A DNA stretch of 64,000 nucleotides, from assembly GCA_038227875.1 (NCBI GenBank), contig JBBRPR010000001.1:128001-192000 (forward strand), written 5' to 3'. The position numbers and the translations under genes were made by a program. Position 1 is the first letter of the stretch. The number at the start of each line of letters is the position of its first letter. The stretch comes from Planctomycetota bacterium. Its GTDB lineage: Bacteria; Planctomycetota; SZUA-567; H5-PLA8. This document shows, piece by piece, positions 1 through 64,000 of the stretch. The notes under the pieces are model-generated. The model was not told where the DNA came from and did no database searches. It worked only from the letters and a program-made list of their open reading frames with translations.

Positions 1-118
1 GATCTTCGAGCTTCACGAAGTCGGCTTCGATCAACGGCTTCTCGGCGGCGCGTGCGACACCTAAAAGTGAAAGACAAGCAACGAGAAACAGGCCACGACT
101 GTAAAGCTGCAGGTTCAT
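1..118 (-). CDS. 5' part of a secreted protein, running off the window
   Basis: Manual translation from ATG at 118: MNLQLYSRGLFLVACLSLLGVARAAEKPLIEADFVKLED. Signal-peptide-like with an ARA cleavage site; GGAG upstream. Confidence 0.6.
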   Translation of the reverse strand, partial: MNLQLYSRGLFLVACLSLLGVARAAEKPLIEADFVKLED

Positions 119-418
119 GAGCGCTCCACGAATGTTGGAATTAGTACACCATCAGCGTAGCGGTTTTTGGAATTTTCATGGGGCATTTTTCATTTTGGAG
201 ATGAAGCGGCGAGCGCGGTGAGCACTCTTTATCTCCCCGTGTGTCACCGATTGAAAAGAGATGGATTTTGAGCTTCAGTGCGGACCCTAAAATTGTCGAA
301 AAACCATGGTGAAATACCCGTGTGCTTAAGCGACTCGACGGGGCGGGTGGTCTGCCGCTTTACGGCTTCGATTCCGCGACTTTGAATTGACACAACTGAT
401 ACGAAGGAGATTCCTGTG

Positions 419-1828
419 ATGCGGCCAGATGCGTATGCGGGAAAGTGCGTGACAATTATGGGGCTGGGTCTGTTTGGCGGCGGCGTCGGAGCGGCGCGGT
501 TTTACGCCGCGCACGGCGCGAGCGTCACCGTCACCGACAAGCGCCCTGAATCCGATTTGAAGCCCTCGATCGAAGCGCTGAAGGGTCTGCCGATCCGCTA
601 CGTACTGGGCAAACATGACGTGGATGATTTCCGCCACGCCGATGTGGTGCTCGTCAATCCCGGCGTGCCGATGGACAGCCCGCTGGTTACCATGGCGCGC
701 GGCGCCGGCGCCCACATCGAACACGCAATCAATCTGCTCTTCAAATTGACGCCCAAAAATCCCAAGATCGGCATCACTGGCTCCAACGGTAAGTCGACCA
801 CCACGGCGCTGCTCGGCGAGATGGTCAAGCTGCACGACCAGCGCACGCTGATCGGCGGCAACATCGGCAAATGTCTGCTCAGCGAAGTCGCGCGTCTTCC
901 CGCCGGCGTGCCGATGGTCGTGGAACTCTCGTCGTTCATGCTCGACGGCCTGCGCGAAATGGGCGTCAGCCCGCACATTTCGATCGTGACCAACCTGTCG
1001 CCCAATCATCTCGACCGCCATGGCACGATGGAAAACTACGCCGCCGCGAAGCGGAACATCATCGCCTTTCAGACCAAGAACGATTTTGCGATCCTCAACG
1101 CCGACGACCCGCTGCTGCGCAACTGGCACACGTACACGCAGGCGCAAGTGGTCCGCTTCAGCGTGAAGAAAGAACTCGACGGCAACGCCGCGTTCCTCGA
1201 CCGCGGCAAGCTGGTGCTGCGCATGAATGGCGTCGAAGAAGTCGTTGCGCTGCGCCAGGCGCTACGCCTGCCGGGCGAACACAACGTGGCCAATGCACTG
1301 GCCGCCGCCGCCGCGGCGCTCTCGCTGGGCGTCCGGCCCTGGCAGATCGCCGAAGCGCTGGCGACCTTCACCGGCCTGCCGCATCGGCTCGAAGTCGTCG
1401 CCAAGAGTTCCCATGCCGTTACCTATTACAACGATTCCATCGCCACGACCCCCGAATCGGCGATCTGCGCGCTGGCCTCGTTCGAAGGCCCGATCACTCT
1501 GATCGCCGGTGGATATGACAAGGGTTCGCCCTTCGATGAACTGGGCATTGCCATCGCCAAGAAAGCACGCCGTCTGATTCTGCTCGGCACCACCGCGCCG
1601 AAAATTGAAGAAGCAGTCATCCGTGCCTCGCGCGAACTGATGCGCGGTCCGCAGATTCTCCGCGCCCGCGACCTGGAACACGCCGCGCAGCTCGCTGCGC
1701 AGGATGCGCTGCCGGGTGAAGCAGTGCTGCTCTCGCCGGCCTGCGCCAGCTACGACATGTTCCGGAATTTTCAGGAACGTGGCGAGCTCTTCCGCATTCT
1801 TGCGCGCCGTGCCGCAGCGACCGCGTAA
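419..1828 (+). CDS. murD: UDP-N-acetylmuramoyl-L-alanine--D-glutamate ligase
   Basis: GLGLFGGG N-terminus, NPGVP, ITGSNGKSTTT P-loop, GGNIG, ELSSF, NHLDRH, HRLE, YYNDSIAT, SPACASYDMF; AAGGAG RBS. Confidence 0.95.
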   Translation: MRPDAYAGKCVTIMGLGLFGGGVGAARFYAAHGASVTVTDKRPESDLKPSIEALKGLPIRYVLGKHDVDDFRHADVVLVNPGVPMDSPLVTMARGAGAHIEHAINLLFKLTPKNPKIGITGSNGKSTTTALLGEMVKLHDQRTLIGGNIGKCLLSEVARLPAGVPMVVELSSFMLDGLREMGVSPHISIVTNLSPNHLDRHGTMENYAAAKRNIIAFQTKNDFAILNADDPLLRNWHTYTQAQVVRFSVKKELDGNAAFLDRGKLVLRMNGVEEVVALRQALRLPGEHNVANALAAAAAALSLGVRPWQIAEALATFTGLPHRLEVVAKSSHAVTYYNDSIATTPESAICALASFEGPITLIAGGYDKGSPFDELGIAIAKKARRLILLGTTAPKIEEAVIRASRELMRGPQILRARDLEHAAQLAAQDALPGEAVLLSPACASYDMFRNFQERGELFRILARRAAATA

Positions 1829-1849
1829 AATTCGGACGTGGAGTAATTC

Positions 1850-2806
1850 ATGGCGCGAATGTTCGCTCTGCTGCTCGGCTCCTTTGCCTTGATGAATCTG
1901 CTCGGCGGGCTGTTCCGTCCGCAGTTCGACGGCAACGGCCTCTGGATCGATCTGGGTTTCCTGCCAGGAGTTTTTGCGAGCGCGCTGCTGCTGGGTTCAT
2001 CCGCGCTGCTGATTGCATTTGCCGCGGGGGAGGCGCTGCCGCTCTGGCAGCGGAATCTCTCAGCGCTGATCTTCTCCGTGCTGGCGCTGGCCACCGCGTG
2101 GAACGCGATCACGTTCTTCCGGCTGCAGCATGCCCATTTCATCGCGGCACGCATTCCCGTGCCGCTGTCGCTCATCGTTGCACTGGTCCTTGTGTTTCTG
2201 ATTGTCGCGCTCTTCAAGCCGGAATGGCGGGGCGGGGCATTGAATCTCCGGACCTGCGGCGCGGCGTTCGCGCTGGGACTGCTGCTGTTTCCGCTGGCCC
2301 AGATGTATTTTTTCGGCAAGACCGACTACCGGCGCCACGCCGACGCGATCGTCGTTTTTGGGGCGCGTGCCTATGCTGACGGCAGGCCCTCGCAGGCGCT
2401 CGCCGACCGCGTGCGCACGGCGTGTGAACTCTATCGCGAAGGCTACGCGCCGAAGCTGATTCTTTCCGGCGGCCCCGGCGATGGGGCGATTGACGAACCT
2501 GAAGCGATGCGGCGCCTGGCGCTGACGCTGGGAGTTCGCGATGCGGATTTGATTCTCGATCCCGCCGGCCTCAACACACATGCCACGGTCGCCAACACTC
2601 GCCTGCTCTTTGAAAAATGGGGCTTCCATCGCGTGCTGGCGGTCAGCCATTTTTACCATCTGCCGCGCGTGAAGCTGGCTTATCAACACGCGTCACTGAT
2701 GATTTATACGGTTCCCGCTCGCGAGACTTATACGCTGACGAAGATGCCGCTGTTGATGGCGCGTGAAGTGGCGGCGTACTGGAGCTACTTTGCGAAGGTC
2801 GCTTAA
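1850..2806 (+). CDS. Membrane protein with C-terminal DUF218 (YdcF/ElyC/SanA-like) domain
   Basis: Several N-terminal TM segments; DAIVVFGA, LADRV, LILSGG, EPEAM, VSHFYHLPR, REVAA motifs. Confidence 0.85.
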   Translation: MARMFALLLGSFALMNLLGGLFRPQFDGNGLWIDLGFLPGVFASALLLGSSALLIAFAAGEALPLWQRNLSALIFSVLALATAWNAITFFRLQHAHFIAARIPVPLSLIVALVLVFLIVALFKPEWRGGALNLRTCGAAFALGLLLFPLAQMYFFGKTDYRRHADAIVVFGARAYADGRPSQALADRVRTACELYREGYAPKLILSGGPGDGAIDEPEAMRRLALTLGVRDADLILDPAGLNTHATVANTRLLFEKWGFHRVLAVSHFYHLPRVKLAYQHASLMIYTVPARETYTLTKMPLLMAREVAAYWSYFAKVA

Positions 2807-2917
2807 ACTGAAATTTTTTTAAAATTGCAAAGTGGTTGGGAAAAATATAGCTAACCCTCGGTCAGCCATTCACGTTTTCAGAACGCCCCATCTTGTCTAG
2901 ACTTAAACACAAGCTTG

Positions 2918-2935
2918 ATTCTCAGAAATGAGAAT
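2918..2935. promoter_or_regulatory. Candidate operator, inverted repeat ATTCTCA-gaaa-TGAGAAT
   Basis: Perfect 7-4-7 inverted repeat in the AT-rich region upstream of the HTH/receiver gene. Confidence 0.4.
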
Positions 2936-3072
2936 ACTTTGACGCGACAAGGCAAATCGATACCGCCACAAGAATTATGTGAAATGGTTCCTTGCTTTGA
3001 AAATGCTGAATTCGTATAACACACCCACTTGTTCGTCTGTTCACATCATGTCAAGCACCCAGGGAACTTTCG

Positions 3073-3708
3073 ATGGAAAAGCCTGCAAAAAAACGACGTA
3101 AACGCAACAGCATGCAAATTGTGCCTGAAGTCGCGAGCAAATACGGCATCGCACTGCCGGAAGCTCAGGAACACGAACGGACACTTTCGCCCAACGAAAT
3201 CGCGCCCATTTTCGGGGTCACCGGCGAAGCGGTGAAGCACTGGATCTACCAGCGGCGCCTGCCGGCCGTGAAACAAATGAATGGATACTGGCGCGTAAAA
3301 GTGTCGGACCTGGAACGTTTCATCCAGGCGCGCAGCGAAGTCGGCAAGCAGTACGTGCTCATCGCCGCCCGCCCCGAGATTCTGGGTCCCGTCAGCGATT
3401 CGCTGAAATCTCTCTCCTACAATTCCGTGCTGGCGTCCAATCTTTCCGATGCCTTGCTCAAAGCTCAGAGCGTCCGGCCGAGTCTGTTCCTGATCGACAC
3501 CGGCTGGAGCGAAGGCTGGAAGCTCGTCCAGAAAATCCGCGCTTACAAGCCTCTGCGTAACGTTCCGATCACGCTGGTCTCGCCCAAGCCGCTGACCATG
3601 GAAGAACTCGACAGCGCCATGAAGGCGGAAGTCGCCGGTTGTCTGATCGAACCGTTCGATGCGAAAATGCTGGCGACGGAAATCAGCCGCGGACTGCAGC
3701 GGCTGTAA
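3073..3708 (+). CDS. Excisionase-like (HTH_17/MerR-type) HTH fused to an atypical receiver domain
   Basis: LSPNEIAPIFGVTGEAVKHWIYQRRLPA...GYWRV HTH; receiver-like PSLFLID, PITLVS, CLIEPF. Confidence 0.8.
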   Translation: MEKPAKKRRKRNSMQIVPEVASKYGIALPEAQEHERTLSPNEIAPIFGVTGEAVKHWIYQRRLPAVKQMNGYWRVKVSDLERFIQARSEVGKQYVLIAARPEILGPVSDSLKSLSYNSVLASNLSDALLKAQSVRPSLFLIDTGWSEGWKLVQKIRAYKPLRNVPITLVSPKPLTMEELDSAMKAEVAGCLIEPFDAKMLATEISRGLQRL

Positions 3709-3711
3709 ATT

Positions 3712-5700
3712 TCAGTCGGCCTGCTCCAGCACAATGGCCTTCATCTTTGGCGCATCGCCGCATTTGATCGTGTAGTTGTCGTTGTCTTTTGCGGCGATGT
3801 GGACGTCCTGCTTGTCCTGGCCGGCTTCCTGCCACGTGTACGTCACTTTCACGGGGCGGAAGCCACCGTGGGGCTCCGTATAATCGGCATCGGCGCGCGC
3901 GGCGAAGATCACGCAGTTGCCTTTGGAATTGGCGTGAATGCGGACCTGCGCCTTGCGCGTGCCCGCAGGGATCTCGCTGAAGCTGATGAATTTTCCATTC
4001 TGGCGGTTCGGGCCCATCGCATGGTCGACGGTCTTGAAGGTCTTGCCGTCGTCGAACGAAACCTGGTACTCAAAGCCTTCGTTCTTGTCGCCCGCGCGGT
4101 AATTGCAGCCAAAGCGCAGGCGCACCAGATCGCCCGGCGTTTCCAGCGGCATGGTTAAATCCGCGTTCGCGCCCGCCGGGACCAGCGTCTTCCACTGCTT
4201 GAAGGTGTCGGGATTGAAGCCGGTCGTCGTGACGTGAAATTCTTCGAGTGACGGCTGGCCCTTGGCTTTGAATTCCGGATGCGTGGCCTGCACCGTCACC
4301 GTTCCTTCCTGCGGACCGGCGCTGAAGGTAATCGTGTTGTCGCCCTTGCCCAGCGCCGGAAGCGGTCGCTGGGAGTGCTGGATGTCGTGCGAAATTTTCA
4401 GCGCTTTCACCGCCGTGCCCGCGCCGTTGAGCGTGAACTTCAAGCGGTAGTCGTAGTGTCGATACACCAGCGCCTTCAGGTCGATGGTCTGCGGACCGGC
4501 AGCATTGACTTTCGAGACGTCCTTCCAGTCGGTCCCGTTGTTGTCTGAGAATGCGACGCTGACATCGCCCCCCGCTGCCAGCGCGGCGTCGACGACGAGC
4601 GTGCCGCTCAAGTACACGTAACTGCAGGGCATGCGCACGACGAACGATCCGGACGCCGCCCCGTCCTTGATCTGCACCGGCTTCTCTTTGTCGGCGCTGA
4701 AGGCGATATTTTCTGAACTGAACACAGCGTCCTTGAACGTCGCATCGGCCAGCGGCGGTTCGTAAACGAGCGTCCCGTTGCCGACGCGGCCGTTGCTCAA
4801 GTCGCCCATTTTTGGCGTGTAGTAAAGAACGCCTTTGCCGGTCTCCGCTTTGAGGAGTTCTGGGTTGCCGCCGGAGCCGTCCATGTTGACGTGCAGGCCC
4901 GTGTTGCTCCAGTTGCGCGTCAGCTTCTCGCCTTTGCGGAGCTGGATGTTGACGCGGTATCCGGCGGTGTAGGTGTCCTGGTATTCAAACGGCGTTTTGT
5001 TGGTGCCGTCGAAAATCAGCATCGCGGTGTACCAGCCAAAATAGTTGAACGGGAAGTTGCCGCGATCGTCGAGCATCGGTGACGTGCGCAGCAATTCCGG
5101 GCCGGACTTGATCCCGTTCTGCTCACGCATGAATTTCTGGATCTTCGGCACGTCGCCGATGTAGCCGGGATTTTTCTCGTACCAGGCTTTGACGTTGGCG
5201 ACGAGCTCCTCCACGCCCGCGATCTTGCCGTCAGGCTTGCGGAAATACGCGATCAGCGAGGGGTCGAGGAAGTGCCACGCGTCGTCGTAGCGGATTTCCG
5301 GCGCCTGGCCCCAGCGGTTGACGGTGAACGCGCGCGCCTCGAAATTCAGCGCCCGCGCCAGCGCCATCAGCGACGTGCAGCCCGTGCCGTAGCCGTAAAC
5401 ATTGAAAAGCTTGATCGGATCGGTGACCGTCGGCGACGTCAGGCCCGAGAATTCAATCGGCTCCGGTTCGAAATGCCGGAATTTCACCACCGTGTCGAAG
5501 ATCGCCAGCGCCTTCTGTTCGTTGGTCATGCCGTCTTTGATCTCGGACTTCTGCCACGCCTCGATGCTCGACACATCTTCAACCTTATCCGAGAGCACTT
5601 TGACGTTGCTGACGATCGCCGGCGCTTCGCCCGCTTTCAGCGCGCTGCCCATGGCAAGGGTGGCGACCATCAGGAAAACGGCGGTGAGACGCATATTCAT
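3712..5700 (-). CDS. Secreted transglutaminase-like protein, paralog of 34816-36786
   Basis: Signal peptide MNMRLTAVFL after GGAG; FNVYG and EIRYDDAWHFLD; end-to-end similarity to the second copy. Confidence 0.7.
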   Translation of the reverse strand: MNMRLTAVFLMVATLAMGSALKAGEAPAIVSNVKVLSDKVEDVSSIEAWQKSEIKDGMTNEQKALAIFDTVVKFRHFEPEPIEFSGLTSPTVTDPIKLFNVYGYGTGCTSLMALARALNFEARAFTVNRWGQAPEIRYDDAWHFLDPSLIAYFRKPDGKIAGVEELVANVKAWYEKNPGYIGDVPKIQKFMREQNGIKSGPELLRTSPMLDDRGNFPFNYFGWYTAMLIFDGTNKTPFEYQDTYTAGYRVNIQLRKGEKLTRNWSNTGLHVNMDGSGGNPELLKAETGKGVLYYTPKMGDLSNGRVGNGTLVYEPPLADATFKDAVFSSENIAFSADKEKPVQIKDGAASGSFVVRMPCSYVYLSGTLVVDAALAAGGDVSVAFSDNNGTDWKDVSKVNAAGPQTIDLKALVYRHYDYRLKFTLNGAGTAVKALKISHDIQHSQRPLPALGKGDNTITFSAGPQEGTVTVQATHPEFKAKGQPSLEEFHVTTTGFNPDTFKQWKTLVPAGANADLTMPLETPGDLVRLRFGCNYRAGDKNEGFEYQVSFDDGKTFKTVDHAMGPNRQNGKFISFSEIPAGTRKAQVRIHANSKGNCVIFAARADADYTEPHGGFRPVKVTYTWQEAGQDKQDVHIAAKDNDNYTIKCGDAPKMKAIVLEQAD

Positions 5701-5909
5701 CAGGGTTCTCCAAGACGTGTACACGTGTCCACGTACACCGTTCAGCGCGGAAAGTGGCGCGAATTTATGCGCTTCCCGGACCACAAACGGAATGGTCACC
5801 ACGACTTAAAATTCCCCATTGAAATAGTGCTTACAATTTGGAAAACCTGAAGGAGAATTAAGCGAAAAGGTCTGTATGGTATCGAAAGCTCTATAAGGGA
5901 GGCCGGTCT

Positions 5910-7034
5910 GTGCGCAGCATCGCGTTTATTCTCAGTATTACCGTGTCCGCGGCGTTTTGTGCGGACAGCCAGGTCGAAACCAAACATCCCGAAAATGTGC
6001 CGCCCCCTGTCGCTGTTGCACCCGATACCACCGCGACCGCTCCCGCCACCACTTCTGAAGCAGCCGCCGATCCCGATGCCTGCAATGAAGACTTTACCGG
6101 CCGCAACGTCACCGCCGAATTCCGCGACCGCTTCGCCCACATCGATAAATTCTGCACCGAAGACCGCAAGGAAGCGCTGAAGCCGTACAACGTGCTGATC
6201 GTTCACGGGCTGCTGGGCGAAGTCGGCCTGAAGTTCACGGGCTTTCTAAACGTCTTCAGCAAAGACCAGAATTGCATCGACTACTTCAAGGACCAGCGCA
6301 AGGCGGTGGAAGAGTTCGGCATCGAGCCGCAATTTCCCGGCTTCAAGTCGGCCTCCGTCGATCGCAGTGGTTCAAAGATTGTGAAGGCGATTCTGGAATC
6401 CGACAAGCCGGTCGTGATCATCTCGCATAGCAAGGGCGGCATCGATACGCTCGACGCGCTGATCAAGTTGCAGAAGAAAGGCCAATTAAGCAAAGTCGCC
6501 GGCTGGATTTCGATCCAAGGCTGTTTCTACGGTTCACCCGACGCCGACAAACTGGAGAACTCTAAAGTCCGCAAGCAGTTTGTCCACGTCGCGCTGAAAT
6601 GCCTGGGCGCAAATTGGGATTCGCTTCACGATCTGACCACGACCGCCGCCGAAACCTACCACGCGGACCACAAGGATGAGATCGCGACTGTGCTGCAGAC
6701 GGTGCCGACGCTCTGTTTCGCGAGCTGGTCGGAGAAGAAAAGCATCACCTTTAAGACCGACGGCCCCGTGCCGCTGCGCAGCGCCGTCCTGCCCAACACC
6801 GACTACATCGCCAAGTGCGGCGTCACCCACGAAATGACGGTGATCCGCTCGTCGGACAAATACGACCGCCAGACGTTCACCAAAGCGCTGCTGACGATGC
6901 TGGTCGACAAGCTCCCCAAGTCCGGAACCCCCGCCGCGCCGGAAACGCCCGTCACGCCGGCTCCCAAAGAAGGCGGCCAGGCGCAGGAAAGCGTGCCGGA
7001 GGCTGTCCCGGTTTCCGCGACTTTTGGTGACTGA
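5910..7034 (+). CDS. Secreted alpha/beta hydrolase (lipase/esterase-like)
   Basis: Signal peptide; LIVHGL oxyanion motif, SHSKGG nucleophile elbow, TDGPV Asp and VTH His candidates. Confidence 0.8.
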   Translation: MRSIAFILSITVSAAFCADSQVETKHPENVPPPVAVAPDTTATAPATTSEAAADPDACNEDFTGRNVTAEFRDRFAHIDKFCTEDRKEALKPYNVLIVHGLLGEVGLKFTGFLNVFSKDQNCIDYFKDQRKAVEEFGIEPQFPGFKSASVDRSGSKIVKAILESDKPVVIISHSKGGIDTLDALIKLQKKGQLSKVAGWISIQGCFYGSPDADKLENSKVRKQFVHVALKCLGANWDSLHDLTTTAAETYHADHKDEIATVLQTVPTLCFASWSEKKSITFKTDGPVPLRSAVLPNTDYIAKCGVTHEMTVIRSSDKYDRQTFTKALLTMLVDKLPKSGTPAAPETPVTPAPKEGGQAQESVPEAVPVSATFGD

Positions 7035-7036
7035 GG

Positions 7037-7084
7037 AATTTGATTTTGAATTGCTGCCCCAATTAGGAATTCAAAATTAAAATT
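7037..7084. terminator. AT-rich hairpin, possible terminator
   Basis: ATTTTGAATT...AATTCAAAAT inverted repeat directly after the hydrolase stop codon. Confidence 0.4.
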
Positions 7085-7194
7085 GATCGTGACGTACGCT
7101 AATTTGCCACATGCCGTTCCGAACGCCTCCGCTATAATTCCGATTCATCTTCTGAGCTTTGCTTCCGTGAGTGGGGAGAGTGGGGGGAATACGC

Positions 7195-8232
7195 ATGCCG
7201 TTTGATGTCGTGACATTTGGTGAGGCGATGATCCGCCTGGCTCCGCAGAACGATCTGCGGCTGGAACAGGCGCGCGGTTTGGAAGTGACCGTCGGCGGCG
7301 GCGAGTTGAACGTAGCCGTCGGCGTTTCGCGGTTGGGGTTCAAGTCGGCGTGGGTCAGCCGCGTGCCGTACAACGCGCTGGGCCGCATGGTCGTCGGCAA
7401 GGCGCGTGAACAAGGCGTCGACGCCACGCACTGCGGATTCGCCAAGGAAGGACGTTGCGGAATTTATTTTCTCGAACAGGGCGCCAGTCCGCGTGCGGCC
7501 GCTGTGCTTTACGACCGCGCCGACAGTTCGATCAGCAAAATCAAACCGGGTGAAGTGGACTGGAGTGCGGCGCTGGACGGTGCGAAGTACTTCCACGTTT
7601 CCGGTATCACCCCCGCACTTTCGGCCAGCGCCGCCGAGACCACTCACGAAGCGCTGACGGCCGCAAAATCCGCCGGCTGCCTGGTCAGCTACGATCTGAA
7701 CTACCGCTCGAAACTCTGGACGCCCGCCGAAGCGCGCGCCTGCCAGGAACCGCTGATGGAGTACGTCGACCTGCTGATCACGACCGAGGAAGACACGCGC
7801 GTCGTCTTCGGCATCGAAGCGCCGAAAGGCAGTGACGAGAATTTCGAGAAAGTCGATGCGGCCGGTTACCGTAGCGTCGCGGAGCAGTTGGCGGAGAAGT
7901 TCGGCTTCAAAGGCGTGGCGATCACGCTGCGGCAGAACAAGTCGGTCTGGTTCAATGATTGGTGGGGCCTATATTACGACGCAGAAGGTAAGAAGTTTTT
8001 CGAGTCGCCGAAGTACAACGTCGAAATCGTCGACCGTGTCGGAGCTGGCGACAGCTTCGCGGCGGGACTGATTTCAGCGCTGCTGATCAAGCCCGACGAT
8101 TACGATCACGCCATCCGCTTCGCCGTCGCGACCAGCGCGCTGAAACATTCGATACCCGGCGACTTCGCGATCATCACGCGCGCGGAAGTCGAGACGTTGA
8201 TGAAGGGCGGCGGGTTGCGCATCTCGCGCTAA
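7195..8232 (+). CDS. kdgK: 2-dehydro-3-deoxygluconokinase-like PfkB sugar kinase
   Basis: VVTFGEAMIRL, GGGELNVA, FHVSGITPAL, YDLNYRSKLW, VDRVGAGDSF, LKHSIPGD. Confidence 0.85.
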   Translation: MPFDVVTFGEAMIRLAPQNDLRLEQARGLEVTVGGGELNVAVGVSRLGFKSAWVSRVPYNALGRMVVGKAREQGVDATHCGFAKEGRCGIYFLEQGASPRAAAVLYDRADSSISKIKPGEVDWSAALDGAKYFHVSGITPALSASAAETTHEALTAAKSAGCLVSYDLNYRSKLWTPAEARACQEPLMEYVDLLITTEEDTRVVFGIEAPKGSDENFEKVDAAGYRSVAEQLAEKFGFKGVAITLRQNKSVWFNDWWGLYYDAEGKKFFESPKYNVEIVDRVGAGDSFAAGLISALLIKPDDYDHAIRFAVATSALKHSIPGDFAIITRAEVETLMKGGGLRISR

Positions 8233-8239
8233 CGTGATA

Positions 8240-8276
8240 GGTCAATTTGACCCTCGGGTAAATTTACCCGAGGGTC
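8240..8276. repeat. Two chained palindromes, the second a perfect 28-mer
   Basis: GGTCAA-T-TTGACC (8240-8252) overlaps GACCCTCGGGTAAA|TTTACCCGAGGGTC (8249-8276). Confidence 0.9.
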
Positions 8277-8279
8277 CGT

Positions 8280-8398
8280 TTTGTAGTCCGGGCGTCTCGC
8301 CCGATCGGTGACGGACGGACGATTCTTGCAAGAGCCGTGACGTCGGTTTCGCAGCGCGCAATTTTCAAGAGGACCGGGCGGGACGCCCGGACTACGAA
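8280..8398. repeat. Inverted pair of GTAG-type REP sequences (REPIN-like)
   Basis: GTAGTCCGGGCGTCTCGCCCG at 8283 and the inverted copy GACCGGGCGGGACGCCCGGACTACGAA at 8372-8398. Confidence 0.8.
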
Positions 8399-8402
8399 CC
8401 GC

Positions 8403-9248
8403 ATGGAAGACAAGGAAGCGCAGGCCGAAGAGCTCGTCCGGCAGGGCATTGAGTACCAGGAGCGCCAGAGCTTCAAAGAAGCGCTGTGGAGTTTCTCGCG
8501 CGCGCTGGAAGTGATGCCGGGCTTTCCGCTGGCCTTGTTGCGGCGCGGACATCTGTTGCTTACCGCCGGCAAGACGACGGATGCGATCCACGATTTCACC
8601 GCCGCCATCGACCGCGATCCGACGGACGAACGCGGGTATTCGTACCGCGGGTTGGCGTTTCAGCGCGCCGGCGACGATGAGAACGCCGTCGCCGATTTTA
8701 CATCCGCGATCAGCCTGAAGCCCGACGCCGTGACCTACCAGTGCCGGGGCTGGAGTCTCTCGCGATTGGCGCAGCACACCAAGGCGATGGCCGACATGCA
8801 GGCGGCGATCGTCTTAAAGCCGGAGAACGTCCAGTTCTACCTCGACCGCGCCGCCGTCGCCGACGCTGCCGGCGAAAGCGAAGAAGCGATCGCCGACCTC
8901 ACGCACGCCGTGGAGATGGAACCGGAGAACATCAAGGCGTTGGAAGCGCGCGGCCTGCTTTACATGGAAGGCGCGAATTTCAACATGGCCGAGCGCGACT
9001 TCACCAAGATCACCGAACTGAATGCCAAGTACGCCGATGCCTACTACCTGCGCGGCGAAAACTTTTTCAAGCAGACGATGTACGACGACGCCGAGACCGA
9101 TTTCACGCTTGCGATCTCGCTCAAGCCCGACTTCCGCTACTTCTACGAAGCCCGCGCCCGCGCCTACGATCAGCTCCAGCAACCGCAACTCGCCGCCGCC
9201 GACCGCGCCCGCGCCGAGAAACTCCCGCACCCCGTGAACCTGGCGTAA
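8403..9248 (+). CDS. Tetratricopeptide repeat protein
   Basis: Repeated 34-aa units (RG...AIxDFTxAIxLxP). Confidence 0.9.
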   Translation: MEDKEAQAEELVRQGIEYQERQSFKEALWSFSRALEVMPGFPLALLRRGHLLLTAGKTTDAIHDFTAAIDRDPTDERGYSYRGLAFQRAGDDENAVADFTSAISLKPDAVTYQCRGWSLSRLAQHTKAMADMQAAIVLKPENVQFYLDRAAVADAAGESEEAIADLTHAVEMEPENIKALEARGLLYMEGANFNMAERDFTKITELNAKYADAYYLRGENFFKQTMYDDAETDFTLAISLKPDFRYFYEARARAYDQLQQPQLAAADRARAEKLPHPVNLA

Positions 9249-9258
9249 CGAAGATGGA

Positions 9259-9359
9259 GTGCTTAGGGACAGCTGTCCCTAAGCACCTTGTCACAAAGTT
9301 GCAACAGGGTGTTTGCTTTTGAACATCGGATAAATTTATGCCGACGTATCCGAATCCGT
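9259..9359. repeat. Chain of about five palindromes starting with a perfect 28-mer
   Basis: GTGCTTAGGGACAG|CTGTCCCTAAGCAC, then imperfect CACCTTGTCACAAAGTTGCAACAGGGTG, TGTT..AACA, TCGG-ATAAATTTAT-gCCGA and ACGTATCCGAATCCGT. Confidence 0.85.
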
Positions 9360-9402
9360 AAGCCGCTCTTTGCGACTTCGCGGCTTTGAGTGAGATAAAA
9401 AA

Positions 9403-11388
9403 CTATTCCCCCGCCGCAACCGCTCCCGCCGGGAACGTCCAGTTCTTCGCGTATTTCGGATCGCGTGCGACGCCGTTCATTGGCGCGGCGAGCATCGCTT
9501 CCTTCTTCTCGAAGAGCGGGCTCTTCTCGCAGGCGTCGCAGATGAAACACGGCGTCTCGTTGTTCGGGTCGGTGTCGGTGCAGGTCAACGTCACGCGGCC
9601 CTGCTCGGCGCGCTTGAGCTCCCGCTTCAAAAACGCTTCGCTGACGGTGTCGTTGACGATCACCCACGGCAGAATTTCGTTCAAGCCGCGCTCGCGCAGC
9701 CCGAACCAGTCGGCGTCCATCTTGTAATGTTCGAACGCCGCCATCCACACGTCCAGCTTCAGATGTTCATCCCACGCGTCGAAGCGCGCGCCGTTGTGCC
9801 AGGCGTGTTCGATGATCTTGCCGATGCGCCGGTCGCCTCGGGAGAGGATGCCTTCGAGGTAGCTCGTCTCCGGATCGTGAACTTTTACTTTCACCGTTTT
9901 CACGTGCGAACTGTCGCGAATCACGTTCTGGCGGCGCTTCCATTCGTCGCGCGAGAGCATCGGCGCCCACTGAAACGGTGTGCCGCACTTCGGTACGAAA
10001 CTCGAAACACTGGCCGAAACTTTCGCGGAACGTTTGCCGAGCTTCGTGCGCTCCATGGCGATCGTGTCCGACAAGCGGCCGATGGCCTTCAGGTCCTCGT
10101 CGGTTTCGCCGGGCAGGCCGAGCATGAAGTAGAGTTTCACGTGATCGTAGCCGGCCTTGAACGCTTCACGGCAACCGGCGATCAGGTGGTCGTCGCGGAC
10201 GGGCTTGTTGATGATGTTGCGCAGCCGTTCGCTCGCGGCTTCCGGCGCGATGGTCAGACCGCCCTTGCGCACGCGGCTCATTTCCTTGGGCAGCGTGGCA
10301 AGCACGGTGCCGATGCGCAGGCTCGGCAGCGAGACGCCGACGCCGCGGTCCTCGAAATAATCGTTCAATTGCCGCGCGAGATCCGTGATGCCGAAGTAGT
10401 CGCTCGACGACAGCGAAAGCAGCCCGATTTCGTCGTAGCCGGTCTCTTCGAATCCGGCCTTGGCCAGTTCCATGACCGTTTCCGGCGAGCGCTGGCGCTG
10501 CGTGCGCGTGATCATCCCGGCCTGACAGAACCGGCAGCCGTTGACGCAGCCGCGCATGATCTCGATGGCGAAGCGCTCGTGGACGCTCTGCACCCACGGC
10601 ACGATCTGTTTGGTCGGAAACGGCGCCTTGTCGAAGTCGACGACGGTGCGGCGCTTCACTGGAAATGGCAACCGATTCTTGAGCGGGATGACGTCGGCGA
10701 TAGTGTTGTCCGGAAAATATTCGAAGCGATAGAAGCGCGGCACGTAGACGCCGGGAACTTCGCGCGTGAGGCGCAGCAGTAGCGCGTCGCGGTCCAGGCC
10801 CAGCGCTTTGAGTTCGCCGATCTTGTTCGAGACGTCGATGGCGAGTTCCTCGCCCTCGCCGATGCAGAACGCGTCGATGTAATCGGCGATCGGTTCCGGC
10901 GCAAAAGCGGTGTGCCCGCCCATGATCACGATCGGGTGTTTCATCGTCCTCTCTTCGGCTTTCAGCGGAATGCCGGCGAGATCGAGCATGGTCAGAATGT
11001 TGGTGAAGCCGCCTTCGTACGCGACGGAGAGCGCCAGCACGTCGAACTCGCTGATCGGCGTAAACGTTTCGAGCGAATAGAGCGGCACGCGCTGCTGGCG
11101 CATGCGCTGTTCCATGTCCGGCCACGGCGTGAAGACGCGCTCGCAGACGGTGTCCTCGCGCAGGTTCCAGCAGTGGTAGAGCACTTTCAGACCGAGCGAG
11201 GACATGCCCATTGCGTAGGTGTCGGGCATGCCGAGCGCGACTTTGATTTTCACCGAGGCGTGATCTTTGACGACCTGGTTGAGCTCCCCGCCGGTGTACT
11301 GAGCCGGCGTGTCCACGTGCGGCAGAATTTCCGCCTCGACCAGGCGCCGCAACGCACTGCCGCGCAAAGTGATGGGTGTAAAAGGCAT
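9403..11388 (-). CDS. B12-binding-domain radical SAM protein, TIGR03960-like
   Basis: PAQYTGGELN, PDTYAMGMS, ERVFTPWPD, EIMRGCVNGCRFCQAG (CxxxCxxC), TIAPEAASERLR, GARFDAW. Confidence 0.9.
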   Translation of the reverse strand: MPFTPITLRGSALRRLVEAEILPHVDTPAQYTGGELNQVVKDHASVKIKVALGMPDTYAMGMSSLGLKVLYHCWNLREDTVCERVFTPWPDMEQRMRQQRVPLYSLETFTPISEFDVLALSVAYEGGFTNILTMLDLAGIPLKAEERTMKHPIVIMGGHTAFAPEPIADYIDAFCIGEGEELAIDVSNKIGELKALGLDRDALLLRLTREVPGVYVPRFYRFEYFPDNTIADVIPLKNRLPFPVKRRTVVDFDKAPFPTKQIVPWVQSVHERFAIEIMRGCVNGCRFCQAGMITRTQRQRSPETVMELAKAGFEETGYDEIGLLSLSSSDYFGITDLARQLNDYFEDRGVGVSLPSLRIGTVLATLPKEMSRVRKGGLTIAPEAASERLRNIINKPVRDDHLIAGCREAFKAGYDHVKLYFMLGLPGETDEDLKAIGRLSDTIAMERTKLGKRSAKVSASVSSFVPKCGTPFQWAPMLSRDEWKRRQNVIRDSSHVKTVKVKVHDPETSYLEGILSRGDRRIGKIIEHAWHNGARFDAWDEHLKLDVWMAAFEHYKMDADWFGLRERGLNEILPWVIVNDTVSEAFLKRELKRAEQGRVTLTCTDTDPNNETPCFICDACEKSPLFEKKEAMLAAPMNGVARDPKYAKNWTFPAGAVAAGE

Positions 11389-11473
11389 GGCATGACCTCG
11401 CTTCAAATTAGGACAAAACTGCTGCGGAGTGTTATACGGGAAGGAGGGGCAATTGACGACGGAGAATTGGAGG

Positions 11474-11824
11474 CTACCGGCCCTCCATTTTCTGCGTGAT
11501 GCGGATCGCCATTTCGGATCCAAATAGCGCCACGTGTGGCGTACAGAACAAGACGGCAGGCGATTCGGTCCTCGTCATATATACAATCAATCCCAATTCC
11601 AAGCTTGCGACCAGGAACAGGGCGAAGAGAAGTAACAATGAGATATGACGCCCGCGTCGCAACGAGTTGCCAGCGATGATACTCAAGTTCAAACCGGCCG
11701 TCATAATTGTAAACGAAACGAACGCGGCCATTCCAAGTGCATAGCCAGCCAGGCCGATCAGTACAGATCCGGCAACCCCGAGCAGAAAGACATTTAGCGC
11801 CAAATCTGCCTGCTGAGTTCGCAT
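11474..11824 (-). CDS. Small membrane protein
   Basis: 116 aa with 3-4 hydrophobic segments; GGAG upstream; lower GC than neighbours. Confidence 0.6.
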   Translation of the reverse strand: MRTQQADLALNVFLLGVAGSVLIGLAGYALGMAAFVSFTIMTAGLNLSIIAGNSLRRGRHISLLLLFALFLVASLELGLIVYMTRTESPAVLFCTPHVALFGSEMAIRITQKMEGR

Positions 11825-11889
11825 AGCCGCTCCAGACTGTTATAGTGCGCGAATGTCCAACGCCAGGCAACAGGTTTCATTTACGATTG

Positions 11890-12984
11890 ATGGACAACCT
11901 CACCCACACCTTCATCGGCTGGACCCTCGCCCGCGCTGGCTTTGACCGTTTTGGCCCGTGGGCCACGCCGGTGCTGCTGGTCGCGGCGAATCTTCCCGAC
12001 GCGGAAGTTCCACTGCTCTTCGGCGACAAGGCAATGTACCTCGCGTACCACCGCGGAGTGAGCCACAGTTTTCTCGGCTTCGTGCTCGAGGCACTCGTTG
12101 TGAGCCTCGTCGTCTGCGGGATCGCGTGGGTGCGGCGGAAACGAGAGCCGGAATCGCCGCCGCCGAAATTTCTCGCGGTGATGTTCGTGGCGCTGGTCGG
12201 GCTGCTCTCACATCTGCTGCTCGATTTTCTGAACACGTACGGCGTGCGCCCACTGTTGCCATTCGATGGGCGCTGGTTCTACGGCGACATGCTCTTCATC
12301 GCCGATCCGTGGTCGTGGCTGATTCTCGGTGCAGGATTGTTGATTGGAACGCGCGCCGGCGGAGTCGTGCTGAAGATTATTGGCACGATTCTGGTCCTCG
12401 GGGCCTTCAGCGTGATGGCCTACGGCTTTCGCAACGACGTTGTCTCGCAGCACGTCTTCTTTGCCTGGATCGGACTTGCCGTGCTGGCGTTGGTGGTGAA
12501 TTTCTGGCCGCCGCGCGGCATCACACCCTCTCGCGCCGCGTGGAGCGGTCTCAGCGCGTGGACGCTTTATCTGCTCATGGCGTTCTTCGCCAGCCGCACG
12601 GCGACGGCGCGTGCGATGGAAGTTTACTTACTCAACGCGGCTCCACCGCAACCGATCATCACCAGCAGCGCCAGTTCCGCCCCGGCCGCGCCATGGCGGC
12701 ACACGGTCGTGCTGCAGACGGAGAACGAACTCTTCGTCTACGCCGTCGACGAAATCTCCGGCACCGTGGAATACAAAACCCATCTGCGGCGCAACCTCGA
12801 TTGCGCCGCCAGTCCCGCGCTCCAAAACACACGCGAATACAAAGCCTGGCAATCCTTCGCGCGACATCCCTGTTGCGAATGCAGCGACGGCATTATCACG
12901 CTCTTCGACGGCCGGTATCGTGGGTTCGGCGGCGCCGACTGGACCGCATTTCATCTACCCCAGCCAGGCGAGCGGCCGAACTAA
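11890..12984 (+). CDS. Membrane-bound metal-dependent hydrolase (YdjM/DUF457)
   Basis: MDNLTH, ANLPD, HRGVSHS, SHLLLDFLNTYG. Confidence 0.9.
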   Translation: MDNLTHTFIGWTLARAGFDRFGPWATPVLLVAANLPDAEVPLLFGDKAMYLAYHRGVSHSFLGFVLEALVVSLVVCGIAWVRRKREPESPPPKFLAVMFVALVGLLSHLLLDFLNTYGVRPLLPFDGRWFYGDMLFIADPWSWLILGAGLLIGTRAGGVVLKIIGTILVLGAFSVMAYGFRNDVVSQHVFFAWIGLAVLALVVNFWPPRGITPSRAAWSGLSAWTLYLLMAFFASRTATARAMEVYLLNAAPPQPIITSSASSAPAAPWRHTVVLQTENELFVYAVDEISGTVEYKTHLRRNLDCAASPALQNTREYKAWQSFARHPCCECSDGIITLFDGRYRGFGGADWTAFHLPQPGERPN

Positions 12985-12987
12985 GGG

Positions 12988-17857
<4,870 letters not shown>

Positions 17858-17858
17858 T

Positions 17859-18028
17859 TTCTAGTCTCACGCAAAGCCGCTAAGTCGCAAACGGCTTGCT
17901 GATTTGTATGTAAAAACGTCGGCGTGGCCCTCCGGAAATCTGCTGGAGGGTCAGAGCAATGCCTCTTCTCGTAGAACAAATTCCGTTTGCCTTTCTTTGC
18001 GTCTTTGCGGCTTTGCGTGAGATTAGAA
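17859..18028. mobile_element. MITE-like element with ~33-bp imperfect terminal inverted repeats (CGCAAAG family)
   Basis: TTCTAGTCTCACGCAAAGCCGCTAAGTCGCAAA ... TTTGCGTCTTTGCGGCTTTGCGTGAGATTAGAA; single arms at ~9367-9395 and ~44558-44586. Confidence 0.65.
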
Positions 18029-18050
18029 GCATTATTTTTGAGAAAAGACT

Positions 18051-18353
18051 ATGCATGCCGAATGCCTATTCGCAAAGCATCCCAACAAGATCCAAGGGAC
18101 TCACCCTCGCGGGTCTCGAGAGATTGTGGTGCCGATCCATAATCTGGACGACACCGGCGCGCCCGAGTTGCGTGAACCGATTCTCGATCTGAAGGGCGAG
18201 CAATGGTACGGCCCGGTGCTCCCACCGCCGGATGAGACACTATTGGTCCGCACACCCGAAGCCGCTCAACAGGAATATGGCAACGTGTGGGGCAACACGA
18301 AGCTGTACACGATCGTGTTCTCGAAAAGCGCGTGGGCGTTTAAGAGCGGGTGA
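18051..18353 (+). CDS. Hypothetical protein
   Basis: 100-aa ORF filling an intergenic gap; no recognisable motif. Confidence 0.4.
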   Translation: MHAECLFAKHPNKIQGTHPRGSREIVVPIHNLDDTGAPELREPILDLKGEQWYGPVLPPPDETLLVRTPEAAQQEYGNVWGNTKLYTIVFSKSAWAFKSG

Positions 18354-18390
18354 GCGCACTTTCCATCTGGCGCAAAGTCGAAAACGACGT

Positions 18391-18467
18391 CGGGATTCGG
18401 GATTCGGGGATTCGGGATTCGCCGAAAGCGGACGCGCAGCGAATCTCGATTCCCGAATCCCTATCCC
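18391..18467. repeat. Inverted heptamer (GGGATTC) repeat hairpin
   Basis: About four GGGATTC units, then inverted GAATCYC-like units, between convergent ORFs. Confidence 0.75.
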
Positions 18468-18472
18468 GCCGT

Positions 18473-18838
18473 TTACGACTTCTTCGGCCCCAGATCTACC
18501 GCGTCCTTCTTATCCCCGCTGGCGACAGGCAGTTTGCTGTCCAGCCATTCGGCCATGCCGCCGCTCAAGTTGACCAGGTTCTTCCAGCCGGCTTTTGAGA
18601 GCGCTGAGCAGGCGTGGACGGAGCGCACGCCGTGTTCGCAGACGATCAGCAGCTTCTTGTCGGGGTCCTTCGGAATCTCGGCGTGGCGGGTCTGGATTTC
18701 CTGGATCGGCAGCAGGTACGCGCCGGCGATGCGGTGCGAGAGGTATTCCGGTTCGGTGCGGACGTCGATGACATAACAACCGCCGGCTTTGATCAGGCCG
18801 GCGGCGGTTTCGGGCGTCACGTTTTCGTAGTCAGGCAT
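18473..18838 (-). CDS. Rhodanese-domain protein
   Basis: IDVRTEPEY, CEHGVRS active loop, LSGGMAEW. Confidence 0.92.
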   Translation of the reverse strand: MPDYENVTPETAAGLIKAGGCYVIDVRTEPEYLSHRIAGAYLLPIQEIQTRHAEIPKDPDKKLLIVCEHGVRSVHACSALSKAGWKNLVNLSGGMAEWLDSKLPVASGDKKDAVDLGPKKS

Positions 18839-18850
18839 GAATATGTCGAA

Positions 18851-20095
18851 TCAGCGTCCGCCGCCGCCCATTTCGTTCTTCGCGGCTTCCAGCGCCTTGG
18901 CGTCTTCAGCGGATTCCTGATCGGCCGGGTCGCGCGGCGTTTCGGCGTCGGGGTTGGCCTGCTGATGCGCGGCCAGACGCGCGGCCTTGTCTTCGGCTTC
19001 CGGATCGATGCCTTCGTCGAGCAGCAGCTTCTTCACCTTGGCCAGGAATTCCGGATTCGGTTCGTAGCCCAGCGTGCGGATGTCCATCAGATCGCGCCAC
19101 GCGGAGTGGAACTGATCGAGCCCGAAATGCGTGATCGCCAGGTCGTTGTAGACGCGCGGATCGCGCAGACCGCGCTTGTTCATCTTGGTGATCGACTGGT
19201 CGATGTATTCCTTGGCCATCGGCCATTCGGCGCGGCGCATGTATTCCTTGCCGATCATCCACGGCAAATCCCACAGGCGGCTTTCCTTGTCGTGCTCGAT
19301 GGCCTGCTTGTACCAGTTCTGCGCTTCGATGGTGCGGTCCATGCGCGAGTAGCAGCGGCCGATGTTCATGTACGGCTGCGGCAGCGACGAATCGAGGCCG
19401 ATGGTTTCCTTGAAGTATTCCATCGCGTCCAGGTAACGACCCTGTTCGAGCAGCGACAGTCCGAGATTGTTGCGGTAGTCGGGGACGCTGGGGTCCTTGT
19501 CGATGGCGTTGAGGAACTGCGCCTGAGCCTGGCGGTGTTCGCTGCGTCGGAGCAATTCCAGGCCGATGGTGTTGGCGGCCTGCGCGGCGAGCTTTGATGT
19601 TTCGTCGGCGCCGGTTTCGGCTTTCGCCAGGAACTCAACCTTGTTCTTGCGCCACCAGCTCATCCACATGTCGTAATTTTTGTAGCCAAAATTCTGATTG
19701 GTGATCTTCACCAGCGCGCCGTGCGCCGAGAGCATCACGTTGATATGTTCTTTGCGTTCCGGGCGCAGCACGTCGATCAGCGGTTCGACCGCTTCCGGCG
19801 AACCGAGCGCCGCGAGCATTTCGCAGGACGACTGGCGCACATCGGCGTCGGCGTCTTTCAGATTTTTGACGTGGTAGGCGACGGCCTGGGCCAGCTTTTC
19901 GCTCTTGGCTTTCGCGGCCTTCTTGGTCCGTTCCTTGTCGTCTTCCTTGCGGTCCTTGGTGACGATGTTGTGATCGAAGTCGTACTTTTCGCCCTGGTCG
20001 AACACGGGCTTTTCTTCGGCGGCGCAGTGGCTGTAAAGAGACAGCGATGCGAGTGAGAACGAGACGATGCACAGTCCCTTGCGAAGCATCACCAT
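18851..20095 (-). CDS. Secreted HEAT- and TPR-repeat protein
   Basis: Signal peptide; LKDADADVR HEAT unit, ITNQNFG...WxxWW, TPR units (NNLG, NIG). Confidence 0.8.
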   Translation of the reverse strand: MVMLRKGLCIVSFSLASLSLYSHCAAEEKPVFDQGEKYDFDHNIVTKDRKEDDKERTKKAAKAKSEKLAQAVAYHVKNLKDADADVRQSSCEMLAALGSPEAVEPLIDVLRPERKEHINVMLSAHGALVKITNQNFGYKNYDMWMSWWRKNKVEFLAKAETGADETSKLAAQAANTIGLELLRRSEHRQAQAQFLNAIDKDPSVPDYRNNLGLSLLEQGRYLDAMEYFKETIGLDSSLPQPYMNIGRCYSRMDRTIEAQNWYKQAIEHDKESRLWDLPWMIGKEYMRRAEWPMAKEYIDQSITKMNKRGLRDPRVYNDLAITHFGLDQFHSAWRDLMDIRTLGYEPNPEFLAKVKKLLLDEGIDPEAEDKAARLAAHQQANPDAETPRDPADQESAEDAKALEAAKNEMGGGGR

Positions 20096-20424
20096 GGAAA
20101 TGAAACCTCCCTTATACTCTTTGCCTACACGCGTCTAGATGTACGAAGAAAGCGGCATGATACACCCGATTTGGAGCGTCACAAGAGTGAAGGTTCCACA
20201 AAAAACACCCGTGCAGACGGTTGTGCACAATGATGGAATCGAAGAGCAATGTGTGGGTTCACCTGCATTAGTCGCGCAGGCCCGGTAGAAGATTACAAAG
20301 AAAGTGGTCAATCATTTCAAGCCTGATCGTCAACCCTCCCTTCGTGACTCCGGTTACGAAGGGAGAATCCAACCCACGGCCGCTGGCGATCCGTGCAGTT
20401 GCAAGGGTTACCCGAGGTGATCCA

Positions 20425-23388
20425 TTGATCAAGACTCTTACGGCGACAACTCTAGTATACCTCGTGCTCCTATCAGCGACGTGCGCCGCCACGGAGATTC
20501 CACCGGCGATCGTGATGACACCCGAACGCCTCGCGCAGCTCAAGCAGGGCGTCGATGCCTGGTACGTGGGCGATTCGGGGACGCAGCATTTTGAGGTCGC
20601 GTTCAACGCGCAGTCGAACACGCTCACGTTTAAGTACACCCAGGAGGTGAAGCGCAATCCCAATCAGGAAGAGTGGGATCTGAAAGGGGAGGCGGAGTTC
20701 TCCGCCGACGTTACGCCGCGGCTGATTTCTTTTCGCAGAGAAAAGCCCTACTGGCGAAAAAGCGATGCCCACGGCACGGTCAACGGCGAGACGCTCAAAG
20801 GCGTGGACTTTGACGGCGATGCGTACACGCTGCCGTATCACGGCGAACTGCTGCCGGACTTCGCGATCGGCTTCGCGGTGCTGGCGATGGACTGGAGCCG
20901 CGCTGAGAAATTCAACCTGATCACGCTCGACGTGGAAGCGCAGGACGTGCTGCCGCCGATCGCGGGTATTCCGCATCTGACACCGCCGTCCGAACGCAGC
21001 GTGAAGATTGAAAATATACAGTACAACCTGGACGAGAAGGGCGCGCTCACTGCACTTTCGAAAACCACGGGCAAGAAACACCGTTGGACGCTGGCGAAGA
21101 CGCCGCCGACACCGAGCCCGGAGACCAAAGAACCGGAGCAGGTGGACGACGCAATCACCAACGCCGCGGTCTCAAGCGTGCTCAAGAATCCGCCCGCCAC
21201 CGGGCAGATGATTCAAAACGCCAACGAACATGCATTTAAAGTAGGCGTACGCCCGGGCGATCTGTTGACAAAATACGAGGGGACGCCGCTCGACAGTTTG
21301 GACGCGCTGACCAAGGCCATCGCCGCCGCGTCGAAAGCGGGAAAGAAGACCGCGGAGATCGAGCTGCTCCGCGACGGAAAGGCGATGACGCTGCAGATTC
21401 CCGAAGGCAAGATCGGCATCGGTCCGCTGACTGTCGTCAAAGGCGTCGAGACGAATCTGGACAACGCCATGTTCGGTCCGATGGGTTACGGCCCCGGCCC
21501 GCGTCCGACGCCGACAAAGTACGAGAAACTCGCGCGCGAAAAGTGCGGCTCGCAGGTCCCGTGGAGTTCCGACTACGCCGCAGCGCTCGCGCAGGCCAAG
21601 GAGCAGCACAAAGTTCTGCTCTGGTGGGCGACGCCGATTCACGGGTCATCGATCTACCGCATCGACATCTTCGACGATTTTCTGAACGTGGGCCTGTTCA
21701 CCGATCCAGAGGTCGTGGCGTTCGTGAACACGAATTTCGTCACGTTCAAGGGACCGCTGACGCGCAAGCAGATGGACGAGTTCCATGTGGATTTCCTGAA
21801 CGCGCCGGCATTTCTGTTCGTGGGCTCGGATGGAAAGTTGATGCATTACCTCGATGGGCTGACGATGATTCAGAAGGATTTTTTTCTGGGCGAGTTCAAC
21901 GTGGTGCTCGCCAATTCGCCAGGCTTCGTAGCTAATACGGTCGAACCCTCCCCATTTGAAAAGGCAGCGCAACTCGCGAGATCCGGCACCTGGAAAGACG
22001 GCGCAGAACTCCTGTCCAAACGTGTCGATGCGGGCGCCGATGCGAAAGACTTCTCGCCGCTGACCGACCTGGCGTGGCTCTACTTTCGTTCAGCTGATTT
22101 TGACCGAGCGCTGAGTACGCTGAAATCCATGCCGACGGTCGCCACCGCTGACTCTCGTGCCGTCGAACGACTGTACGTCAATGGTGCGATCATGCTCTTC
22201 ATGAACAAGGACGATGAAGCGCGCGCGTTTTGGCAACAGGCCGCCGATAAAGATCCCAACGATCCATGGGCCTGGCGTTCAGCAGCCGAAATGGAAAATA
22301 TCGGCCCGCTGTCGCGTGGCGTGGAATCGCCGTTCTGGATTCCCGACGGAGTCATCCCGAAGGACGTGACACTCGCCACGCTGCCGCATACGACGCGTGG
22401 AGTCGCGCCAGAAGCAGATGTGAAGACTGCGGCTCGCATCGGTGTCGAATACCTGCTCGAACACCAGTCCGCCAACGGCGGCTGGAACGATACCAACTAC
22501 GACTTCGGCGGCTTGCGCGCGATGCCCAACGTCCGCACCGCCGTCACCGCGATCTGCGCCGAGGCGCTGCTGGCGCACCGCGATCTGGAACCGGCGCGCA
22601 TCGACGCCGCCTTGAATCGCGCCTTTGTCTATCTCACCGATCCCAAACACCTCACGCTGGACGACAAGAACGAAATCATCTGGCCGCACATTTATCGGCT
22701 CAACTTTTACGCCGCCTGGCTGCCCACCTGCAGCGCGGAGATGAAACCGAAGCTGCTCCAGGAAATGAAAACGATCGCCGATGGGTTGACCAAAAATCAT
22801 CTCGGCAAAACCGGCTTCTACCGACACGAATACGAGAACGATTTCGTCACCGGCTCGGTGCTGCTCTCATTGAAGCTCGTCAAGGACGCCGGCAGTCCCG
22901 TCGACACCGCCGCGATTGCCAAGTCGCTCGACGCGCTGGAAAGACTCCGCTCGCCGCGCGGCACGTTTCCCTATGCTCCCGAACCCGGCACCGGGCCAGA
23001 GCCGTGGAAAGGCAGCGCGGGTCGCACGATCAATTGCGACGCGGCGTTGCTGGCGTGGGGGCGCGGCTCAGCCGATCAATTGCGCGAAGCCATCGAGAAG
23101 TACATTCAATTCAACTTCGTCCAGGAGCGCGTGCGCAAGCAGACGTTCCATTCCGACGCGTACCGCATCGGCGGTTTCTTCTACTGGTACAACCAGCACG
23201 TCTTGAGCCAGGTGATTACGCTCACCGACCCAGCCACCGCGAAAAAAGCCGCGGCGTTCATGCGCGACATGGTGCTCGCCACCCGCGAAGCCGACGGCAC
23301 GTGGGTCGATTCGATCGAACTGGGCAAGACCTACGCGACAGGCATGGCGCTGCTGGTGCTCGAGGCGGCGAAGCGGTTTGGAAAGTGA
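20425..23388 (+). CDS. Secreted multidomain protein: PDZ + thioredoxin-like + TPR + prenyltransferase-like alpha/alpha barrel
   Basis: GVRPGDLLTKYEG..LLRDGK (PDZ); W..DYAAALAQAKEQHK (Trx-like); YLLEHQSANGGW and READGTW (QxxxGxW-like). Start uncertain: TTG 20425 follows GAGGTG; the ORF opens at 20344. Confidence 0.7.
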   Translation: MIKTLTATTLVYLVLLSATCAATEIPPAIVMTPERLAQLKQGVDAWYVGDSGTQHFEVAFNAQSNTLTFKYTQEVKRNPNQEEWDLKGEAEFSADVTPRLISFRREKPYWRKSDAHGTVNGETLKGVDFDGDAYTLPYHGELLPDFAIGFAVLAMDWSRAEKFNLITLDVEAQDVLPPIAGIPHLTPPSERSVKIENIQYNLDEKGALTALSKTTGKKHRWTLAKTPPTPSPETKEPEQVDDAITNAAVSSVLKNPPATGQMIQNANEHAFKVGVRPGDLLTKYEGTPLDSLDALTKAIAAASKAGKKTAEIELLRDGKAMTLQIPEGKIGIGPLTVVKGVETNLDNAMFGPMGYGPGPRPTPTKYEKLAREKCGSQVPWSSDYAAALAQAKEQHKVLLWWATPIHGSSIYRIDIFDDFLNVGLFTDPEVVAFVNTNFVTFKGPLTRKQMDEFHVDFLNAPAFLFVGSDGKLMHYLDGLTMIQKDFFLGEFNVVLANSPGFVANTVEPSPFEKAAQLARSGTWKDGAELLSKRVDAGADAKDFSPLTDLAWLYFRSADFDRALSTLKSMPTVATADSRAVERLYVNGAIMLFMNKDDEARAFWQQAADKDPNDPWAWRSAAEMENIGPLSRGVESPFWIPDGVIPKDVTLATLPHTTRGVAPEADVKTAARIGVEYLLEHQSANGGWNDTNYDFGGLRAMPNVRTAVTAICAEALLAHRDLEPARIDAALNRAFVYLTDPKHLTLDDKNEIIWPHIYRLNFYAAWLPTCSAEMKPKLLQEMKTIADGLTKNHLGKTGFYRHEYENDFVTGSVLLSLKLVKDAGSPVDTAAIAKSLDALERLRSPRGTFPYAPEPGTGPEPWKGSAGRTINCDAALLAWGRGSADQLREAIEKYIQFNFVQERVRKQTFHSDAYRIGGFFYWYNQHVLSQVITLTDPATAKKAAAFMRDMVLATREADGTWVDSIELGKTYATGMALLVLEAAKRFGK

Positions 23389-23395
23389 TTGTCGA

Positions 23396-25696
23396 TTACC
23401 ACTTTTGGTCCGCCCTGTCGTCTTGTTTACCTTTTCCGCCTGTTTTGAAATTCTGAATGGCGGCCTTCAGCCGCGCCGCGACGTCCGGATAGTCTTTGAT
23501 GATCTTGGGATCGTCGTTCCACTTTTCAAACTTGGAGAGTAGGCGTGTCTTTATCGTTTGCGCCATTTCGCGAGCGGCGTCTGCGCGTGCCTTGTTTCCA
23601 GAGGTAACTTCCGTCGTGAGTGCTTGGGTTTCTTCCTCCAGCCACCAGGCAAAAAATGTGGCAAACCAGTCCGGTTTCTGTGTTGCAACGGGGAACGGGA
23701 AATTCTTGACAATTACGTTGTCCGAAGAGCGCATCCGGACAATGGCCATGACGCCATGTTCCTGAATTGTCCTGCTCATCGGATACTCCAGCGCCACGTT
23801 CTCGAGGATTAGAAGTTCGGCGTCACGCAGCTTCATACGCTCGGCGGCGACGATCATTCTCAGATGATCCAAAGACGTGGGCAGCGGCGGAATCTTTCCT
23901 TCCGTGATTTCAACCAAGCGCTTGGCCTCTTCCGCATTATGCGTGTCATTGGCGACGGGTTCTTCCAGCAGTTTCAACACGGCCGGCGCAGCCGCTACGC
24001 CAGCATGCGCAAAATCCTGGAGCTGTTTTTCATGTTCCGGCGTGTTGAGGCTTCCGTATTCGCCGCGTTCCCAATTCTTGAAATTGACGTAGGCGAGATA
24101 CGCCGCGCTGAAGCGTTTTGCGAGTTGCTCCGCGCGGGAATCGCCGAACTTGATGCGCAGCACGGGCATCGTTTTGGGCGTTCCGCTGAACAGGGCCGGC
24201 CGCGTCGTTCGCTGTTCCAGTGGCGGAAATCCAAGGCCTTCCCCCTTGATTCCAAAGGCCCACAGCCATGGATCCTGTTTGGCTTCGCCGTTCCACAGGC
24301 TCCGCCAGAAGAGCAAGGACTCGGTATCTCCGCTCAAGTCATCGAGCAGCCTGAACGACTGTTCCACGCGCTTCAACTCGTTGGCGCGGGGATCGGCACG
24401 CACGGCGGCGCGGGCTGCGTTTCCACCGCGGAGCAGTGCCACCAGCGCCTCATCAGCGGCCTGCTCATCTTTCGCCGTGAGGAACGTTGCAATGGCGTCG
24501 TCGAACTTGCCTTTCGGGTCGCTCTTGTGCTTTTCGCGCCACCAGTTTTGTACCTGGGCGATGTCGTCCTTCGACGGATATCCAGACAGGAGCGGAAAAC
24601 CCTTTTCAGTATGACCGCCCAGATGCCAGAGCGCGCCGATGGCATTGGCTTGAATGGTGGGACTGGCAAAATACCCGTTCGTAAATCGCAGAATCAGCGG
24701 CTCCGCTTCGTGCCGGTGCAGCGCCACGGCAGCGACCATCATGCGCAGGTGATCTTCGGGATAAGTGCCCTTCGATCCCGCGAACCTTGGAAAGCTCATT
24801 TCGTGTGACTCTGAAGTGGCGAGAATAGTGAGCACCACCGGCGCTGTCGCGACGCCCTGCTCCGTCAGCGCGTCGAGAAGCGCCTTGAACTTCGGATTGG
24901 GCGGGACGTTCGCCTCTCGGCGACCGTCGCGCTCCCATTTTTGGAAATTGCGCAGCGCAGTGTACGCCGCGCTAAAGCGATTCTTGATCGCAGCGCCGTT
25001 CGACTCGCCGTACTTCGCCACCAGTATGTCGGCCACCAGCGGCGATGGCGGCGCATCCGGCTGGCGGTCTGCGTCGTTAAGGTCCAGACCGACGTTCCAG
25101 ATGTCCTCCTGTACGCTCGCCTCGGCATTCCAGATGGATTGCCAGAACTCCAGCGAATCCGCGTTGCGGAAGTCACCCAACGTATCGACCACGGCATATC
25201 CACGATGCAGGTCCGCGACAGCGCGCTGCAATGCCTCGTCCGTTCCCGGTTGAATGGCATCCACGGCGGCGCGCGTTTTTGCGGCGCGCAGCAAAGCCAC
25301 AAAGGCCTGGTGGCGCTCCGCGGTGGTTCCGGTGCTTAGCTGTGCGATCAAGGGCGACGGATCAGGCTCGTTCTCGATCAGCGAAGGTTTGCCGTCGTCG
25401 CCGGCCGGCGTGTGTTTGACGTTCGCGCGCGGCAGCGTGTCGCGGCCCAGCAGCAAGGCGAAAAGAATCAGCGCCGCGATGCCGGTCAAAGCTTCAATCC
25501 ACCAGCGCCGCCGGATCGGAGGTTCCTGGCTCGTGGTAGCCGTGGCGATGTTGGAAGTCTTCGAGGTATCGTCCGCGGCGAGCCGCGCTTCGAGCTGCTT
25601 CCATTGCCGCTCGGCATCAATCGCTGGGGTCGCGACGGCCGCGACGAGGCGTTCGGGTTCGAGATCGGACGGTGGAAGGATTGCGGGGTCGCTCAT
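23396..25696 (-). CDS. Putative anti-sigma factor, single TM, tandemly duplicated helical domain
   Basis: Overlaps the ECF sigma stop (ATGA); AERQWKQLEARL then TM after RRRWW; two copies of FWxSxWNxEA..RFSAAY..NFxxWER..DHLRM. Confidence 0.7.
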   Translation of the reverse strand: MSDPAILPPSDLEPERLVAAVATPAIDAERQWKQLEARLAADDTSKTSNIATATTSQEPPIRRRWWIEALTGIAALILFALLLGRDTLPRANVKHTPAGDDGKPSLIENEPDPSPLIAQLSTGTTAERHQAFVALLRAAKTRAAVDAIQPGTDEALQRAVADLHRGYAVVDTLGDFRNADSLEFWQSIWNAEASVQEDIWNVGLDLNDADRQPDAPPSPLVADILVAKYGESNGAAIKNRFSAAYTALRNFQKWERDGRREANVPPNPKFKALLDALTEQGVATAPVVLTILATSESHEMSFPRFAGSKGTYPEDHLRMMVAAVALHRHEAEPLILRFTNGYFASPTIQANAIGALWHLGGHTEKGFPLLSGYPSKDDIAQVQNWWREKHKSDPKGKFDDAIATFLTAKDEQAADEALVALLRGGNAARAAVRADPRANELKRVEQSFRLLDDLSGDTESLLFWRSLWNGEAKQDPWLWAFGIKGEGLGFPPLEQRTTRPALFSGTPKTMPVLRIKFGDSRAEQLAKRFSAAYLAYVNFKNWERGEYGSLNTPEHEKQLQDFAHAGVAAAPAVLKLLEEPVANDTHNAEEAKRLVEITEGKIPPLPTSLDHLRMIVAAERMKLRDAELLILENVALEYPMSRTIQEHGVMAIVRMRSSDNVIVKNFPFPVATQKPDWFATFFAWWLEEETQALTTEVTSGNKARADAAREMAQTIKTRLLSKFEKWNDDPKIIKDYPDVAARLKAAIQNFKTGGKGKQDDRADQKW

Positions 25697-26394
25697 TCGT
25701 TCACCTGTCTTCCTGTTGCGTTGCTTCGCTTCGCGAATTTCTCGCGAAAAGCCATGCGTGCGCGGTAGAGCAGCGAACCGGCCGCGTCTTCGGCAATTCC
25801 TTGCGCTGCTGCAATGTGTTGCAGTGTGTGGCCGTCGCGATAACGATCGAGCAGCGCTTGCTGCTGCCGCGCGGGAAGTTCGGCCAGCACTTGCCCGATC
25901 AGCGCGGCGAGCATGCTGCGGTCCTCCTGCGAGGCCAGTTGCGCCAGCAGGCCTGTGGCATCTTCCGAACGCGCCGCCTGCAGCGCGTGTTCGCGCGCCG
26001 GGGCGCTCAAGTCCTCGAGCGACAGTTCCCGCACCGCGCGGCCCTGCTTGCGGCAGAAATCCATCGCCGTGTTGCGGGCAAGACTGAGCAACCAGCCCTC
26101 AAACGTCTCCGCCGACTTCGCCGCTGCGATATTTTTGAATGCGCGGAAGAACGCTTCGAAGACCAGATCATCAGCGTCCTCCGGCCGGATCCCGCGCACC
26201 CACGCGCGCACCGCGCGGTGGAGCACCTCGGCGTAGCATAAGAAGACGCGGCGGCGCACGGCGTTGTCTCCGGAACGCAACGCCGACCACTCGGCGGCCT
26301 TCAGTTCAAACGAAGCCGCGCTCTGGCGCGAATGATCGCGCGCGCACTTCGCCGTATCCGCGGTGGTCTGTTCACCGTCGACCATGAGTCTCAT
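25693..26394 (-). CDS. ECF RNA polymerase sigma factor
   Basis: DADDLVFEAF, FEGWLLSLARN (region 2); LAELPARQQ, TLQHIA, SLLYRAR (region 4). Start 26394 or 26385. Confidence 0.88.
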   Translation of the reverse strand: MRLMVDGEQTTADTAKCARDHSRQSAASFELKAAEWSALRSGDNAVRRRVFLCYAEVLHRAVRAWVRGIRPEDADDLVFEAFFRAFKNIAAAKSAETFEGWLLSLARNTAMDFCRKQGRAVRELSLEDLSAPAREHALQAARSEDATGLLAQLASQEDRSMLAALIGQVLAELPARQQQALLDRYRDGHTLQHIAAAQGIAEDAAGSLLYRARMAFREKFAKRSNATGRQVNE

Positions 26395-26602
26395 TTCATC
26401 ATAAAGGGTCGTCTTTTGGTGTTGCAGATGACGAAGAAAATGACGCAAATTTTTGCATTGTTGCAATTGCTTGCCGGGAACAGCTGCAAATCTGGCCTGG
26501 ATGCCCCGACATTTCGCCATGCACGTCATTCGACTTTCCGCTGCCCCTCCGGTAAATTACCGCGCGCTAGTTTTGACACGGTTCACTTCAGGAGAAAACC
26601 AC

Positions 26603-27214
26603 ATGCAACGTGCATTATCACTCGTTCTCGTGCTCTGCGGGCTGTTCCTCGCCACGTCGGCGTTCTCGGCTGAGAAAAATCCCGTCGTCGTGATGGAAAC
26701 CTCGCTCGGAAAGATCGAAATCGAGCTCTACCCCGACAAGGCGCCGATCACGGTCAAGAATTTCCTCGGCTACGTGAACGACAAGTTCTATGACGAGACC
26801 GTCTTCCACCGCGTGATGAGCACCTTCATGATCCAGGGCGGCGGCTTCACCAAGGACTTGGCAGAAAAAGCGACGAAGGGCACGATCAAGAATGAGGCCG
26901 ACAACGGCCTGGCCAACGAAATCGGCACCATCGCCATGGCCCGCCTGCCCGAACCGCACACGGCCGGCGCGCAGTTTTTCATCAACGTCGCCAACAATGC
27001 GATGCTCAACCACCAGAACAAAACCGTGCAGGGTTATGGCTACTGCGTTTTCGGCAAGGTCGTCGCCGGCATGGATGTGGTGAACAAGATCAAGGACGTG
27101 GCCACCGGTCACAGCGACGGTAAAGCGCAGACCCCGCAGGGCCTGATCGACATGCCCATGGACGACGTGCCGAAGGAAGCCGTGATCATCAAGTCCGTCC
27201 GCGTGAAAGAGTAA
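26603..27214 (+). CDS. ppiA: Exported cyclophilin-type peptidyl-prolyl isomerase
   Basis: Signal peptide; APITVKNF, FHRV, FMIQGGG, GTIAMAR, QFFIN, YCVFGKV. Confidence 0.9.
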   Translation: MQRALSLVLVLCGLFLATSAFSAEKNPVVVMETSLGKIEIELYPDKAPITVKNFLGYVNDKFYDETVFHRVMSTFMIQGGGFTKDLAEKATKGTIKNEADNGLANEIGTIAMARLPEPHTAGAQFFINVANNAMLNHQNKTVQGYGYCVFGKVVAGMDVVNKIKDVATGHSDGKAQTPQGLIDMPMDDVPKEAVIIKSVRVKE

Positions 27215-27218
27215 CTTC

Positions 27219-27929
27219 GTGACGGAAACTGCCCGGCAAAACTCGAACCCCCATGCCCCCCCTTTTCAAGGGGGGGAGATTCGGCGAGGCGCGTTTCTTG
27301 CGCTGCTTGCGTTTTCGGCGGCGCTGTGTTGTAACTCGCTTTATGCGGAGAACGCCGGCGCGGCGGCGCATCCCAGTGTCAGAATCGAAACCTCGCTGGG
27401 CGATATCGATCTGGAACTCTACGCCGACCAGGCTCCCGAGACCGTGCGTAATTTCCTGGCGTACGTGTCGGAGAAGTTCTACGACGGCACCGTCTTCCAC
27501 CGCGTGGCTCAGGGCATCGTGATCCAGGGCGGCGGGTTTACTCCGGACATGAAAGAAAAGTCACCCAACGCCGCGCGTCCGCCAGTGAAGAACGAAGCCA
27601 CCACGGCGCTCAAGAACACCCGCGGCACCATCTCCATGGCGCGCAGCGCCGATCCGGATTCGGCGACGTGCCAGTTTTTCATCAACACCGGCGACAACGT
27701 GGCGCTCAACCATTTGAACGCGACGCCCCAGGGCATGGGCTACTGCGTTTTCGGCCGCGTGATTGCCGGGCAGGACGTCGTCGACAAAATCAATGCGGTG
27801 GCCGTGGACAAGGGCGAAAAGAAGAGCGAACCCAAGCTCTTTCTGCGCGACGGCAGTGAAGTTCCATCGGCCGAAATCCCCAAGGTTCCCGTGCTGATCA
27901 AATCGATCCGCGAACTCCCCGCCAAGTAA
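27219..27929 (+). CDS. Second exported cyclophilin-type PPIase
   Basis: APETVRNF, FHRV, VIQGGG, GTISMAR, QFFIN, YCVFGRV. Confidence 0.9.
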   Translation: MTETARQNSNPHAPPFQGGEIRRGAFLALLAFSAALCCNSLYAENAGAAAHPSVRIETSLGDIDLELYADQAPETVRNFLAYVSEKFYDGTVFHRVAQGIVIQGGGFTPDMKEKSPNAARPPVKNEATTALKNTRGTISMARSADPDSATCQFFINTGDNVALNHLNATPQGMGYCVFGRVIAGQDVVDKINAVAVDKGEKKSEPKLFLRDGSEVPSAEIPKVPVLIKSIRELPAK

Positions 27930-27951
27930 CGCCAACTCCCGAATACAAACG

Positions 27952-27978
27952 AAGAAGGGGCGAAAATTCGCCCCTTCG
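27952..27978. terminator. Hairpin between convergent genes, likely terminator
   Basis: GAAGGGGCGAA-aa-TTCGCCCCTTC. Confidence 0.6.
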
Positions 27979-28008
27979 GTTCGCACATCCATTTGGAATT
28001 GTCCGGCT

Positions 28009-28629
28009 CTATTCGTCGACGACCGCCGGCTTCTTCGTTTCGGGTTTGTTGGCGGTGTTCTTTTCCTTATCTTTGTCGTCCTTCTTCTCTTCACCGATTC
28101 CCTTGATGCCCAGACCATTGTTCTTGGGCGCTTCCTCGGGTTCCTTCTTTACGGGCTTATCGGCGACCTTGCGCGGTTCCTTGGGTTCGGCGTTCAGGAT
28201 CGCGTCCATGACGTTCAGCAGCATCGCGGACGTCAGGCGGGAGGAATCGTTCTTGTCGAAGGTTTCAACGCGCTTGCGGTCGGAACTCATCACCATCAGC
28301 ACTGCGCCGTTGACTGCGCCGCTGGTCCAGTCGGCCGGCCAGGATTTCTCGTCGGCTTTGACGCGGATGCAGCGGAACTTCTTCGCCTTCGCGGCAACGT
28401 CGGCATTATTCAGAAAGGTCTTTCCCTCGAGCTTAATCGCAAAATGATTGAGCTTCGGTTTGGCGTCATAAATGTAGACGATCATCGGTTGAGTCGACTC
28501 TTTGATCGATTCAAAGGTCGGTGCGTACCAGCCCTTGACCGCTTCGCCTTCGCCCGCGGCCTCGGCGGCGCAGTGCTTGACGATGGTCAGGCTCAGCACA
28601 CATGCAATTGTGGCCAGAATACGTCGCAT
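28009..28629 (-). CDS. Secreted protein, possibly thioredoxin-like fold without CxxC
   Basis: Signal peptide; QPMIVYIYD, FRCIRVKAD, LMVMSSD pattern; Lys/Glu-rich tail. Confidence 0.6.
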   Translation of the reverse strand: MRRILATIACVLSLTIVKHCAAEAAGEGEAVKGWYAPTFESIKESTQPMIVYIYDAKPKLNHFAIKLEGKTFLNNADVAAKAKKFRCIRVKADEKSWPADWTSGAVNGAVLMVMSSDRKRVETFDKNDSSRLTSAMLLNVMDAILNAEPKEPRKVADKPVKKEPEEAPKNNGLGIKGIGEEKKDDKDKEKNTANKPETKKPAVVDE

Positions 28630-28797
28630 GAATTTGTTCCCCCGGTTGCTCGCTCCGGTTCAGAAATGGAGCAAGCGCTTAGTCTCGTGGATTTTTGACA
28701 CGGAAACAAGTTTTATTTTTCAACGACTTTACATTAAAGTTGTCCCGATCTGGGGTCTTCAGCCTGTCCGGTCACTTTTCATTCGCGTTCACGGAGC

Positions 28798-29106
28798 ATG
28801 ACAATGAAAAACGTTACACGTTGGGGTCTCTTGGCGCTGGTTTTGGGGTTTGTTCTAGCGTTATCCGGATCCGCGATGGCGGAAGACATGCCCGCGCCTC
28901 CCAAGGCCGACGCTCCCAAGACAGTCGACTACACCAAATACGCCAATCCGCACCCCGGCAAGTGCCTGGTTTCAGATGAGGCGCTGGACAACGACAACTT
29001 CACCGCCGACTACAAAGGCAAGACCTACGTCTTCTGCTGCAACGGCTGCCGAAAGAAGTTCAATGCGAACCCGGAAAAGTTCATTCCTGCTGACGCCAAA
29101 AAGTAG
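28798..29106 (+). CDS. Secreted YHS-domain protein
   Basis: Signal peptide; CLVSDE...YKGKTYVFCCNGCRKKFNANPEKF. Confidence 0.85.
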   Translation: MTMKNVTRWGLLALVLGFVLALSGSAMAEDMPAPPKADAPKTVDYTKYANPHPGKCLVSDEALDNDNFTADYKGKTYVFCCNGCRKKFNANPEKFIPADAKK

Positions 29107-29174
29107 CGCCGCATTCAACGAAATCCCCGGATCAAGCGCTGAAACGCCGTGCACGAACGGCGTTGAGCGGAGTT

Positions 29175-30671
29175 CTATCCGTTTTGCTTGCCATCCAGCG
29201 TCTGCCGCACCTTCGTGGCCAGCGCCAGCGGAGTGATCGGCTTCTGCAGTATCACCGTCTGCGCCTGCACCCCGAAATCCTTGAGGTTCGGGCTGCTGTA
29301 GCCGGAGATATATATAATCGGGATGTTCTTCACGATCTCGCGGAGTTGCTTGACCAGCGAGAAGCCGTCGAGCTTCGGCAGCATCACGTCCGTGAGCACC
29401 AGGTTGATCGTACTGGCATGGCGCTGCGCCATCAAAATCGCATCGTCGGCATCCTTGGCGCTGAGCACCGTGTAGCCGCAGGACGTCAGCACGTCATGGA
29501 CGAAGTCGCGCACGCCGTGTTCGTCATCCACCGCCAGGATCGTTTCCGTGCCACCCGGCAGCGGCGAGATGCCCGTGCTGGTTTTCTGTTTCGGCGGCTG
29601 CTGCACGGCGGGAAATCGCACATTAAATGTCGTGCCGACGCCGGGTGTGCTCGCTACCGTGATCGTGCCCTGGTTCTTGCTCACAATGTCCTGAACCGTC
29701 GCCAGCCCCAGTCCGGTGCCCTTGCCCGGAGCCTTGGTAGTGAAGAACGGTTCGAAAATGCGCGCTTTAATGTCCGGGGACATTCCGACGCCGGTGTCGA
29801 TCACGCCCAGCACCACGGCGTCGTTCTCGTCGCGGGTTTCAAAGATCAACTTTCCGCCGCTGGCCATCGCGTCGCGCGCGTTGACGGCCAGGTTCAGCAG
29901 GATCTGTTCGATCTGATTGGCGTCGGCCTTGATGCACTGCAGACTCGGCGCAAGGTTTAACGAGAGCTCGATATTCTGTCCCAGCACTCGGCGTAGAATC
30001 ACGCTGAGGTTGCGGACGATCACGTTTACATCCAGCACCGTCGGATTGACTTTTTGCCTGCGGCTGGTCGCCAGCAGCCGCTTGGTCAGCAGCGTCGCGT
30101 GTTCGCCGGCATGGCGTATGGCCTCCAGTCGCTTGCGCATCGGATGCTGCGGCGGCAGTTCGTTGAGCGTGAGATCGGTGTAGCCAAGGATCACGGTCAT
30201 CACGTTGTTGAAGTCGTGGGCGATACCGCCGGCGAGCAGACCGACGGCGTCCATTTTTTGCGCCTGCAACAGTCGCTCCTCGGCGTGCCGGCGTTCCGAA
30301 ATGTCGCGCTGGATGGCGAGGTAATGGGTGACGTGGCCATCTTCAGCCTTAATCGGTTCGATGTGCCACTCGTTGATGAACTCCTTCCCATCCTTGCGGT
30401 AGTTGACCCCTTCGCCACGGAAAATGCGGCCGTTTTTTAGATCGCTTTTCAACTGATCCAGTACCGTGCGATCGGTCCTGGGGCCCTGCAGCAATTTGGG
30501 ATTTCGGCCGAGGACTTCTTCGGCCTCATAACCGGTCATGCGGGTGAAGGCAGGGTTGACGTAAACGATGCGGGGGTCATCGAGATTGGCGTCGGTTATT
30601 ACCACTGAATCATCAGCAAACGAAACAGCTGCGGCAAGAATTTCCGGATCGAATTGCTGCCCCTTGATCAT
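29175..30671 (-). CDS. Hybrid sensor histidine kinase with LOV-like PAS domain and receiver
   Basis: [36 protein letters not shown]-box; [25 protein letters not shown]; receiver VDDE, LTDVMLP, LQKP. Confidence 0.92.
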
Positions 30672-30948
30672 CGTCCGGCTCCAAGTGTCGATAAGCGTCG
30701 AACTAAATGGCGTTGCAAACTTCGGACCACCAAGGACAGATACTACCACCAGAAAGAGTTGCTGGCAGCAGTAAAGGTTTACAGTTGTAGGCTACGCTGT
30801 GAATCGGCGCCGGAAGCACGCTAGATGATACTTAAGTAGCCAGTGTTCGAATTTCCTTCAAGACAAGAGGTGACCTTTGTGAATTTTAGTGTTAAATATA
30901 CACGAAGGTGTGCTTATCGAACGGCACCCTCCGTGGAGCTTGGCACAC

Positions 30949-32013
30949 GTGACGGCGACTTCACTCTCATCAACCTTATCTGGAGCCCTTTTGGGCGCCG
31001 CTGTGGGCGATGCCATCGGGCTGCCACGCGAGGGACTTTCGCGCCTCCGGGCGGTGCATCTGTTCGGAGCGCCGCCGTTGAAGCATTGTTTCTTCTTTCG
31101 TCGCGGCATGGGCAGCGACGATACCGAACACGCCTTGATGACCGCCTGCGCGCTGTTGGAGTCGCGCTTGGCATTGGATGGTTTTGCGAAGCGGCTTGCC
31201 TGGCGGCTGCGATTCTGGTTGATGCGTTGCCCCGCCGGCGTCGGCTTGGCGACGTTGCGGGCGGCGGCAAAACTCTGGCTGGGATTCGGACCGGAACACA
31301 GCGGCGTCTACTCTGCGGGCAACGGTCCCGCAATGCGCTCGCACGTATTGGGTGTTTTCTTTTCAGACGACATGAAACTGCTAAAGGAGTCCGTACGAAT
31401 TTCCACGCGGCTCACGCATACTGACCCGCGCGCCGAAGAGGGCGCGCTCGCCATCGCCATTGCCGCCGCGCATGCCACTCGTCAGGGTGTTCACGTCGAC
31501 CCGGAATTCGTTCTTGGTGAGATTGCGGACAATATCTCCGGCGAGGAATTGCATGAACATCTTCGCGTCGTCAAAACCGCGCTCACTGAGAACCTTAGCG
31601 TGTTTGAATTCGCTGATCGTATGGGCTGGCAACGGGGCATCTCAGGATACATCAATCACACCGTCCCGTTCTGCGTGTTCGCCTGGCTGCGCCATCGGGA
31701 TTCGTTCAGAGATTGTGTTGAAAGCGCCATTTGCTGCGGTGGCGATTCCGACACCGTGGGATCGATAGTTGGAGCGCTCAGTGGTGCCACCCTGGGCAAA
31801 GACGCGATCCCAGCGGAGTGGCTTTCAGGCCTGATGGAATGGCCTCAATCAGTCGCATGGATCGAAGCACTCGCGGCAGGCGTTCACGCTGATCCAGATC
31901 AATCGAAGGCTCTGCCGCCACTCTTCTGGCCGGCCTATATTGTCCGTCAACCCCTGTTTATGGCCATCGTGCTGGCGCACGGGCTGCGTCGGATGTTTCC
32001 ACCGTGGACCTGA
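30949..32013 (+). CDS. ADP-ribosylglycohydrolase (DraG family)
   Basis: GAAVGDAIG, SDDTE, SAGNGPAMR, LTH, GGDSDTVG. Confidence 0.9.
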   Translation: MTATSLSSTLSGALLGAAVGDAIGLPREGLSRLRAVHLFGAPPLKHCFFFRRGMGSDDTEHALMTACALLESRLALDGFAKRLAWRLRFWLMRCPAGVGLATLRAAAKLWLGFGPEHSGVYSAGNGPAMRSHVLGVFFSDDMKLLKESVRISTRLTHTDPRAEEGALAIAIAAAHATRQGVHVDPEFVLGEIADNISGEELHEHLRVVKTALTENLSVFEFADRMGWQRGISGYINHTVPFCVFAWLRHRDSFRDCVESAICCGGDSDTVGSIVGALSGATLGKDAIPAEWLSGLMEWPQSVAWIEALAAGVHADPDQSKALPPLFWPAYIVRQPLFMAIVLAHGLRRMFPPWT

Positions 32014-32018
32014 ACGCG

Positions 32019-32483
32019 TTACCCCTCGCGCGGCGTTTCCGCTTCTTTCTCGATCAGAATCGTCACCGGTCCATCGTTGAGCAGCCGGACTTTCATGTCG
32101 GCGGCAAACTGGCCTTCTTGAATCTTCAGGCCGCAAAGTCCGCGAAAATTCGCGACCCATTTCGCGTAAAATTCCCGCGCGGCCTCGCCGGGCATGCTGT
32201 CGCTGAACCCCGGCCGCGTGCCCTGCTTCAAGTCCCCATACAAGGTGAATTGCGAGACGAGCAGGATCTCGCCGCGGATGTCGACGACGGATTTGTTCAT
32301 CTTGCCGGCTTCGTCGTTGAATATCCGCGCAGCGAGGATCTTCCGGATCATCCAATCGCCTTCTCCCGGCGTGTCGGTTTTGCGAAAGCCAATCAAGACC
32401 AGCAGCCCGGCGCCGATCTCCCCGGTGATCTGGCCGTCGACGGTAACGCTGGCAGAAGTAACTCGTTGCAGTAAAGCGCGCAT
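32019..32483 (-). CDS. dtd: D-aminoacyl-tRNA deacylase
   Basis: MRALLQRV, SQFTL, NDGPVT. Confidence 0.96.
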   Translation of the reverse strand: MRALLQRVTSASVTVDGQITGEIGAGLLVLIGFRKTDTPGEGDWMIRKILAARIFNDEAGKMNKSVVDIRGEILLVSQFTLYGDLKQGTRPGFSDSMPGEAAREFYAKWVANFRGLCGLKIQEGQFAADMKVRLLNDGPVTILIEKEAETPREG

Positions 32484-32647
32484 TCGTGCGTCCTTGAAGG
32501 TGTCGTGTCCGGAATTGTCACAGGAACTCTGCTGATTCTCCCTTAGTGACAGGTATCCCTAAGGGAAAAGTTGAATTTACCGACCGGCCAGGCGAAACGA
32601 AAGGCGGATTGTCTGTGGCTCAGGTTTCAGATATACGAAGTAGCAGC

Positions 32648-33856
32648 ATGAATGGAAACAGTATCCGCTGGATCGCGATTGCCTTTGCGCTGGGTCTGTG
32701 CGCAGCCTACGCCCTATGGGGCAACAATTCCGGCACGCCGGTACCGCAGCCAGGGGTCGTGAATTCCGGCGTCGCGATCAACACCGGCGCGAACACCACT
32801 GCTACAACCGCTACGAACACCCCCCTGAACGGCAAACCGCCGCCCCTGCTTCCCTCGGTGAATCCCGCCGATGACCCGAGCATGGCCAGCGTCGGTTCGC
32901 GCTACATTAGATTTGAACCCGACTCGCTCGACTTCGGCGACGTCCGCGTCGGCGAAAAGAAAGAACTGACGGTCAACATCGTCAATATCTCCAACAAGAC
33001 CGTGCATCTGATCTACGCACGCGGGTCCTGCACCTGCATGAAGCCGGAACTTCCCGTGCAGGACCTGGCGCCCGGCAAAAGCACTCCGTTTAAAGTGTCG
33101 TTCAGCGGCCTTCCCGGCAAGCGCCCGGAGTCTTACCATATCGAAGTTGGACTCTCGGAAGCCGACATGCCGGCGTTCGTTGACGTGAAGGGCAAGGTGG
33201 TCCAACTCTTCTCGGTCGATCCCGAAAAGCTCGTCTTCGGCAGAATGAAGAAAGGTTCCACCAAGTCGATCGTCGCCACGATCAAAAAGCTGGACGGCCA
33301 GCCCTTCACGATCTTGAACGCCGTCGCGACGCAAAAGGACATCGACCTGACCATGCCCGTCGAAGTTCCGGGCAGCAACAAAAGCGCCTACCAACTCACG
33401 GTGTCGATCAAGGCCTTCCGCGCCACGCGCTTGTTCGAGCAGCTTTCAGTACTGACCGATGCGATGTCCGATAAAATGGCCGCGACCGTTCCCCTGCTGG
33501 TCTATGCCGAAATCGATGGCGACGCTGTCTGTCTCGACGAAAATCTGACCACGACTTTCGACAACAAGGGCAACCTGCAGCCCTTCCAGACCACGATCAA
33601 GCGCCTCACGCCGGGCCCCTTGATCATCGAGTCCGTCGCCGACAGCGAGGGCGGCGCCATGACGTTTACCACCGAAACGGTCGACGCCTCTTCGGTCAAA
33701 GTCAGCTTGACGATGAACACCGAACTGCGCCACAAGAAACCCTTCGGCGAACTGCGCATCAAGACCAACGTCGAAACCGAACCCATCCACGTCCCCTACT
33801 CGCTGCCCCGCAAACCGAGCGTGGGGCCGGGCACCACGGGACTCGGGGGCCAGTGA
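32648..33856 (+). CDS. Membrane-anchored DUF1573 / Ig-like repeat protein
   Basis: N-terminal TM; LDFGDV, GSCTC, LAPGKS; further Ig-like repeats. Confidence 0.8.
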   Translation: MNGNSIRWIAIAFALGLCAAYALWGNNSGTPVPQPGVVNSGVAINTGANTTATTATNTPLNGKPPPLLPSVNPADDPSMASVGSRYIRFEPDSLDFGDVRVGEKKELTVNIVNISNKTVHLIYARGSCTCMKPELPVQDLAPGKSTPFKVSFSGLPGKRPESYHIEVGLSEADMPAFVDVKGKVVQLFSVDPEKLVFGRMKKGSTKSIVATIKKLDGQPFTILNAVATQKDIDLTMPVEVPGSNKSAYQLTVSIKAFRATRLFEQLSVLTDAMSDKMAATVPLLVYAEIDGDAVCLDENLTTTFDNKGNLQPFQTTIKRLTPGPLIIESVADSEGGAMTFTTETVDASSVKVSLTMNTELRHKKPFGELRIKTNVETEPIHVPYSLPRKPSVGPGTTGLGGQ

Positions 33857-34356
33857 GCATCCTGTGGGGCCGCGAATTCCTGCGCGCGACAATCATCGTC
33901 GCGGTGGCCGGAGCCCTGGGCCTGACGGTCAATGCGATCAAGGAAAAGCCGCTGGCGGTACTCGACGCCAACGGTCCCGGTGCCTTTCCGGAAGAACCCC
34001 GCGTCCCCCCCGCGCAGCTCAAAGAATGGCTGAATTCCAAGAAGACCATTCTGATCCTCGATGTCCGCAATGACGACAACTACAACCTCGGCCACGCGCC
34101 GCAGTCCATTCACGCGCCCGAACCGCAATTCGACGAAAGTTATCACGCGCAGAATCTCGAAACGATCCTGCGCGCCGCCGATGAAGTCGTGGTGCTCTGC
34201 GACAGCTCCGAATGCCCGGCCGCCGATCGCATCGCCAAATCCCTGCGCGAGATGGGCCACAAAAACATAAACGTGTTGCAGGATGGCTGGCGCGGTTACC
34301 TGCAGCAGACCGATCTGCCGGTTGAACCTCCCGGCCAGGGCGGAGTGCGCCGATGA
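33853..34356 (+). CDS. Membrane-anchored rhodanese-like protein
   Basis: TM anchor; ILDVR, GHAPQS, LCDSSEC, LQDGWRGY. Confidence 0.85.
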   Translation: MSILWGREFLRATIIVAVAGALGLTVNAIKEKPLAVLDANGPGAFPEEPRVPPAQLKEWLNSKKTILILDVRNDDNYNLGHAPQSIHAPEPQFDESYHAQNLETILRAADEVVVLCDSSECPAADRIAKSLREMGHKNINVLQDGWRGYLQQTDLPVEPPGQGGVRR

Positions 34357-34793
34357 GCACCATTCCCGCCCCGGCTCCATCCGGTGAACGCGACTGGCCT
34401 GCGCTGATCGCGCGCTTTCTGGCCGGAGCGATGCTCTTCTACGCCGGCTTCATGAAGCTCAACACGTCCGCCGAATTCGCCGCGACGATCGCCAACTTCC
34501 GCATGCTTCCCGCCGTCGCGAACCAACTGTTGGCCGTGGTGCTGCCGTGGTGTGAAGTCGCGACAGGATTACTGTTGATCGCCGGAGTCTGGCCGCGCGC
34601 CGCGGGCCTCGTCGCCACGCTGCTTTTTCTGGCCTTCGGCATCGCCGCCAGCGCTGCTGTGATCCGCGGCCTGGACATCCAATGCGGCTGCTTCGGCACC
34701 GCCTCCGCCCGCCGCGTCGGCGTGCTGACGCTCGGCGTCGATCTGGCCGGATTGATCTCGGCGGCGCTGGTCGTCTTTCAGCGGGAGCCGTGA
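34353..34793 (+). CDS. MauE/DoxX family membrane protein
   Basis: AGFMKL, LPWCE, RGLDIQCGCFG; four TMs. Confidence 0.9.
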   Translation: MSTIPAPAPSGERDWPALIARFLAGAMLFYAGFMKLNTSAEFAATIANFRMLPAVANQLLAVVLPWCEVATGLLLIAGVWPRAAGLVATLLFLAFGIAASAAVIRGLDIQCGCFGTASARRVGVLTLGVDLAGLISAALVVFQREP

Positions 34794-34815
34794 CGGGCAT
34801 GAACGTTCGTGGCCG

Positions 34816-36786
34816 TCATTCGCCTAATTCGAGCGTGATCGACTTCATCACCGGCTTCGCGCCACAGGAGATCGTGTAGTTATCGCTGGCGGATTTGGCG
34901 ATGTGAACGTCCTGCTTCGCGACGCCGTTCTCGTCCCACGCATACGTGATCTTCACGGGCCGGAAGCCGCCGTGCGGTTCTTTGTAGTCGGCGTTGATGC
35001 TGAAGCGCATCACGCAAGTAGTGTTGCGTTGTGTTCCAGACCAGCGCACGAAAGCCTCTTTCGTTCCCGGCGGAATCTCCGCATACGTCAGGTAGAGGTC
35101 CGTGCTCGGCGTCGGCCCGCCCGCGTGTACAACGGTCTTGAACGTCTTGCCGCCATCGAACGAGAGCTGATAGTCCCAGCCGTCCTTGGCGTCGCGCGCG
35201 CGGTAGTCGCTGCCGAAGCGCAGTCGCGTCATCTCGCCGGGCGTGGTGACCTTGAAGGTGATGTCGCCGCTCCCGCCAGTCAACATCCACGACTTGGGCG
35301 AAACGCCATTCATGACGGGATGAAAATCATCCGCGCGTAGTTGCTGCTTGACGTCCGGATCGGGCGCAGCGGAAATCGTCACTGTGCCTTCCGAGGGTTC
35401 GGCGTTGAAGCGGATTGAATTCTCGCCAGCACCCAGCGCCGGCAAGGGTCGCTGCGAATGAAGAATGTCGTTGGCGACAGTCAGGCTGTCCAATCCTGTC
35501 CCGGCGCCCTTCAGTGTGAACTTCAATTGGTAATCATAGCGCTGAGTGACAAACGGCTTCAGGTCCAGAGTCCGCTCGCCCGTCGCGCTGATTTTCGCCA
35601 CGTCCGCCCAGTCCAGACCATTGTTCATCGAAATCGCGGCGGTGATCTCTCCGCCCTCGCCGACGACGGCTTTCAGCGTCGCCGCGCCGGTCAGGAAGAG
35701 GTAACCACTACTCATCCGGAATATCAACGTGCCCGGTTTCGCCGCGTCCTGGAGATGCAGCGCCGGCGTCGCCTTGTCGTCGGCGGTGCTGGCCAGATTT
35801 TCTGCCAGCAGCGCTCCACCTCGGAACGAACCGTCGGCGAGCGGCACGTTGTATTCGTGCCGGCCATGCCCGATGCGTCCGTTGCCCAGATCGCCGAGCG
35901 TCGCTGAATACGCCAGCACGCCTTCGCCGACTTTCAGCTTGAGAAAATCCGGGGGCATACCTTCTGGCAACGGCAAGGCCGTGCCCTGGTTGGACCAGTT
36001 GCGAACGATTCGTTCACCCTTGCGCAGTTGAATATTGATGGCGTGGCCTTGGAAATAGCCGTGGTCGTACTGATTGGGCGTGCCATGCGTGCCGTCGTAA
36101 TTGACCATCGACGTCTGCCAGCCGCCACACAGCGCGCAGGGCGACGAGCCGTTGGGAAAAAATGTCGGACAGGCAGCGAATAGCGGCGGGCCATTCTTCC
36201 AACCGGCTTTCATGAACTGGTTGAGCTTACCGCCGTCGCCGAGGTAACCCGGGTTCTTGTCGTACCATTCTTTCGCTGCCGCCTTGATTTCTTCGACTCC
36301 CGCGATCGAACCGTCTGGTTTGGGGAAATAATTGACGTACGCCGCATCGAGCAGATGCCAGGCGTTGTCGTATTTGATCTCCGAAACGCAGTGCCCATTT
36401 AGATTCCAGCCCCGCACCTCCATGTTCAAATACCGGCCGAGCGACTCGGCCATCGCGCCGGAGCAGCAACAGAAATTGCAGCCGTAAACATTGAACGTCT
36501 TGATGGCATCGTGAACGCAGGGTTCGGTTGCGCCAAGGTGCTCGGCAATGGGAGCGCCTTCAAGTCCGAACATGACGATCGTTTTCCAGATCGCCATCGC
36601 CTTGTCCGCGTCGCTCATGCCGTCTTTGATGTACGACTTCTTCCACGCCTCCAGGCTTGAAACATCTGGCACCTTGTCCGAGACCACCGAGATGTGACTG
36701 ACGACCCCCGGCACAGCGTCGTCGGTCGCATAAAGAAATCCCGATACAAATAGACCTGCCAAAATGACCCAGCATAGTTTGCGCAT
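34816..36786 (-). CDS. Secreted transglutaminase-like protein
   Basis: Signal peptide after GGAGG; FNVYGCNFCCC, GHCVSE, WHLLD (candidate Cys-His-Asp triad). Confidence 0.75.
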   Translation of the reverse strand: MRKLCWVILAGLFVSGFLYATDDAVPGVVSHISVVSDKVPDVSSLEAWKKSYIKDGMSDADKAMAIWKTIVMFGLEGAPIAEHLGATEPCVHDAIKTFNVYGCNFCCCSGAMAESLGRYLNMEVRGWNLNGHCVSEIKYDNAWHLLDAAYVNYFPKPDGSIAGVEEIKAAAKEWYDKNPGYLGDGGKLNQFMKAGWKNGPPLFAACPTFFPNGSSPCALCGGWQTSMVNYDGTHGTPNQYDHGYFQGHAINIQLRKGERIVRNWSNQGTALPLPEGMPPDFLKLKVGEGVLAYSATLGDLGNGRIGHGRHEYNVPLADGSFRGGALLAENLASTADDKATPALHLQDAAKPGTLIFRMSSGYLFLTGAATLKAVVGEGGEITAAISMNNGLDWADVAKISATGERTLDLKPFVTQRYDYQLKFTLKGAGTGLDSLTVANDILHSQRPLPALGAGENSIRFNAEPSEGTVTISAAPDPDVKQQLRADDFHPVMNGVSPKSWMLTGGSGDITFKVTTPGEMTRLRFGSDYRARDAKDGWDYQLSFDGGKTFKTVVHAGGPTPSTDLYLTYAEIPPGTKEAFVRWSGTQRNTTCVMRFSINADYKEPHGGFRPVKITYAWDENGVAKQDVHIAKSASDNYTISCGAKPVMKSITLELGE

Positions 36787-36959
36787 CGCTTGTCCTCCCC
36801 ATGCCACACGGACACTTGAGAGAGGGGTTGAACATGTGATTGCCTTCGAGGAAAAGCGAACAAATCGACGAACAGAAGGTACACTGCCTCGGTTTCCGCA
36901 GCATCCGCCGCCGTCAATTTTCCAGTTTCAATTCCGCCCATTTTGAATCTAATGATGCC

Positions 36960-37571
36960 ATGCGCATCGACATCGAGAAAACCTCCCCGCGTGACATTTA
37001 CAAAGTGATGATCTCCTGCATCACGCCCCGGCCGATTGCGTGGGTCTCCACGATTTCGCCCAACGGGATTCCCAACCTCGCGCCGTTCAGTTTCTTCAAC
37101 GGCATCGGCGCCAATCCGCCGACCGTGCTCTTCTGCCCCGTCAACCGCCGCGACGGCAGCAAGAAAGACACGCTGGTCAACGTCGAAGCGACGAAGGAAT
37201 TCGTCGTCAACTTCGTCCCGTTCTCACTCTCCAAGCCGATGAACGATTCCTCGGCGGACCTCCCTTACGAAGTGAATGAATTCGAAAAGGCCGGCATCGA
37301 CCAGGCGCCCTCGCTGAAGGTCAAGCCGCCGCGCGTCAAGGATTCGCCGGTCTATTTTGAATGCGTGCTCCATCAGATCATCAACGTCGGTGAAGGCGCA
37401 CTCGGCGCCAACGTGGTGATCGGCCGGATCGTCTGCATCGAAATCTCCGACACGGTGCTCGCCGCCGACGGCCAGATCGACCCCCGGAAACTCGATACCG
37501 TCGGCCGCATGGGCGGCAGTCTTTACAGCCGGACCACGGATCTGTTCGAGCTCAACCGGCCCACGCTGTAA
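36960..37571 (+). CDS. Flavin reductase family protein
   Basis: PRPIAWVST, NLAPFSFF, KDTLVN, EFVVN, GRMGG. Confidence 0.92.
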   Translation: MRIDIEKTSPRDIYKVMISCITPRPIAWVSTISPNGIPNLAPFSFFNGIGANPPTVLFCPVNRRDGSKKDTLVNVEATKEFVVNFVPFSLSKPMNDSSADLPYEVNEFEKAGIDQAPSLKVKPPRVKDSPVYFECVLHQIINVGEGALGANVVIGRIVCIEISDTVLAADGQIDPRKLDTVGRMGGSLYSRTTDLFELNRPTL

Positions 37572-37593
37572 TCGCGAAGAAGCGCCAAACGTT

Positions 37594-37668
37594 TGCAGGC
37601 GGGACGCCTGCTCCACAAAAAATTACGCGCGCGGACCCGAGAATTGTGGGGCGGGCGTCCCGCCTGCA
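37594..37668. repeat. Inverted pair of GTGG-type REP sequences
   Basis: TGCAGGCGGGACGCCTGCTCCACAA and TTGTGGGGCGGGCGTCCCGCCTGCA; same GGCGTCCCGCC core as the 8372 and 46270 copies. Confidence 0.8.
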
Positions 37669-37814
37669 CAAAACGCAATTTCGCGCAGCGAAGAGCCGTG
37701 AGCTGATATTCGCGCTCGCGAAAATCGCGCGGAACTGGACATCGCCTATCCGTGGGGTAAATTTATCTGCTTCGAATCTGTGCAAGTCGCAGGTGCTCGC
37801 GGCGGGAGGCTTTC

Positions 37815-38303
37815 GTGGCAGACGACGTCATTGGCTACATTCTGACTCAGTACCCTGGCCGCGGAATGGCGCCGGAACGCTCGGATTTTGAAGACAAGAT
37901 CAAAGCGGAGAAGGCCTTCACGGACGCCAAGATGGCCTCGATTCTCTGGCAGTCGCGCCCGGTCAGCTCCGGTCTGGGCTGGATCAAGATGAAGGAAAAG
38001 GAAGCGCCGCCGCCGGCCCCTCCGGCCCCGGCGAAGCCCGCCGTGCCCGCTGCCGCCGCTGCCGCCGGCGCGGCCAAGCCCGCGGTTCCGGCTCCGGCCG
38101 CTGCAGCCAAACCCGCAACGCCAGCCGCTGCGGTGCCAGCTCCGGCGACTGCGGTGCCAGCATCAGGCGCCTCACCGGCAGCCTCGCCCAAGCCCACGGT
38201 TTCGGCCAATCCCGTCGTCTCGGCTCCGCCGCCGGCCGCCTCATCGCCCACGCCCGCCGCCGACGCGACGGCTCCTGAAAAGAAGCCCGACGCCGCACAT
38301 TAA
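37815..38303 (+). CDS. Hypothetical protein with Pro/Ala-rich tail
   Basis: GGAGG RBS before GTG; ~60-aa globular head plus low-complexity tail; host-like codon usage. Confidence 0.7.
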   Translation: MADDVIGYILTQYPGRGMAPERSDFEDKIKAEKAFTDAKMASILWQSRPVSSGLGWIKMKEKEAPPPAPPAPAKPAVPAAAAAAGAAKPAVPAPAAAAKPATPAAAVPAPATAVPASGASPAASPKPTVSANPVVSAPPPAASSPTPAADATAPEKKPDAAH

Positions 38304-38372
38304 GCTGCGGCTTCGGACGAAAAAAACTTACATCCCCATCGTACGTGCTGCATTTTTTAAGGGAGAATTGCC

Positions 38373-39434
38373 ATGACAGTCAGTTACAAGCCCGAAGGTG
38401 TCTGGACCGCGCTGGTGACCCCGTTCGACAAGAACGGCAAGCTGGACTCCGCCGCCTTCAAGCGCCTGGTCGAATACCAGATCGCGCAGGGCATCACCGG
38501 TATTCTCCCCACCGGCACGACCGGCGAATCGCCGACCTTGAGCTGGGATGAACACAACCGCGTCGTCGAGGAAGCGATCGCCTTCGCCAAGGGCCGTGTC
38601 GGCGTGATGGCCGGCTCCGGATCCAATTGCACCGACGAAGCGATCGACGCCACGCGCCACGCGCGAGAAGCCGGCGCCAGCGCCGCGCTGATCGTCGACT
38701 GCTACTACAATAAGCCCTCGAGCCTCGAGCTGCGCACCGAATACTACGAACAGATCGCCGAATGGGTCGGCGACATTCCGCTCGTGCCGTACGTGATCCC
38801 CGGCCGCAGTGGATGCGCGCTCAGCGCTGAAGACCTCGCCATCCTGCATCTCAACAAGCCCAACCGCTTCCCCTGCGTGAAGGAAGCCACCGGCGATCTG
38901 GAACGCATGCGCCTGGAACGCAAGCTCGCCCCGACGCTGGCGATCATGCCCGGCGATGACGACCTGACCGTGGCGATGATCGAAGACCCGCTGATCAAGT
39001 CCTCGGGCGTGATCTCGGTCATGAGCAACGTCGTCCCCGGCGCGCTGGGCAAAATGGTGGCGTCGCTGCGCTCCGGCGACACGGCCACCGCCAAGGCGCT
39101 GGCTGCCAACCTCGACCCGCTCTTCAAGCTTGTCGGTTGCAAGATCGTCAGCAAACGCAAACTTCCCACCGGCCAGGAAGTGACCGTCGAAGACAAGATC
39201 CCCAATCCCGTGCCGGTGAAAACGATGATGGCCGGACTGGGCATGTCCGTCGGCATCTGCCGCAAGCCGCTGGGCAAGATGCCGAAGGAAGGCGTCGAAC
39301 GCTGCCGTAAAGCGCTGCAGGATTTGAACGCCACCGCGCCGGAAATTCTCAAGCCGATCGGAGAAGCCTTCGGCGTGAACGTCGCCGCGCGGCTGGCCGA
39401 CAACGCCGTCTGGAACGAACTGGCGCGCGCGTAA
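38373..39434 (+). CDS. dapA: 4-hydroxy-tetrahydrodipicolinate synthase
   Basis: TALVTPF, GTTGES, YYNKPS, YVIPGR, VKEATG, GDD, NPVPVK. Confidence 0.9.
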   Translation: MTVSYKPEGVWTALVTPFDKNGKLDSAAFKRLVEYQIAQGITGILPTGTTGESPTLSWDEHNRVVEEAIAFAKGRVGVMAGSGSNCTDEAIDATRHAREAGASAALIVDCYYNKPSSLELRTEYYEQIAEWVGDIPLVPYVIPGRSGCALSAEDLAILHLNKPNRFPCVKEATGDLERMRLERKLAPTLAIMPGDDDLTVAMIEDPLIKSSGVISVMSNVVPGALGKMVASLRSGDTATAKALAANLDPLFKLVGCKIVSKRKLPTGQEVTVEDKIPNPVPVKTMMAGLGMSVGICRKPLGKMPKEGVERCRKALQDLNATAPEILKPIGEAFGVNVAARLADNAVWNELARA

Positions 39435-39461
39435 GTCATTCTCGTAAAGCGTTGAAAATGG

Positions 39462-39499
39462 CGACCCCCCAGGCCCCGAGGCCTGGGGGTTGTCGTTTC
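39462..39499 (+). terminator. Hairpin after dapA, likely terminator
   Basis: CGAC-CCCCCAGGCC-ccga-GGCCTGGGGG-TTGTCGTTT. Confidence 0.6.
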
Positions 39500-39581
39500 A
39501 CATTCTCTGCCCGTGACCGCGTGCCGTTCGCGCGGTAGAACTATCGGGTACGCTATCCAAAGCCCACATGGGAGCTCCGCG

Positions 39582-40502
39582 ATGAAATTTAAATCACACC
39601 TTCTTATTGCCGCCACCCTTCTGCTCTGCGTTTCCGCGCCCGGTGCGTTTGCGGCGGCGGGCGGCGGTGTCGTGGTTGGAATCGGCGGAGGCGGCAACGC
39701 CAACGCGCCGGCCAACGAACCCAATGAAGTGGCGGCGATGGCGTATTGCAGAGCGTTTGCCGAAGCCGAGGAGATTTATCACCGCACCGATTACATGAGA
39801 GAAGGCGTGCTGCAGTACGCGCAGGTTCTGGCTGGCCGTGCGGAAGACTTCAAACGAATCAGGTCCGAACCGCTGAAAATCGACCCGCCCAGCGCCGACG
39901 AGCAGAAAAAAATCGAGACGCTGATCAAGGCGCTCGACGACGACGACTTCGCCGCACGCGAAAAGGCGACCACTGAGCTGATGGCTCTCGGCGCAAAAGC
40001 GTATCCCCAGGTTCAGAAGGCCTTGGCTTCGGCCAGTGAAGGCGAAGTCGCTCAGCGCGGCCGGCGGATCGTCGACAAAATCAACGAAGCCAATGCCACG
40101 CCGCCGAAGGTCAAAGTGAAATATCGATTCGGCCTGCTGGGCAGCAATGGCGGTGGAGAACTCGCGCTGATCGACCGGCGTCTGGCCGGAGCCGAATGCG
40201 CGGCAGGTTGCGATCCCAGTCAGAGCAACCCCGCCGGCGGCTATTTTTTCCGCGTCCTGACGCGGCAGGGTGAAGCCGCGACCGGCGGCAAACGCGACTA
40301 CATCGTCGGCGATAAAATGACGCTCGGCTACGCCCTGCTGGCGTTTCCCGCCGCCTACGGAGCCACCGGCAAAAAATGTTTCATGATCAACAACAACGGC
40401 ACCACCTTTGAGCGCGATTTTGGTTCCAAGGAAGCGACCGACGCATTCGTCAAGGACTGCATCGAGTTCAACCCCACAAAAGAATGGAAGGCGCCGGAGT
40501 AG
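39582..40502 (+). CDS. Secreted DUF2950-like protein with inserted HEAT-like segment
   Basis: NEVAAMAYC..AE..Y, VLQYAQ, GYFFRVLTRQG, GYALLAFPAAYGATG..FMINNNG; insert LDDDDFAAREKAT. Confidence 0.75.
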   Translation: MKFKSHLLIAATLLLCVSAPGAFAAAGGGVVVGIGGGGNANAPANEPNEVAAMAYCRAFAEAEEIYHRTDYMREGVLQYAQVLAGRAEDFKRIRSEPLKIDPPSADEQKKIETLIKALDDDDFAAREKATTELMALGAKAYPQVQKALASASEGEVAQRGRRIVDKINEANATPPKVKVKYRFGLLGSNGGGELALIDRRLAGAECAAGCDPSQSNPAGGYFFRVLTRQGEAATGGKRDYIVGDKMTLGYALLAFPAAYGATGKKCFMINNNGTTFERDFGSKEATDAFVKDCIEFNPTKEWKAPE

Positions 40503-40600
40503 AACGGAAGGACTGAGGACTGAAGACTGAGGTCGCGACGCGTGCGGGAATAAGAAGGACTGGAAGCCTCACCAGTAAGGGCACATCAGAACGGAGCGTT

Positions 40601-41458
40601 GTGGCGGCATTCGCATTAAATAAGCGGTTGTTCGAGTTAACCGGCGCGCGCAACCTGCATATTGACTCCCACATCCGCGGCATCAACGCCGGGGCCAAGG
40701 CGCACGGCTCGCGTCCGCACAAGCACGAACGCGTCACCTACGACTTCCTCGGCGTGAATTTCGTCCTCCGCGGCAGCGGCGAGTACATCGACGCCGTCGG
40801 GAAAAAGTACGAACTCGCACCCGGCGTCCTCTTCCACCGCTACCCCGGCGTGCTCCACACCTCGCGCTTCGATCCGTCCAGCGACTACGCGGAACTCTAC
40901 GTCGTGATCGACGACTTCACCGGCCGGCAGTTGATCGAGACCGGCTTCATCTCGCCGCAAGCGGTGATGAACGTCGGCGTCGATCCGGTGGTCCTCGACG
41001 AATTCCGGCACCTGATCAAGCATCTGCGCATGCACGAATTCCAGATGCCCTCGCGCGAACTGCTCCTCGACGGCGTGAAATTCATCAACGGACTCTACAG
41101 CCGTGCCGCAAGCACCCGCATCCGCGGTTTCTGGGATCGCACCATCGAGGACGCTTGCCTGCTGCTCGAACACAACCTCGACGAGCGCGTCCACCTGGAG
41201 ACGGTCGCGGAGAAACTCGGCGTCTCCTACGCCGCCTTCCGCAAACATTTCACGCGCGCGATGGGACTTTCCCCCAACGACTACCGCATCCGCCACAGAC
41301 TGGAAGCCGCACAACACGCGCTGGTCAGTTCCTCGGTAAAAGAAACCGCGCGGCTGCTTGGCTACTGCGATTCCTTCGCCTTCTCCACGCAATTCAAACA
41401 CTACTTCGGCATCTCTCCCCGCGAATACCAACGACGCGTGCAAAAAGGCATCGGATAA
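40601..41458 (+). CDS. AraC family transcriptional regulator
   Basis: Cupin-like N-terminus; VAEKLGVSY..FRKHF, VKETARLLGY..FSTQFK..GISP. Confidence 0.93.
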   Translation: MAAFALNKRLFELTGARNLHIDSHIRGINAGAKAHGSRPHKHERVTYDFLGVNFVLRGSGEYIDAVGKKYELAPGVLFHRYPGVLHTSRFDPSSDYAELYVVIDDFTGRQLIETGFISPQAVMNVGVDPVVLDEFRHLIKHLRMHEFQMPSRELLLDGVKFINGLYSRAASTRIRGFWDRTIEDACLLLEHNLDERVHLETVAEKLGVSYAAFRKHFTRAMGLSPNDYRIRHRLEAAQHALVSSSVKETARLLGYCDSFAFSTQFKHYFGISPREYQRRVQKGIG

Positions 41459-41471
41459 CCTTTCAATCGCG

Positions 41472-41500
41472 AAAAAAAAGCGCCGCTCATCGCGGCGCCT
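41472..41500 (-). terminator. Intrinsic terminator, U-tract on the minus strand
   Basis: AAAAAAAA-GCGCCGC-tcatc-GCGGCGC. Confidence 0.65.
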
Positions 41501-41525
41501 GTTCGTGAACCTCAGTCCTCAGTCC

Positions 41526-41747
41526 TCAGTCCTGAGCCCTCTCCGACTTCGCGCGCTTGATCTTCTCGTAGCGCGATTTCTCCTGGCAGTCGATGCTGCA
41601 GAACTTCGCGCTCGGATGGCGTTTGAACGCTTCCTTCTGGCAACATTCACAGACGATGCGGTAATTGCCCACGCTGTCGCCTTCGCGTTCCCATTTCCGT
41701 TTGCGCAGTTCGTGTTGTGAAAGTCCCAGTGTCCCGGTCGAACTCAT
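41526..41747 (-). CDS. Small Cys-rich putative zinc-binding protein
   Basis: CECC-x10-FCSIDC; GGGGAG RBS upstream. Confidence 0.6.
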   Translation of the reverse strand: MSSTGTLGLSQHELRKRKWEREGDSVGNYRIVCECCQKEAFKRHPSAKFCSIDCQEKSRYEKIKRAKSERAQD

Positions 41748-41975
41748 GGTGTTGCTCCCCGGTGAAATGAATTGTCACGATTGTCGGCGCAAGGCGATGC
41801 GTTTGAGTTCCGAACGCGCGTAGGTCAGATCCGCCAGATTGGTCTCGTACATCTTGATCAATTCGAAGTGAATTGGATGCTCCGGTTCCCGCCGCAGCAG
41901 GTGAATCTGGCGGTGAACCATCCGAATGTGAGTTCGTAACAATTTGTCGTTCATACGTTGAAGCCCCCATTACAT

Positions 41976-42347
41976 TCAAGGCGCCAGGTCCGTGGGCGAT
42001 GGCGGACTCGGCGGCGGCAGAGGCGTACGCGACGCGGTACTCAGCGTATTTCGTCCGCTGCTTGACGCTCGTGCGGGAACCGGGGCCAGCCGTGTCGACA
42101 TCCGCACGCGCCGCACGAAACGCCATTCCGACAGCGCGGCTTCCAGAGGCACGGCGTTGAGCATCGAGGGCGAATTCACGTGCGGCATCATCAACAGCAG
42201 CGCGCCGTCCTCGCGTTTGATCACCTGCACGCGCACCAGCTCGTTGTTTCCGCGCTCGCGGTAGAACTGCATCGCGGGATCGCAGCCAATGTATTGCGCG
42301 TAGTACACGCCGTCGTTGATCTCTCCCAAACTCATCGCCATCTTCAA
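41976..42347 (-). CDS. Hypothetical protein
   Basis: GGAG upstream, host-like codon usage in the first ~90 codons; no family recognised. Confidence 0.5.
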   Translation of the reverse strand: MKMAMSLGEINDGVYYAQYIGCDPAMQFYRERGNNELVRVQVIKREDGALLLMMPHVNSPSMLNAVPLEAALSEWRFVRRVRMSTRLAPVPARASSSGRNTLSTASRTPLPPPSPPSPTDLAP

Positions 42348-42435
42348 CTCTCCAAAACTCGTCTGCCGCCAGTGCGGACGCCAGAAGCAAGCGCCTGCAG
42401 CCTGAAAACTTCCGCTGTGGTTTCAGTTAACGGGT

Positions 42436-42837
42436 TCAGGCACGGGCGCGAGGAGGGGGCAGGAGAATTTCGAGCGTGGTATCGCTGCAGAAAAAGGAAT
42501 AGCTATCCACTGGCCGGGGCACTTGCACGCAATCGGGATCGGACTGAGCCAGGCGTTGGTCGTCGCATACCGAACCAATTGCCGAATTGTTGGCCTGAAT
42601 CAGAATGCCTTTGCGCTTGGAGGGCTTGTGCGTTTTGGCTGGAAATTGACTGCTTTGAGAAGTTATCACTGGCACAAGCATGTCGTGGAAATGCCCCGTC
42701 GGCATCGCGTACGACAGCACGAGGAGAAGGGAGAACGCGAGTTTTAGTCCATTTGCCATCGTCACTGGCTCGACACAAATTCTGTGCCGAAAATTGATGG
42801 GCGCGTCGAGCCCTTGGTGGAAGTACAAGTTCCCCAT
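42436..42837 (-). CDS. Possible small secreted protein
   Basis: Hydrophobic segment after MANG and a ..PPPRA end; lower GC; weak support. Confidence 0.3.
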   Translation of the reverse strand: MGNLYFHQGLDAPINFRHRICVEPVTMANGLKLAFSLLLVLSYAMPTGHFHDMLVPVITSQSSQFPAKTHKPSKRKGILIQANNSAIGSVCDDQRLAQSDPDCVQVPRPVDSYSFFCSDTTLEILLPPPRARA

Positions 42838-42950
42838 AGCTTTTCATGACTGAGAGTCATTTTTGATAATGTTGCGCCTGTGCAGGACATGCAAATATAT
42901 ACGCGTAAAAGCGTCTCATTTTGCGAATCATCAAAGCCAATGCGACAGCC

Positions 42951-43796
42951 TCACCTGTCGTATTTTACTATTTCGAGACATAGCCCATGCGGTGGCGCGG
43001 TCGGTCCGGCTTTGCGACGATCGCGCGCGGCCAGCACGTCGGCCATCCATGCTGGAGCGCGGAATCCGCGTCCGACATCGACCAGTGAACCCATGATGGT
43101 TCGTACCATCTGATAAAGAAATCCGCTCCCTTCAATACGCATCACCAAACGGCCGGGGTAACTGTTGTCGGTTTCCAGCGCGATCGAACGGATCTCGCGT
43201 ACGGTTTCCAATTCGACTTTGCCTTCTTTTACGCGTGTCGCCTGAGTCTCGGTTAACCGGCTGGCAAACGACGTGAAATCGTGGACGCCGATCAGGGCCT
43301 GCGCAGCCGTACGCATTTTTTCGATGTCCAGCGGGAAGCGCACGTGCCAATGCGTGCGGCGCAGAATTGACGGTCGCTCGCGCCGATTGATCATCGCGTA
43401 CGTGTAGATTTTCCCCGACGAATCGCGCTGCGCATGAAAATCGTAAGGCATCTCTTCGGCCTTCAGCGCGACGACGTCTTTGTCCAGGTTGCTATTGAGC
43501 GCATGGCAGAGATCGGCCGTGGCGATGACCACGCCCGGTTCGAGCAGGAAGCTGGCGACTTGTCCGCGCGCGTGAACTCCGGCGTCCGTGCGGCTGGCGC
43601 CGGCGATGCGCACCGGCATCCCCGCCACACGGGCCAGCGCTGTCTCGACCGCGCCTTGCACCGATCGCGCTGTAAATTTCGCGCCCTCGCCAGGCTCACG
43701 GCCGCTCTGCAACTGCCAGCCGTTGAAGTCGGTGCCGTCGTATTCGAGGGTAAGTTTAATGCGCCGATCCGGAGCGGGAACGGAGTCGTTGGTCAT
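42951..43796 (-). CDS. truA: tRNA pseudouridine(38-40) synthase
   Basis: YDGTDFNGWQ, SRTDAGVHA, GVHDFTSF, FLYQMVR, TAPPHGL. Start 43796 or 43817, both inside a repeat. Confidence 0.95.
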   Translation of the reverse strand: MTNDSVPAPDRRIKLTLEYDGTDFNGWQLQSGREPGEGAKFTARSVQGAVETALARVAGMPVRIAGASRTDAGVHARGQVASFLLEPGVVIATADLCHALNSNLDKDVVALKAEEMPYDFHAQRDSSGKIYTYAMINRRERPSILRRTHWHVRFPLDIEKMRTAAQALIGVHDFTSFASRLTETQATRVKEGKVELETVREIRSIALETDNSYPGRLVMRIEGSGFLYQMVRTIMGSLVDVGRGFRAPAWMADVLAARDRRKAGPTAPPHGLCLEIVKYDR

Positions 43797-43969
43797 TGGA
43801 GATTGGTCATCGGTCATTGGTCATTTAACAGCGCTTCGCCAAGTGCAACGCGCGTCCTTAAATGACGTGAGTCTTGTGTGGGAGCGAAATTCAATAACTG
43901 AAGTGATGTCTGCGGCAAAGCGCCGTTAAATGAAAAATGAAAAATGACCAATGCCCAATGACCAATGAC
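43789..43969. mobile_element. MITE-like element with ~50-bp heptamer-based (TTGGTCA) inverted ends
   Basis: Left ..GGTCATTGGTCATTTAACAGCGCTTCGCC; right GGCAAAGCGCCGTTAAATGAAAAATGAAAAATGACCAATGCCCAATGACCAATGAC. Confidence 0.65.
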
Positions 43970-43980
43970 TCTGTAACTGT

Positions 43981-44445
43981 TCATACGGAGACAAAGATCT
44001 CTTCGAACTCAACGCCCAGTCCTTCAAATTCGTGTTCAAAGCGGATCGGGCGGGCTTCGATGCCGATGCCTTCGTAGTCGCCGCCTTTCATCACGATCTC
44101 CAGCTTGAAGGCGCGGACGGGATAGCTGTCCTTGGGCAGTTTGACGTCGCCCAGCATCGCCCCCGACGGAGAGACGTTCAGCACCGTGGCGCTGCCGCAG
44201 TCGTAGACGGAGCCATCCATGAGGAGCACCTTGATATTCGCGTCGATCTTCACCGGCGCGCGGCGGGCTTTGCGGTAATGGGCGCGCAAATGGTCGAAGA
44301 AATCCGCGGAGCGTTCCGCGGCATGGAAGACATCATCATCGGGCACGGGGATCGCTTTCAGCTTGAGGCCGGTGTCGGCAATCGGTTTTCCGGTTCGCGC
44401 GGAAATGCGGCCGAGTCGTTTGGAAATACGTTTCGATTCAGACAT
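43981..44445 (-). CDS. PilZ-domain protein
   Basis: RKARR (RxxxR) and NVSPSG (D/NxSxxG), GLGVEF; ATG after AAGGA. Confidence 0.75.
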   Translation of the reverse strand: MSESKRISKRLGRISARTGKPIADTGLKLKAIPVPDDDVFHAAERSADFFDHLRAHYRKARRAPVKIDANIKVLLMDGSVYDCGSATVLNVSPSGAMLGDVKLPKDSYPVRAFKLEIVMKGGDYEGIGIEARPIRFEHEFEGLGVEFEEIFVSV

Positions 44446-44650
44446 GGAGTTCCTTCCGCAGGTGACGCCGGGGTTGAGGATACGGACGTGCGGCGGGAAT
44501 TCAAGAGTGTGCGGCGGTTTCCTCGTTTTAAATCTCACGCCCGGACGCCGCTCATGATCTCGCGCAAAGACGCAAAGACGCAAAGAACAGAAATTGTTCT
44601 TTTACAATCGCGTTACCGACCGGCAGGCCGCGCCATTGTATGTTATCAGT

Positions 44651-45427
44651 ATGAAAACGCTGACGCTCTGCCTCCCCCTGCTCGTGCTCGTCCTGGCCCT
44701 GCATGCGATCGCTGAAGAGGCGAAGCCGGCATCCCTGGATCCGCGCACGCAAACACTCGCTGCCGTCCATCAAAAATTTGCGGATGCTTTTGCGGCAGCG
44801 TTTGGAAATGGCCCTGCACGGATAGAAACGTGGCATTCACCCACGCCATTCCTTTACGATCTATTTCATTTTCAAATGGAGGGCGACCGGCAGCATGTCG
44901 ACCGACTGAATCTTGTTGGAATGGTGATGCATGATGGAACTCCCGTCGTGTTCGAAATGCCCAAGACCGGTGTCGATAAAGCTGCGTACCGCAGAAATCT
45001 CTGGCCGCCGGACCAACTTGTGACTGCGGCGGTCGATGTAATTCCGTCGATGCCTGACAAGTTGACAAAATATGCCGTGCGAGCGCCAGATGACTATGAA
45101 TCAAAAGCCATCCAAAAGCTTCAAGAGGGCGAGCAGGTTGTAATCCAGACCACTGGGGATGAAATTCGCATGGTCGGCGCCATTCGTGCAGAAAAAAACT
45201 GCCTGGAATGCCACGTCTATCCAGAGAGTTCTACACGCTTCCACTATCAACGAGACAAGTTGCTTCTGGTGCCGCATCAAAAACCCGCGGTAAAGGAAGG
45301 CGACCTGCTCGGCGCCTTCACCTACCGCATCAAGCGCGCGGCCCCGGAAACAAAATCGGACGAGAACCCGTTGAAGAGTCTCGTCCGATTTCTGCAAGCC
45401 AACTCAAAACGCATCACTCAAAACTAA
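44651..45427 (+). CDS. Secreted monoheme c-type protein (DUF3365/Tll0287-like C-terminus)
   Basis: Signal peptide MKTLTLCLPLL; IRAEKNCLECH...EGDLLGAFTY. Confidence 0.7.
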   Translation: MKTLTLCLPLLVLVLALHAIAEEAKPASLDPRTQTLAAVHQKFADAFAAAFGNGPARIETWHSPTPFLYDLFHFQMEGDRQHVDRLNLVGMVMHDGTPVVFEMPKTGVDKAAYRRNLWPPDQLVTAAVDVIPSMPDKLTKYAVRAPDDYESKAIQKLQEGEQVVIQTTGDEIRMVGAIRAEKNCLECHVYPESSTRFHYQRDKLLLVPHQKPAVKEGDLLGAFTYRIKRAAPETKSDENPLKSLVRFLQANSKRITQN

Positions 45428-45430
45428 TAA

Positions 45431-46183
45431 CTATTTACCTGCCGCCGCCTTGTCGAGGAAGAACGTCACCACGCCGCTGCATTTGCGGACCAGGCGCGAG
45501 ACCGGCGGATCGGTCGGCTCGGTTTCGCTGAAGATCTTCGCCAGCATCGGCGTTTTCTCCGCGCCTGTGGCGAGCACGAAAATGTTCTTCGCATTCCAGA
45601 TCACCGGCGAGGTAATGGTGATGCGCTTCACCGCCGGCTTGACTGCGGGGTTGAAGGAATTGGGATCGCAGGTCGTCGTCCACTTCACCACTTCCAGCGG
45701 CGCGGGCGTGCCGGGGAAAAGCGATGCGGTGTGGCCGTCGGGGCCGATGCCCAGCAGGATCAGATCGAAGACCGGGAAGCCATAACTGGGCTGGGTGAAC
45801 TGCGCGCGCAGCACCTTGTCAAACTTGTCGGCGCAGGCTTCGACTGTGCCGTCTGTCGAAATTGGGAAGACGTTCTCTTTGGGAATCGGCGCGCTGCTGA
45901 GCATCGCCTCGGTAGCCATGCGCAGATTGGAATCAGGGCTGTCGGTCTTCACGTGGCGTTCGTCGCCGAAGAAAATCTTCGTCTGCTTCCACGGCATGCG
46001 CTTCACCAGCGGTTCGGAGGCCATCAGACTGTAGGCGAGCTTCGGCGTCGAGCCGCCGGAAAGTGCGATGGTGAACGTCCCGGTGTTGGCCGCGGTCCGT
46101 TCCGCCAGAGCCACTATTTCCTCCGCTGCAGCCTTGCCGACCGCGGCATTGTCGGGACTGACATTCTGTATGAAATTTGGCAT
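45431..46183 (-). CDS. pgl: 6-phosphogluconolactonase
   Basis: ALSGGSTP, FFGDERHV, DSN, LLGIGPDGHTASLFP, RITIT. Confidence 0.95.
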   Translation of the reverse strand: MPNFIQNVSPDNAAVGKAAAEEIVALAERTAANTGTFTIALSGGSTPKLAYSLMASEPLVKRMPWKQTKIFFGDERHVKTDSPDSNLRMATEAMLSSAPIPKENVFPISTDGTVEACADKFDKVLRAQFTQPSYGFPVFDLILLGIGPDGHTASLFPGTPAPLEVVKWTTTCDPNSFNPAVKPAVKRITITSPVIWNAKNIFVLATGAEKTPMLAKIFSETEPTDPPVSRLVRKCSGVVTFFLDKAAAGK

Positions 46184-46269
46184 TGGCGCGAAGCCTCCCT
46201 TTTATAGAGTGAAGTCGAACCAACTTAACGATGCACCTCGAAAGAGGCAAGAGGCGAACGGCCTGCAGT

Positions 46270-46296
46270 TTCGTAGTCCGGGCGTCCCGCCCGGTC
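46270..46296 (+). repeat. GTAG-type REP, single copy
   Basis: TTCGTAGTCCGGGCGTCCCGCCCGGTC, identical over 27 bp to the reverse complement of 8372-8398. Confidence 0.85.
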
Positions 46297-46314
46297 TAAC
46301 CTCGGCACTCACCT

Positions 46315-46505
46315 GCCAATTGGCCATGCGGTTAAAACCCAACATGGGGACTGTAGTCCCTATCCACCTTTTAAATGGATGCTGAAGGTCAGCATCTGCA
46401 AATTTGCCAGAACCACTACTAATGGTAGTGTTGTACCCGTGGTACACCTTGTTGCAAATTTGCAACAAGGTCATTTTGACCTCCGGGCCACGTGGCCCGG
46501 AGGTC
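46315..46505. repeat. Array of about 11 different end-overlapping palindromes
   Basis: Read directly from the sequence; includes perfect 26-bp ACCTTGTTGCAAA|TTTGCAACAAGGT and 28-bp GACCTCCGGGCCAC|GTGGCCCGGAGGTC. Confidence 0.9.
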
Positions 46506-46635
46506 TCCTCCTCAATCGTTCGTTTAATGAATGGAACGCGCGAATTTCCGTGACTTTCGCGGTAGCCGGGTAGTCTTAGAAGTACTATTCCTTGTAACAG
46601 TTCCCACCGTGCGGGATCAGTAGTCACGAACGGGG

Positions 46636-48048
46636 ATGAAACGCTTGTCCAACGAGACGGTCACCCTAAGCACGACTGAGGCTCTTCGCTGCCTGGCGAA
46701 GGGGCCGGATGATCATGCTTGGACGACAGTTCTGGACCGGCATGGCGTGGAAATTCTGCACGCCACCCAACGCATCCTTGGCGATCCCATGTCCGCGGAA
46801 GACGCCTGTCAGGAAACACTTCTGCAGATTCGCGATCGGGCGTCGCAGTTTCGCGGCCGACCCGGCGCTCCGGACACGATGGCGAGGAACTGGATCATGC
46901 GCATCGCATGCAACACGGCGCTTCACATGCTGCGCCAGCGAAGACGCTCCAAGCTGCGCGAACAGAACGTCGCGCGCGAAGCGCCACAGCTGGTCGACGC
47001 GCCCGACCACAATCCCAATCCCAACGACGAACTCGCGCAGCGCGTTCGCGCCGAGCTGGCCGAACTACCCGAGAAGCAGCGCCTGCCGCTGGTGCTCCAT
47101 TTCTTCGCCGGATTGAATTACGAACAAATCTCGCTCGAATTGCGCTGCGGCGCCGGCGCTGCCCGCGTGCGCGTCCACCGCGCGCTGGAAAAACTGCGCG
47201 AACGCATGGCGCTCGTCGGCTTCGTCGTCACCACCGCGGCGCTCTACACGCTGCTCTCCAGCTCCACGGCCTCGGCCGCCGAAGCGGTCTTAAGCCCCGA
47301 ACGCTTCGCCCGCTGGCACGGTCTGCTGATGAGCTCCCAGCACGCCGCGATTAATGTTGTCACCGATCCGGGCTTCACCGCCGTCAGCAAGATCGGCTTT
47401 GCGGCCGCCGCCTCGGCCGTCTGTGGATCGATCGCGCTAACCTGCGGCCAGAAAGCGCCGGCCCAGCCGCAGTCGCCGAACCCGACGCCGCTCACCACGC
47501 AAATTCAGCCTGCCGCGGAGCGCGAATCCGCCAACTCGTCACCGGCGACGCGTCCGTCAGCCGAGCCAAAATTGCCCGCGTCGGCAACCGTCGGATCCGC
47601 GGCTGCGAAGACCACTCCGGTTTCCAAATCGACTCAGGAAGTCGCGAAAGCTCCCGCGGTCATCGCGCCAGAGCCGCCACCGAGCGCCAAACCCGCGCAA
47701 CGCCGCACGGCCGCCGAAAAAGCCGAACGCGCCGCCGCGCGAACCGCGGCTGCCAATGCGCGTAACGACGGCAGCGCTTACAACCCCAGCGAAACGGTCG
47801 AGAACGAACTGGCCTCACCGCTGGCGCAGCTTGAAATGGTGCGGATGATGCAGCACGAATTGAACCTCCGCGTCGCGCGCATCCACGACAACATCCGCGC
47901 GCACGGCATGCTCACCGTTGAAGACCAGATGCATCTGCAGCGCGCCGCGGATGAGCAGAATGAACTCGCCAATCTGGTCCGGCACCTCAGCGATGAAATC
48001 CGCTACTGCCAGCCGCCCGAAAGCGAACACGCGGGGCTGGGCAAGTAA
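46636..48048 (+). CDS. ECF sigma factor with long C-terminal extension
   Basis: AEDACQETLL, NWIMRIACN, LPEKQRLPLVL, YEQIS, RVHRALEKLR; then hydrophobic, Pro/Ala-rich and helical segments. Confidence 0.88.
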   Translation: MKRLSNETVTLSTTEALRCLAKGPDDHAWTTVLDRHGVEILHATQRILGDPMSAEDACQETLLQIRDRASQFRGRPGAPDTMARNWIMRIACNTALHMLRQRRRSKLREQNVAREAPQLVDAPDHNPNPNDELAQRVRAELAELPEKQRLPLVLHFFAGLNYEQISLELRCGAGAARVRVHRALEKLRERMALVGFVVTTAALYTLLSSSTASAAEAVLSPERFARWHGLLMSSQHAAINVVTDPGFTAVSKIGFAAAASAVCGSIALTCGQKAPAQPQSPNPTPLTTQIQPAAERESANSSPATRPSAEPKLPASATVGSAAAKTTPVSKSTQEVAKAPAVIAPEPPPSAKPAQRRTAAEKAERAAARTAAANARNDGSAYNPSETVENELASPLAQLEMVRMMQHELNLRVARIHDNIRAHGMLTVEDQMHLQRAADEQNELANLVRHLSDEIRYCQPPESEHAGLGK

Positions 48049-48065
48049 ATTCATTCAGCGAAAAA

Positions 48066-49553
48066 TCAACGAACCCGGGCCGCGCGAACAACGCGGCCCT
48101 TTTTAATTTCCAGCCGATGCGTGATGCAGTGCGGCAGTTCGCTGGCGTAATGCGTGACAATCACCAGCGCCGTCTGCGCCTGGGAACAGAACGCGTCGAT
48201 CGCGCGGAGCACCAATTCCTGCGCGGCGGCGTCGAGACCCTGACAAGGCTCATCGAGCACCACGAGCCGGCGCGGCTTGACCAGTGCTCGCGCCAGCAGC
48301 GCGAGGCGTTGCTGCGCATCGGAAAGCACGCGGAACGGCCGGTCGGCGGCGGCGCTTAAGCCGAAGTACTCCAGCCACTTTCGCGCGATTCGCTCCTGGG
48401 AGCGCGAGCAGTTCTGATAGAGGCCGAGCGTTTCGAAAAAGCCGGTGCAGACAAATTCGAGCGCCGACGTTTGCGTGCCATAGTGGAGTGCGATGTCCGG
48501 CGAAGCCCAGCCGACCATCGCCTTGAGTTCAAAGAGCGCGAAGTCGTGGCGCGGGCGGTCGAAGAGGCGGACATCCTGCGCGAAGGCCTGCGGGTGGTCG
48601 CCGTTGAGCAGACTCAGCATCGTCGTTTTGCCTGCGCCGTTGGGGCCGGAGACCGACCAACGCTCGCCGGATTTCACGGTCCAGTCGATGCGCTTCAAAA
48701 TCGAGACGCCGCTCATGCTTAGGTTGATGTCGGTGAGTTCGATGACTGGCGCGGCGGCATTAAGTTTCCTCGTGCGTTGTTTGGTCAGCGGCGGTTTCAC
48801 GCGCGGCGCCGGAGCAAACGTTGCGCGCTCGAAGCGCTTGGCCTGAGCGGTACCGAGCTTCGCCGTGCCAAGCACTTCACCTCCGCGCAGGTAAAGCGCG
48901 TGGGTCAGGCCGCGCGGGAGTTCCCACGGGCGCGCGGTAAGGAAGAGTACCGGTTGGCCATGACGCATGATTTTGGAGAGCGATTGCATCAGACCAGCGC
49001 GGCCAGCGACGTCCAGACCGATGAACGGCTCGTCGAGTACCAGCAGCGCCGGTCGGAGCAGCAGCGCGCGAGCGATCAGCAGGCGGCGCATCTCGCCGGT
49101 GGAAAGATGGAGCGTCTGACGCTGGAGCAGGCGGCCGATGCGCAGGAGTTTCACGACGTGAGCGAGGCGCTGCTTCGCATCGGAGCTCCGTCCGGCCGCG
49201 CCGCGCAGTACGCGGCCGGCGGTGGCGGTGCGGTCTTCGTCGCCGATGTACCAGCGCGATTGGTAATAGCTGTCAGATTGCGCCACGAACTCACGGTGGA
49301 GGTGGAACGAGACGCTGGCGATGCGTTCGCACGGATCGCGCTTGCCATCGTCGAAGCCGTAGCGGATCTCGCCGCTGCTGGCCACTTCTCCAGCGAGCGC
49401 CGCCGCGAAGCTCGATTTCCCCGACCCATTCGCGCCGACGATCGCCCAGTTTTCGCCGGGAAGCATGCGCCAGGTCAGGTTGTTGAGAACAGTTTCGTCG
49501 CCGCGGTGGATGCTGACGGCGTCGAGGTCGAGCACGAAGGATTCGGGGTTCAT
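48066..49553 (-). CDS. ModF-like ABC protein with two ATPase domains
   Basis: GANGSGKS/LSTGE/LDEP and GPNGAGKT/LSDAQ/LDEPCQGLD; GDHPQ. Confidence 0.85.
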   Translation of the reverse strand: MNPESFVLDLDAVSIHRGDETVLNNLTWRMLPGENWAIVGANGSGKSSFAAALAGEVASSGEIRYGFDDGKRDPCERIASVSFHLHREFVAQSDSYYQSRWYIGDEDRTATAGRVLRGAAGRSSDAKQRLAHVVKLLRIGRLLQRQTLHLSTGEMRRLLIARALLLRPALLVLDEPFIGLDVAGRAGLMQSLSKIMRHGQPVLFLTARPWELPRGLTHALYLRGGEVLGTAKLGTAQAKRFERATFAPAPRVKPPLTKQRTRKLNAAAPVIELTDINLSMSGVSILKRIDWTVKSGERWSVSGPNGAGKTTMLSLLNGDHPQAFAQDVRLFDRPRHDFALFELKAMVGWASPDIALHYGTQTSALEFVCTGFFETLGLYQNCSRSQERIARKWLEYFGLSAAADRPFRVLSDAQQRLALLARALVKPRRLVVLDEPCQGLDAAAQELVLRAIDAFCSQAQTALVIVTHYASELPHCITHRLEIKKGRVVRAARVR

Positions 49554-49556
49554 GGG

Positions 49557-50138
49557 TTAGCTTTTACTGTCGGAATTGGAGTCGTCCAGCCCGACGAGGC
49601 GGCGCAACTCGTCCTGTTCGCTGAGTTGTTGAACTAAAGTGGGATCCTCGCGAATGCCAAGTTCAAGGCTCAGCTCTTTGGCAAAGCATTTTGCCTCGGA
49701 CTTACTTCGCGTCTCCAAAACGGTGGCTTCATTAGTTTTAAAAATGAGTCGCACGGAATATGCAGTAAACGTTTCATCATCGCTCCGTTCCTGCGCGGTG
49801 ATGACGCATGAAACGAGCTCGCTCAGCTTGTTGTCTGATACTTTGGAAGGGATGCGTCCGTTCTTCCAGACTTTCAAGACGCCTTCGCGGCGATCGATTA
49901 CAAGATGTTCGTTTTGAAAAATTGCCATGATTCCAATGAGGCCCATCGCAGAGAGAACCGCAATGGCAAGGAATGCAAGGATCCAGCCAATGGCATCATT
50001 GGGGAGGCGGTAGGAAAATAATTTGTAGGCAAGAATGCCGCAAACGATCAGCAGCACCAATCCGAAGCAGAACATTATCCAATTATAAGGTTCGCGAAAT
50101 TCGACAACGCTGGGATCGGTGGATGGCATGCGTCGCAT
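49557..50138 (-). CDS. Membrane protein with two TMs
   Basis: Two hydrophobic helices and a soluble C-terminal domain; lower GC. Confidence 0.65.
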   Translation of the reverse strand: MRRMPSTDPSVVEFREPYNWIMFCFGLVLLIVCGILAYKLFSYRLPNDAIGWILAFLAIAVLSAMGLIGIMAIFQNEHLVIDRREGVLKVWKNGRIPSKVSDNKLSELVSCVITAQERSDDETFTAYSVRLIFKTNEATVLETRSKSEAKCFAKELSLELGIREDPTLVQQLSEQDELRRLVGLDDSNSDSKS

Positions 50139-50200
50139 TCATTTCTTTTAGCGGTATAGGTGAATCTTGCGAACGAAATGGCAGCCGCGCGAGAGTCGGG

Positions 50201-50391
50201 CGCCCTTCCAAGGCGCGGCTCATCCGAGCGGATTGGACCAAGGGCTGCCGCCCATGGCTATTGACGGTCGGCCTTCCAGGCCGAGAGCAACGGTAACGGC
50301 GGGGCGCTTTTGTGTATTCAACGCCGCAGGAACCATCCACCTTGGGATGCGAGGTCGCACTGGTGGCTAAACGGACAGCCACCAGTGGCAC
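50201..50391. repeat. Cluster of REP-like hairpins
   Basis: CGCCcTTCCAAGGCG, CCAAGGGC..GCCCATGG, TCGGCCTTCCAGGCCGA, and CACTGGTGGCT-aaacggac-AGCCACCAGTG. Confidence 0.6.
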
Positions 50392-50514
50392 ACAACTGCA
50401 GCCTCAATTGCAACCGCCAATGTTTAGAACGCTAACATAGTGCCCGAACATTATAGGTGTGACCTAAACGAGGGGTCCGCTATAAAGTAAAGGGGCCAAC
50501 TCAGCAGCGGGAAA

Positions 50515-52146
50515 ATGGGCATGCGCGAGGCGACGCGGAAGGAACGGGTGGTGCAGGGGCTGCTGGCGCTGCTCTGCCTGGCTCCGCTACTTTGCGCGTT
50601 TTTCTTGAATGGTGGGCTCTCGTCGACTGAAACTGCTCCGACGGCAGAACAGATTGCATCGCATCGCTACGAATTGCTGGCGGCCGGGGCGCGCAGCTTG
50701 CTCGTTGCGCTCTCGGCAACGGCGGTCGCGGCGGGCGTGGGGATTCCGGCGGCGTGGGCGTTGGCGCAGCGGCGGCGGCCGCTGTTGATGCTGGTGCTCT
50801 GCGCGCTGCCGCTGGCGTTGCCGGCCTCGGTGGCGGTGAGCGGGTGGGTGCGGATGTTTGCGCCGGGAGCGGCGTCGAGTTTCGCGCCGCCGGCGATCAC
50901 GGCAGGCCAAGTGCCGCGCGGGTTGCTCTTCAGCTCGTTCGGCGCGGCGTTGATTCAAGGTTTCAGCCTCTGGCCGCTGATCGCGTTTGAACTCTGGCCG
51001 GCCTTCCGGCGTGCGCGGAGCGAATCGTACGACGCGGCGGTGTTGAGCGGTTCGCGGCTGCGCGCGTTTTTGCGCGTCGTACTTCCGCAGTGCAAGGGCG
51101 AACTGGCGGCCGGCGCATTGCTGGCGTTTCTGCTGGCGATCAGCGATTTCAGTGTCTGCTCGCTGTTGCTGATTCGCACGCTGCCAGTGGAAATCCACGA
51201 CGCTCTGATGTTGGGAAAGACCACCAGCGCGGCGTGGTCGGCGGCGCCGCTGCTGCTGCTGGTCGCGATCGCGGCGCTCTCGTTTTCGCGTCTGTCCAGA
51301 AGCCATTACAACTCCGGCACGCCGGTGCAACTGCCTGCGGGAGCGCCGCACAGTTGGGCGGCGTCGGTGCTCTTAATCGGCGGCGTGCTCGCCGGCTTCG
51401 CGGCGCCAATGGTCGGTTGCGCGGCGGGCATTCCCGCGACGGAAAAATCGATCTCGCTGGCACTGCGCGTCGGCGTCGATTCGCTGGCGCTCTCGGTGCG
51501 ATTGGCGGCGGCCGTGGCGTTGCTCTCCGGCTTGCTGGCGATCGCCCGCGTGCTCGCCTGGCCCGATACCCGGACGCGCGCGCTGAACGCGGCGGGATTG
51601 TTTCTGCTCGCGATTCCCGGCTCGTTTCTGGCGACGGCGGTTTTCGCGATTCAACTGAACGCGTCATCGACGTTGGAAGGCGCGCAGTTGGAGCGCCTCG
51701 CGGCGCTGATTCCAGCGGCGAGCCTGGGGCTGGCGCTGCTGGTCCGCTTTCTGTATGTGCCACTTCGATTGGTGGAAGAAGGGCTCGCGTCCGTCGATCA
51801 TGAAGTGCTGGACTCCGCGGCGCTGGCGGGGCATGGGCGGCTTTCGGTGGCGATTTCCGTCGCGCTACCGCTGCTCCTTCCGCACATCGCGGCGGCGACG
51901 GCGCTGGTGTTTATCCTGGCACTGGGCGAAATTCCGCTCGCCGACCGGCTCTCGCCACCGGGCGCAATTACGGCCATGGTCTGGCTTTTTCAGCAGCAGC
52001 ACATGGGCTACGACGCGGGCGTGTTTGGGCTGAGCTTCTTGATGGGCGCAGTTTGCGCCGGAGTCCTTTTTGCCACTGGCGCGGCGGCGGCGTTGGCGCG
52101 AAAATTGTTCCATCTGACGAGAAGCAGCGGTAGTTTTGAGTTTTGA
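50515..52146 (+). CDS. ABC transporter permease, FbpB/ThiP-type (two fused halves)
   Basis: About 12 TMs; two EAA-like loops (YDAAVLSG, LDSAALAG); TLPVEI. Confidence 0.85.
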   Translation: MGMREATRKERVVQGLLALLCLAPLLCAFFLNGGLSSTETAPTAEQIASHRYELLAAGARSLLVALSATAVAAGVGIPAAWALAQRRRPLLMLVLCALPLALPASVAVSGWVRMFAPGAASSFAPPAITAGQVPRGLLFSSFGAALIQGFSLWPLIAFELWPAFRRARSESYDAAVLSGSRLRAFLRVVLPQCKGELAAGALLAFLLAISDFSVCSLLLIRTLPVEIHDALMLGKTTSAAWSAAPLLLLVAIAALSFSRLSRSHYNSGTPVQLPAGAPHSWAASVLLIGGVLAGFAAPMVGCAAGIPATEKSISLALRVGVDSLALSVRLAAAVALLSGLLAIARVLAWPDTRTRALNAAGLFLLAIPGSFLATAVFAIQLNASSTLEGAQLERLAALIPAASLGLALLVRFLYVPLRLVEEGLASVDHEVLDSAALAGHGRLSVAISVALPLLLPHIAAATALVFILALGEIPLADRLSPPGAITAMVWLFQQQHMGYDAGVFGLSFLMGAVCAGVLFATGAAAALARKLFHLTRSSGSFEF

Positions 52147-52164
52147 GTTTTTAGTTTTGAATTG
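52133..52164 (+). repeat. GAGTTTT-type heptamer repeat, also at ~58921-58953 and inverted at ~45400-45432
   Basis: GTTTTGAGTTTTGAGTTTTTAGTTTTGAATTG. Confidence 0.75.
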
Positions 52165-52199
52165 TGTTGCAATAGATTGAGTTGTACGAGGGTCGGCGA

Positions 52200-52898
52200 G
52201 TGAACAGTTTGGAAGTTCGGGGCTTGATCAAGACGTTGAACGGCGATGGCGCGCAGCGCGGTTCGGCGGTGCTGCGCGGCGTGGATTTGTCGATCCGCCC
52301 GGGCGAATGCCTGGGGCTGAAGGGTTCGACGGGCAGCGGGAAGAGCACGCTGTTGCGCGCGATCGCGGGGTTGCTCAAGCCGGACGCCGGCGAGATCACG
52401 CTCGAAGGTGCGCTCCTTTCCGACGACCAGATCCGCGTGCCGCCGGCCAAGCGGCGCATCGCGATGGTCTTTCAGAATCTGGGGCTGTGGCCGCACATGA
52501 CCGTCAACGGCCACCTCAACTTCGTGCTCGCAGCCGAACCGTTGACGCGCGACGAGCGCGCGCGGCGGCTGACGGAAGTCTCGACCGCCTTTGTGCTCAA
52601 TGGACTCAACGACCGCTATCCCGCCGAACTTTCCGGCGGCGAGCGCCATCTGCTGGCGCTGGCCCGTGCGTTCTGCGGCGATGTGAAATTGCTGCTGCTC
52701 GACGAGCCGTTCACCGGTCTCGACGGCGCGTTGAAAAAGCGCGTGCTCGACACCCTGCGCGCCGAACGCTCACGCCGTAACCTCACAACGCTGCTGGTGA
52801 CCCACGACGACGAAGAGATGCGGGCGCTGGCGACGCGCGTGGAACACCTGAGCGAAGGCCGAATTCTCGAACGACTCACAAAAGAATGCGGAATCTGA
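52200..52898 (+). CDS. ABC transporter ATP-binding protein (FbpC/PotA-like)
   Basis: GSTGSGKS, MVFQ, LWPHMTV, LSGGE, LLLDEPF, VTHD. Confidence 0.93.
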   Translation: MNSLEVRGLIKTLNGDGAQRGSAVLRGVDLSIRPGECLGLKGSTGSGKSTLLRAIAGLLKPDAGEITLEGALLSDDQIRVPPAKRRIAMVFQNLGLWPHMTVNGHLNFVLAAEPLTRDERARRLTEVSTAFVLNGLNDRYPAELSGGERHLLALARAFCGDVKLLLLDEPFTGLDGALKKRVLDTLRAERSRRNLTTLLVTHDDEEMRALATRVEHLSEGRILERLTKECGI

Positions 52899-53021
52899 AC
52901 AACGAGCAGTGACTCACTAGCGGGCCGTGGGTATTGTAATTAATTTGGTCGTTGTCCTGCGCTTTAATTCCGCGCCTGACGACATAACTTATTTCATAGG
53001 TTTAGGTTAAGGTGTCCCGAT

Positions 53022-54038
53022 TTGATGCGCGGTCTCTCCCGGCCAATCGTGCTGCTGGTTACTGTGGTGCTTGTCACCCTGGGGCTGGCGTGGTTCCTGC
53101 TCGCGGGAGTGCGTTCGAACGCGTCGGCAGCGACGGAACCTACCTTTTATAAGACCCCCGATGGCTTCGCGAAGAAGTGGAAGGTGCTCGGAAAACAGGG
53201 CACGAATCTCGGCGAGTTCCAGCAACCGCGCGGCATCGTCGGCCTGAAAGACGGCTCGTTCGTGGTGCTCGACCGCGCCGCACGCGTGCAACATCTGGCC
53301 AAGGATGGAAAGCCGCTGAGCGTGTTCTGCATGAAGGATCACGAGCTGGGCAATCCGAAAGGCCTGTGCGAACTGCCCAATAAACACTTGCTGATCTGCG
53401 ACACGCACTACGGCCGGCTGGTGGAGATGACGATCGAAGGCGAGATCATCAAGTTCTGGGGACACAACGGTTTTGAGCCCGGGAACTTTACGCATCCGAT
53501 GTCCGCGGCGATCGATCTCACGCGCGGCTTCGTCTACATCGTCAACTACGGCGATTACACGGATTGCGTCGACAAGTTTTCGATCGACGGCAAGTACCTG
53601 ATGCGCTGGGGTACCTTCGGCACGGAGCCCACGCAACTGCAGCGGCCCAGCGGCGTGGCGGTGGATTCGGAAGGCAGCGTGTATGTCGCCGATTCCTGCA
53701 ACCATCGCATCTCCAAGTTCGATCCGGACGGCAAGTTGATCAAGAATTTTGGCGAGATGGGCGAAGCGCCGGGGCAGTTGCGCTACCCGTACGATGTCGC
53801 CTGCGGGCCGGGAGATTTGCTGTACGTCGTGGAATTCAACAACCATCGCGTTAGCGTCTTTGATAAAGAAGGCACTTTTATGCGGGCGATCGGGGGGCCG
53901 GGAATTCGCGATGGCGAGTTTCGCAACCCGTGGAGCCTGACGGTGGACGTCAACGGGAGGTTGATGGTCTCGGACACGGCCAACTTCCGCGTCCAGATTC
54001 TGGAATTGGAAAAAGAGAAAACGGTTTCGAAGATCTAA
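53022..54038 (+). CDS. Membrane-anchored NHL-repeat beta-propeller protein
   Basis: N-terminal TM; repeats such as PSGVAVDSEGSVYVADSCNHRISKF. Confidence 0.9.
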   Translation: MMRGLSRPIVLLVTVVLVTLGLAWFLLAGVRSNASAATEPTFYKTPDGFAKKWKVLGKQGTNLGEFQQPRGIVGLKDGSFVVLDRAARVQHLAKDGKPLSVFCMKDHELGNPKGLCELPNKHLLICDTHYGRLVEMTIEGEIIKFWGHNGFEPGNFTHPMSAAIDLTRGFVYIVNYGDYTDCVDKFSIDGKYLMRWGTFGTEPTQLQRPSGVAVDSEGSVYVADSCNHRISKFDPDGKLIKNFGEMGEAPGQLRYPYDVACGPGDLLYVVEFNNHRVSVFDKEGTFMRAIGGPGIRDGEFRNPWSLTVDVNGRLMVSDTANFRVQILELEKEKTVSKI

Positions 54039-54041
54039 ACG

Positions 54042-57000
54042 TTGTCAGTAAAGACGGACCGGGAGCAGCTGCGCGTGCCAGAGATTATTTGGGATAAACT
54101 TTACCTGTGGCTCGTGGCGCTCTCGCCGGTGATCGCGATGGTGATCACGCTGTTCGCGCGCAACTGGAATTCGATGTCGCCGGCGCGCATCAAGCGGTAC
54201 CTGATCGTCGTCGGCGTCTTCTTCGCGGCGTTGCTGGGCTACGTGGGCTACGACAGCGTTCGCAAGCAGGGCGAAGTTTCGCGGCACGTGCACGTTCAAC
54301 ACCCGGAAATGCTGCTGATCATCATCCCGCTGCTCGCGTTTCTGCTCTTCCTGCAGCTCAAGACGCTGTCGGGAATTTCACGCGGGCGCATGTGGACGGC
54401 CTTCCTGATCCGCGCCTCGATTTTCAATCTCCTGATCCTGGCGCTGGCCGGGCTGCAGATGGTGATTGAGCGCGATACGCTGAGCGTACTCTTCGCGCTG
54501 GACTGTTCCAAGAGCGTGCCGGAGAGCGAACGGCAGCGCGCGATTGAATTCATGAAGAAGGCGCTGCCGGCGAAGAAGTCGAATGACGAAGCGGGGCTGC
54601 TGGTCTTCGGCGGCAAAGGCATGCTGGAGAAGTCGCCCAGTCCGCTTTTCACCCCGCCGGACGCCAAGAACATCAAGTCGGTGGTCAACGGCGACGCCAC
54701 GGACATCGCGCAGGCGCTGCGCATTTCGCTCTCGCATCTGAACGAAAGTTCGCGCCGCCGCGTGGTGCTCTTCACCGACGGCGGCCAGACCACCGGCGAC
54801 GCGGCGGATGCGCTCAAACGCGTGGTGAGCATGGGCGCGGACGTCTGGGTCGTGCCGCTGTCGCGCGGCAACGATGCCGAAATGCTGATCGACAAAATCG
54901 TCGTGCCCAACGAACTGATGTGGGAGCAGCCGTTCGACGCGCACGTCTTTGTCTACTCCAACATCACCGCCCACGCCCGCGTGAAACTCTACACTGGCGA
55001 CAAGCCCGGCGAGAAGGATCCGCCGTCGCTGGAACAGTCCGTCGATCTCGTGCCGGGAAAAAATCGCGTCTCGTTCCAGGGCCTGCGCATGCACACCGGC
55101 GGCGCCAAGGAAATCAAAGCGGTGCTCGAACCGCTGCGCCGCGAAGATGACACGCTTTCGGAAAACAACGAAGCCTACGCTTTCACCGACGTTCAAACCG
55201 AAAGCCGCGTGCTGATCCTGACCAGCGACGTGAGCGAAGTGAAGTACCTGCTCTCCGCGCTGGAAGACCAGAAGATGACGCTCGATGTCCGTTCGGGCGC
55301 GACGCTGCCAGATAATCCGGAAGCGTATCGCGCGTACGACTGCATCGTGCTGGCCAACCTGGCGCGCGGATTTTTGAGCGAACAGCAGATGTCGGTGATC
55401 CAGAGCTGCGTTGAAGATCAGGGCGCGGGCCTGGTGATGATCGGCGGCGACCAGAGCTTCGGGGCCGGCGGTTATCTCGGGACGCCGATCGAAAAAGTGC
55501 TGCCCGTCGACATGGATCTGCAGAACCAGCGCGTGATGCCCAGCGGCGCGCTCTGCCTGGTGCTTCACACCTGCGAATTCGCCGACGGCAACGGCTGGGC
55601 GAAGAAGATCTCCAAAGCCGCGATCCACACGCTCTCGCCGCAGGATTATGCCGGTCTGATTTACTGGGGCGGCTGGAACAACGGCAGCGGCGAAACCTGG
55701 GCGTTCAAGCCGACGCTGATCGGCAACCGCATCAATTACCTCTTCAACCTGATCGACAATTGCGACCCCAGCGACATGCCGTCGCTGGAGACGATCATCT
55801 CGCTGGCCGTCACGGCGCTGGCCAATCTCAAGAACGTGAGTTTGAAGCACTGCATCGTGATCACCGACGGCGATCCGTCGCCGCCCTCGGCCGCGACCAT
55901 CGCCGCCGCGAAGGCCGCGAAGATCACGATCACGACGATCTCCATTTTCCCGCACGGCGGCGCGGACGTCTCGGTGCTCAAGGACGTCTCGGCGCAGACC
56001 GGCGGGCGTTACTATTCCGCCGACGATCCGAAGAAGCTGCCGCAGATTTTCATCAAGGAAGCGGCGGTCGTCCGCAAGAGCCTGATCCGCGCCGACGACA
56101 AGGGCATCCCGATTTCGCTGGGTGCGGTCGGTCCGACGCTGAAGGAATTCGGCACGTCGTTCCCGCCCGTTCGCGCTTTTGTGATGACGCAGCCGAAGAA
56201 ACTCGCCGAAGTGCAGCTCCACACCGTGGTCGACGGTGAAAAGATTCCGATTCTCGCGTCGTGGCAGCACGGGCTGGGCAAGGCCGTGGCCTTCACGCCG
56301 GACGCCACCAACCGCTGGGCGCCGGATTGGGTCAAGTGGCCGAGCTACAAGAAATTCTGGACGAACATGTTCACGTGGGTCAGCCGCCAGCGCATGCCGT
56401 CGAACCACACCATTACCACGCGCATTGAAGCCGGCGTCGCGCATGTGGTGATCGAAGGTTTCGACAACAAGGGCGATTACCTCAATTTTGCCAAGCTGGT
56501 CGGCAACGCGATCGATCCGGAAGTCGCGCGCGGCGGCAACGACAGCCAGACGTTTGACCTGAGTTTCGTGATGACCGCACCAGGACGCTACGAAGCGACG
56601 TTCCCCGTGACCAAGGCCGGCGCGTATTCGATCACGGTGATCGATCAGTCCGATCCGCGCCACCCGAACACGATCGTCACGGGTCTGGCCAACAGCTATA
56701 GCGCGGAATTTGCGCATCAGGAAGGCAACGAACTGCTGCTGACGCAACTGGGCGATATCGCGACGGGCAAGAACACGGTCAGCCGGCTGAAAGACCTGAA
56801 CAAGCTGACGGCGACGGCCGCCGACTGCGGCGTGTTCGCGCACGATCTTCCTCCCGCCAAGGAGCCCAGTGATTTGTTCTGGCCGCTGATCATCGCGGCG
56901 CTGGTGCTCTTCCCGCTCGACGTTGCGGTGCGGCGCCTGGCGCTGGATCCAGAAAAGGCATTTGTGTATGGCTCCGAGAAACTCTCGCCGATGCTCGTGG

Positions 57001-57302
57001 CCCTGCGCCTGAAGAAGCAGCAGATGCAGACGGCCGCCACCGAAGCGCTGGCCGGCAGCCGCGGCGTTCCGCCGAGCACGGAGATTGTCCCCAGCGGCGA
57101 AAACAGCCGCGCGGCGCAGAGTCGGTTCGAGCAGGCCGGCAGCAGCGCTGAAGCGCAGAACATGGATCTGGCGCCGAAGGCCGACGTGGGCAAGAAGCCG
57201 ATGGTCGGCGGCACCAAAGTCACTCCGACCGACGACGCGGCAAGCGATTACACGCGCGCGTTGCTGAAGGCGAAGAAGCGGGCGAAGAAGGATGACGAAT
57301 AA
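54042..57302 (+). CDS. Membrane protein with VWA and glutamine-amidotransferase-like domains
   Basis: TMs; LDCSKS MIDAS, FTDG; YDCIVLAN, LVMIGGDQSFGAGGY; second degenerate VWA (LHTCEF, ITDG, TGGRYY). Confidence 0.85.
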   Translation: MSVKTDREQLRVPEIIWDKLYLWLVALSPVIAMVITLFARNWNSMSPARIKRYLIVVGVFFAALLGYVGYDSVRKQGEVSRHVHVQHPEMLLIIIPLLAFLLFLQLKTLSGISRGRMWTAFLIRASIFNLLILALAGLQMVIERDTLSVLFALDCSKSVPESERQRAIEFMKKALPAKKSNDEAGLLVFGGKGMLEKSPSPLFTPPDAKNIKSVVNGDATDIAQALRISLSHLNESSRRRVVLFTDGGQTTGDAADALKRVVSMGADVWVVPLSRGNDAEMLIDKIVVPNELMWEQPFDAHVFVYSNITAHARVKLYTGDKPGEKDPPSLEQSVDLVPGKNRVSFQGLRMHTGGAKEIKAVLEPLRREDDTLSENNEAYAFTDVQTESRVLILTSDVSEVKYLLSALEDQKMTLDVRSGATLPDNPEAYRAYDCIVLANLARGFLSEQQMSVIQSCVEDQGAGLVMIGGDQSFGAGGYLGTPIEKVLPVDMDLQNQRVMPSGALCLVLHTCEFADGNGWAKKISKAAIHTLSPQDYAGLIYWGGWNNGSGETWAFKPTLIGNRINYLFNLIDNCDPSDMPSLETIISLAVTALANLKNVSLKHCIVITDGDPSPPSAATIAAAKAAKITITTISIFPHGGADVSVLKDVSAQTGGRYYSADDPKKLPQIFIKEAAVVRKSLIRADDKGIPISLGAVGPTLKEFGTSFPPVRAFVMTQPKKLAEVQLHTVVDGEKIPILASWQHGLGKAVAFTPDATNRWAPDWVKWPSYKKFWTNMFTWVSRQRMPSNHTITTRIEAGVAHVVIEGFDNKGDYLNFAKLVGNAIDPEVARGGNDSQTFDLSFVMTAPGRYEATFPVTKAGAYSITVIDQSDPRHPNTIVTGLANSYSAEFAHQEGNELLLTQLGDIATGKNTVSRLKDLNKLTATAADCGVFAHDLPPAKEPSDLFWPLIIAALVLFPLDVAVRRLALDPEKAFVYGSEKLSPMLVALRLKKQQMQTAATEALAGSRGVPPSTEIVPSGENSRAAQSRFEQAGSSAEAQNMDLAPKADVGKKPMVGGTKVTPTDDAASDYTRALLKAKKRAKKDDE

Positions 57303-57886
57303 TGAAAATCGCCGACCCGGAAACCAAACGTTGGACGCGCGATGAATTCTACCGCATGGTCGAGGACGGTTATTTTGACGGACAGCGCGCCGAATTAATC
57401 GGAGGTGAAGTACTGGTCATGAGTCCGCAAAACCCTCCGCACTTTTCGGAAATCAAGCGAATCGAAACGCAGTTGCAATTCGTTTTCGACAAGGGCTTCT
57501 GGATTAGAACACAAGGACCACTCTCATTGGGATTGGATTCGGATCCCGAGCCGGATCTGGCCGTCGTGAAGGGTACTTTCGAAGACTTTTCGAACTCACA
57601 CCCCACATCGGCGTTGCTGATCGTCGAAGTAGCCGACACCACTCTGGACTACGACCGCGGTCGCAAAGCGAGCCTTTACGCCAGTGCCGGAATCGCCGAC
57701 TACTGGATCGTGAACCTGCGCGACAACCAACTCGAAGTCTGCCGCAAGCCAGTTCGCGATCGTGCGCAGCAGTTTGGATTCCGGTACGATCAGGTCACGA
57801 TTCTGAAATCCGGAAGAAAGATCGCGCCGCTGGCGAAATCTAAAAGTGTTCTTTCCGTTGGAAAACTGCTGCCGCCTGAACGTTGA
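57302..57886 (+). CDS. Uma2 family endonuclease-like protein
   Basis: WTRDEFYRM, ELIGG, PEPDLAVV, LIVEVAD, KASLYA..GIADYWIVN. Confidence 0.92.
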   Translation: MKIADPETKRWTRDEFYRMVEDGYFDGQRAELIGGEVLVMSPQNPPHFSEIKRIETQLQFVFDKGFWIRTQGPLSLGLDSDPEPDLAVVKGTFEDFSNSHPTSALLIVEVADTTLDYDRGRKASLYASAGIADYWIVNLRDNQLEVCRKPVRDRAQQFGFRYDQVTILKSGRKIAPLAKSKSVLSVGKLLPPER

Positions 57887-57907
57887 ACGAGCGATAGAGG
57901 AGAAACA

Positions 57908-58915
57908 ATGTCCACCGAACCGGTCACCCAGCAATCCCAGGAATTCCGCGACGTCTTTCAGAAGCTCCGCGACGAAGTCGGCAAGGTCATGGTCGGCCAC
58001 CGCGAGATCATCGACGGTGTGCTGACCTGCATCTTCGCCGGCGGCAACTGTCTGCTCGAAGGCGCACCGGGGCTGGGCAAGACGCTGCTGGTTCGCACGC
58101 TCTCGCAGTGCCTGGACCTGCGCTTCTCACGCATCCAGTTCACGCCGGACTTGATGCCCGCCGACATCATCGGCACGAATATCGTGACCGAATCCGACGA
58201 CGGCAAGCGCGAGATGCGCTTCCAACCCGGACCGATTTTCGCGCAGATCGTGCTCGCCGACGAAGTCAACCGCGCCACGCCCAAGACGCAGTCGGCGCTG
58301 CTGGAAGCGATGCAGGAACATTCCGTGACCGTCGGCCGCACCATCTACAAGCTCGAACAGCCGTTCTTCGTGCTCGCCACGCAGAATCCGATCGAACAGG
58401 AAGGCACGTATCCGCTACCCGAAGCGCAGTTGGATCGTTTTCTGTTCAAGCTGAACGTCGGCTACTCCAACCGCCAGGACCTGGGCGAAGTGCTCCGCCG
58501 CACGACCGAAACGACGAAGTACGAAGCGTCGAAAGTGATCGACGGCGCGCAGCTGCTGAAGTACCGCAGCTTCGTGCGCCAGGCGCTGATCGCGCCACCG
58601 GTGCTCGACTACGCGGTGCGCCTGACGCTGGCGACTGTGCCCAATGGAGAATACGCGCCGGAAGCGACGAACAAATGGGTGCGCTTCGGTTCATCGCCGC
58701 GCGGCGCACAGGCGATGGTGCTCGCCGCCAAGATCCGCGGCCTGCTCGATGGCCGGTATCATGCGAGCTTCGAAGACGTGCAGGCTGTCGCGCTGCCGGC
58801 GCTGCGCCACCGCATCATTCTGAATTTTGAAGCCGAAGCGGAAAACATGAACACTGACAAGGTCGTGGCGGAACTCCTGCGGGACGTGCCGCGGGAAGTT
58901 GAAGCAGTGGCGTGA
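57908..58915 (+). CDS. moxR: MoxR family AAA+ ATPase
   Basis: GAPGLGKT, RIQFTPDLMPADI, LADEVNRATPKTQSALLEAM, ATQNPIE, LPEAQLDRF. Confidence 0.95.
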   Translation: MSTEPVTQQSQEFRDVFQKLRDEVGKVMVGHREIIDGVLTCIFAGGNCLLEGAPGLGKTLLVRTLSQCLDLRFSRIQFTPDLMPADIIGTNIVTESDDGKREMRFQPGPIFAQIVLADEVNRATPKTQSALLEAMQEHSVTVGRTIYKLEQPFFVLATQNPIEQEGTYPLPEAQLDRFLFKLNVGYSNRQDLGEVLRRTTETTKYEASKVIDGAQLLKYRSFVRQALIAPPVLDYAVRLTLATVPNGEYAPEATNKWVRFGSSPRGAQAMVLAAKIRGLLDGRYHASFEDVQAVALPALRHRIILNFEAEAENMNTDKVVAELLRDVPREVEAVA

Positions 58916-58965
58916 ATGGCAGTTTGAGTGGTGAGTTTTTAGTTTTGAGTTGAGAGCAATCGGAC

Positions 58966-59406
58966 ATGGCGGACGATTCCGAAGAACAGAAAGCGGAATT
59001 GTCGGCTGCGGAGCAGCAGGAGGTTCAGCAGTTCGACGTGCTGATCGAGCGGGAACGGTACGCGCGCAACACCAGCCGCGCATCTGCCAGTGAACTGCGG
59101 ATGATGCTCTTCGGGACAATCGGGCTGATGTTGCCGCTGGTTGTCTGCTACCTGGCAATGGCGCGGAGTCAGGCGCGGATAGTTTCGACGTACGTGGCGA
59201 TCGTGGCGATCGTCGTGTCAGGGTGGGGGGTGTACAGGTCGTTTCGCGCCAACGCTTCGGCCAAACCCAAAGGCGTCGGCATTCTGTACGGACTGGTGTT
59301 CGCGATGTTGTTTCTCTTTTACGGCACGATGCTGCTGAGTTTCACGTACGTGTTCGATCCGGAATCCGGAAAAATCATGCAAACGCCGACGATCGTCAAA
59401 CCGTAG
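58966..59406 (+). CDS. Membrane protein with three TMs
   Basis: Three hydrophobic segments; lies inside the moxR gene cluster. Confidence 0.7.
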   Translation: MADDSEEQKAELSAAEQQEVQQFDVLIERERYARNTSRASASELRMMLFGTIGLMLPLVVCYLAMARSQARIVSTYVAIVAIVVSGWGVYRSFRANASAKPKGVGILYGLVFAMLFLFYGTMLLSFTYVFDPESGKIMQTPTIVKP

Positions 59407-59434
59407 TATCGTCCAATCGTCCAGAGGACCTCCG

Positions 59435-60361
59435 ATGGCTGACGTTGAACAGGCACTGCCCGCTTCCGGTCCGCGCACCGACTCGATCCAGTTGCTCACG
59501 CCGGAGTTCATGGCGAAGCTCGGCGCGCTGGGTGTCGTCAGCCGCAAGATCCTGGCCGGAAAACTGCGCGGCGAACGCCGCAGCAAGAAGCGCGGCGAGT
59601 CGCTGGAGTTTGCCGATCACCGCCAGTATTCGCAGGGCGACGACTTGCGGCGCATCGACTGGAATCTTTACGGCCGCCTCGAAAAGTTGTTCCTCAAGCT
59701 GTTCCTCGCCGAGGAAGATTTGAGCGTCTACATCCTCGTCGATGGCTCGAAGTCGATGAATTATGGCTCGGTCAACAAGTTCGATTACGCGCGCAAGGTT
59801 GCGGCGGCGATTGCGTATGTCGGCATCAACAATCTCGACCGCGTCACACTGGGCGTCAACGCCGGGGGCAAGGAATACATCTTGCCGAATCTGCGCGGCA
59901 AGAAGCAGGTCTTCCGCCTCTTCGATTTTCTCTCCAAGATCCAGCCCGACGGCAAAACCGATCTGCTCGAAACCACGCGCCGCTTCATCATCCGCAACCG
60001 CCGGCCGGGCGTGCTGCTGTTCATCTCCGACTTCCTCGACCCGGAAGGCTACGAAGCGCCGCTCAAGGCGCTGGTCGGCAACCGCATGGATGTCTTCGCC
60101 GTCCACGTACTGGCCAAGGAGGAAGTCGAACCCGTTTTGACCGGCGACTACATGCTCGTCGACAGCGAATCCGGCGAACGCCTCGACGTCACCGCTTCGC
60201 GGCGATTGGTCGAGAACTACCAGAAGACCGTGCGCGGATTCTGTTCGTCGTTGCAGCAGTTCTGCTCCGCGCGCGGGATTGCGTATATGTTTGCGTCGAC
60301 CGATCTGCCCTTCGAAGCTTTAGTGTTGAATTACCTGCGCGCCGCAGGAATGGTGCGATAG
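59435..60361 (+). CDS. DUF58 protein
   Basis: EFADHRQY..GDDLRRIDWN, VDGSKSM, ISDFL. Confidence 0.95.
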   Translation: MADVEQALPASGPRTDSIQLLTPEFMAKLGALGVVSRKILAGKLRGERRSKKRGESLEFADHRQYSQGDDLRRIDWNLYGRLEKLFLKLFLAEEDLSVYILVDGSKSMNYGSVNKFDYARKVAAAIAYVGINNLDRVTLGVNAGGKEYILPNLRGKKQVFRLFDFLSKIQPDGKTDLLETTRRFIIRNRRPGVLLFISDFLDPEGYEAPLKALVGNRMDVFAVHVLAKEEVEPVLTGDYMLVDSESGERLDVTASRRLVENYQKTVRGFCSSLQQFCSARGIAYMFASTDLPFEALVLNYLRAAGMVR

Positions 60362-62425
60362 ATGAACTTCCTCGAACCCATGGGTCTCCTCGGTCTCACC
60401 GCGCTGATTCCAGTGATCGCGCTCTACTTCCTTAAACTCAAGCGCGAAGAACGCGTCGTTCCCTCCACGTTACTTTGGAAAAAAGTGCTCGACGACATGC
60501 AGGTCAATGCGCCGTTTCAGCGGCTCAAGTATTCGCTGCTGTTGCTGCTCCAATTGCTGCTCGTCGCGCTGCTCGGGTTTGCCATGGCGCGGCCGTACTT
60601 GAGTCTCAGCGGCTATGCCGGAAAGAAAATCATTCTGCTGATCGATACCTCCGCCAGCATGAGCACCAAGGACGCGGGGACGGGCAAGGAGCTCACGCGC
60701 CTGGAGGCGGCGGTCAAGGATGCCATGCGCAAGGCCGACGACCTGCGCGATAACGATCAGATGATGGTCGTTGCGTTCGATAAGGACGTCCGGCAGCTCT
60801 GCAAATTCATGAACGACCGCACGCTGCTCAAGAATATTCTCGCCAACCTGCAGACCCGCGACGTCGCGACCAATGCCAATGAAGCATTCGAAACGGCGCT
60901 GGCGCTGGCGGAAGGGCAGACGGATGCGGAAGTCGTCGTGCTCTCCGACGGCTGTTTCGGCGACGTCAAAATTTTCAAAGAGAAGGAAGAGAAGAAGGGC
61001 AATCTGGAAGACCGCGCGGCGAAGGGGCAGGACACGCGCAACGTCCGGCGCGATTTGAGCATCTTTCGCTTCAAGTCGTATGGCGCGGAAAAGTCGGACA
61101 ACGTCGCGATTACACAAATGGATGCGCGCACGCGGCCGGTCAAGGCCACCAACGCCGACGGCCAGAAAGTCGATGCACTGGAAACGCAGGTGTTCGTGAT
61201 GGTCGAAAACTTTTCGCCGGAACCCAAGGACATCATCTTAAGCCTTTCCACGCCCGAGCAGCGCTTTCCGCCGAAGTCCGTTTCGCTGAAAGGACGGCCG
61301 GTGATCAAGGAAACGCTGGAGAGCGGCCCGGCCAACGGCGACACGTCGGAAGTCGCGCGCTCGGTTGAAGTATTCAAGCTGCCCATCGGCACGCAAGGCA
61401 TTGTCACGGCGCACATCGACGCGCCGAAAGACCGCATGCCTGTCGACGACTCCGCGAGTCTCGTCGTCGGCACGGCGGGGACCATCAAGATGCTGCTCGT
61501 CACGAAGGGAGATTTGATTCTGGAAAAAGCGCTCGCGGCGATCCGCGGGCTGGACATCACCAAGATGGATCTGGACGATTTCCTGAAACAGTGGGACCAG
61601 AAAGGTCAGCCGCTGGTCGAGCCCTATGACGCCTGTTTGTTTGAAGGCACCGCGCCGGTGGCGTGGACCGACGGTGGCGCGCTTTTCCTCAATTCACTGC
61701 CGCCGGTTTCCGGATTCGCGAAGGAAGAGAAGCTGATCGAATGGCCGCAGGTTGTCGACTGGGATGTCTCACATCCGGCGATGCGGTATGTGAATTTCGG
61801 CAACGTTACCATTTCCAAGGCGATGAATTGGAAAGTGCCGAAGAACAGCAAGGTGATGGTGGAAGGTTCCGGCGGTCCGCTGGCGGTTTCGTTCGAGAAC
61901 GACCGTCTGCGCGTCGTCGGCGTCTCGTTCGATGTGTTGCAATCAGACTGGGCGTACCGCCCGTCGCTGCCGCTGTTTCTCCGCAACGTGATTCCGTGGA
62001 TCGCCGAATCTTCGCCGCGCCGCCGTCCGTCCTCGCAGCAGACCGGCGATCCGCTGGTCGTTCCGCCCAGCGTCAATGCGCGTACCGCGACAGTTGTGCG
62101 CCCGAGAGAAAGCAATACCAATCCCGAGCACATCGAATTGTCGCTGGAACACGCGACGTACATCAAAGGTACGGAGACGGTCGGCATCTATCAGCTCAAA
62201 GACATTCCCAACGACCCCGACGGCCGCACGTACGCCGTGAATCTCGCCAGCCGCACCGAATCCGACAACGCCGCGCGTTCGAACCTGAGCGTTGAAGGCG
62301 TCAACTTGACCTCGACGCCGACGGCGATCGAAGCGAAACGTGAAATCTGGAACACGCTCGCGCTGATCGCTGCGGGGTTGCTCATGATTGAGTGGTGGGT
62401 GTATCACCGCCGCGTCGGAATCTGA
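60362..62425 (+). CDS. BatA N-terminal + VWA domain membrane protein
   Basis: MNFLEP..L..IP..LYFLK, PSTLLW, ARP, IDTSASM, LSDG, C-terminal EWW. Confidence 0.9.
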   Translation: MNFLEPMGLLGLTALIPVIALYFLKLKREERVVPSTLLWKKVLDDMQVNAPFQRLKYSLLLLLQLLLVALLGFAMARPYLSLSGYAGKKIILLIDTSASMSTKDAGTGKELTRLEAAVKDAMRKADDLRDNDQMMVVAFDKDVRQLCKFMNDRTLLKNILANLQTRDVATNANEAFETALALAEGQTDAEVVVLSDGCFGDVKIFKEKEEKKGNLEDRAAKGQDTRNVRRDLSIFRFKSYGAEKSDNVAITQMDARTRPVKATNADGQKVDALETQVFVMVENFSPEPKDIILSLSTPEQRFPPKSVSLKGRPVIKETLESGPANGDTSEVARSVEVFKLPIGTQGIVTAHIDAPKDRMPVDDSASLVVGTAGTIKMLLVTKGDLILEKALAAIRGLDITKMDLDDFLKQWDQKGQPLVEPYDACLFEGTAPVAWTDGGALFLNSLPPVSGFAKEEKLIEWPQVVDWDVSHPAMRYVNFGNVTISKAMNWKVPKNSKVMVEGSGGPLAVSFENDRLRVVGVSFDVLQSDWAYRPSLPLFLRNVIPWIAESSPRRRPSSQQTGDPLVVPPSVNARTATVVRPRESNTNPEHIELSLEHATYIKGTETVGIYQLKDIPNDPDGRTYAVNLASRTESDNAARSNLSVEGVNLTSTPTAIEAKREIWNTLALIAAGLLMIEWWVYHRRVGI

Positions 62426-62428
62426 CGG

Positions 62429-63475
62429 CTACTTCTTCAGCGCTTCGTAAATTTTATCGGCGACGGGCAGAACGCTTTTTCCGAGCTGCTCTACGTCCAC
62501 CACGATCGGTTTGAGATCGCCGAGCGGGACGGGCGAGGTTACGCCGGGCAGCGTTCGCACGGGGATCTGGTGAGCGCCGTTCTCGGCCAGCCACGCTTCG
62601 GTTTCGGGGCGGAGGAGGAAGTCGACGAATTTCTTTGCCTCGGCGCCGTGTTTGCAGTTTTTCAGAATCGCCACGGTGTTGGGTACCAGGTACGCGCCGT
62701 GCCAGTCGGCGGCCTGATCGGCGACGATAAAGTCGACGGGCTTTTTGCCGGCGAGCGCTTCAAAAGCGTCATCGCTGTCGGTCAGGCCGATTGTGCTGTA
62801 GCCGTTGGCAACGCGCTCGCGCACGTCACTGTTGCTCTCGGCGATCACGACACCGTTGTCGCGCCAGGCGTGGAAAAGCTTGAACGCTTTCTCTTCACCG
62901 AGCGCCAGCACCAGCGAGACGAAGTGACTGCGCGTCGTTCCGAAAAGAGGCTTGGGGACGGTGCATTTGTCCTTCCACTTCGGGTCGGCAAAGCCGTCGA
63001 GCGTGCGAGGGACGTCCTCACGCTTGACCAGGTTGGTGTTGAAAAGAATCACGCGGGCGCGGCAGCCGAAACCGGTCCAGCGATTCTGCGCGTCCTTGTA
63101 GCTGGCGGGAATTTCTTTGGCGTTCGGCGAGGCGTAGGGTTCCAGCGCATCGGCGTTGGCGAGCACCTGGGTCAGCGAAAGCTCGGAATTCCAGACGACG
63201 TCGCCGTCTGGGCGGCCTTTCATCTGCAGGAGCCGTTCGGCCATGCCGGTGGATTTGCTGGCTTCGCTGTCGGTGCGCGGTTCGACGCGGATGCCGCTTT
63301 CTTTCGTGAATTTTTCAAACAAGGCCAGCGCGTATTCCGGATCGACGGAGGTGTAGACCACCACGGTCGGCCCTTCGGTCTGGCGCGGCGTGAAACCGAA
63401 CAGCAGGACGCCGACAGCGACCAGAATCAGCGCGCAACCCAGCAGCAGCGTTTTGAGATTCAGAGGCACACGCAC
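62429..63475 (-). CDS. ABC transporter substrate-binding protein, FbpA/AfuA-like fold
   Basis: VVVYTS, FTKESGIRV, DVVWNSE, RARVILFNT, AKKFVDFLL. Confidence 0.88.
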   Translation of the reverse strand: MRVPLNLKTLLLGCALILVAVGVLLFGFTPRQTEGPTVVVYTSVDPEYALALFEKFTKESGIRVEPRTDSEASKSTGMAERLLQMKGRPDGDVVWNSELSLTQVLANADALEPYASPNAKEIPASYKDAQNRWTGFGCRARVILFNTNLVKREDVPRTLDGFADPKWKDKCTVPKPLFGTTRSHFVSLVLALGEEKAFKLFHAWRDNGVVIAESNSDVRERVANGYSTIGLTDSDDAFEALAGKKPVDFIVADQAADWHGAYLVPNTVAILKNCKHGAEAKKFVDFLLRPETEAWLAENGAHQIPVRTLPGVTSPVPLGDLKPIVVDVEQLGKSVLPVADKIYEALKK

Positions 63476-63494
63476 CGCCTGTCGGGGAAGTTCC

Positions 63495-63998
63495 TCATTT
63501 GAAAACTTTGCGCAACATTCGCGCGAGGCCGGGATCGAGATCCAGTGATGCGAACTCTGCCGGGCGGACCCAGCGCGCCTGAGTCACGCCATCACCGGCG
63601 GCGGCGCTGTTTGATGCGCCGAGCAGCAGCATGCGCAGGTCGAAGTGTTCGTGCGCCGGATCGCTTTTGCGCGCGGGAATGAGATGGACGTCGACATCGA
63701 GCAGCACCGGCTGTGCGCCCGGCCAGGCGGTCTGCGTGAACGTTTCTTCGAGCACTTCGCGCGCGGCAGCGACGCTCGGGTCGTTCTCGCCGGGTTCAAA
63801 ATGTCCGCCGGGTTGCAGCCAGCGCTGCAGCTTCTCGTGAAAAATCAGCAGTGCGCGTTCGCGGTTTTCATCGAGCACGATGGCGCTGGCGGTGAGATGT
63901 CCGGGCACAAAATGCGCACGCGAAAATGGCGCCGCGCCGGTCTCCACCAGTTCGCGGATACGTTCCAGCGAGCGCTGTTCACCGGCATCGACGGGCAC
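63495..63998 (-). CDS. NUDIX hydrolase (start may lie outside the window)
   Basis: GHLTASA, WLQPGGHFE..AAAREVLEE, HEHFDLR. Confidence 0.9.
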   Translation of the reverse strand: MPVDAGEQRSLERIRELVETGAAPFSRAHFVPGHLTASAIVLDENRERALLIFHEKLQRWLQPGGHFEPGENDPSVAAAREVLEETFTQTAWPGAQPVLLDVDVHLIPARKSDPAHEHFDLRMLLLGASNSAAAGDGVTQARWVRPAEFASLDLDPGLARMLRKVFK

Positions 63999-64000
63999 AT

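Follow-up and report, generated by a model that had tools for sequence, protein, structure and literature searches.

Genes and repeats around the palindrome chains

The window, i.e., the whole 64,000-nt stretch of Planctomycetota DNA analysed here, contains at 9259-9359 an array of palindromes between two convergent genes, a TPR-repeat gene on the plus strand (8403-9248, with its TAA at 9246-9248) and a radical-SAM gene on the minus strand (9403-11523), which leave a gap of 154 nt. The array, chain B (9259-9348), opens 10 nt past the TAA with unit B1 (9259-9286), a perfect 28-bp palindrome with 14/14 pairs (arms GTGCTTAGGGACAG and CTGTCCCTAAGCAC). Unit B2 (9284-9311) overlaps B1 by three bases, CAC, and is a decayed CACCTT unit with 10/14 pairs, whose four mismatched pairs are all uncompensated. 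The spacer TTTGA and unit B3 (together 9318-9348, B3 itself 9321-9348) complete the chain; B3 is a decayed unit of the third type and holds ATAAATTTAT.

Chain A (46340-46505) is composed of unit A1, an extra segment of 74 nt, and the units A2 and A3. Unit A1 (46340-46367) is the decayed counterpart of B1; it has 8/14 pairs, folds into an 8-bp stem and holds GGGAC-tgta-GTCCC, and its end ...CCCTATCCAC runs on into CACCTT. The extra segment (46371-46444), present in chain A only, is bordered by CACCTT direct repeats (46365-46370 and 46445-46450) and forms four short hairpins (46378-46396, 46397-46413, 46414-46430 and 46434-46444), with a second TGCAAATTTGC core at 46397-46407. Unit A2 (46445-46472) is a near-perfect CACCTT unit with 13/14 pairs, and the spacer ATTTT separates it from A3 (46478-46505), a perfect 28-bp palindrome (arms GACCTCCGGGCCAC and GTGGCCCGGAGGTC).

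A third locus, copy C (8239-8276), has the unit-2 tail AGGTC, followed by AATTT as the spacer and by C3 (8249-8276), a perfect unit that starts 16 nt past the stop codon (8230-8232) of a pfkB-family kinase gene. Two further units are solitary, each 28 bp long with 11/14 pairs. The first (20337-20364) is found between divergent genes, and a secreted protein probably starts about 60 nt downstream of it; the second (32539-32566) precedes the ATG (32649) of a DUF1573 protein by 83 nt. Both are alike at 21/28 positions and have a GAGAATC flank in common, and their homology is limited to the unit and about 7 flanking bases. Within the chains, the centre-to-centre spacing of the units is irregular (25, 37 and 33 nt), and their orientation is undefined, the units being palindromic.

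The last 12 bases of 9259-9359 fall outside the palindrome family. They belong to a distinct repeat (9348-9412, minus strand) formed by a CGCAAAG-type octamer element and an AAGCCGC...GCGGCTT hairpin, which follows the radical-SAM gene's stop codon and also overlaps it. In blastn comparisons this repeat matches 17848-17909 (78% over 65 nt, E 7e-10) and 17982-18028 (81% over 47 nt). Elements of CGCAAAG-like octamers with a hairpin are located at 9348-9412, 17848-17909, 17982-18028 and 44550-44587; they stand directly after two stop codons, and the homology takes in some 10 nt of either coding end (GGGGGWRTAG). The stretch 17859-18028, made up of two copies of the octamer repeat in inverted orientation, forms a 170-nt hairpin after a beta-galactosidase-like gene. 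Other repeats of the window are inverted pairs of short tandem heptamers (GGACTGA, GGGATTC, AATGACC, TTTGAGT), which form long hairpins at gene ends (40509-40533/41509-41533; 18387-18472; 43780-43840/43914-43974; 52135-52164/58923-58952); one of these pairs brackets an entire AraC-family gene, with 975 nt between its arms. A 97-nt tRNA-Arg(tcg) called by ARAGORN at 51731-51827 lies inside a permease-like gene (50515-52146) and is probably false.

Homology and unit order of the chains

The sequences quoted in the original prediction for this stretch are all present where it had placed them. It regarded B2 as a decayed relative of A2 (46445-46472), and this relationship holds, as 23/28 bases are identical, a value reached in 0/200 shuffles (100 Markov shuffles of the window give a mean of 18.0 and a best of 21). 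The likeness that it saw between GGGAC-agct-GTCCC and GGGAC-tgta-GTCCC is at chance level when these motifs are taken alone (13/17, with a shuffle mean of 12.3 and a maximum of 14) and stands marginally with context, i.e., when the GGGAC unit is compared together with the right-hand ...CCCTA..CACCTT junction (9266-9289 vs 46347-46370: 19/24, in 0/200 shuffles, maximum 18); we regard this value as marginal, given that 18/24 is attained at 44119, an unrelated coding site. Likewise, the cores ATAAATTTAT and GTAAATTTAC, which it had paired, resemble each other weakly at the quoted length, and the extended comparison of B3 with C3 (9318-9338 vs 8246-8266) yields 18/21 identical bases (0/200 shuffles, maximum 17).

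Homology extends over whole chains. The local alignment of chains A and B scores 50.6, compared to 25.5 +/- 4.3 (maximum 41.6) in 300 dinucleotide shuffles. Copy C matches 46468-46505, i.e., A3 with its upstream AGGTCAWTTT, at 27/38 positions (0/200 shuffles); the non-redundant part of this match, the context and one arm, amounts to 18/24, which 4/200 shuffles reach.

Collinearity was tested by all-against-all blastn of 35 intergenic segments (6,548 nt), by MAFFT and by local alignment. Chains A and B have a common order, in which a GGGAC unit is followed by a CACCTT unit and then by a TTTGA spacer with a CGG..AAATTT-type unit. The junction between the first and the second unit is conserved (...CCCTAnnCAC/CTT), and the junction between the second and the third, AGGTCAWTTTGACC, is retained in A and C, while its TTTGA spacer is found in B. 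B1 has two possible partners in chain A, 46340-46367 and 46374-46396, and the order holds with either. The 74 nt at 46371-46444 have no counterpart in chain B and are seen as an alignment gap. A rearranged unit order was not found in any of the three chain loci of the 64-kb window, contrary to the original prediction, in which the order differed between loci.

We interpret the same order and the same junctions in three loci as an indication that the chains are diverged and truncated copies of one composite element. Judged from the alignments, chain B is a copy of chain A that keeps its order but is shortened and has partly decayed. The original prediction had named such descent by copying from one MITE as evidence against its own reading, and diverged copies are what we observe, save for the MITE label, for which neither terminal inverted repeats nor a target-site duplication can be demonstrated. 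It was right that the units near 9.3 and 46.4 kb, which lie 37 kb apart, are related and did not arise by local duplication. Its proposal that they draw on a limited shared vocabulary is retained in part: the unit family is limited, with nine units at five loci in the 64-kb window, but recombined orders are lacking. It is decidedly unlikely that independent palindromic units were inserted or assembled singly, so that the chains would be different orderings of a small set. The existence of solitary units (20337 and 32539), with homology that ends some 7 bases beyond the unit, would suit such an assembly, as would the extra hairpins of chain A that are absent from chain B and the relationship of the unit types in register. 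The order and the junctions of the shared units, however, are identical in A, B and C.

The 28-bp unit family and its symmetry

The ungapped alignment of the nine units from five loci yields the consensus nACCTTnGGGnCAnnTnnCCCnAAGGTC, and all of them fit a single dyad-symmetric archetype (nACCTTnGGGnCAn followed by its mirror). Across unit types, the similarity averages 12.1/28 (n=26 pairs), with individual pairs ranging from 8 to 17. The similarity of the family to eight other strong dyads of the window is 7.4/28 (n=72 pairs; Mann-Whitney p 4e-10), and random perfect palindromes made from intergenic 14-mers reach 7.0 +/- 1.9 of 28 (n=2,000). Random AAATTT-centred palindromes reach 8.8 +/- 1.7 of 28, with a 99th percentile of 13.1 (n=2,000); the units are thus more alike than random AT-centred palindromes on average, which the original prediction had required, although single pairs vary (8-17). 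Four members (A1, B3, 20337 and 32539) entered the family because they resemble another member. This does not apply to the four perfect units, whose between-type similarity is 11-17. Both solitary units are similar to B1. The closest relatives of B1 are the solitary unit at 32539-32566 (19/28), to which its inner part is identical at 19/22 positions in blastn (32542-32563), and then A1 (18/28).

Five units carry a fixed frame, CCYT-N16-ARGG, whose five matches in the window are all family units (1.77 are expected, and 3/100 shuffles reach 5). In the window, strong palindromes of this length are confined to intergenic DNA: 28-nt windows with at least 12/14 self-complementary pairs number six, all within 5,228 intergenic bases, while 100 shuffles have 0.59 on average and at most 3, and 9/9 units are intergenic by their centres. 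One further 28-bp palindrome (34791-34818, 12/14 pairs), in which the outer triplets are the stop codons of convergent genes (TGA...TCA), is unlike the family (3-9 of 28).

The covariance model R1, built from the nine units, retrieved no new member, as the best non-training match in the window (16.6 bits) stays below the best match of the control background (18.7 bits in 78.5 kb of control loci). B1, itself in the training set, scores 31.9 bits with R1, and B3 scores 17.8 bits, i.e., at background level. The 158 kb of control loci from other genomes contain no perfect spacer-less palindrome with arms of at least 13. A blastn search of a plasmid collection with 46260-46520 gave no match, and a literature text search with the unit and REP sequence strings gave no relevant one. 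Resemblance to CIRCE, parS and dif sites was considered and dropped on inspection of the sequences.

With arms of 7 or more and loops of at most 8, a scan detected 51 perfect hairpins in the window, and the four longest of them (8249-8276, 9259-9286, 46446-46471 and 46478-46505; arms 13-14) are all spacer-less; the best scores in ten Markov shuffles are 9-12, compared to 13-14 observed. The central four bases of the four best units (AATT, AGCT, AATT and ACGT) are self-complementary, and the solitary units at 20337 and 32539 are not self-complementary through the centre. A hairpin in RNA or single-stranded DNA needs no self-complementary centre, and a 4-nt loop would have one by chance in 1/16 of cases each.

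The dyad symmetry persists between diverged copies. A3 and C3, which are homologous by context, differ at 5/14 arm positions, and 5/5 of these differences are mirrored. In the nine-unit alignment both sides change in 13/14 pairs, a count that is partly circular as the members were chosen as palindromes. From the mismatches, 6 of them G.T and 4 A.C, no RNA-level selection is apparent for either strand. From the mirrored differences between A3 and C3 and the uncompensated mismatches of B2 it follows that some copies are maintained or young, while others are decaying.

Template switching could plausibly maintain the perfect symmetry. It is described as preferentially perfecting inverted repeats in PMC5941160 and PMC8794818, and the enrichment of perfect inverted repeats here and the mirrored multi-base differences between A3 and C3 would fit such a correction of imperfect repeats; that literature concerns a mutational process, however, whereas we deal with a repeat family. 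Template switching during replication would copy one arm onto the other, and the symmetry would be kept or restored including the centre. Copies without such upkeep (B2, B3 and A1) would decay.

Alternatively, the units could be sites for a dimeric protein (nucleoid-associated, recombinase-like or a regulator) that reads the outer CCYT/ARGG arms at a fixed distance, in which case their likeness would come from recognition and not from descent. We consider this rather unlikely, although several observations agree with it: the four best units are perfect dyads, centre included, beyond the need of a hairpin loop, the CCYT-N16-ARGG frame is found solely in family units, the length is fixed at 28 bp, and 5/9 units are promoter-side. 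Recognition would not require the conservation of non-palindromic junctions and spacers across loci. Moreover, the inner arm sequences vary widely among unit types, A3 and B1 are perfect palindromes that lack the frame, and no candidate protein is adjacent.

REP neighbours, possible mobility and possible roles

Two of the three chains (A and C) lie beside genuine GTAG REPs. A REPIN-like doublet (8277-8401) directly abuts C3; its REPs (8283-8304 on the plus and 8374-8395 on the minus strand) are inverted, with a 65-nt spacer and tags that face outward, and it fits the BIME pattern of alternating REPs. A single GTAG REP (46270-46296, plus strand) is located 43 nt upstream of A1 and is complementary to 8372-8398 at 27/27 positions. 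The sequence GTAGTCCGGGCGTC(C/T)CGCCCG at 8283 (plus), 8374 (minus) and 46273 (plus) has a stem of 7 bp and a loop of 3 nt, and its GTAG tag is unpaired. A second REPIN-like doublet (37594-37668) has inward-facing GTGG tags and a 25-nt spacer. At about 37754-37764, 85 nt downstream of this doublet, GGGTAAATTTA is identical to the core of C3, and this site may be a decayed unit.

Single and dimeric GTAG REPs, including GTGG variants, are reported from Planctomycetes and Verrucomicrobia in PMC3733652, and the GTAG/GTGG elements of the window match the description given there. The supplements of the same paper do not contain the adjacent REP core. The GTAG REP type occurs six times (with at most 4 mismatches) in a 15-kb contig of an Armatimonadia MAG (5140-15274; stems GCGGGCG/CGCCCGC), an Akkermansia MAG carries it as an inverted pair (10001-10055), and a Sumerlaeota MAG (9995-10021) has 27 identical bases in common with the REP, including the CGTTTT lead-in. 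Three haloarchaeal and other single REP matches look like chance in GC-rich DNA. The palindrome units are absent from nine single-REP-match loci of unrelated genomes, where blastn found REP matches only.

The 28-bp units have the size and location of REPs, which are palindromic stem-loops of 20-40 bp in extragenic DNA. As far as the descriptions in PMC3733652 and PMC2817692 go, REPs, REPINs and BIMEs are likewise short (20-40 bp) extragenic palindromes with complementary stem changes, and they occur single, paired or clustered with other motifs, mostly after genes. The parts of PMC3733652 on sub-families state that these differ by alternative complementary stem residues, and that REPs cluster with other repeats, at times inside target palindromes. 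The units differ from REPs as follows: an unpaired GTAG or CGTC tag is lacking, with none in the flanks of 9/9 units; their stems measure 12-14 bp, compared to the usual 6-9 bp of REPs; and the best units are perfect through the centre, while REP loops have 2-3 nt and are asymmetric.

Distinct short repeats packed into intergenic regions are also known from the mosaic arrays of Neisseria, where CGTC REPs are interleaved with other families, as related in PMC3733652. Here, by contrast, the units are variants of one 28-bp palindrome and their order is conserved. With MITEs the chains have in common that they are small, non-coding and dispersed, with truncated or decayed copies and strong secondary structure. 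Unlike MITEs, they lack terminal inverted repeats, as neither chain has one end that is an inverted copy of the other (46340/46505 and 9259/9348). Nor is a target-site duplication demonstrable at the chains in the window. The 6-bp CACCTT direct repeat of chain A brackets an internal segment whose own ends are not inverted.

In the best reading, the units and the GTAG REPs or REPINs that lie in common intergenic regions would form a BIME-like mosaic. The units themselves may be a dispersed, REP/BIME-like palindrome family without tags, in which the chain was copied as a block, each copy then decaying on its own, and in which some sites provide a hairpin at transcript ends; we give this explanation about an even chance. 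Units are observed alone (20337, 32539), within a truncated copy (C) and joined into chains (A, B). The composite would have spread as a block by some copy mechanism, and the mobility of the units can be imagined by analogy with REPs, which are moved by RAYT enzymes, a hairpin-recognising transposase acting in trans being the candidate mover. RAYTs are typically single-copy, and 64 kb are too short to exclude one. Among the 52 window proteins scanned with Pfam no transposase domain was reported, and no RAYT gene was found in the window; the proteins encoded include DUF1573, MoxR/DUF58/BatA and long ECF sigma factors.

As to function, a transcribed unit would fold into a 12-bp stem with a 4-nt loop, and a unit located just past a stop codon (B1, C3) might act as a terminator or as a hairpin that protects the 3' end. 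Hairpins of -22 kcal/mol or stronger occur downstream of 7/52 genes, compared to 1/52 upstream and 1/52 mid-gene; the median hairpin energy downstream of genes (-14.5) is close to that inside genes (-14.9; p 0.59). C3 is predicted to be terminator-like. The T-run that follows it is part of the adjacent REP consensus CGTTTTGTAG, which also occurs in the Sumerlaeota MAG locus (L005, 9995-10021). B1 has no T-run. A terminator role misfits five of the nine units (A1-A3, 20337 and 32539), because these lie in divergent, promoter-side regions and none of them is downstream of a gene. A hairpin of this kind probably functions at the 3' end of transcripts at some of the sites.

The same evidence bears on the suggestion that the units are ordinary, unrelated transcription terminators which are alike by chance and composition. 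The positions of B1 and C3 (10 and 16 nt past stop codons), the terminator-like call for C3 and the excess of strong hairpins downstream of genes (7/52 vs 1/52) are in its favour. This reading is already disfavoured and very unlikely to be correct, as the similarities go beyond all shuffles and include non-stem context, the unit types resemble one another more than they do other strong hairpins of the window, and five units are downstream of no gene.

It is very unlikely that the chains represent a gene family for a multi-hairpin small RNA. Chain A does fold as a run of local hairpins far above shuffles on both strands (z -8.2 on the plus and -6.6 on the minus strand), but copies B and C are truncated and decayed instead of conserved. 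No part of the window matches an Rfam family at gathering thresholds; when E values up to 1 are allowed, mir-8186 alone is matched (19.9 bits vs a gathering threshold of 80), at chance level and to one palindrome. Near chain A no promoter-like site was found, and none of the ten small ORFs of at least 20 aa in 46184-46635 is convincing.

The units have consequences for annotation. Situated at gene ends and in 5' regions, they could pass for operators or terminators, and they make open reading frames look longer than they are: for two secreted proteins, the longest ORF begins at a GTG within a unit (20344 and 32546), while signal-peptide-like sequences suggest that the true starts are near 20425 (TTG) and at 32649 (ATG).

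A more far-reaching, rather unlikely possibility is that the units represent a previously undescribed class of tag-less 28-bp palindromes, whose arms evolve in concert and whose perfect centre is kept despite drift, either by arm-to-arm template switching or by a symmetric protein that reads CCYT-N16-ARGG, and which seed growing chains beside REPs. Should the family prove abundant genome-wide, it would constitute a REP-like class without the GTAG/CGTC tags by which such elements are recognised, and it would likewise offer a natural case for how perfect dyad symmetry persists as sequence diverges.

Follow-up and report, generated by a model that had tools for sequence, protein, structure and literature searches.

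A palindrome array between pgl and a sigma-factor gene in a planctomycete is a mosaic of dispersed palindromic repeats

The gap between pgl and an ECF-type sigma factor gene in this planctomycete contains a chain of palindromes, and the gap is a mosaic of repeat families that are dispersed over the whole genome, with no system of the locus' own. On balance, the locus is probably a non-specific pile-up of dispersed palindromic repeats comparable to a BIME or NIME. It lies in a stretch of 64,000 nucleotides (the window), to which all positions refer, and the assembly is a draft of 9.34 Mb in 176 contigs that is 88% complete. Gene calls used for genome-wide counts are our own and crude. Two genes flank the array, both outside the element:

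45431 to 46183, minus strand: pgl (6-phosphogluconolactonase; Pfam PF01182, E=1.2e-63), the left flank
46636 to 48048, plus strand: gene for an ECF-type sigma factor of 470 aa, with Pfam Sigma70_r2 and Sigma70_r4_2 in residues 34-189, the right flank

All 11 palindromes listed in the first-pass annotation of the window were found where they had been placed, by direct reading, a repeat search and a scan for perfect stems of at least 5 bp with loops of up to 9. The scan recovered 46315-24, 46347-60, 46362-80, 46378-96, 46398-407, 46414-30, 46432-46, 46446-71 (13+13, no loop), 46468-82 and 46478-505 (14+14, no loop), and the composite palindrome at 46324-47 was confirmed by direct reading of the sequence. 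Two hairpins absent from the earlier list were also resolved, one at 46278-94 and a small one at 46499-511. The centres computed from the scan are 15.5-19.5 bp apart, in agreement with the spacing of about 15-20 bp that had been claimed. The regular step of about 17 bp is partly a by-product, because the hairpin at 46468-82 arises from the abutting ends of two long palindromes; the commonest true distance between long units is 33 bp, seen in 7 of 31 neighbouring pairs. Thus, the 11 palindromes are all present but are not independent units: one is this junction, and several others lie within one longer repeat.

To measure the chain against chance, the segment 46315-46511 was shuffled 1000 times with its dinucleotides preserved. 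The real sequence has 166 of 197 bases covered by palindromes (shuffles 27±18, maximum 95), 11 palindromes (1.95±1.4, maximum 7) and a summed stem length of 79 (10.5±7.4, maximum 36), so that local shuffling yields no comparable chain. Among 465,252 overlapping 200-bp windows of the genome, the array ranks top by covered bases (160), and a locally shuffled genome reaches 146, which makes the raw cover only modestly extreme. Raw cover was therefore dropped as too weak a genome-wide statistic and replaced by stem-length and length-weighted scores; stems of at least 11 bp number 711 in the genome and 49 after shuffling. That the densest window by raw cover lies here also speaks against a plain pile-up, in that selection for density at the spot between pgl and the sigma factor gene is conceivable.

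The possibility that the chain was produced by the assembly, for example through a chimeric join of repeat reads, was weighed against contigs from independent runs. De Bruijn contigs do break at 46278-93 and 46479-506, which are repeat edges. Nevertheless, a contig of run X1 spans 46278-46506 and contigs of run X2, from another study, span 46362-46507 and 46478-46618, all with 0 differences, so that contigs of the two studies cover 46278-46506 and 46362-46618, respectively, and overlap the unique flanks. Both samples that contain the array are identical in it. The probability of an artefact is negligible given this exact support, and the palindrome chain is real and beyond chance.

The gap was dissected by a short-word BLAST search against the genome and by mismatch counts with reversed-sequence controls. 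From left to right it consists of a GTAG-tagged REP hairpin, an element that we call B, two locus-specific palindromes, an element that we call C and a further 26-bp unit:

46271 to 46300, plus strand: GTAG-tagged REP-type hairpin with a perfect stem at 46278-46294 (7 bp, loop 3) and extended arms at 46274-84 and 46288-98
46313 to 46365, plus strand: element B, about 50 bp, containing the palindromes 46315-24, 46324-47 and 46344-63
46362 to 46396, no strand: two palindromes of this locus only, 46362-80 and 46378-96
46395 to 46482, plus strand: element C, a dispersed 75-bp repeat with two palindrome slots, a scaffold and a junction hairpin
46478 to 46505, no strand: perfect 28-bp palindrome centred on CACGTG, made up of a 26-bp ACC...GGT unit (46479-46504) extended by a single base at either end
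46499 to 46511, no strand: small single-copy hairpin with a 5-bp stem that overlaps the end of the 28-mer, and is likely incidental

The REP hairpin at 46271-46300 has 50 copies with up to 3 mismatches (reversed control 0) and about 110 short-BLAST hits, and the X1 contig has a depth of about 80 times that of the flank. Each base of element B is covered by 7-17 BLAST hits elsewhere, 11 of those loci could be aligned with B, and its 18-mer at 46345-62 has 10 copies with up to 1 mismatch (reversed control 0). Element C is represented by 8 near-copies of the 21-mer 46412-32 and 11 near-copies of the 26-mer 46446-71, and the 28-mer 46478-505 by 6 copies with up to 3 mismatches, with a reversed control of 0 in all three cases. 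The stretch in between is of another kind: no BLAST hit elsewhere in the genome covers 46366-46397, and the palindromes 46362-80 and 46378-96 each have a single copy with up to 1 mismatch, which is the palindrome itself. The absence of a constant repeat, as claimed earlier, is thus true within the array; most of the parts, however, are found again at other places in the genome.

At least 40 other loci of the genome are similar mosaics, among which the array ranks about sixth by the length-weighted score. The eight of these loci that were read are intergenic and carry varied palindromes, and some have modules in common with the array between pgl and the sigma factor gene. The idea that the array is a candidate system of its own has to be given up on these counts, as its larger parts are dispersed between genes of every orientation and similar mosaics are numerous.

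Element C shows how its palindromes change. In the present copy, a first slot (46395-411) is followed by a scaffold with two hairpins (46414-30 and 46432-46), a variable 26-bp slot (46446-71) and the junction hairpin (46468-82). Of 18 hits in an nhmmer search, 15 are complete or almost so, and the copies occupy divergent, convergent and tandem gaps. The comparison was made on the 10 copies with a clean register, the other 8 of the 18 hits being left out for gaps or truncation. In these copies, the mean pairwise identity falls from 0.87 across the 34-nt scaffold to 0.56 across the 20 inner nt of the slot. Complementarity is nonetheless kept in 118 of 130 slot pair cells, and 3 of 13 slot pair positions are complementary in all 10 copies through 2-4 pair types. 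Change is therefore much faster in the slot than in its flanks, and it is symmetrical. Among five aligned copies of one C subfamily, one is without exactly the 24-26-nt slot unit and has kept both flanks. An array built up unit by unit, as the first-pass annotation had proposed, agrees with this loss of exactly one palindrome from a paralogous copy and with the separable units; it should be noted that the unit-wise change was seen among paralogous copies and not at orthologous loci.

The main unit of the array is a palindrome with a fixed length of 26 bp, ACC/GGT ends and a GC-AATT-GC core, whose interior varies from copy to copy with the arms remaining complementary. When palindromes of the form ACC-N20-GGT with up to 2 mismatched inner pairs were counted, 230 were found at length 26, compared with 1-44 across lengths 20-32; the 28-mer of the array is counted among them. 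The form ACC-N8-AATT-N8-GGT occurs at 178 sites, compared with 3-11 at other spacings. At these sites, complementarity at the eight unanchored pairs is seen in 62-94% of cases, where column composition alone would predict 30-51%, and the units comprise 144 different sequences and 184 different arms. Such pattern counts miss diverged units and are undercounts. The centres include AAATTT (82), CAATTG (45), GAATTC (16), CCATGG (11) and CACGTG (10), and among the 579 perfect zero-loop palindromes of at least 16 bp in the genome, 258 have an AATT centre. By our crude gene calls, 176 of the 230 units are intergenic. The AATT class is present in divergent, convergent and tandem gaps and is somewhat denser in convergent ones. 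The flanks of the units carry neither a target-site duplication nor a direct repeat, with conservation of at most 1 base on each side, and the profile of the unit contains no GTAG or CGTC tag. One unit in a related genome sits about 350 bp from a resolvase-like gene, from which arose the idea that the units are serine-recombinase crossover sites (26 bp with a central AT). As a general reading this candidate was set aside, since hundreds of active sites would be expected to scramble the chromosome.

The units have an ACC/GGT foot and a centre that are both conserved, and between them a stretch that is free in sequence but paired, as expected of a folded hairpin. Mismatches within the units are frequent at the two central pairs, as would fit a 4-base loop. 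These features bear on a multi-hairpin RNA, in which the array would be a structured leader or small RNA of the sigma factor gene or pgl whose hairpins control stability, termination or translation. In addition to the co-varying arms, the single strand is very stable: the ssDNA fold of 46262-46515 reaches -60.9 kcal/mol compared with -31.8±3.6 for shuffled sequences (z = -8.2), none of 200 shuffles being as stable. In 23 of the 230 units the 4-nt centre is not palindromic, which a hairpin loop would permit, and mismatches gather at the outer pairs as well as at the two central ones. On the other hand, most of the palindromes are perfect through the centre, and units in divergent, convergent and tandem gaps as well as inside genes stand in no fixed relation to transcription. 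Wobble tolerance specific to one strand was also missing, with 69 G-T against 52 A-C mismatches and, in units with two transition-type mismatches, 6 concordant against 7 discordant cases; the multi-hairpin RNA suggested earlier gains no support on this point. No Rfam match at E<=10 exceeded chance level: a permissive scan of 45500-47500 gave 7 matches, all far below their gathering scores. A consensus scan of the gap found 0 promoter sites, and 46100-46700 contains 0 terminator-like sites (a GC-rich hairpin followed by a T run), in line with the earlier statement that the array fits no terminator. In one RNA run, a single contig lies over 46071-46260 with 7 differences and none lies over the array, which is uninformative both ways. 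Taken together, we consider an RNA function unlikely.

A collection of operators for many regulators at the promoter region of pgl and the sigma factor gene, acting as a decoy or sensor array, would account for the dyad symmetry, for the location in a promoter gap between divergent genes and for the pair of palindromes (46362-96) that are found nowhere else. These two unique palindromes could be genuine local operators and count to that extent against a pile-up. However, the repeats that make up most of the array also occur at dozens of unrelated loci, whatever the orientation of the neighbouring genes, and 40 related genomes, none of them congeneric, have no match to the gap beside pgl or the sigma factor gene; in these genomes only the coding parts of the two genes match (67-84%) and the gap is unalignable. 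Nothing in the analysis ties the array to either gene. The operator collection is largely refuted by the copy counts, and we regard it as highly improbable. As a locus, the array is ordinary; intergenic palindromic pile-ups are known in other bacteria, and it should therefore not be taken for a device that regulates pgl or the sigma factor gene.

A different role for proteins is suggested by the units that lie in coding DNA. At least seven of them, by the crude gene calls, fall in one family of ParB-like genes, to which element B is also related: B is homologous to the short stretch of these genes that contains the in-gene palindrome. In a tblastn search, members of the family turned up at 20 loci, of which about 9 hold a roughly full-length gene. 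About 10 solitary paralogues have a palindrome of their own, in frame and just before the helix-turn-helix, at the same codon position and with the central AAT always encoding asparagine. The four paralogues that were examined stand alone amid ordinary chromosomal genes and have no mobile-element context. One paralogue matches an unnamed PHROG at E=7e-26, as well as PHROG families annotated as 'ParB-like partition protein' at E=8e-17. A Pfam search with three paralogues gave no ParB domain or other family at E<=0.01, and a PDB sequence search gave one chance-level hit, with no solved structure matched.

The palindrome of each paralogue has 3-20 further exact copies on other contigs. A stretch of about 50 bp around one of them occurs in 21 copies with sharp borders, and the copies retain 10-20 bp of gene-like flank, again with sharp borders. 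Two parts of the array match such in-gene palindromes. One is 46347-60 together with its flank, which is found again in the paralogues that open contigs C4 and C32 and in the one on C27; the other is the inner 16 bases of the 26-mer 46446-71, which match the paralogue on C15. As judged by eye, the residues of the recognition helix vary among the paralogues. Viral contigs yielded 52 pattern matches, 6 of them perfect; this number may approximate chance by a rough estimate, and weight is placed only on the palindromic matches in helix-turn-helix genes. By eye, 6-8 of the 52 lie in phage genes that read x-A-N-L-x-x-G and continue with a paralogue-like helix-turn-helix.

From these results one can construct the reading that the 26-bp units are putative parS-like sites for the solitary ParB-like proteins, presumed to be CTP-dependent clamps, and that the array is a landing pad. 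Arrays of this kind would gather the sites of several paralogues and organise or silence the local DNA, and would resemble a pile-up in origin but differ from it by having a selected function. The in-frame position before the helix-turn-helix in at least seven paralogues, in a gene of a related genome and in the phage matches mentioned above points in this direction, as do the exact extra copies spread over many contigs, the match of the two array segments to the palindromes of two different paralogues and the differences in the recognition helix. A precedent exists in the ParB family, where clamps load at long palindromes, some of them in genes, according to a passage in PMC12409273; the same passage describes bisS, the site of BisD of ICEclc, as an 11-bp inverted repeat inside genes. 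Against a selected landing pad stand the 144 unit sequences for about 10-14 candidate readers, the co-variation of the arms at positions dispensable for a single reader, and the gene-like flanks of 10-20 bp with sharp borders, which indicate copying rather than site selection. The failure to match a Pfam ParB domain or a solved structure weighs on the same side. We thus hold a selected landing function to be possible but doubtful. In its widest form, which we put forward with the same reserve, a chromosome-wide parS-like network would comprise at least 10 diversified solitary ParB-like clamps, each reading its own 26-bp version, which its own gene would also contain, with sites that spread from the reader genes by short-patch copying to hundreds of intergenic places. 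Within such a network, arrays like 46315-46505 would let several readers land and thereby affect the organisation or expression of the DNA around them. The earlier description of the palindromes as dyad-symmetric protein-binding sites may still hold, in that the units resemble those inside ParB-type genes.

The distribution of the family over the phylum was examined with a 26-base IUPAC pattern of the commonest unit type, which read backwards gives a control of 0 in this genome. The pattern matches 65 times here and 2, 1 or 0 times in each of 19 other genomes of the order. Among 401 genomes of the phylum, including this one, only 4 have any match (65, 2, 1 and 1). In relative G006, one of the 2 matches is inside a gene, just ahead of the helix-turn-helix. 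As far as the pattern traces the family, the burst of 26-bp units is specific to one lineage. A stricter pattern, applied to one genome per species, found at least 106 matching stretches; in the 80 of those listed that were inspected, at least 40 are perfect 26-bp palindromes and at least 15 have one mismatch. Among the matches listed, there is one per genome, in many phyla, and a few are inside helix-turn-helix genes.

Known mobilisers of short palindromes were sought in the genome. The Y1 transposase family PF01797 has 8 matches, at least 4 of them full-length genes. At the seven Y1 loci examined in this 88% complete genome, hairpins lie within 400 bp at six, with inverted pairs on both sides at three. 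None of the seven is flanked by 26-bp units or by the REP type of the array, as a cognate RAYT/TnpA-REP gene (a REPtron) would be, and the hairpins belong to other families, so the Y1 transposases were rejected as mobiliser of the 26-bp units. That the units are untagged, absent beside the seven Y1 loci and free of target-site duplications can be put down as an observation against a pile-up. In a test for MITEs, whose marks are terminal inverted repeats and a target-site duplication, three C copies proved to be bracketed by a 16-nt motif in inverted orientation, at distances of 258-309 bp. This motif has 71 copies (control 4) and forms 8 inverted pairs 106-309 bp apart, including the 3 around C copies; the locus between pgl and the sigma factor gene has no copy of it within 2 mismatches.

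Under the pile-up reading that we favour, the units would enter permissive intergenic DNA as small copied patches. Hairpin-dependent copying or recognition may keep their arms complementary, as may template-switch homogenisation, a process that has been proposed for imperfect inverted repeats in bacteria (PMC5941160). If the units have a reader, it would most likely be the genome's own ParB-like helix-turn-helix family, in whose genes palindromes of this kind are found. An influence on the expression of pgl or the sigma factor gene, if there is one, would be incidental. The repeat family is less ordinary than the locus, with its fixed length of 26 bp, its conserved ends and centre, its variable but paired interiors, its faster divergence than that of its flanks and its burst in one lineage, and with a unit design that is common to the in-gene palindromes of phage-type ParB-like genes. 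If ParB-like proteins read the units, the genome would be a natural experiment in the diversification and spread of reader and site pairs; if they do not, the family offers a clean case for learning whether hairpin-dependent copying or template-switch homogenisation preserves the symmetry of short palindromes.

The nearest known relatives of the array are the BIME and REP clusters of Enterobacteria and Pseudomonas, together with their RAYT/TnpA-REP Y1 transposases; these clusters, as described in PMC3733652 and PMC8266576, are likewise composed of extragenic short palindromes with short linkers, at high copy number and specific to a lineage. Di Nocera et al. (PMC3733652), in the passage that defines it, characterise the GTAG super-family of REPs by GTAG at one end of a palindrome of 20-40 bp. 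The hairpin at 46271-46300 has the GTAG tag directly preceding its stem and is extragenic and high-copy. Contrary to the earlier statement that the array fits no REP pattern, a REP-type hairpin with 50 near-copies therefore abuts it, and the genome has Y1 genes flanked by inverted hairpins. The likeness is one of architecture only: a BIME consists of 2-3 unit types alternating in orientation with linker motifs, whereas the gap stacks at least five unrelated families and has only one GTAG REP. The 26-bp unit also departs from BIME units in being untagged, perfect through the centre and different in the interior in almost every copy. The earlier judgement that the array is no CRISPR was sustained, as no constant repeat is present and the sole CRISPR-DR hit in Rfam scored 16 bits against a gathering score of 39.

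The intergenic mosaics of Neisseria (dRS3/CGTC repeats), in which several small repeat families are interleaved according to the passage in PMC3733652, resemble the array in construction. They belong to another phylum and are built from other repeats with no sequence relation, and the same passage contains no counterpart to units that are variable but symmetric. The parS and bisS sites treated in PMC12409273 are like the units here in being long palindromes, some of them in genes; they are read by ParB-like helix-turn-helix proteins, as the units here may be. The palindromes here lie inside the ParB-like genes themselves and recur elsewhere. In known ParB systems a single reader serves anything from a few to some tens of near-identical sites, whereas this genome has about 10 candidate paralogues and 230 units, with 144 sequences, spread genome-wide with gene-like flanks.

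Integron attC sites, which are 57-141 bp long, have conserved ends and a variable, self-complementary interior and are recognised as a folded single strand. The 26-bp units share the conserved ends and the variable, self-complementary interior, but there is no integrase and no gene cassette here, and the units are only 26 bp long and perfect rather than bulged. The main unit of the array represents a family of which we found no description in the literature searched, and the array as a whole is a mosaic of palindromic repeats akin to known kinds.

A 16-nt motif is present in 71 copies in the genome of this Planctomycetota bacterium (4 copies for the control) and forms eight inverted pairs with a spacing of 106–309 bp. 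Three of the eight pairs enclose copies of element C, a dispersed 75-bp repeat that is part of the palindrome array in the pgl/ECF-sigma gap of the window. These three pairs, with their palindrome-rich interiors, resemble MITEs. Example loci (C, contigs of this genome throughout) are:

C12:96524-96782
C17:42581-42890
C70:16327-16601

On the far side of the same gap, the ECF-type sigma factor (window 46636-48048) is 470 aa long with sigma-70 regions 2 and 4 confined to residues 34–189, and no Pfam family matched its last ~280 C-terminal residues. Another small palindrome mosaic was observed at window 8249-8400, as was a solitary palindrome that is not of the ACC/GGT type at 9259-9286:

8249-8276, first part of the mosaic, a member of the ACC...GGT family that is perfectly palindromic over 28 bp and centred on AAATTT
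~8278-8303 and ~8372-8398, two copies of the GTAG-tagged REP hairpin type, following that palindrome
9259-9286, solitary and intergenic, perfectly palindromic over 28 bp (14+14) and centred on CAGCTG

Elsewhere in the genome, a short tandem repeat with a 7-base unit (C25:105440-105500) is immediately preceded by a hairpin with a 15-bp stem in a gap rich in palindromes.

Palindromes were also found within genes. A phage-type ParB-like helix-turn-helix gene has ~10 solitary paralogues in the genome, four of which are surrounded by ordinary chromosomal genes. Every paralogue carries a perfect palindrome in frame directly before the helix-turn-helix, differing in sequence between paralogues, and a small conserved hairpin overlaps the start codon. 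The paralogues include:

C15:40521-41645
C31:44231-45286
C11:140098-141096
C107:4325-5218
C36:85140-85826
C33:33137-34114

In a relative (G006), a perfect 26-bp unit lies within a 341-aa gene (L019, G006:C1 814-1839, minus strand), where it directly precedes a helix-turn-helix; judged by eye, the predicted product resembles a zinc-finger plus Toprim primase.

One hairpin of the window belongs to a family that flanks a Y1 transposase-like gene on C24 on both sides (C24:22150-22179 and 23001-23030):

50358-50387, hairpin with an 11-bp stem

These hairpins appear to be a second family of REPs that has a REPtron, a Y1 (RAYT/TnpA-REP) transposase gene flanked by its own REPs. Full-length Y1 transposase genes (IS200/RAYT-like, 148–179 aa) were found at four loci of the genome:

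C72:36122-36574
C3:47717-48256
C79:186-632
C9:158288-158740

The C72 and C3 genes have their own hairpins with 7–8-bp stems, as inverted copies on both sides, an arrangement like that of REPtrons.
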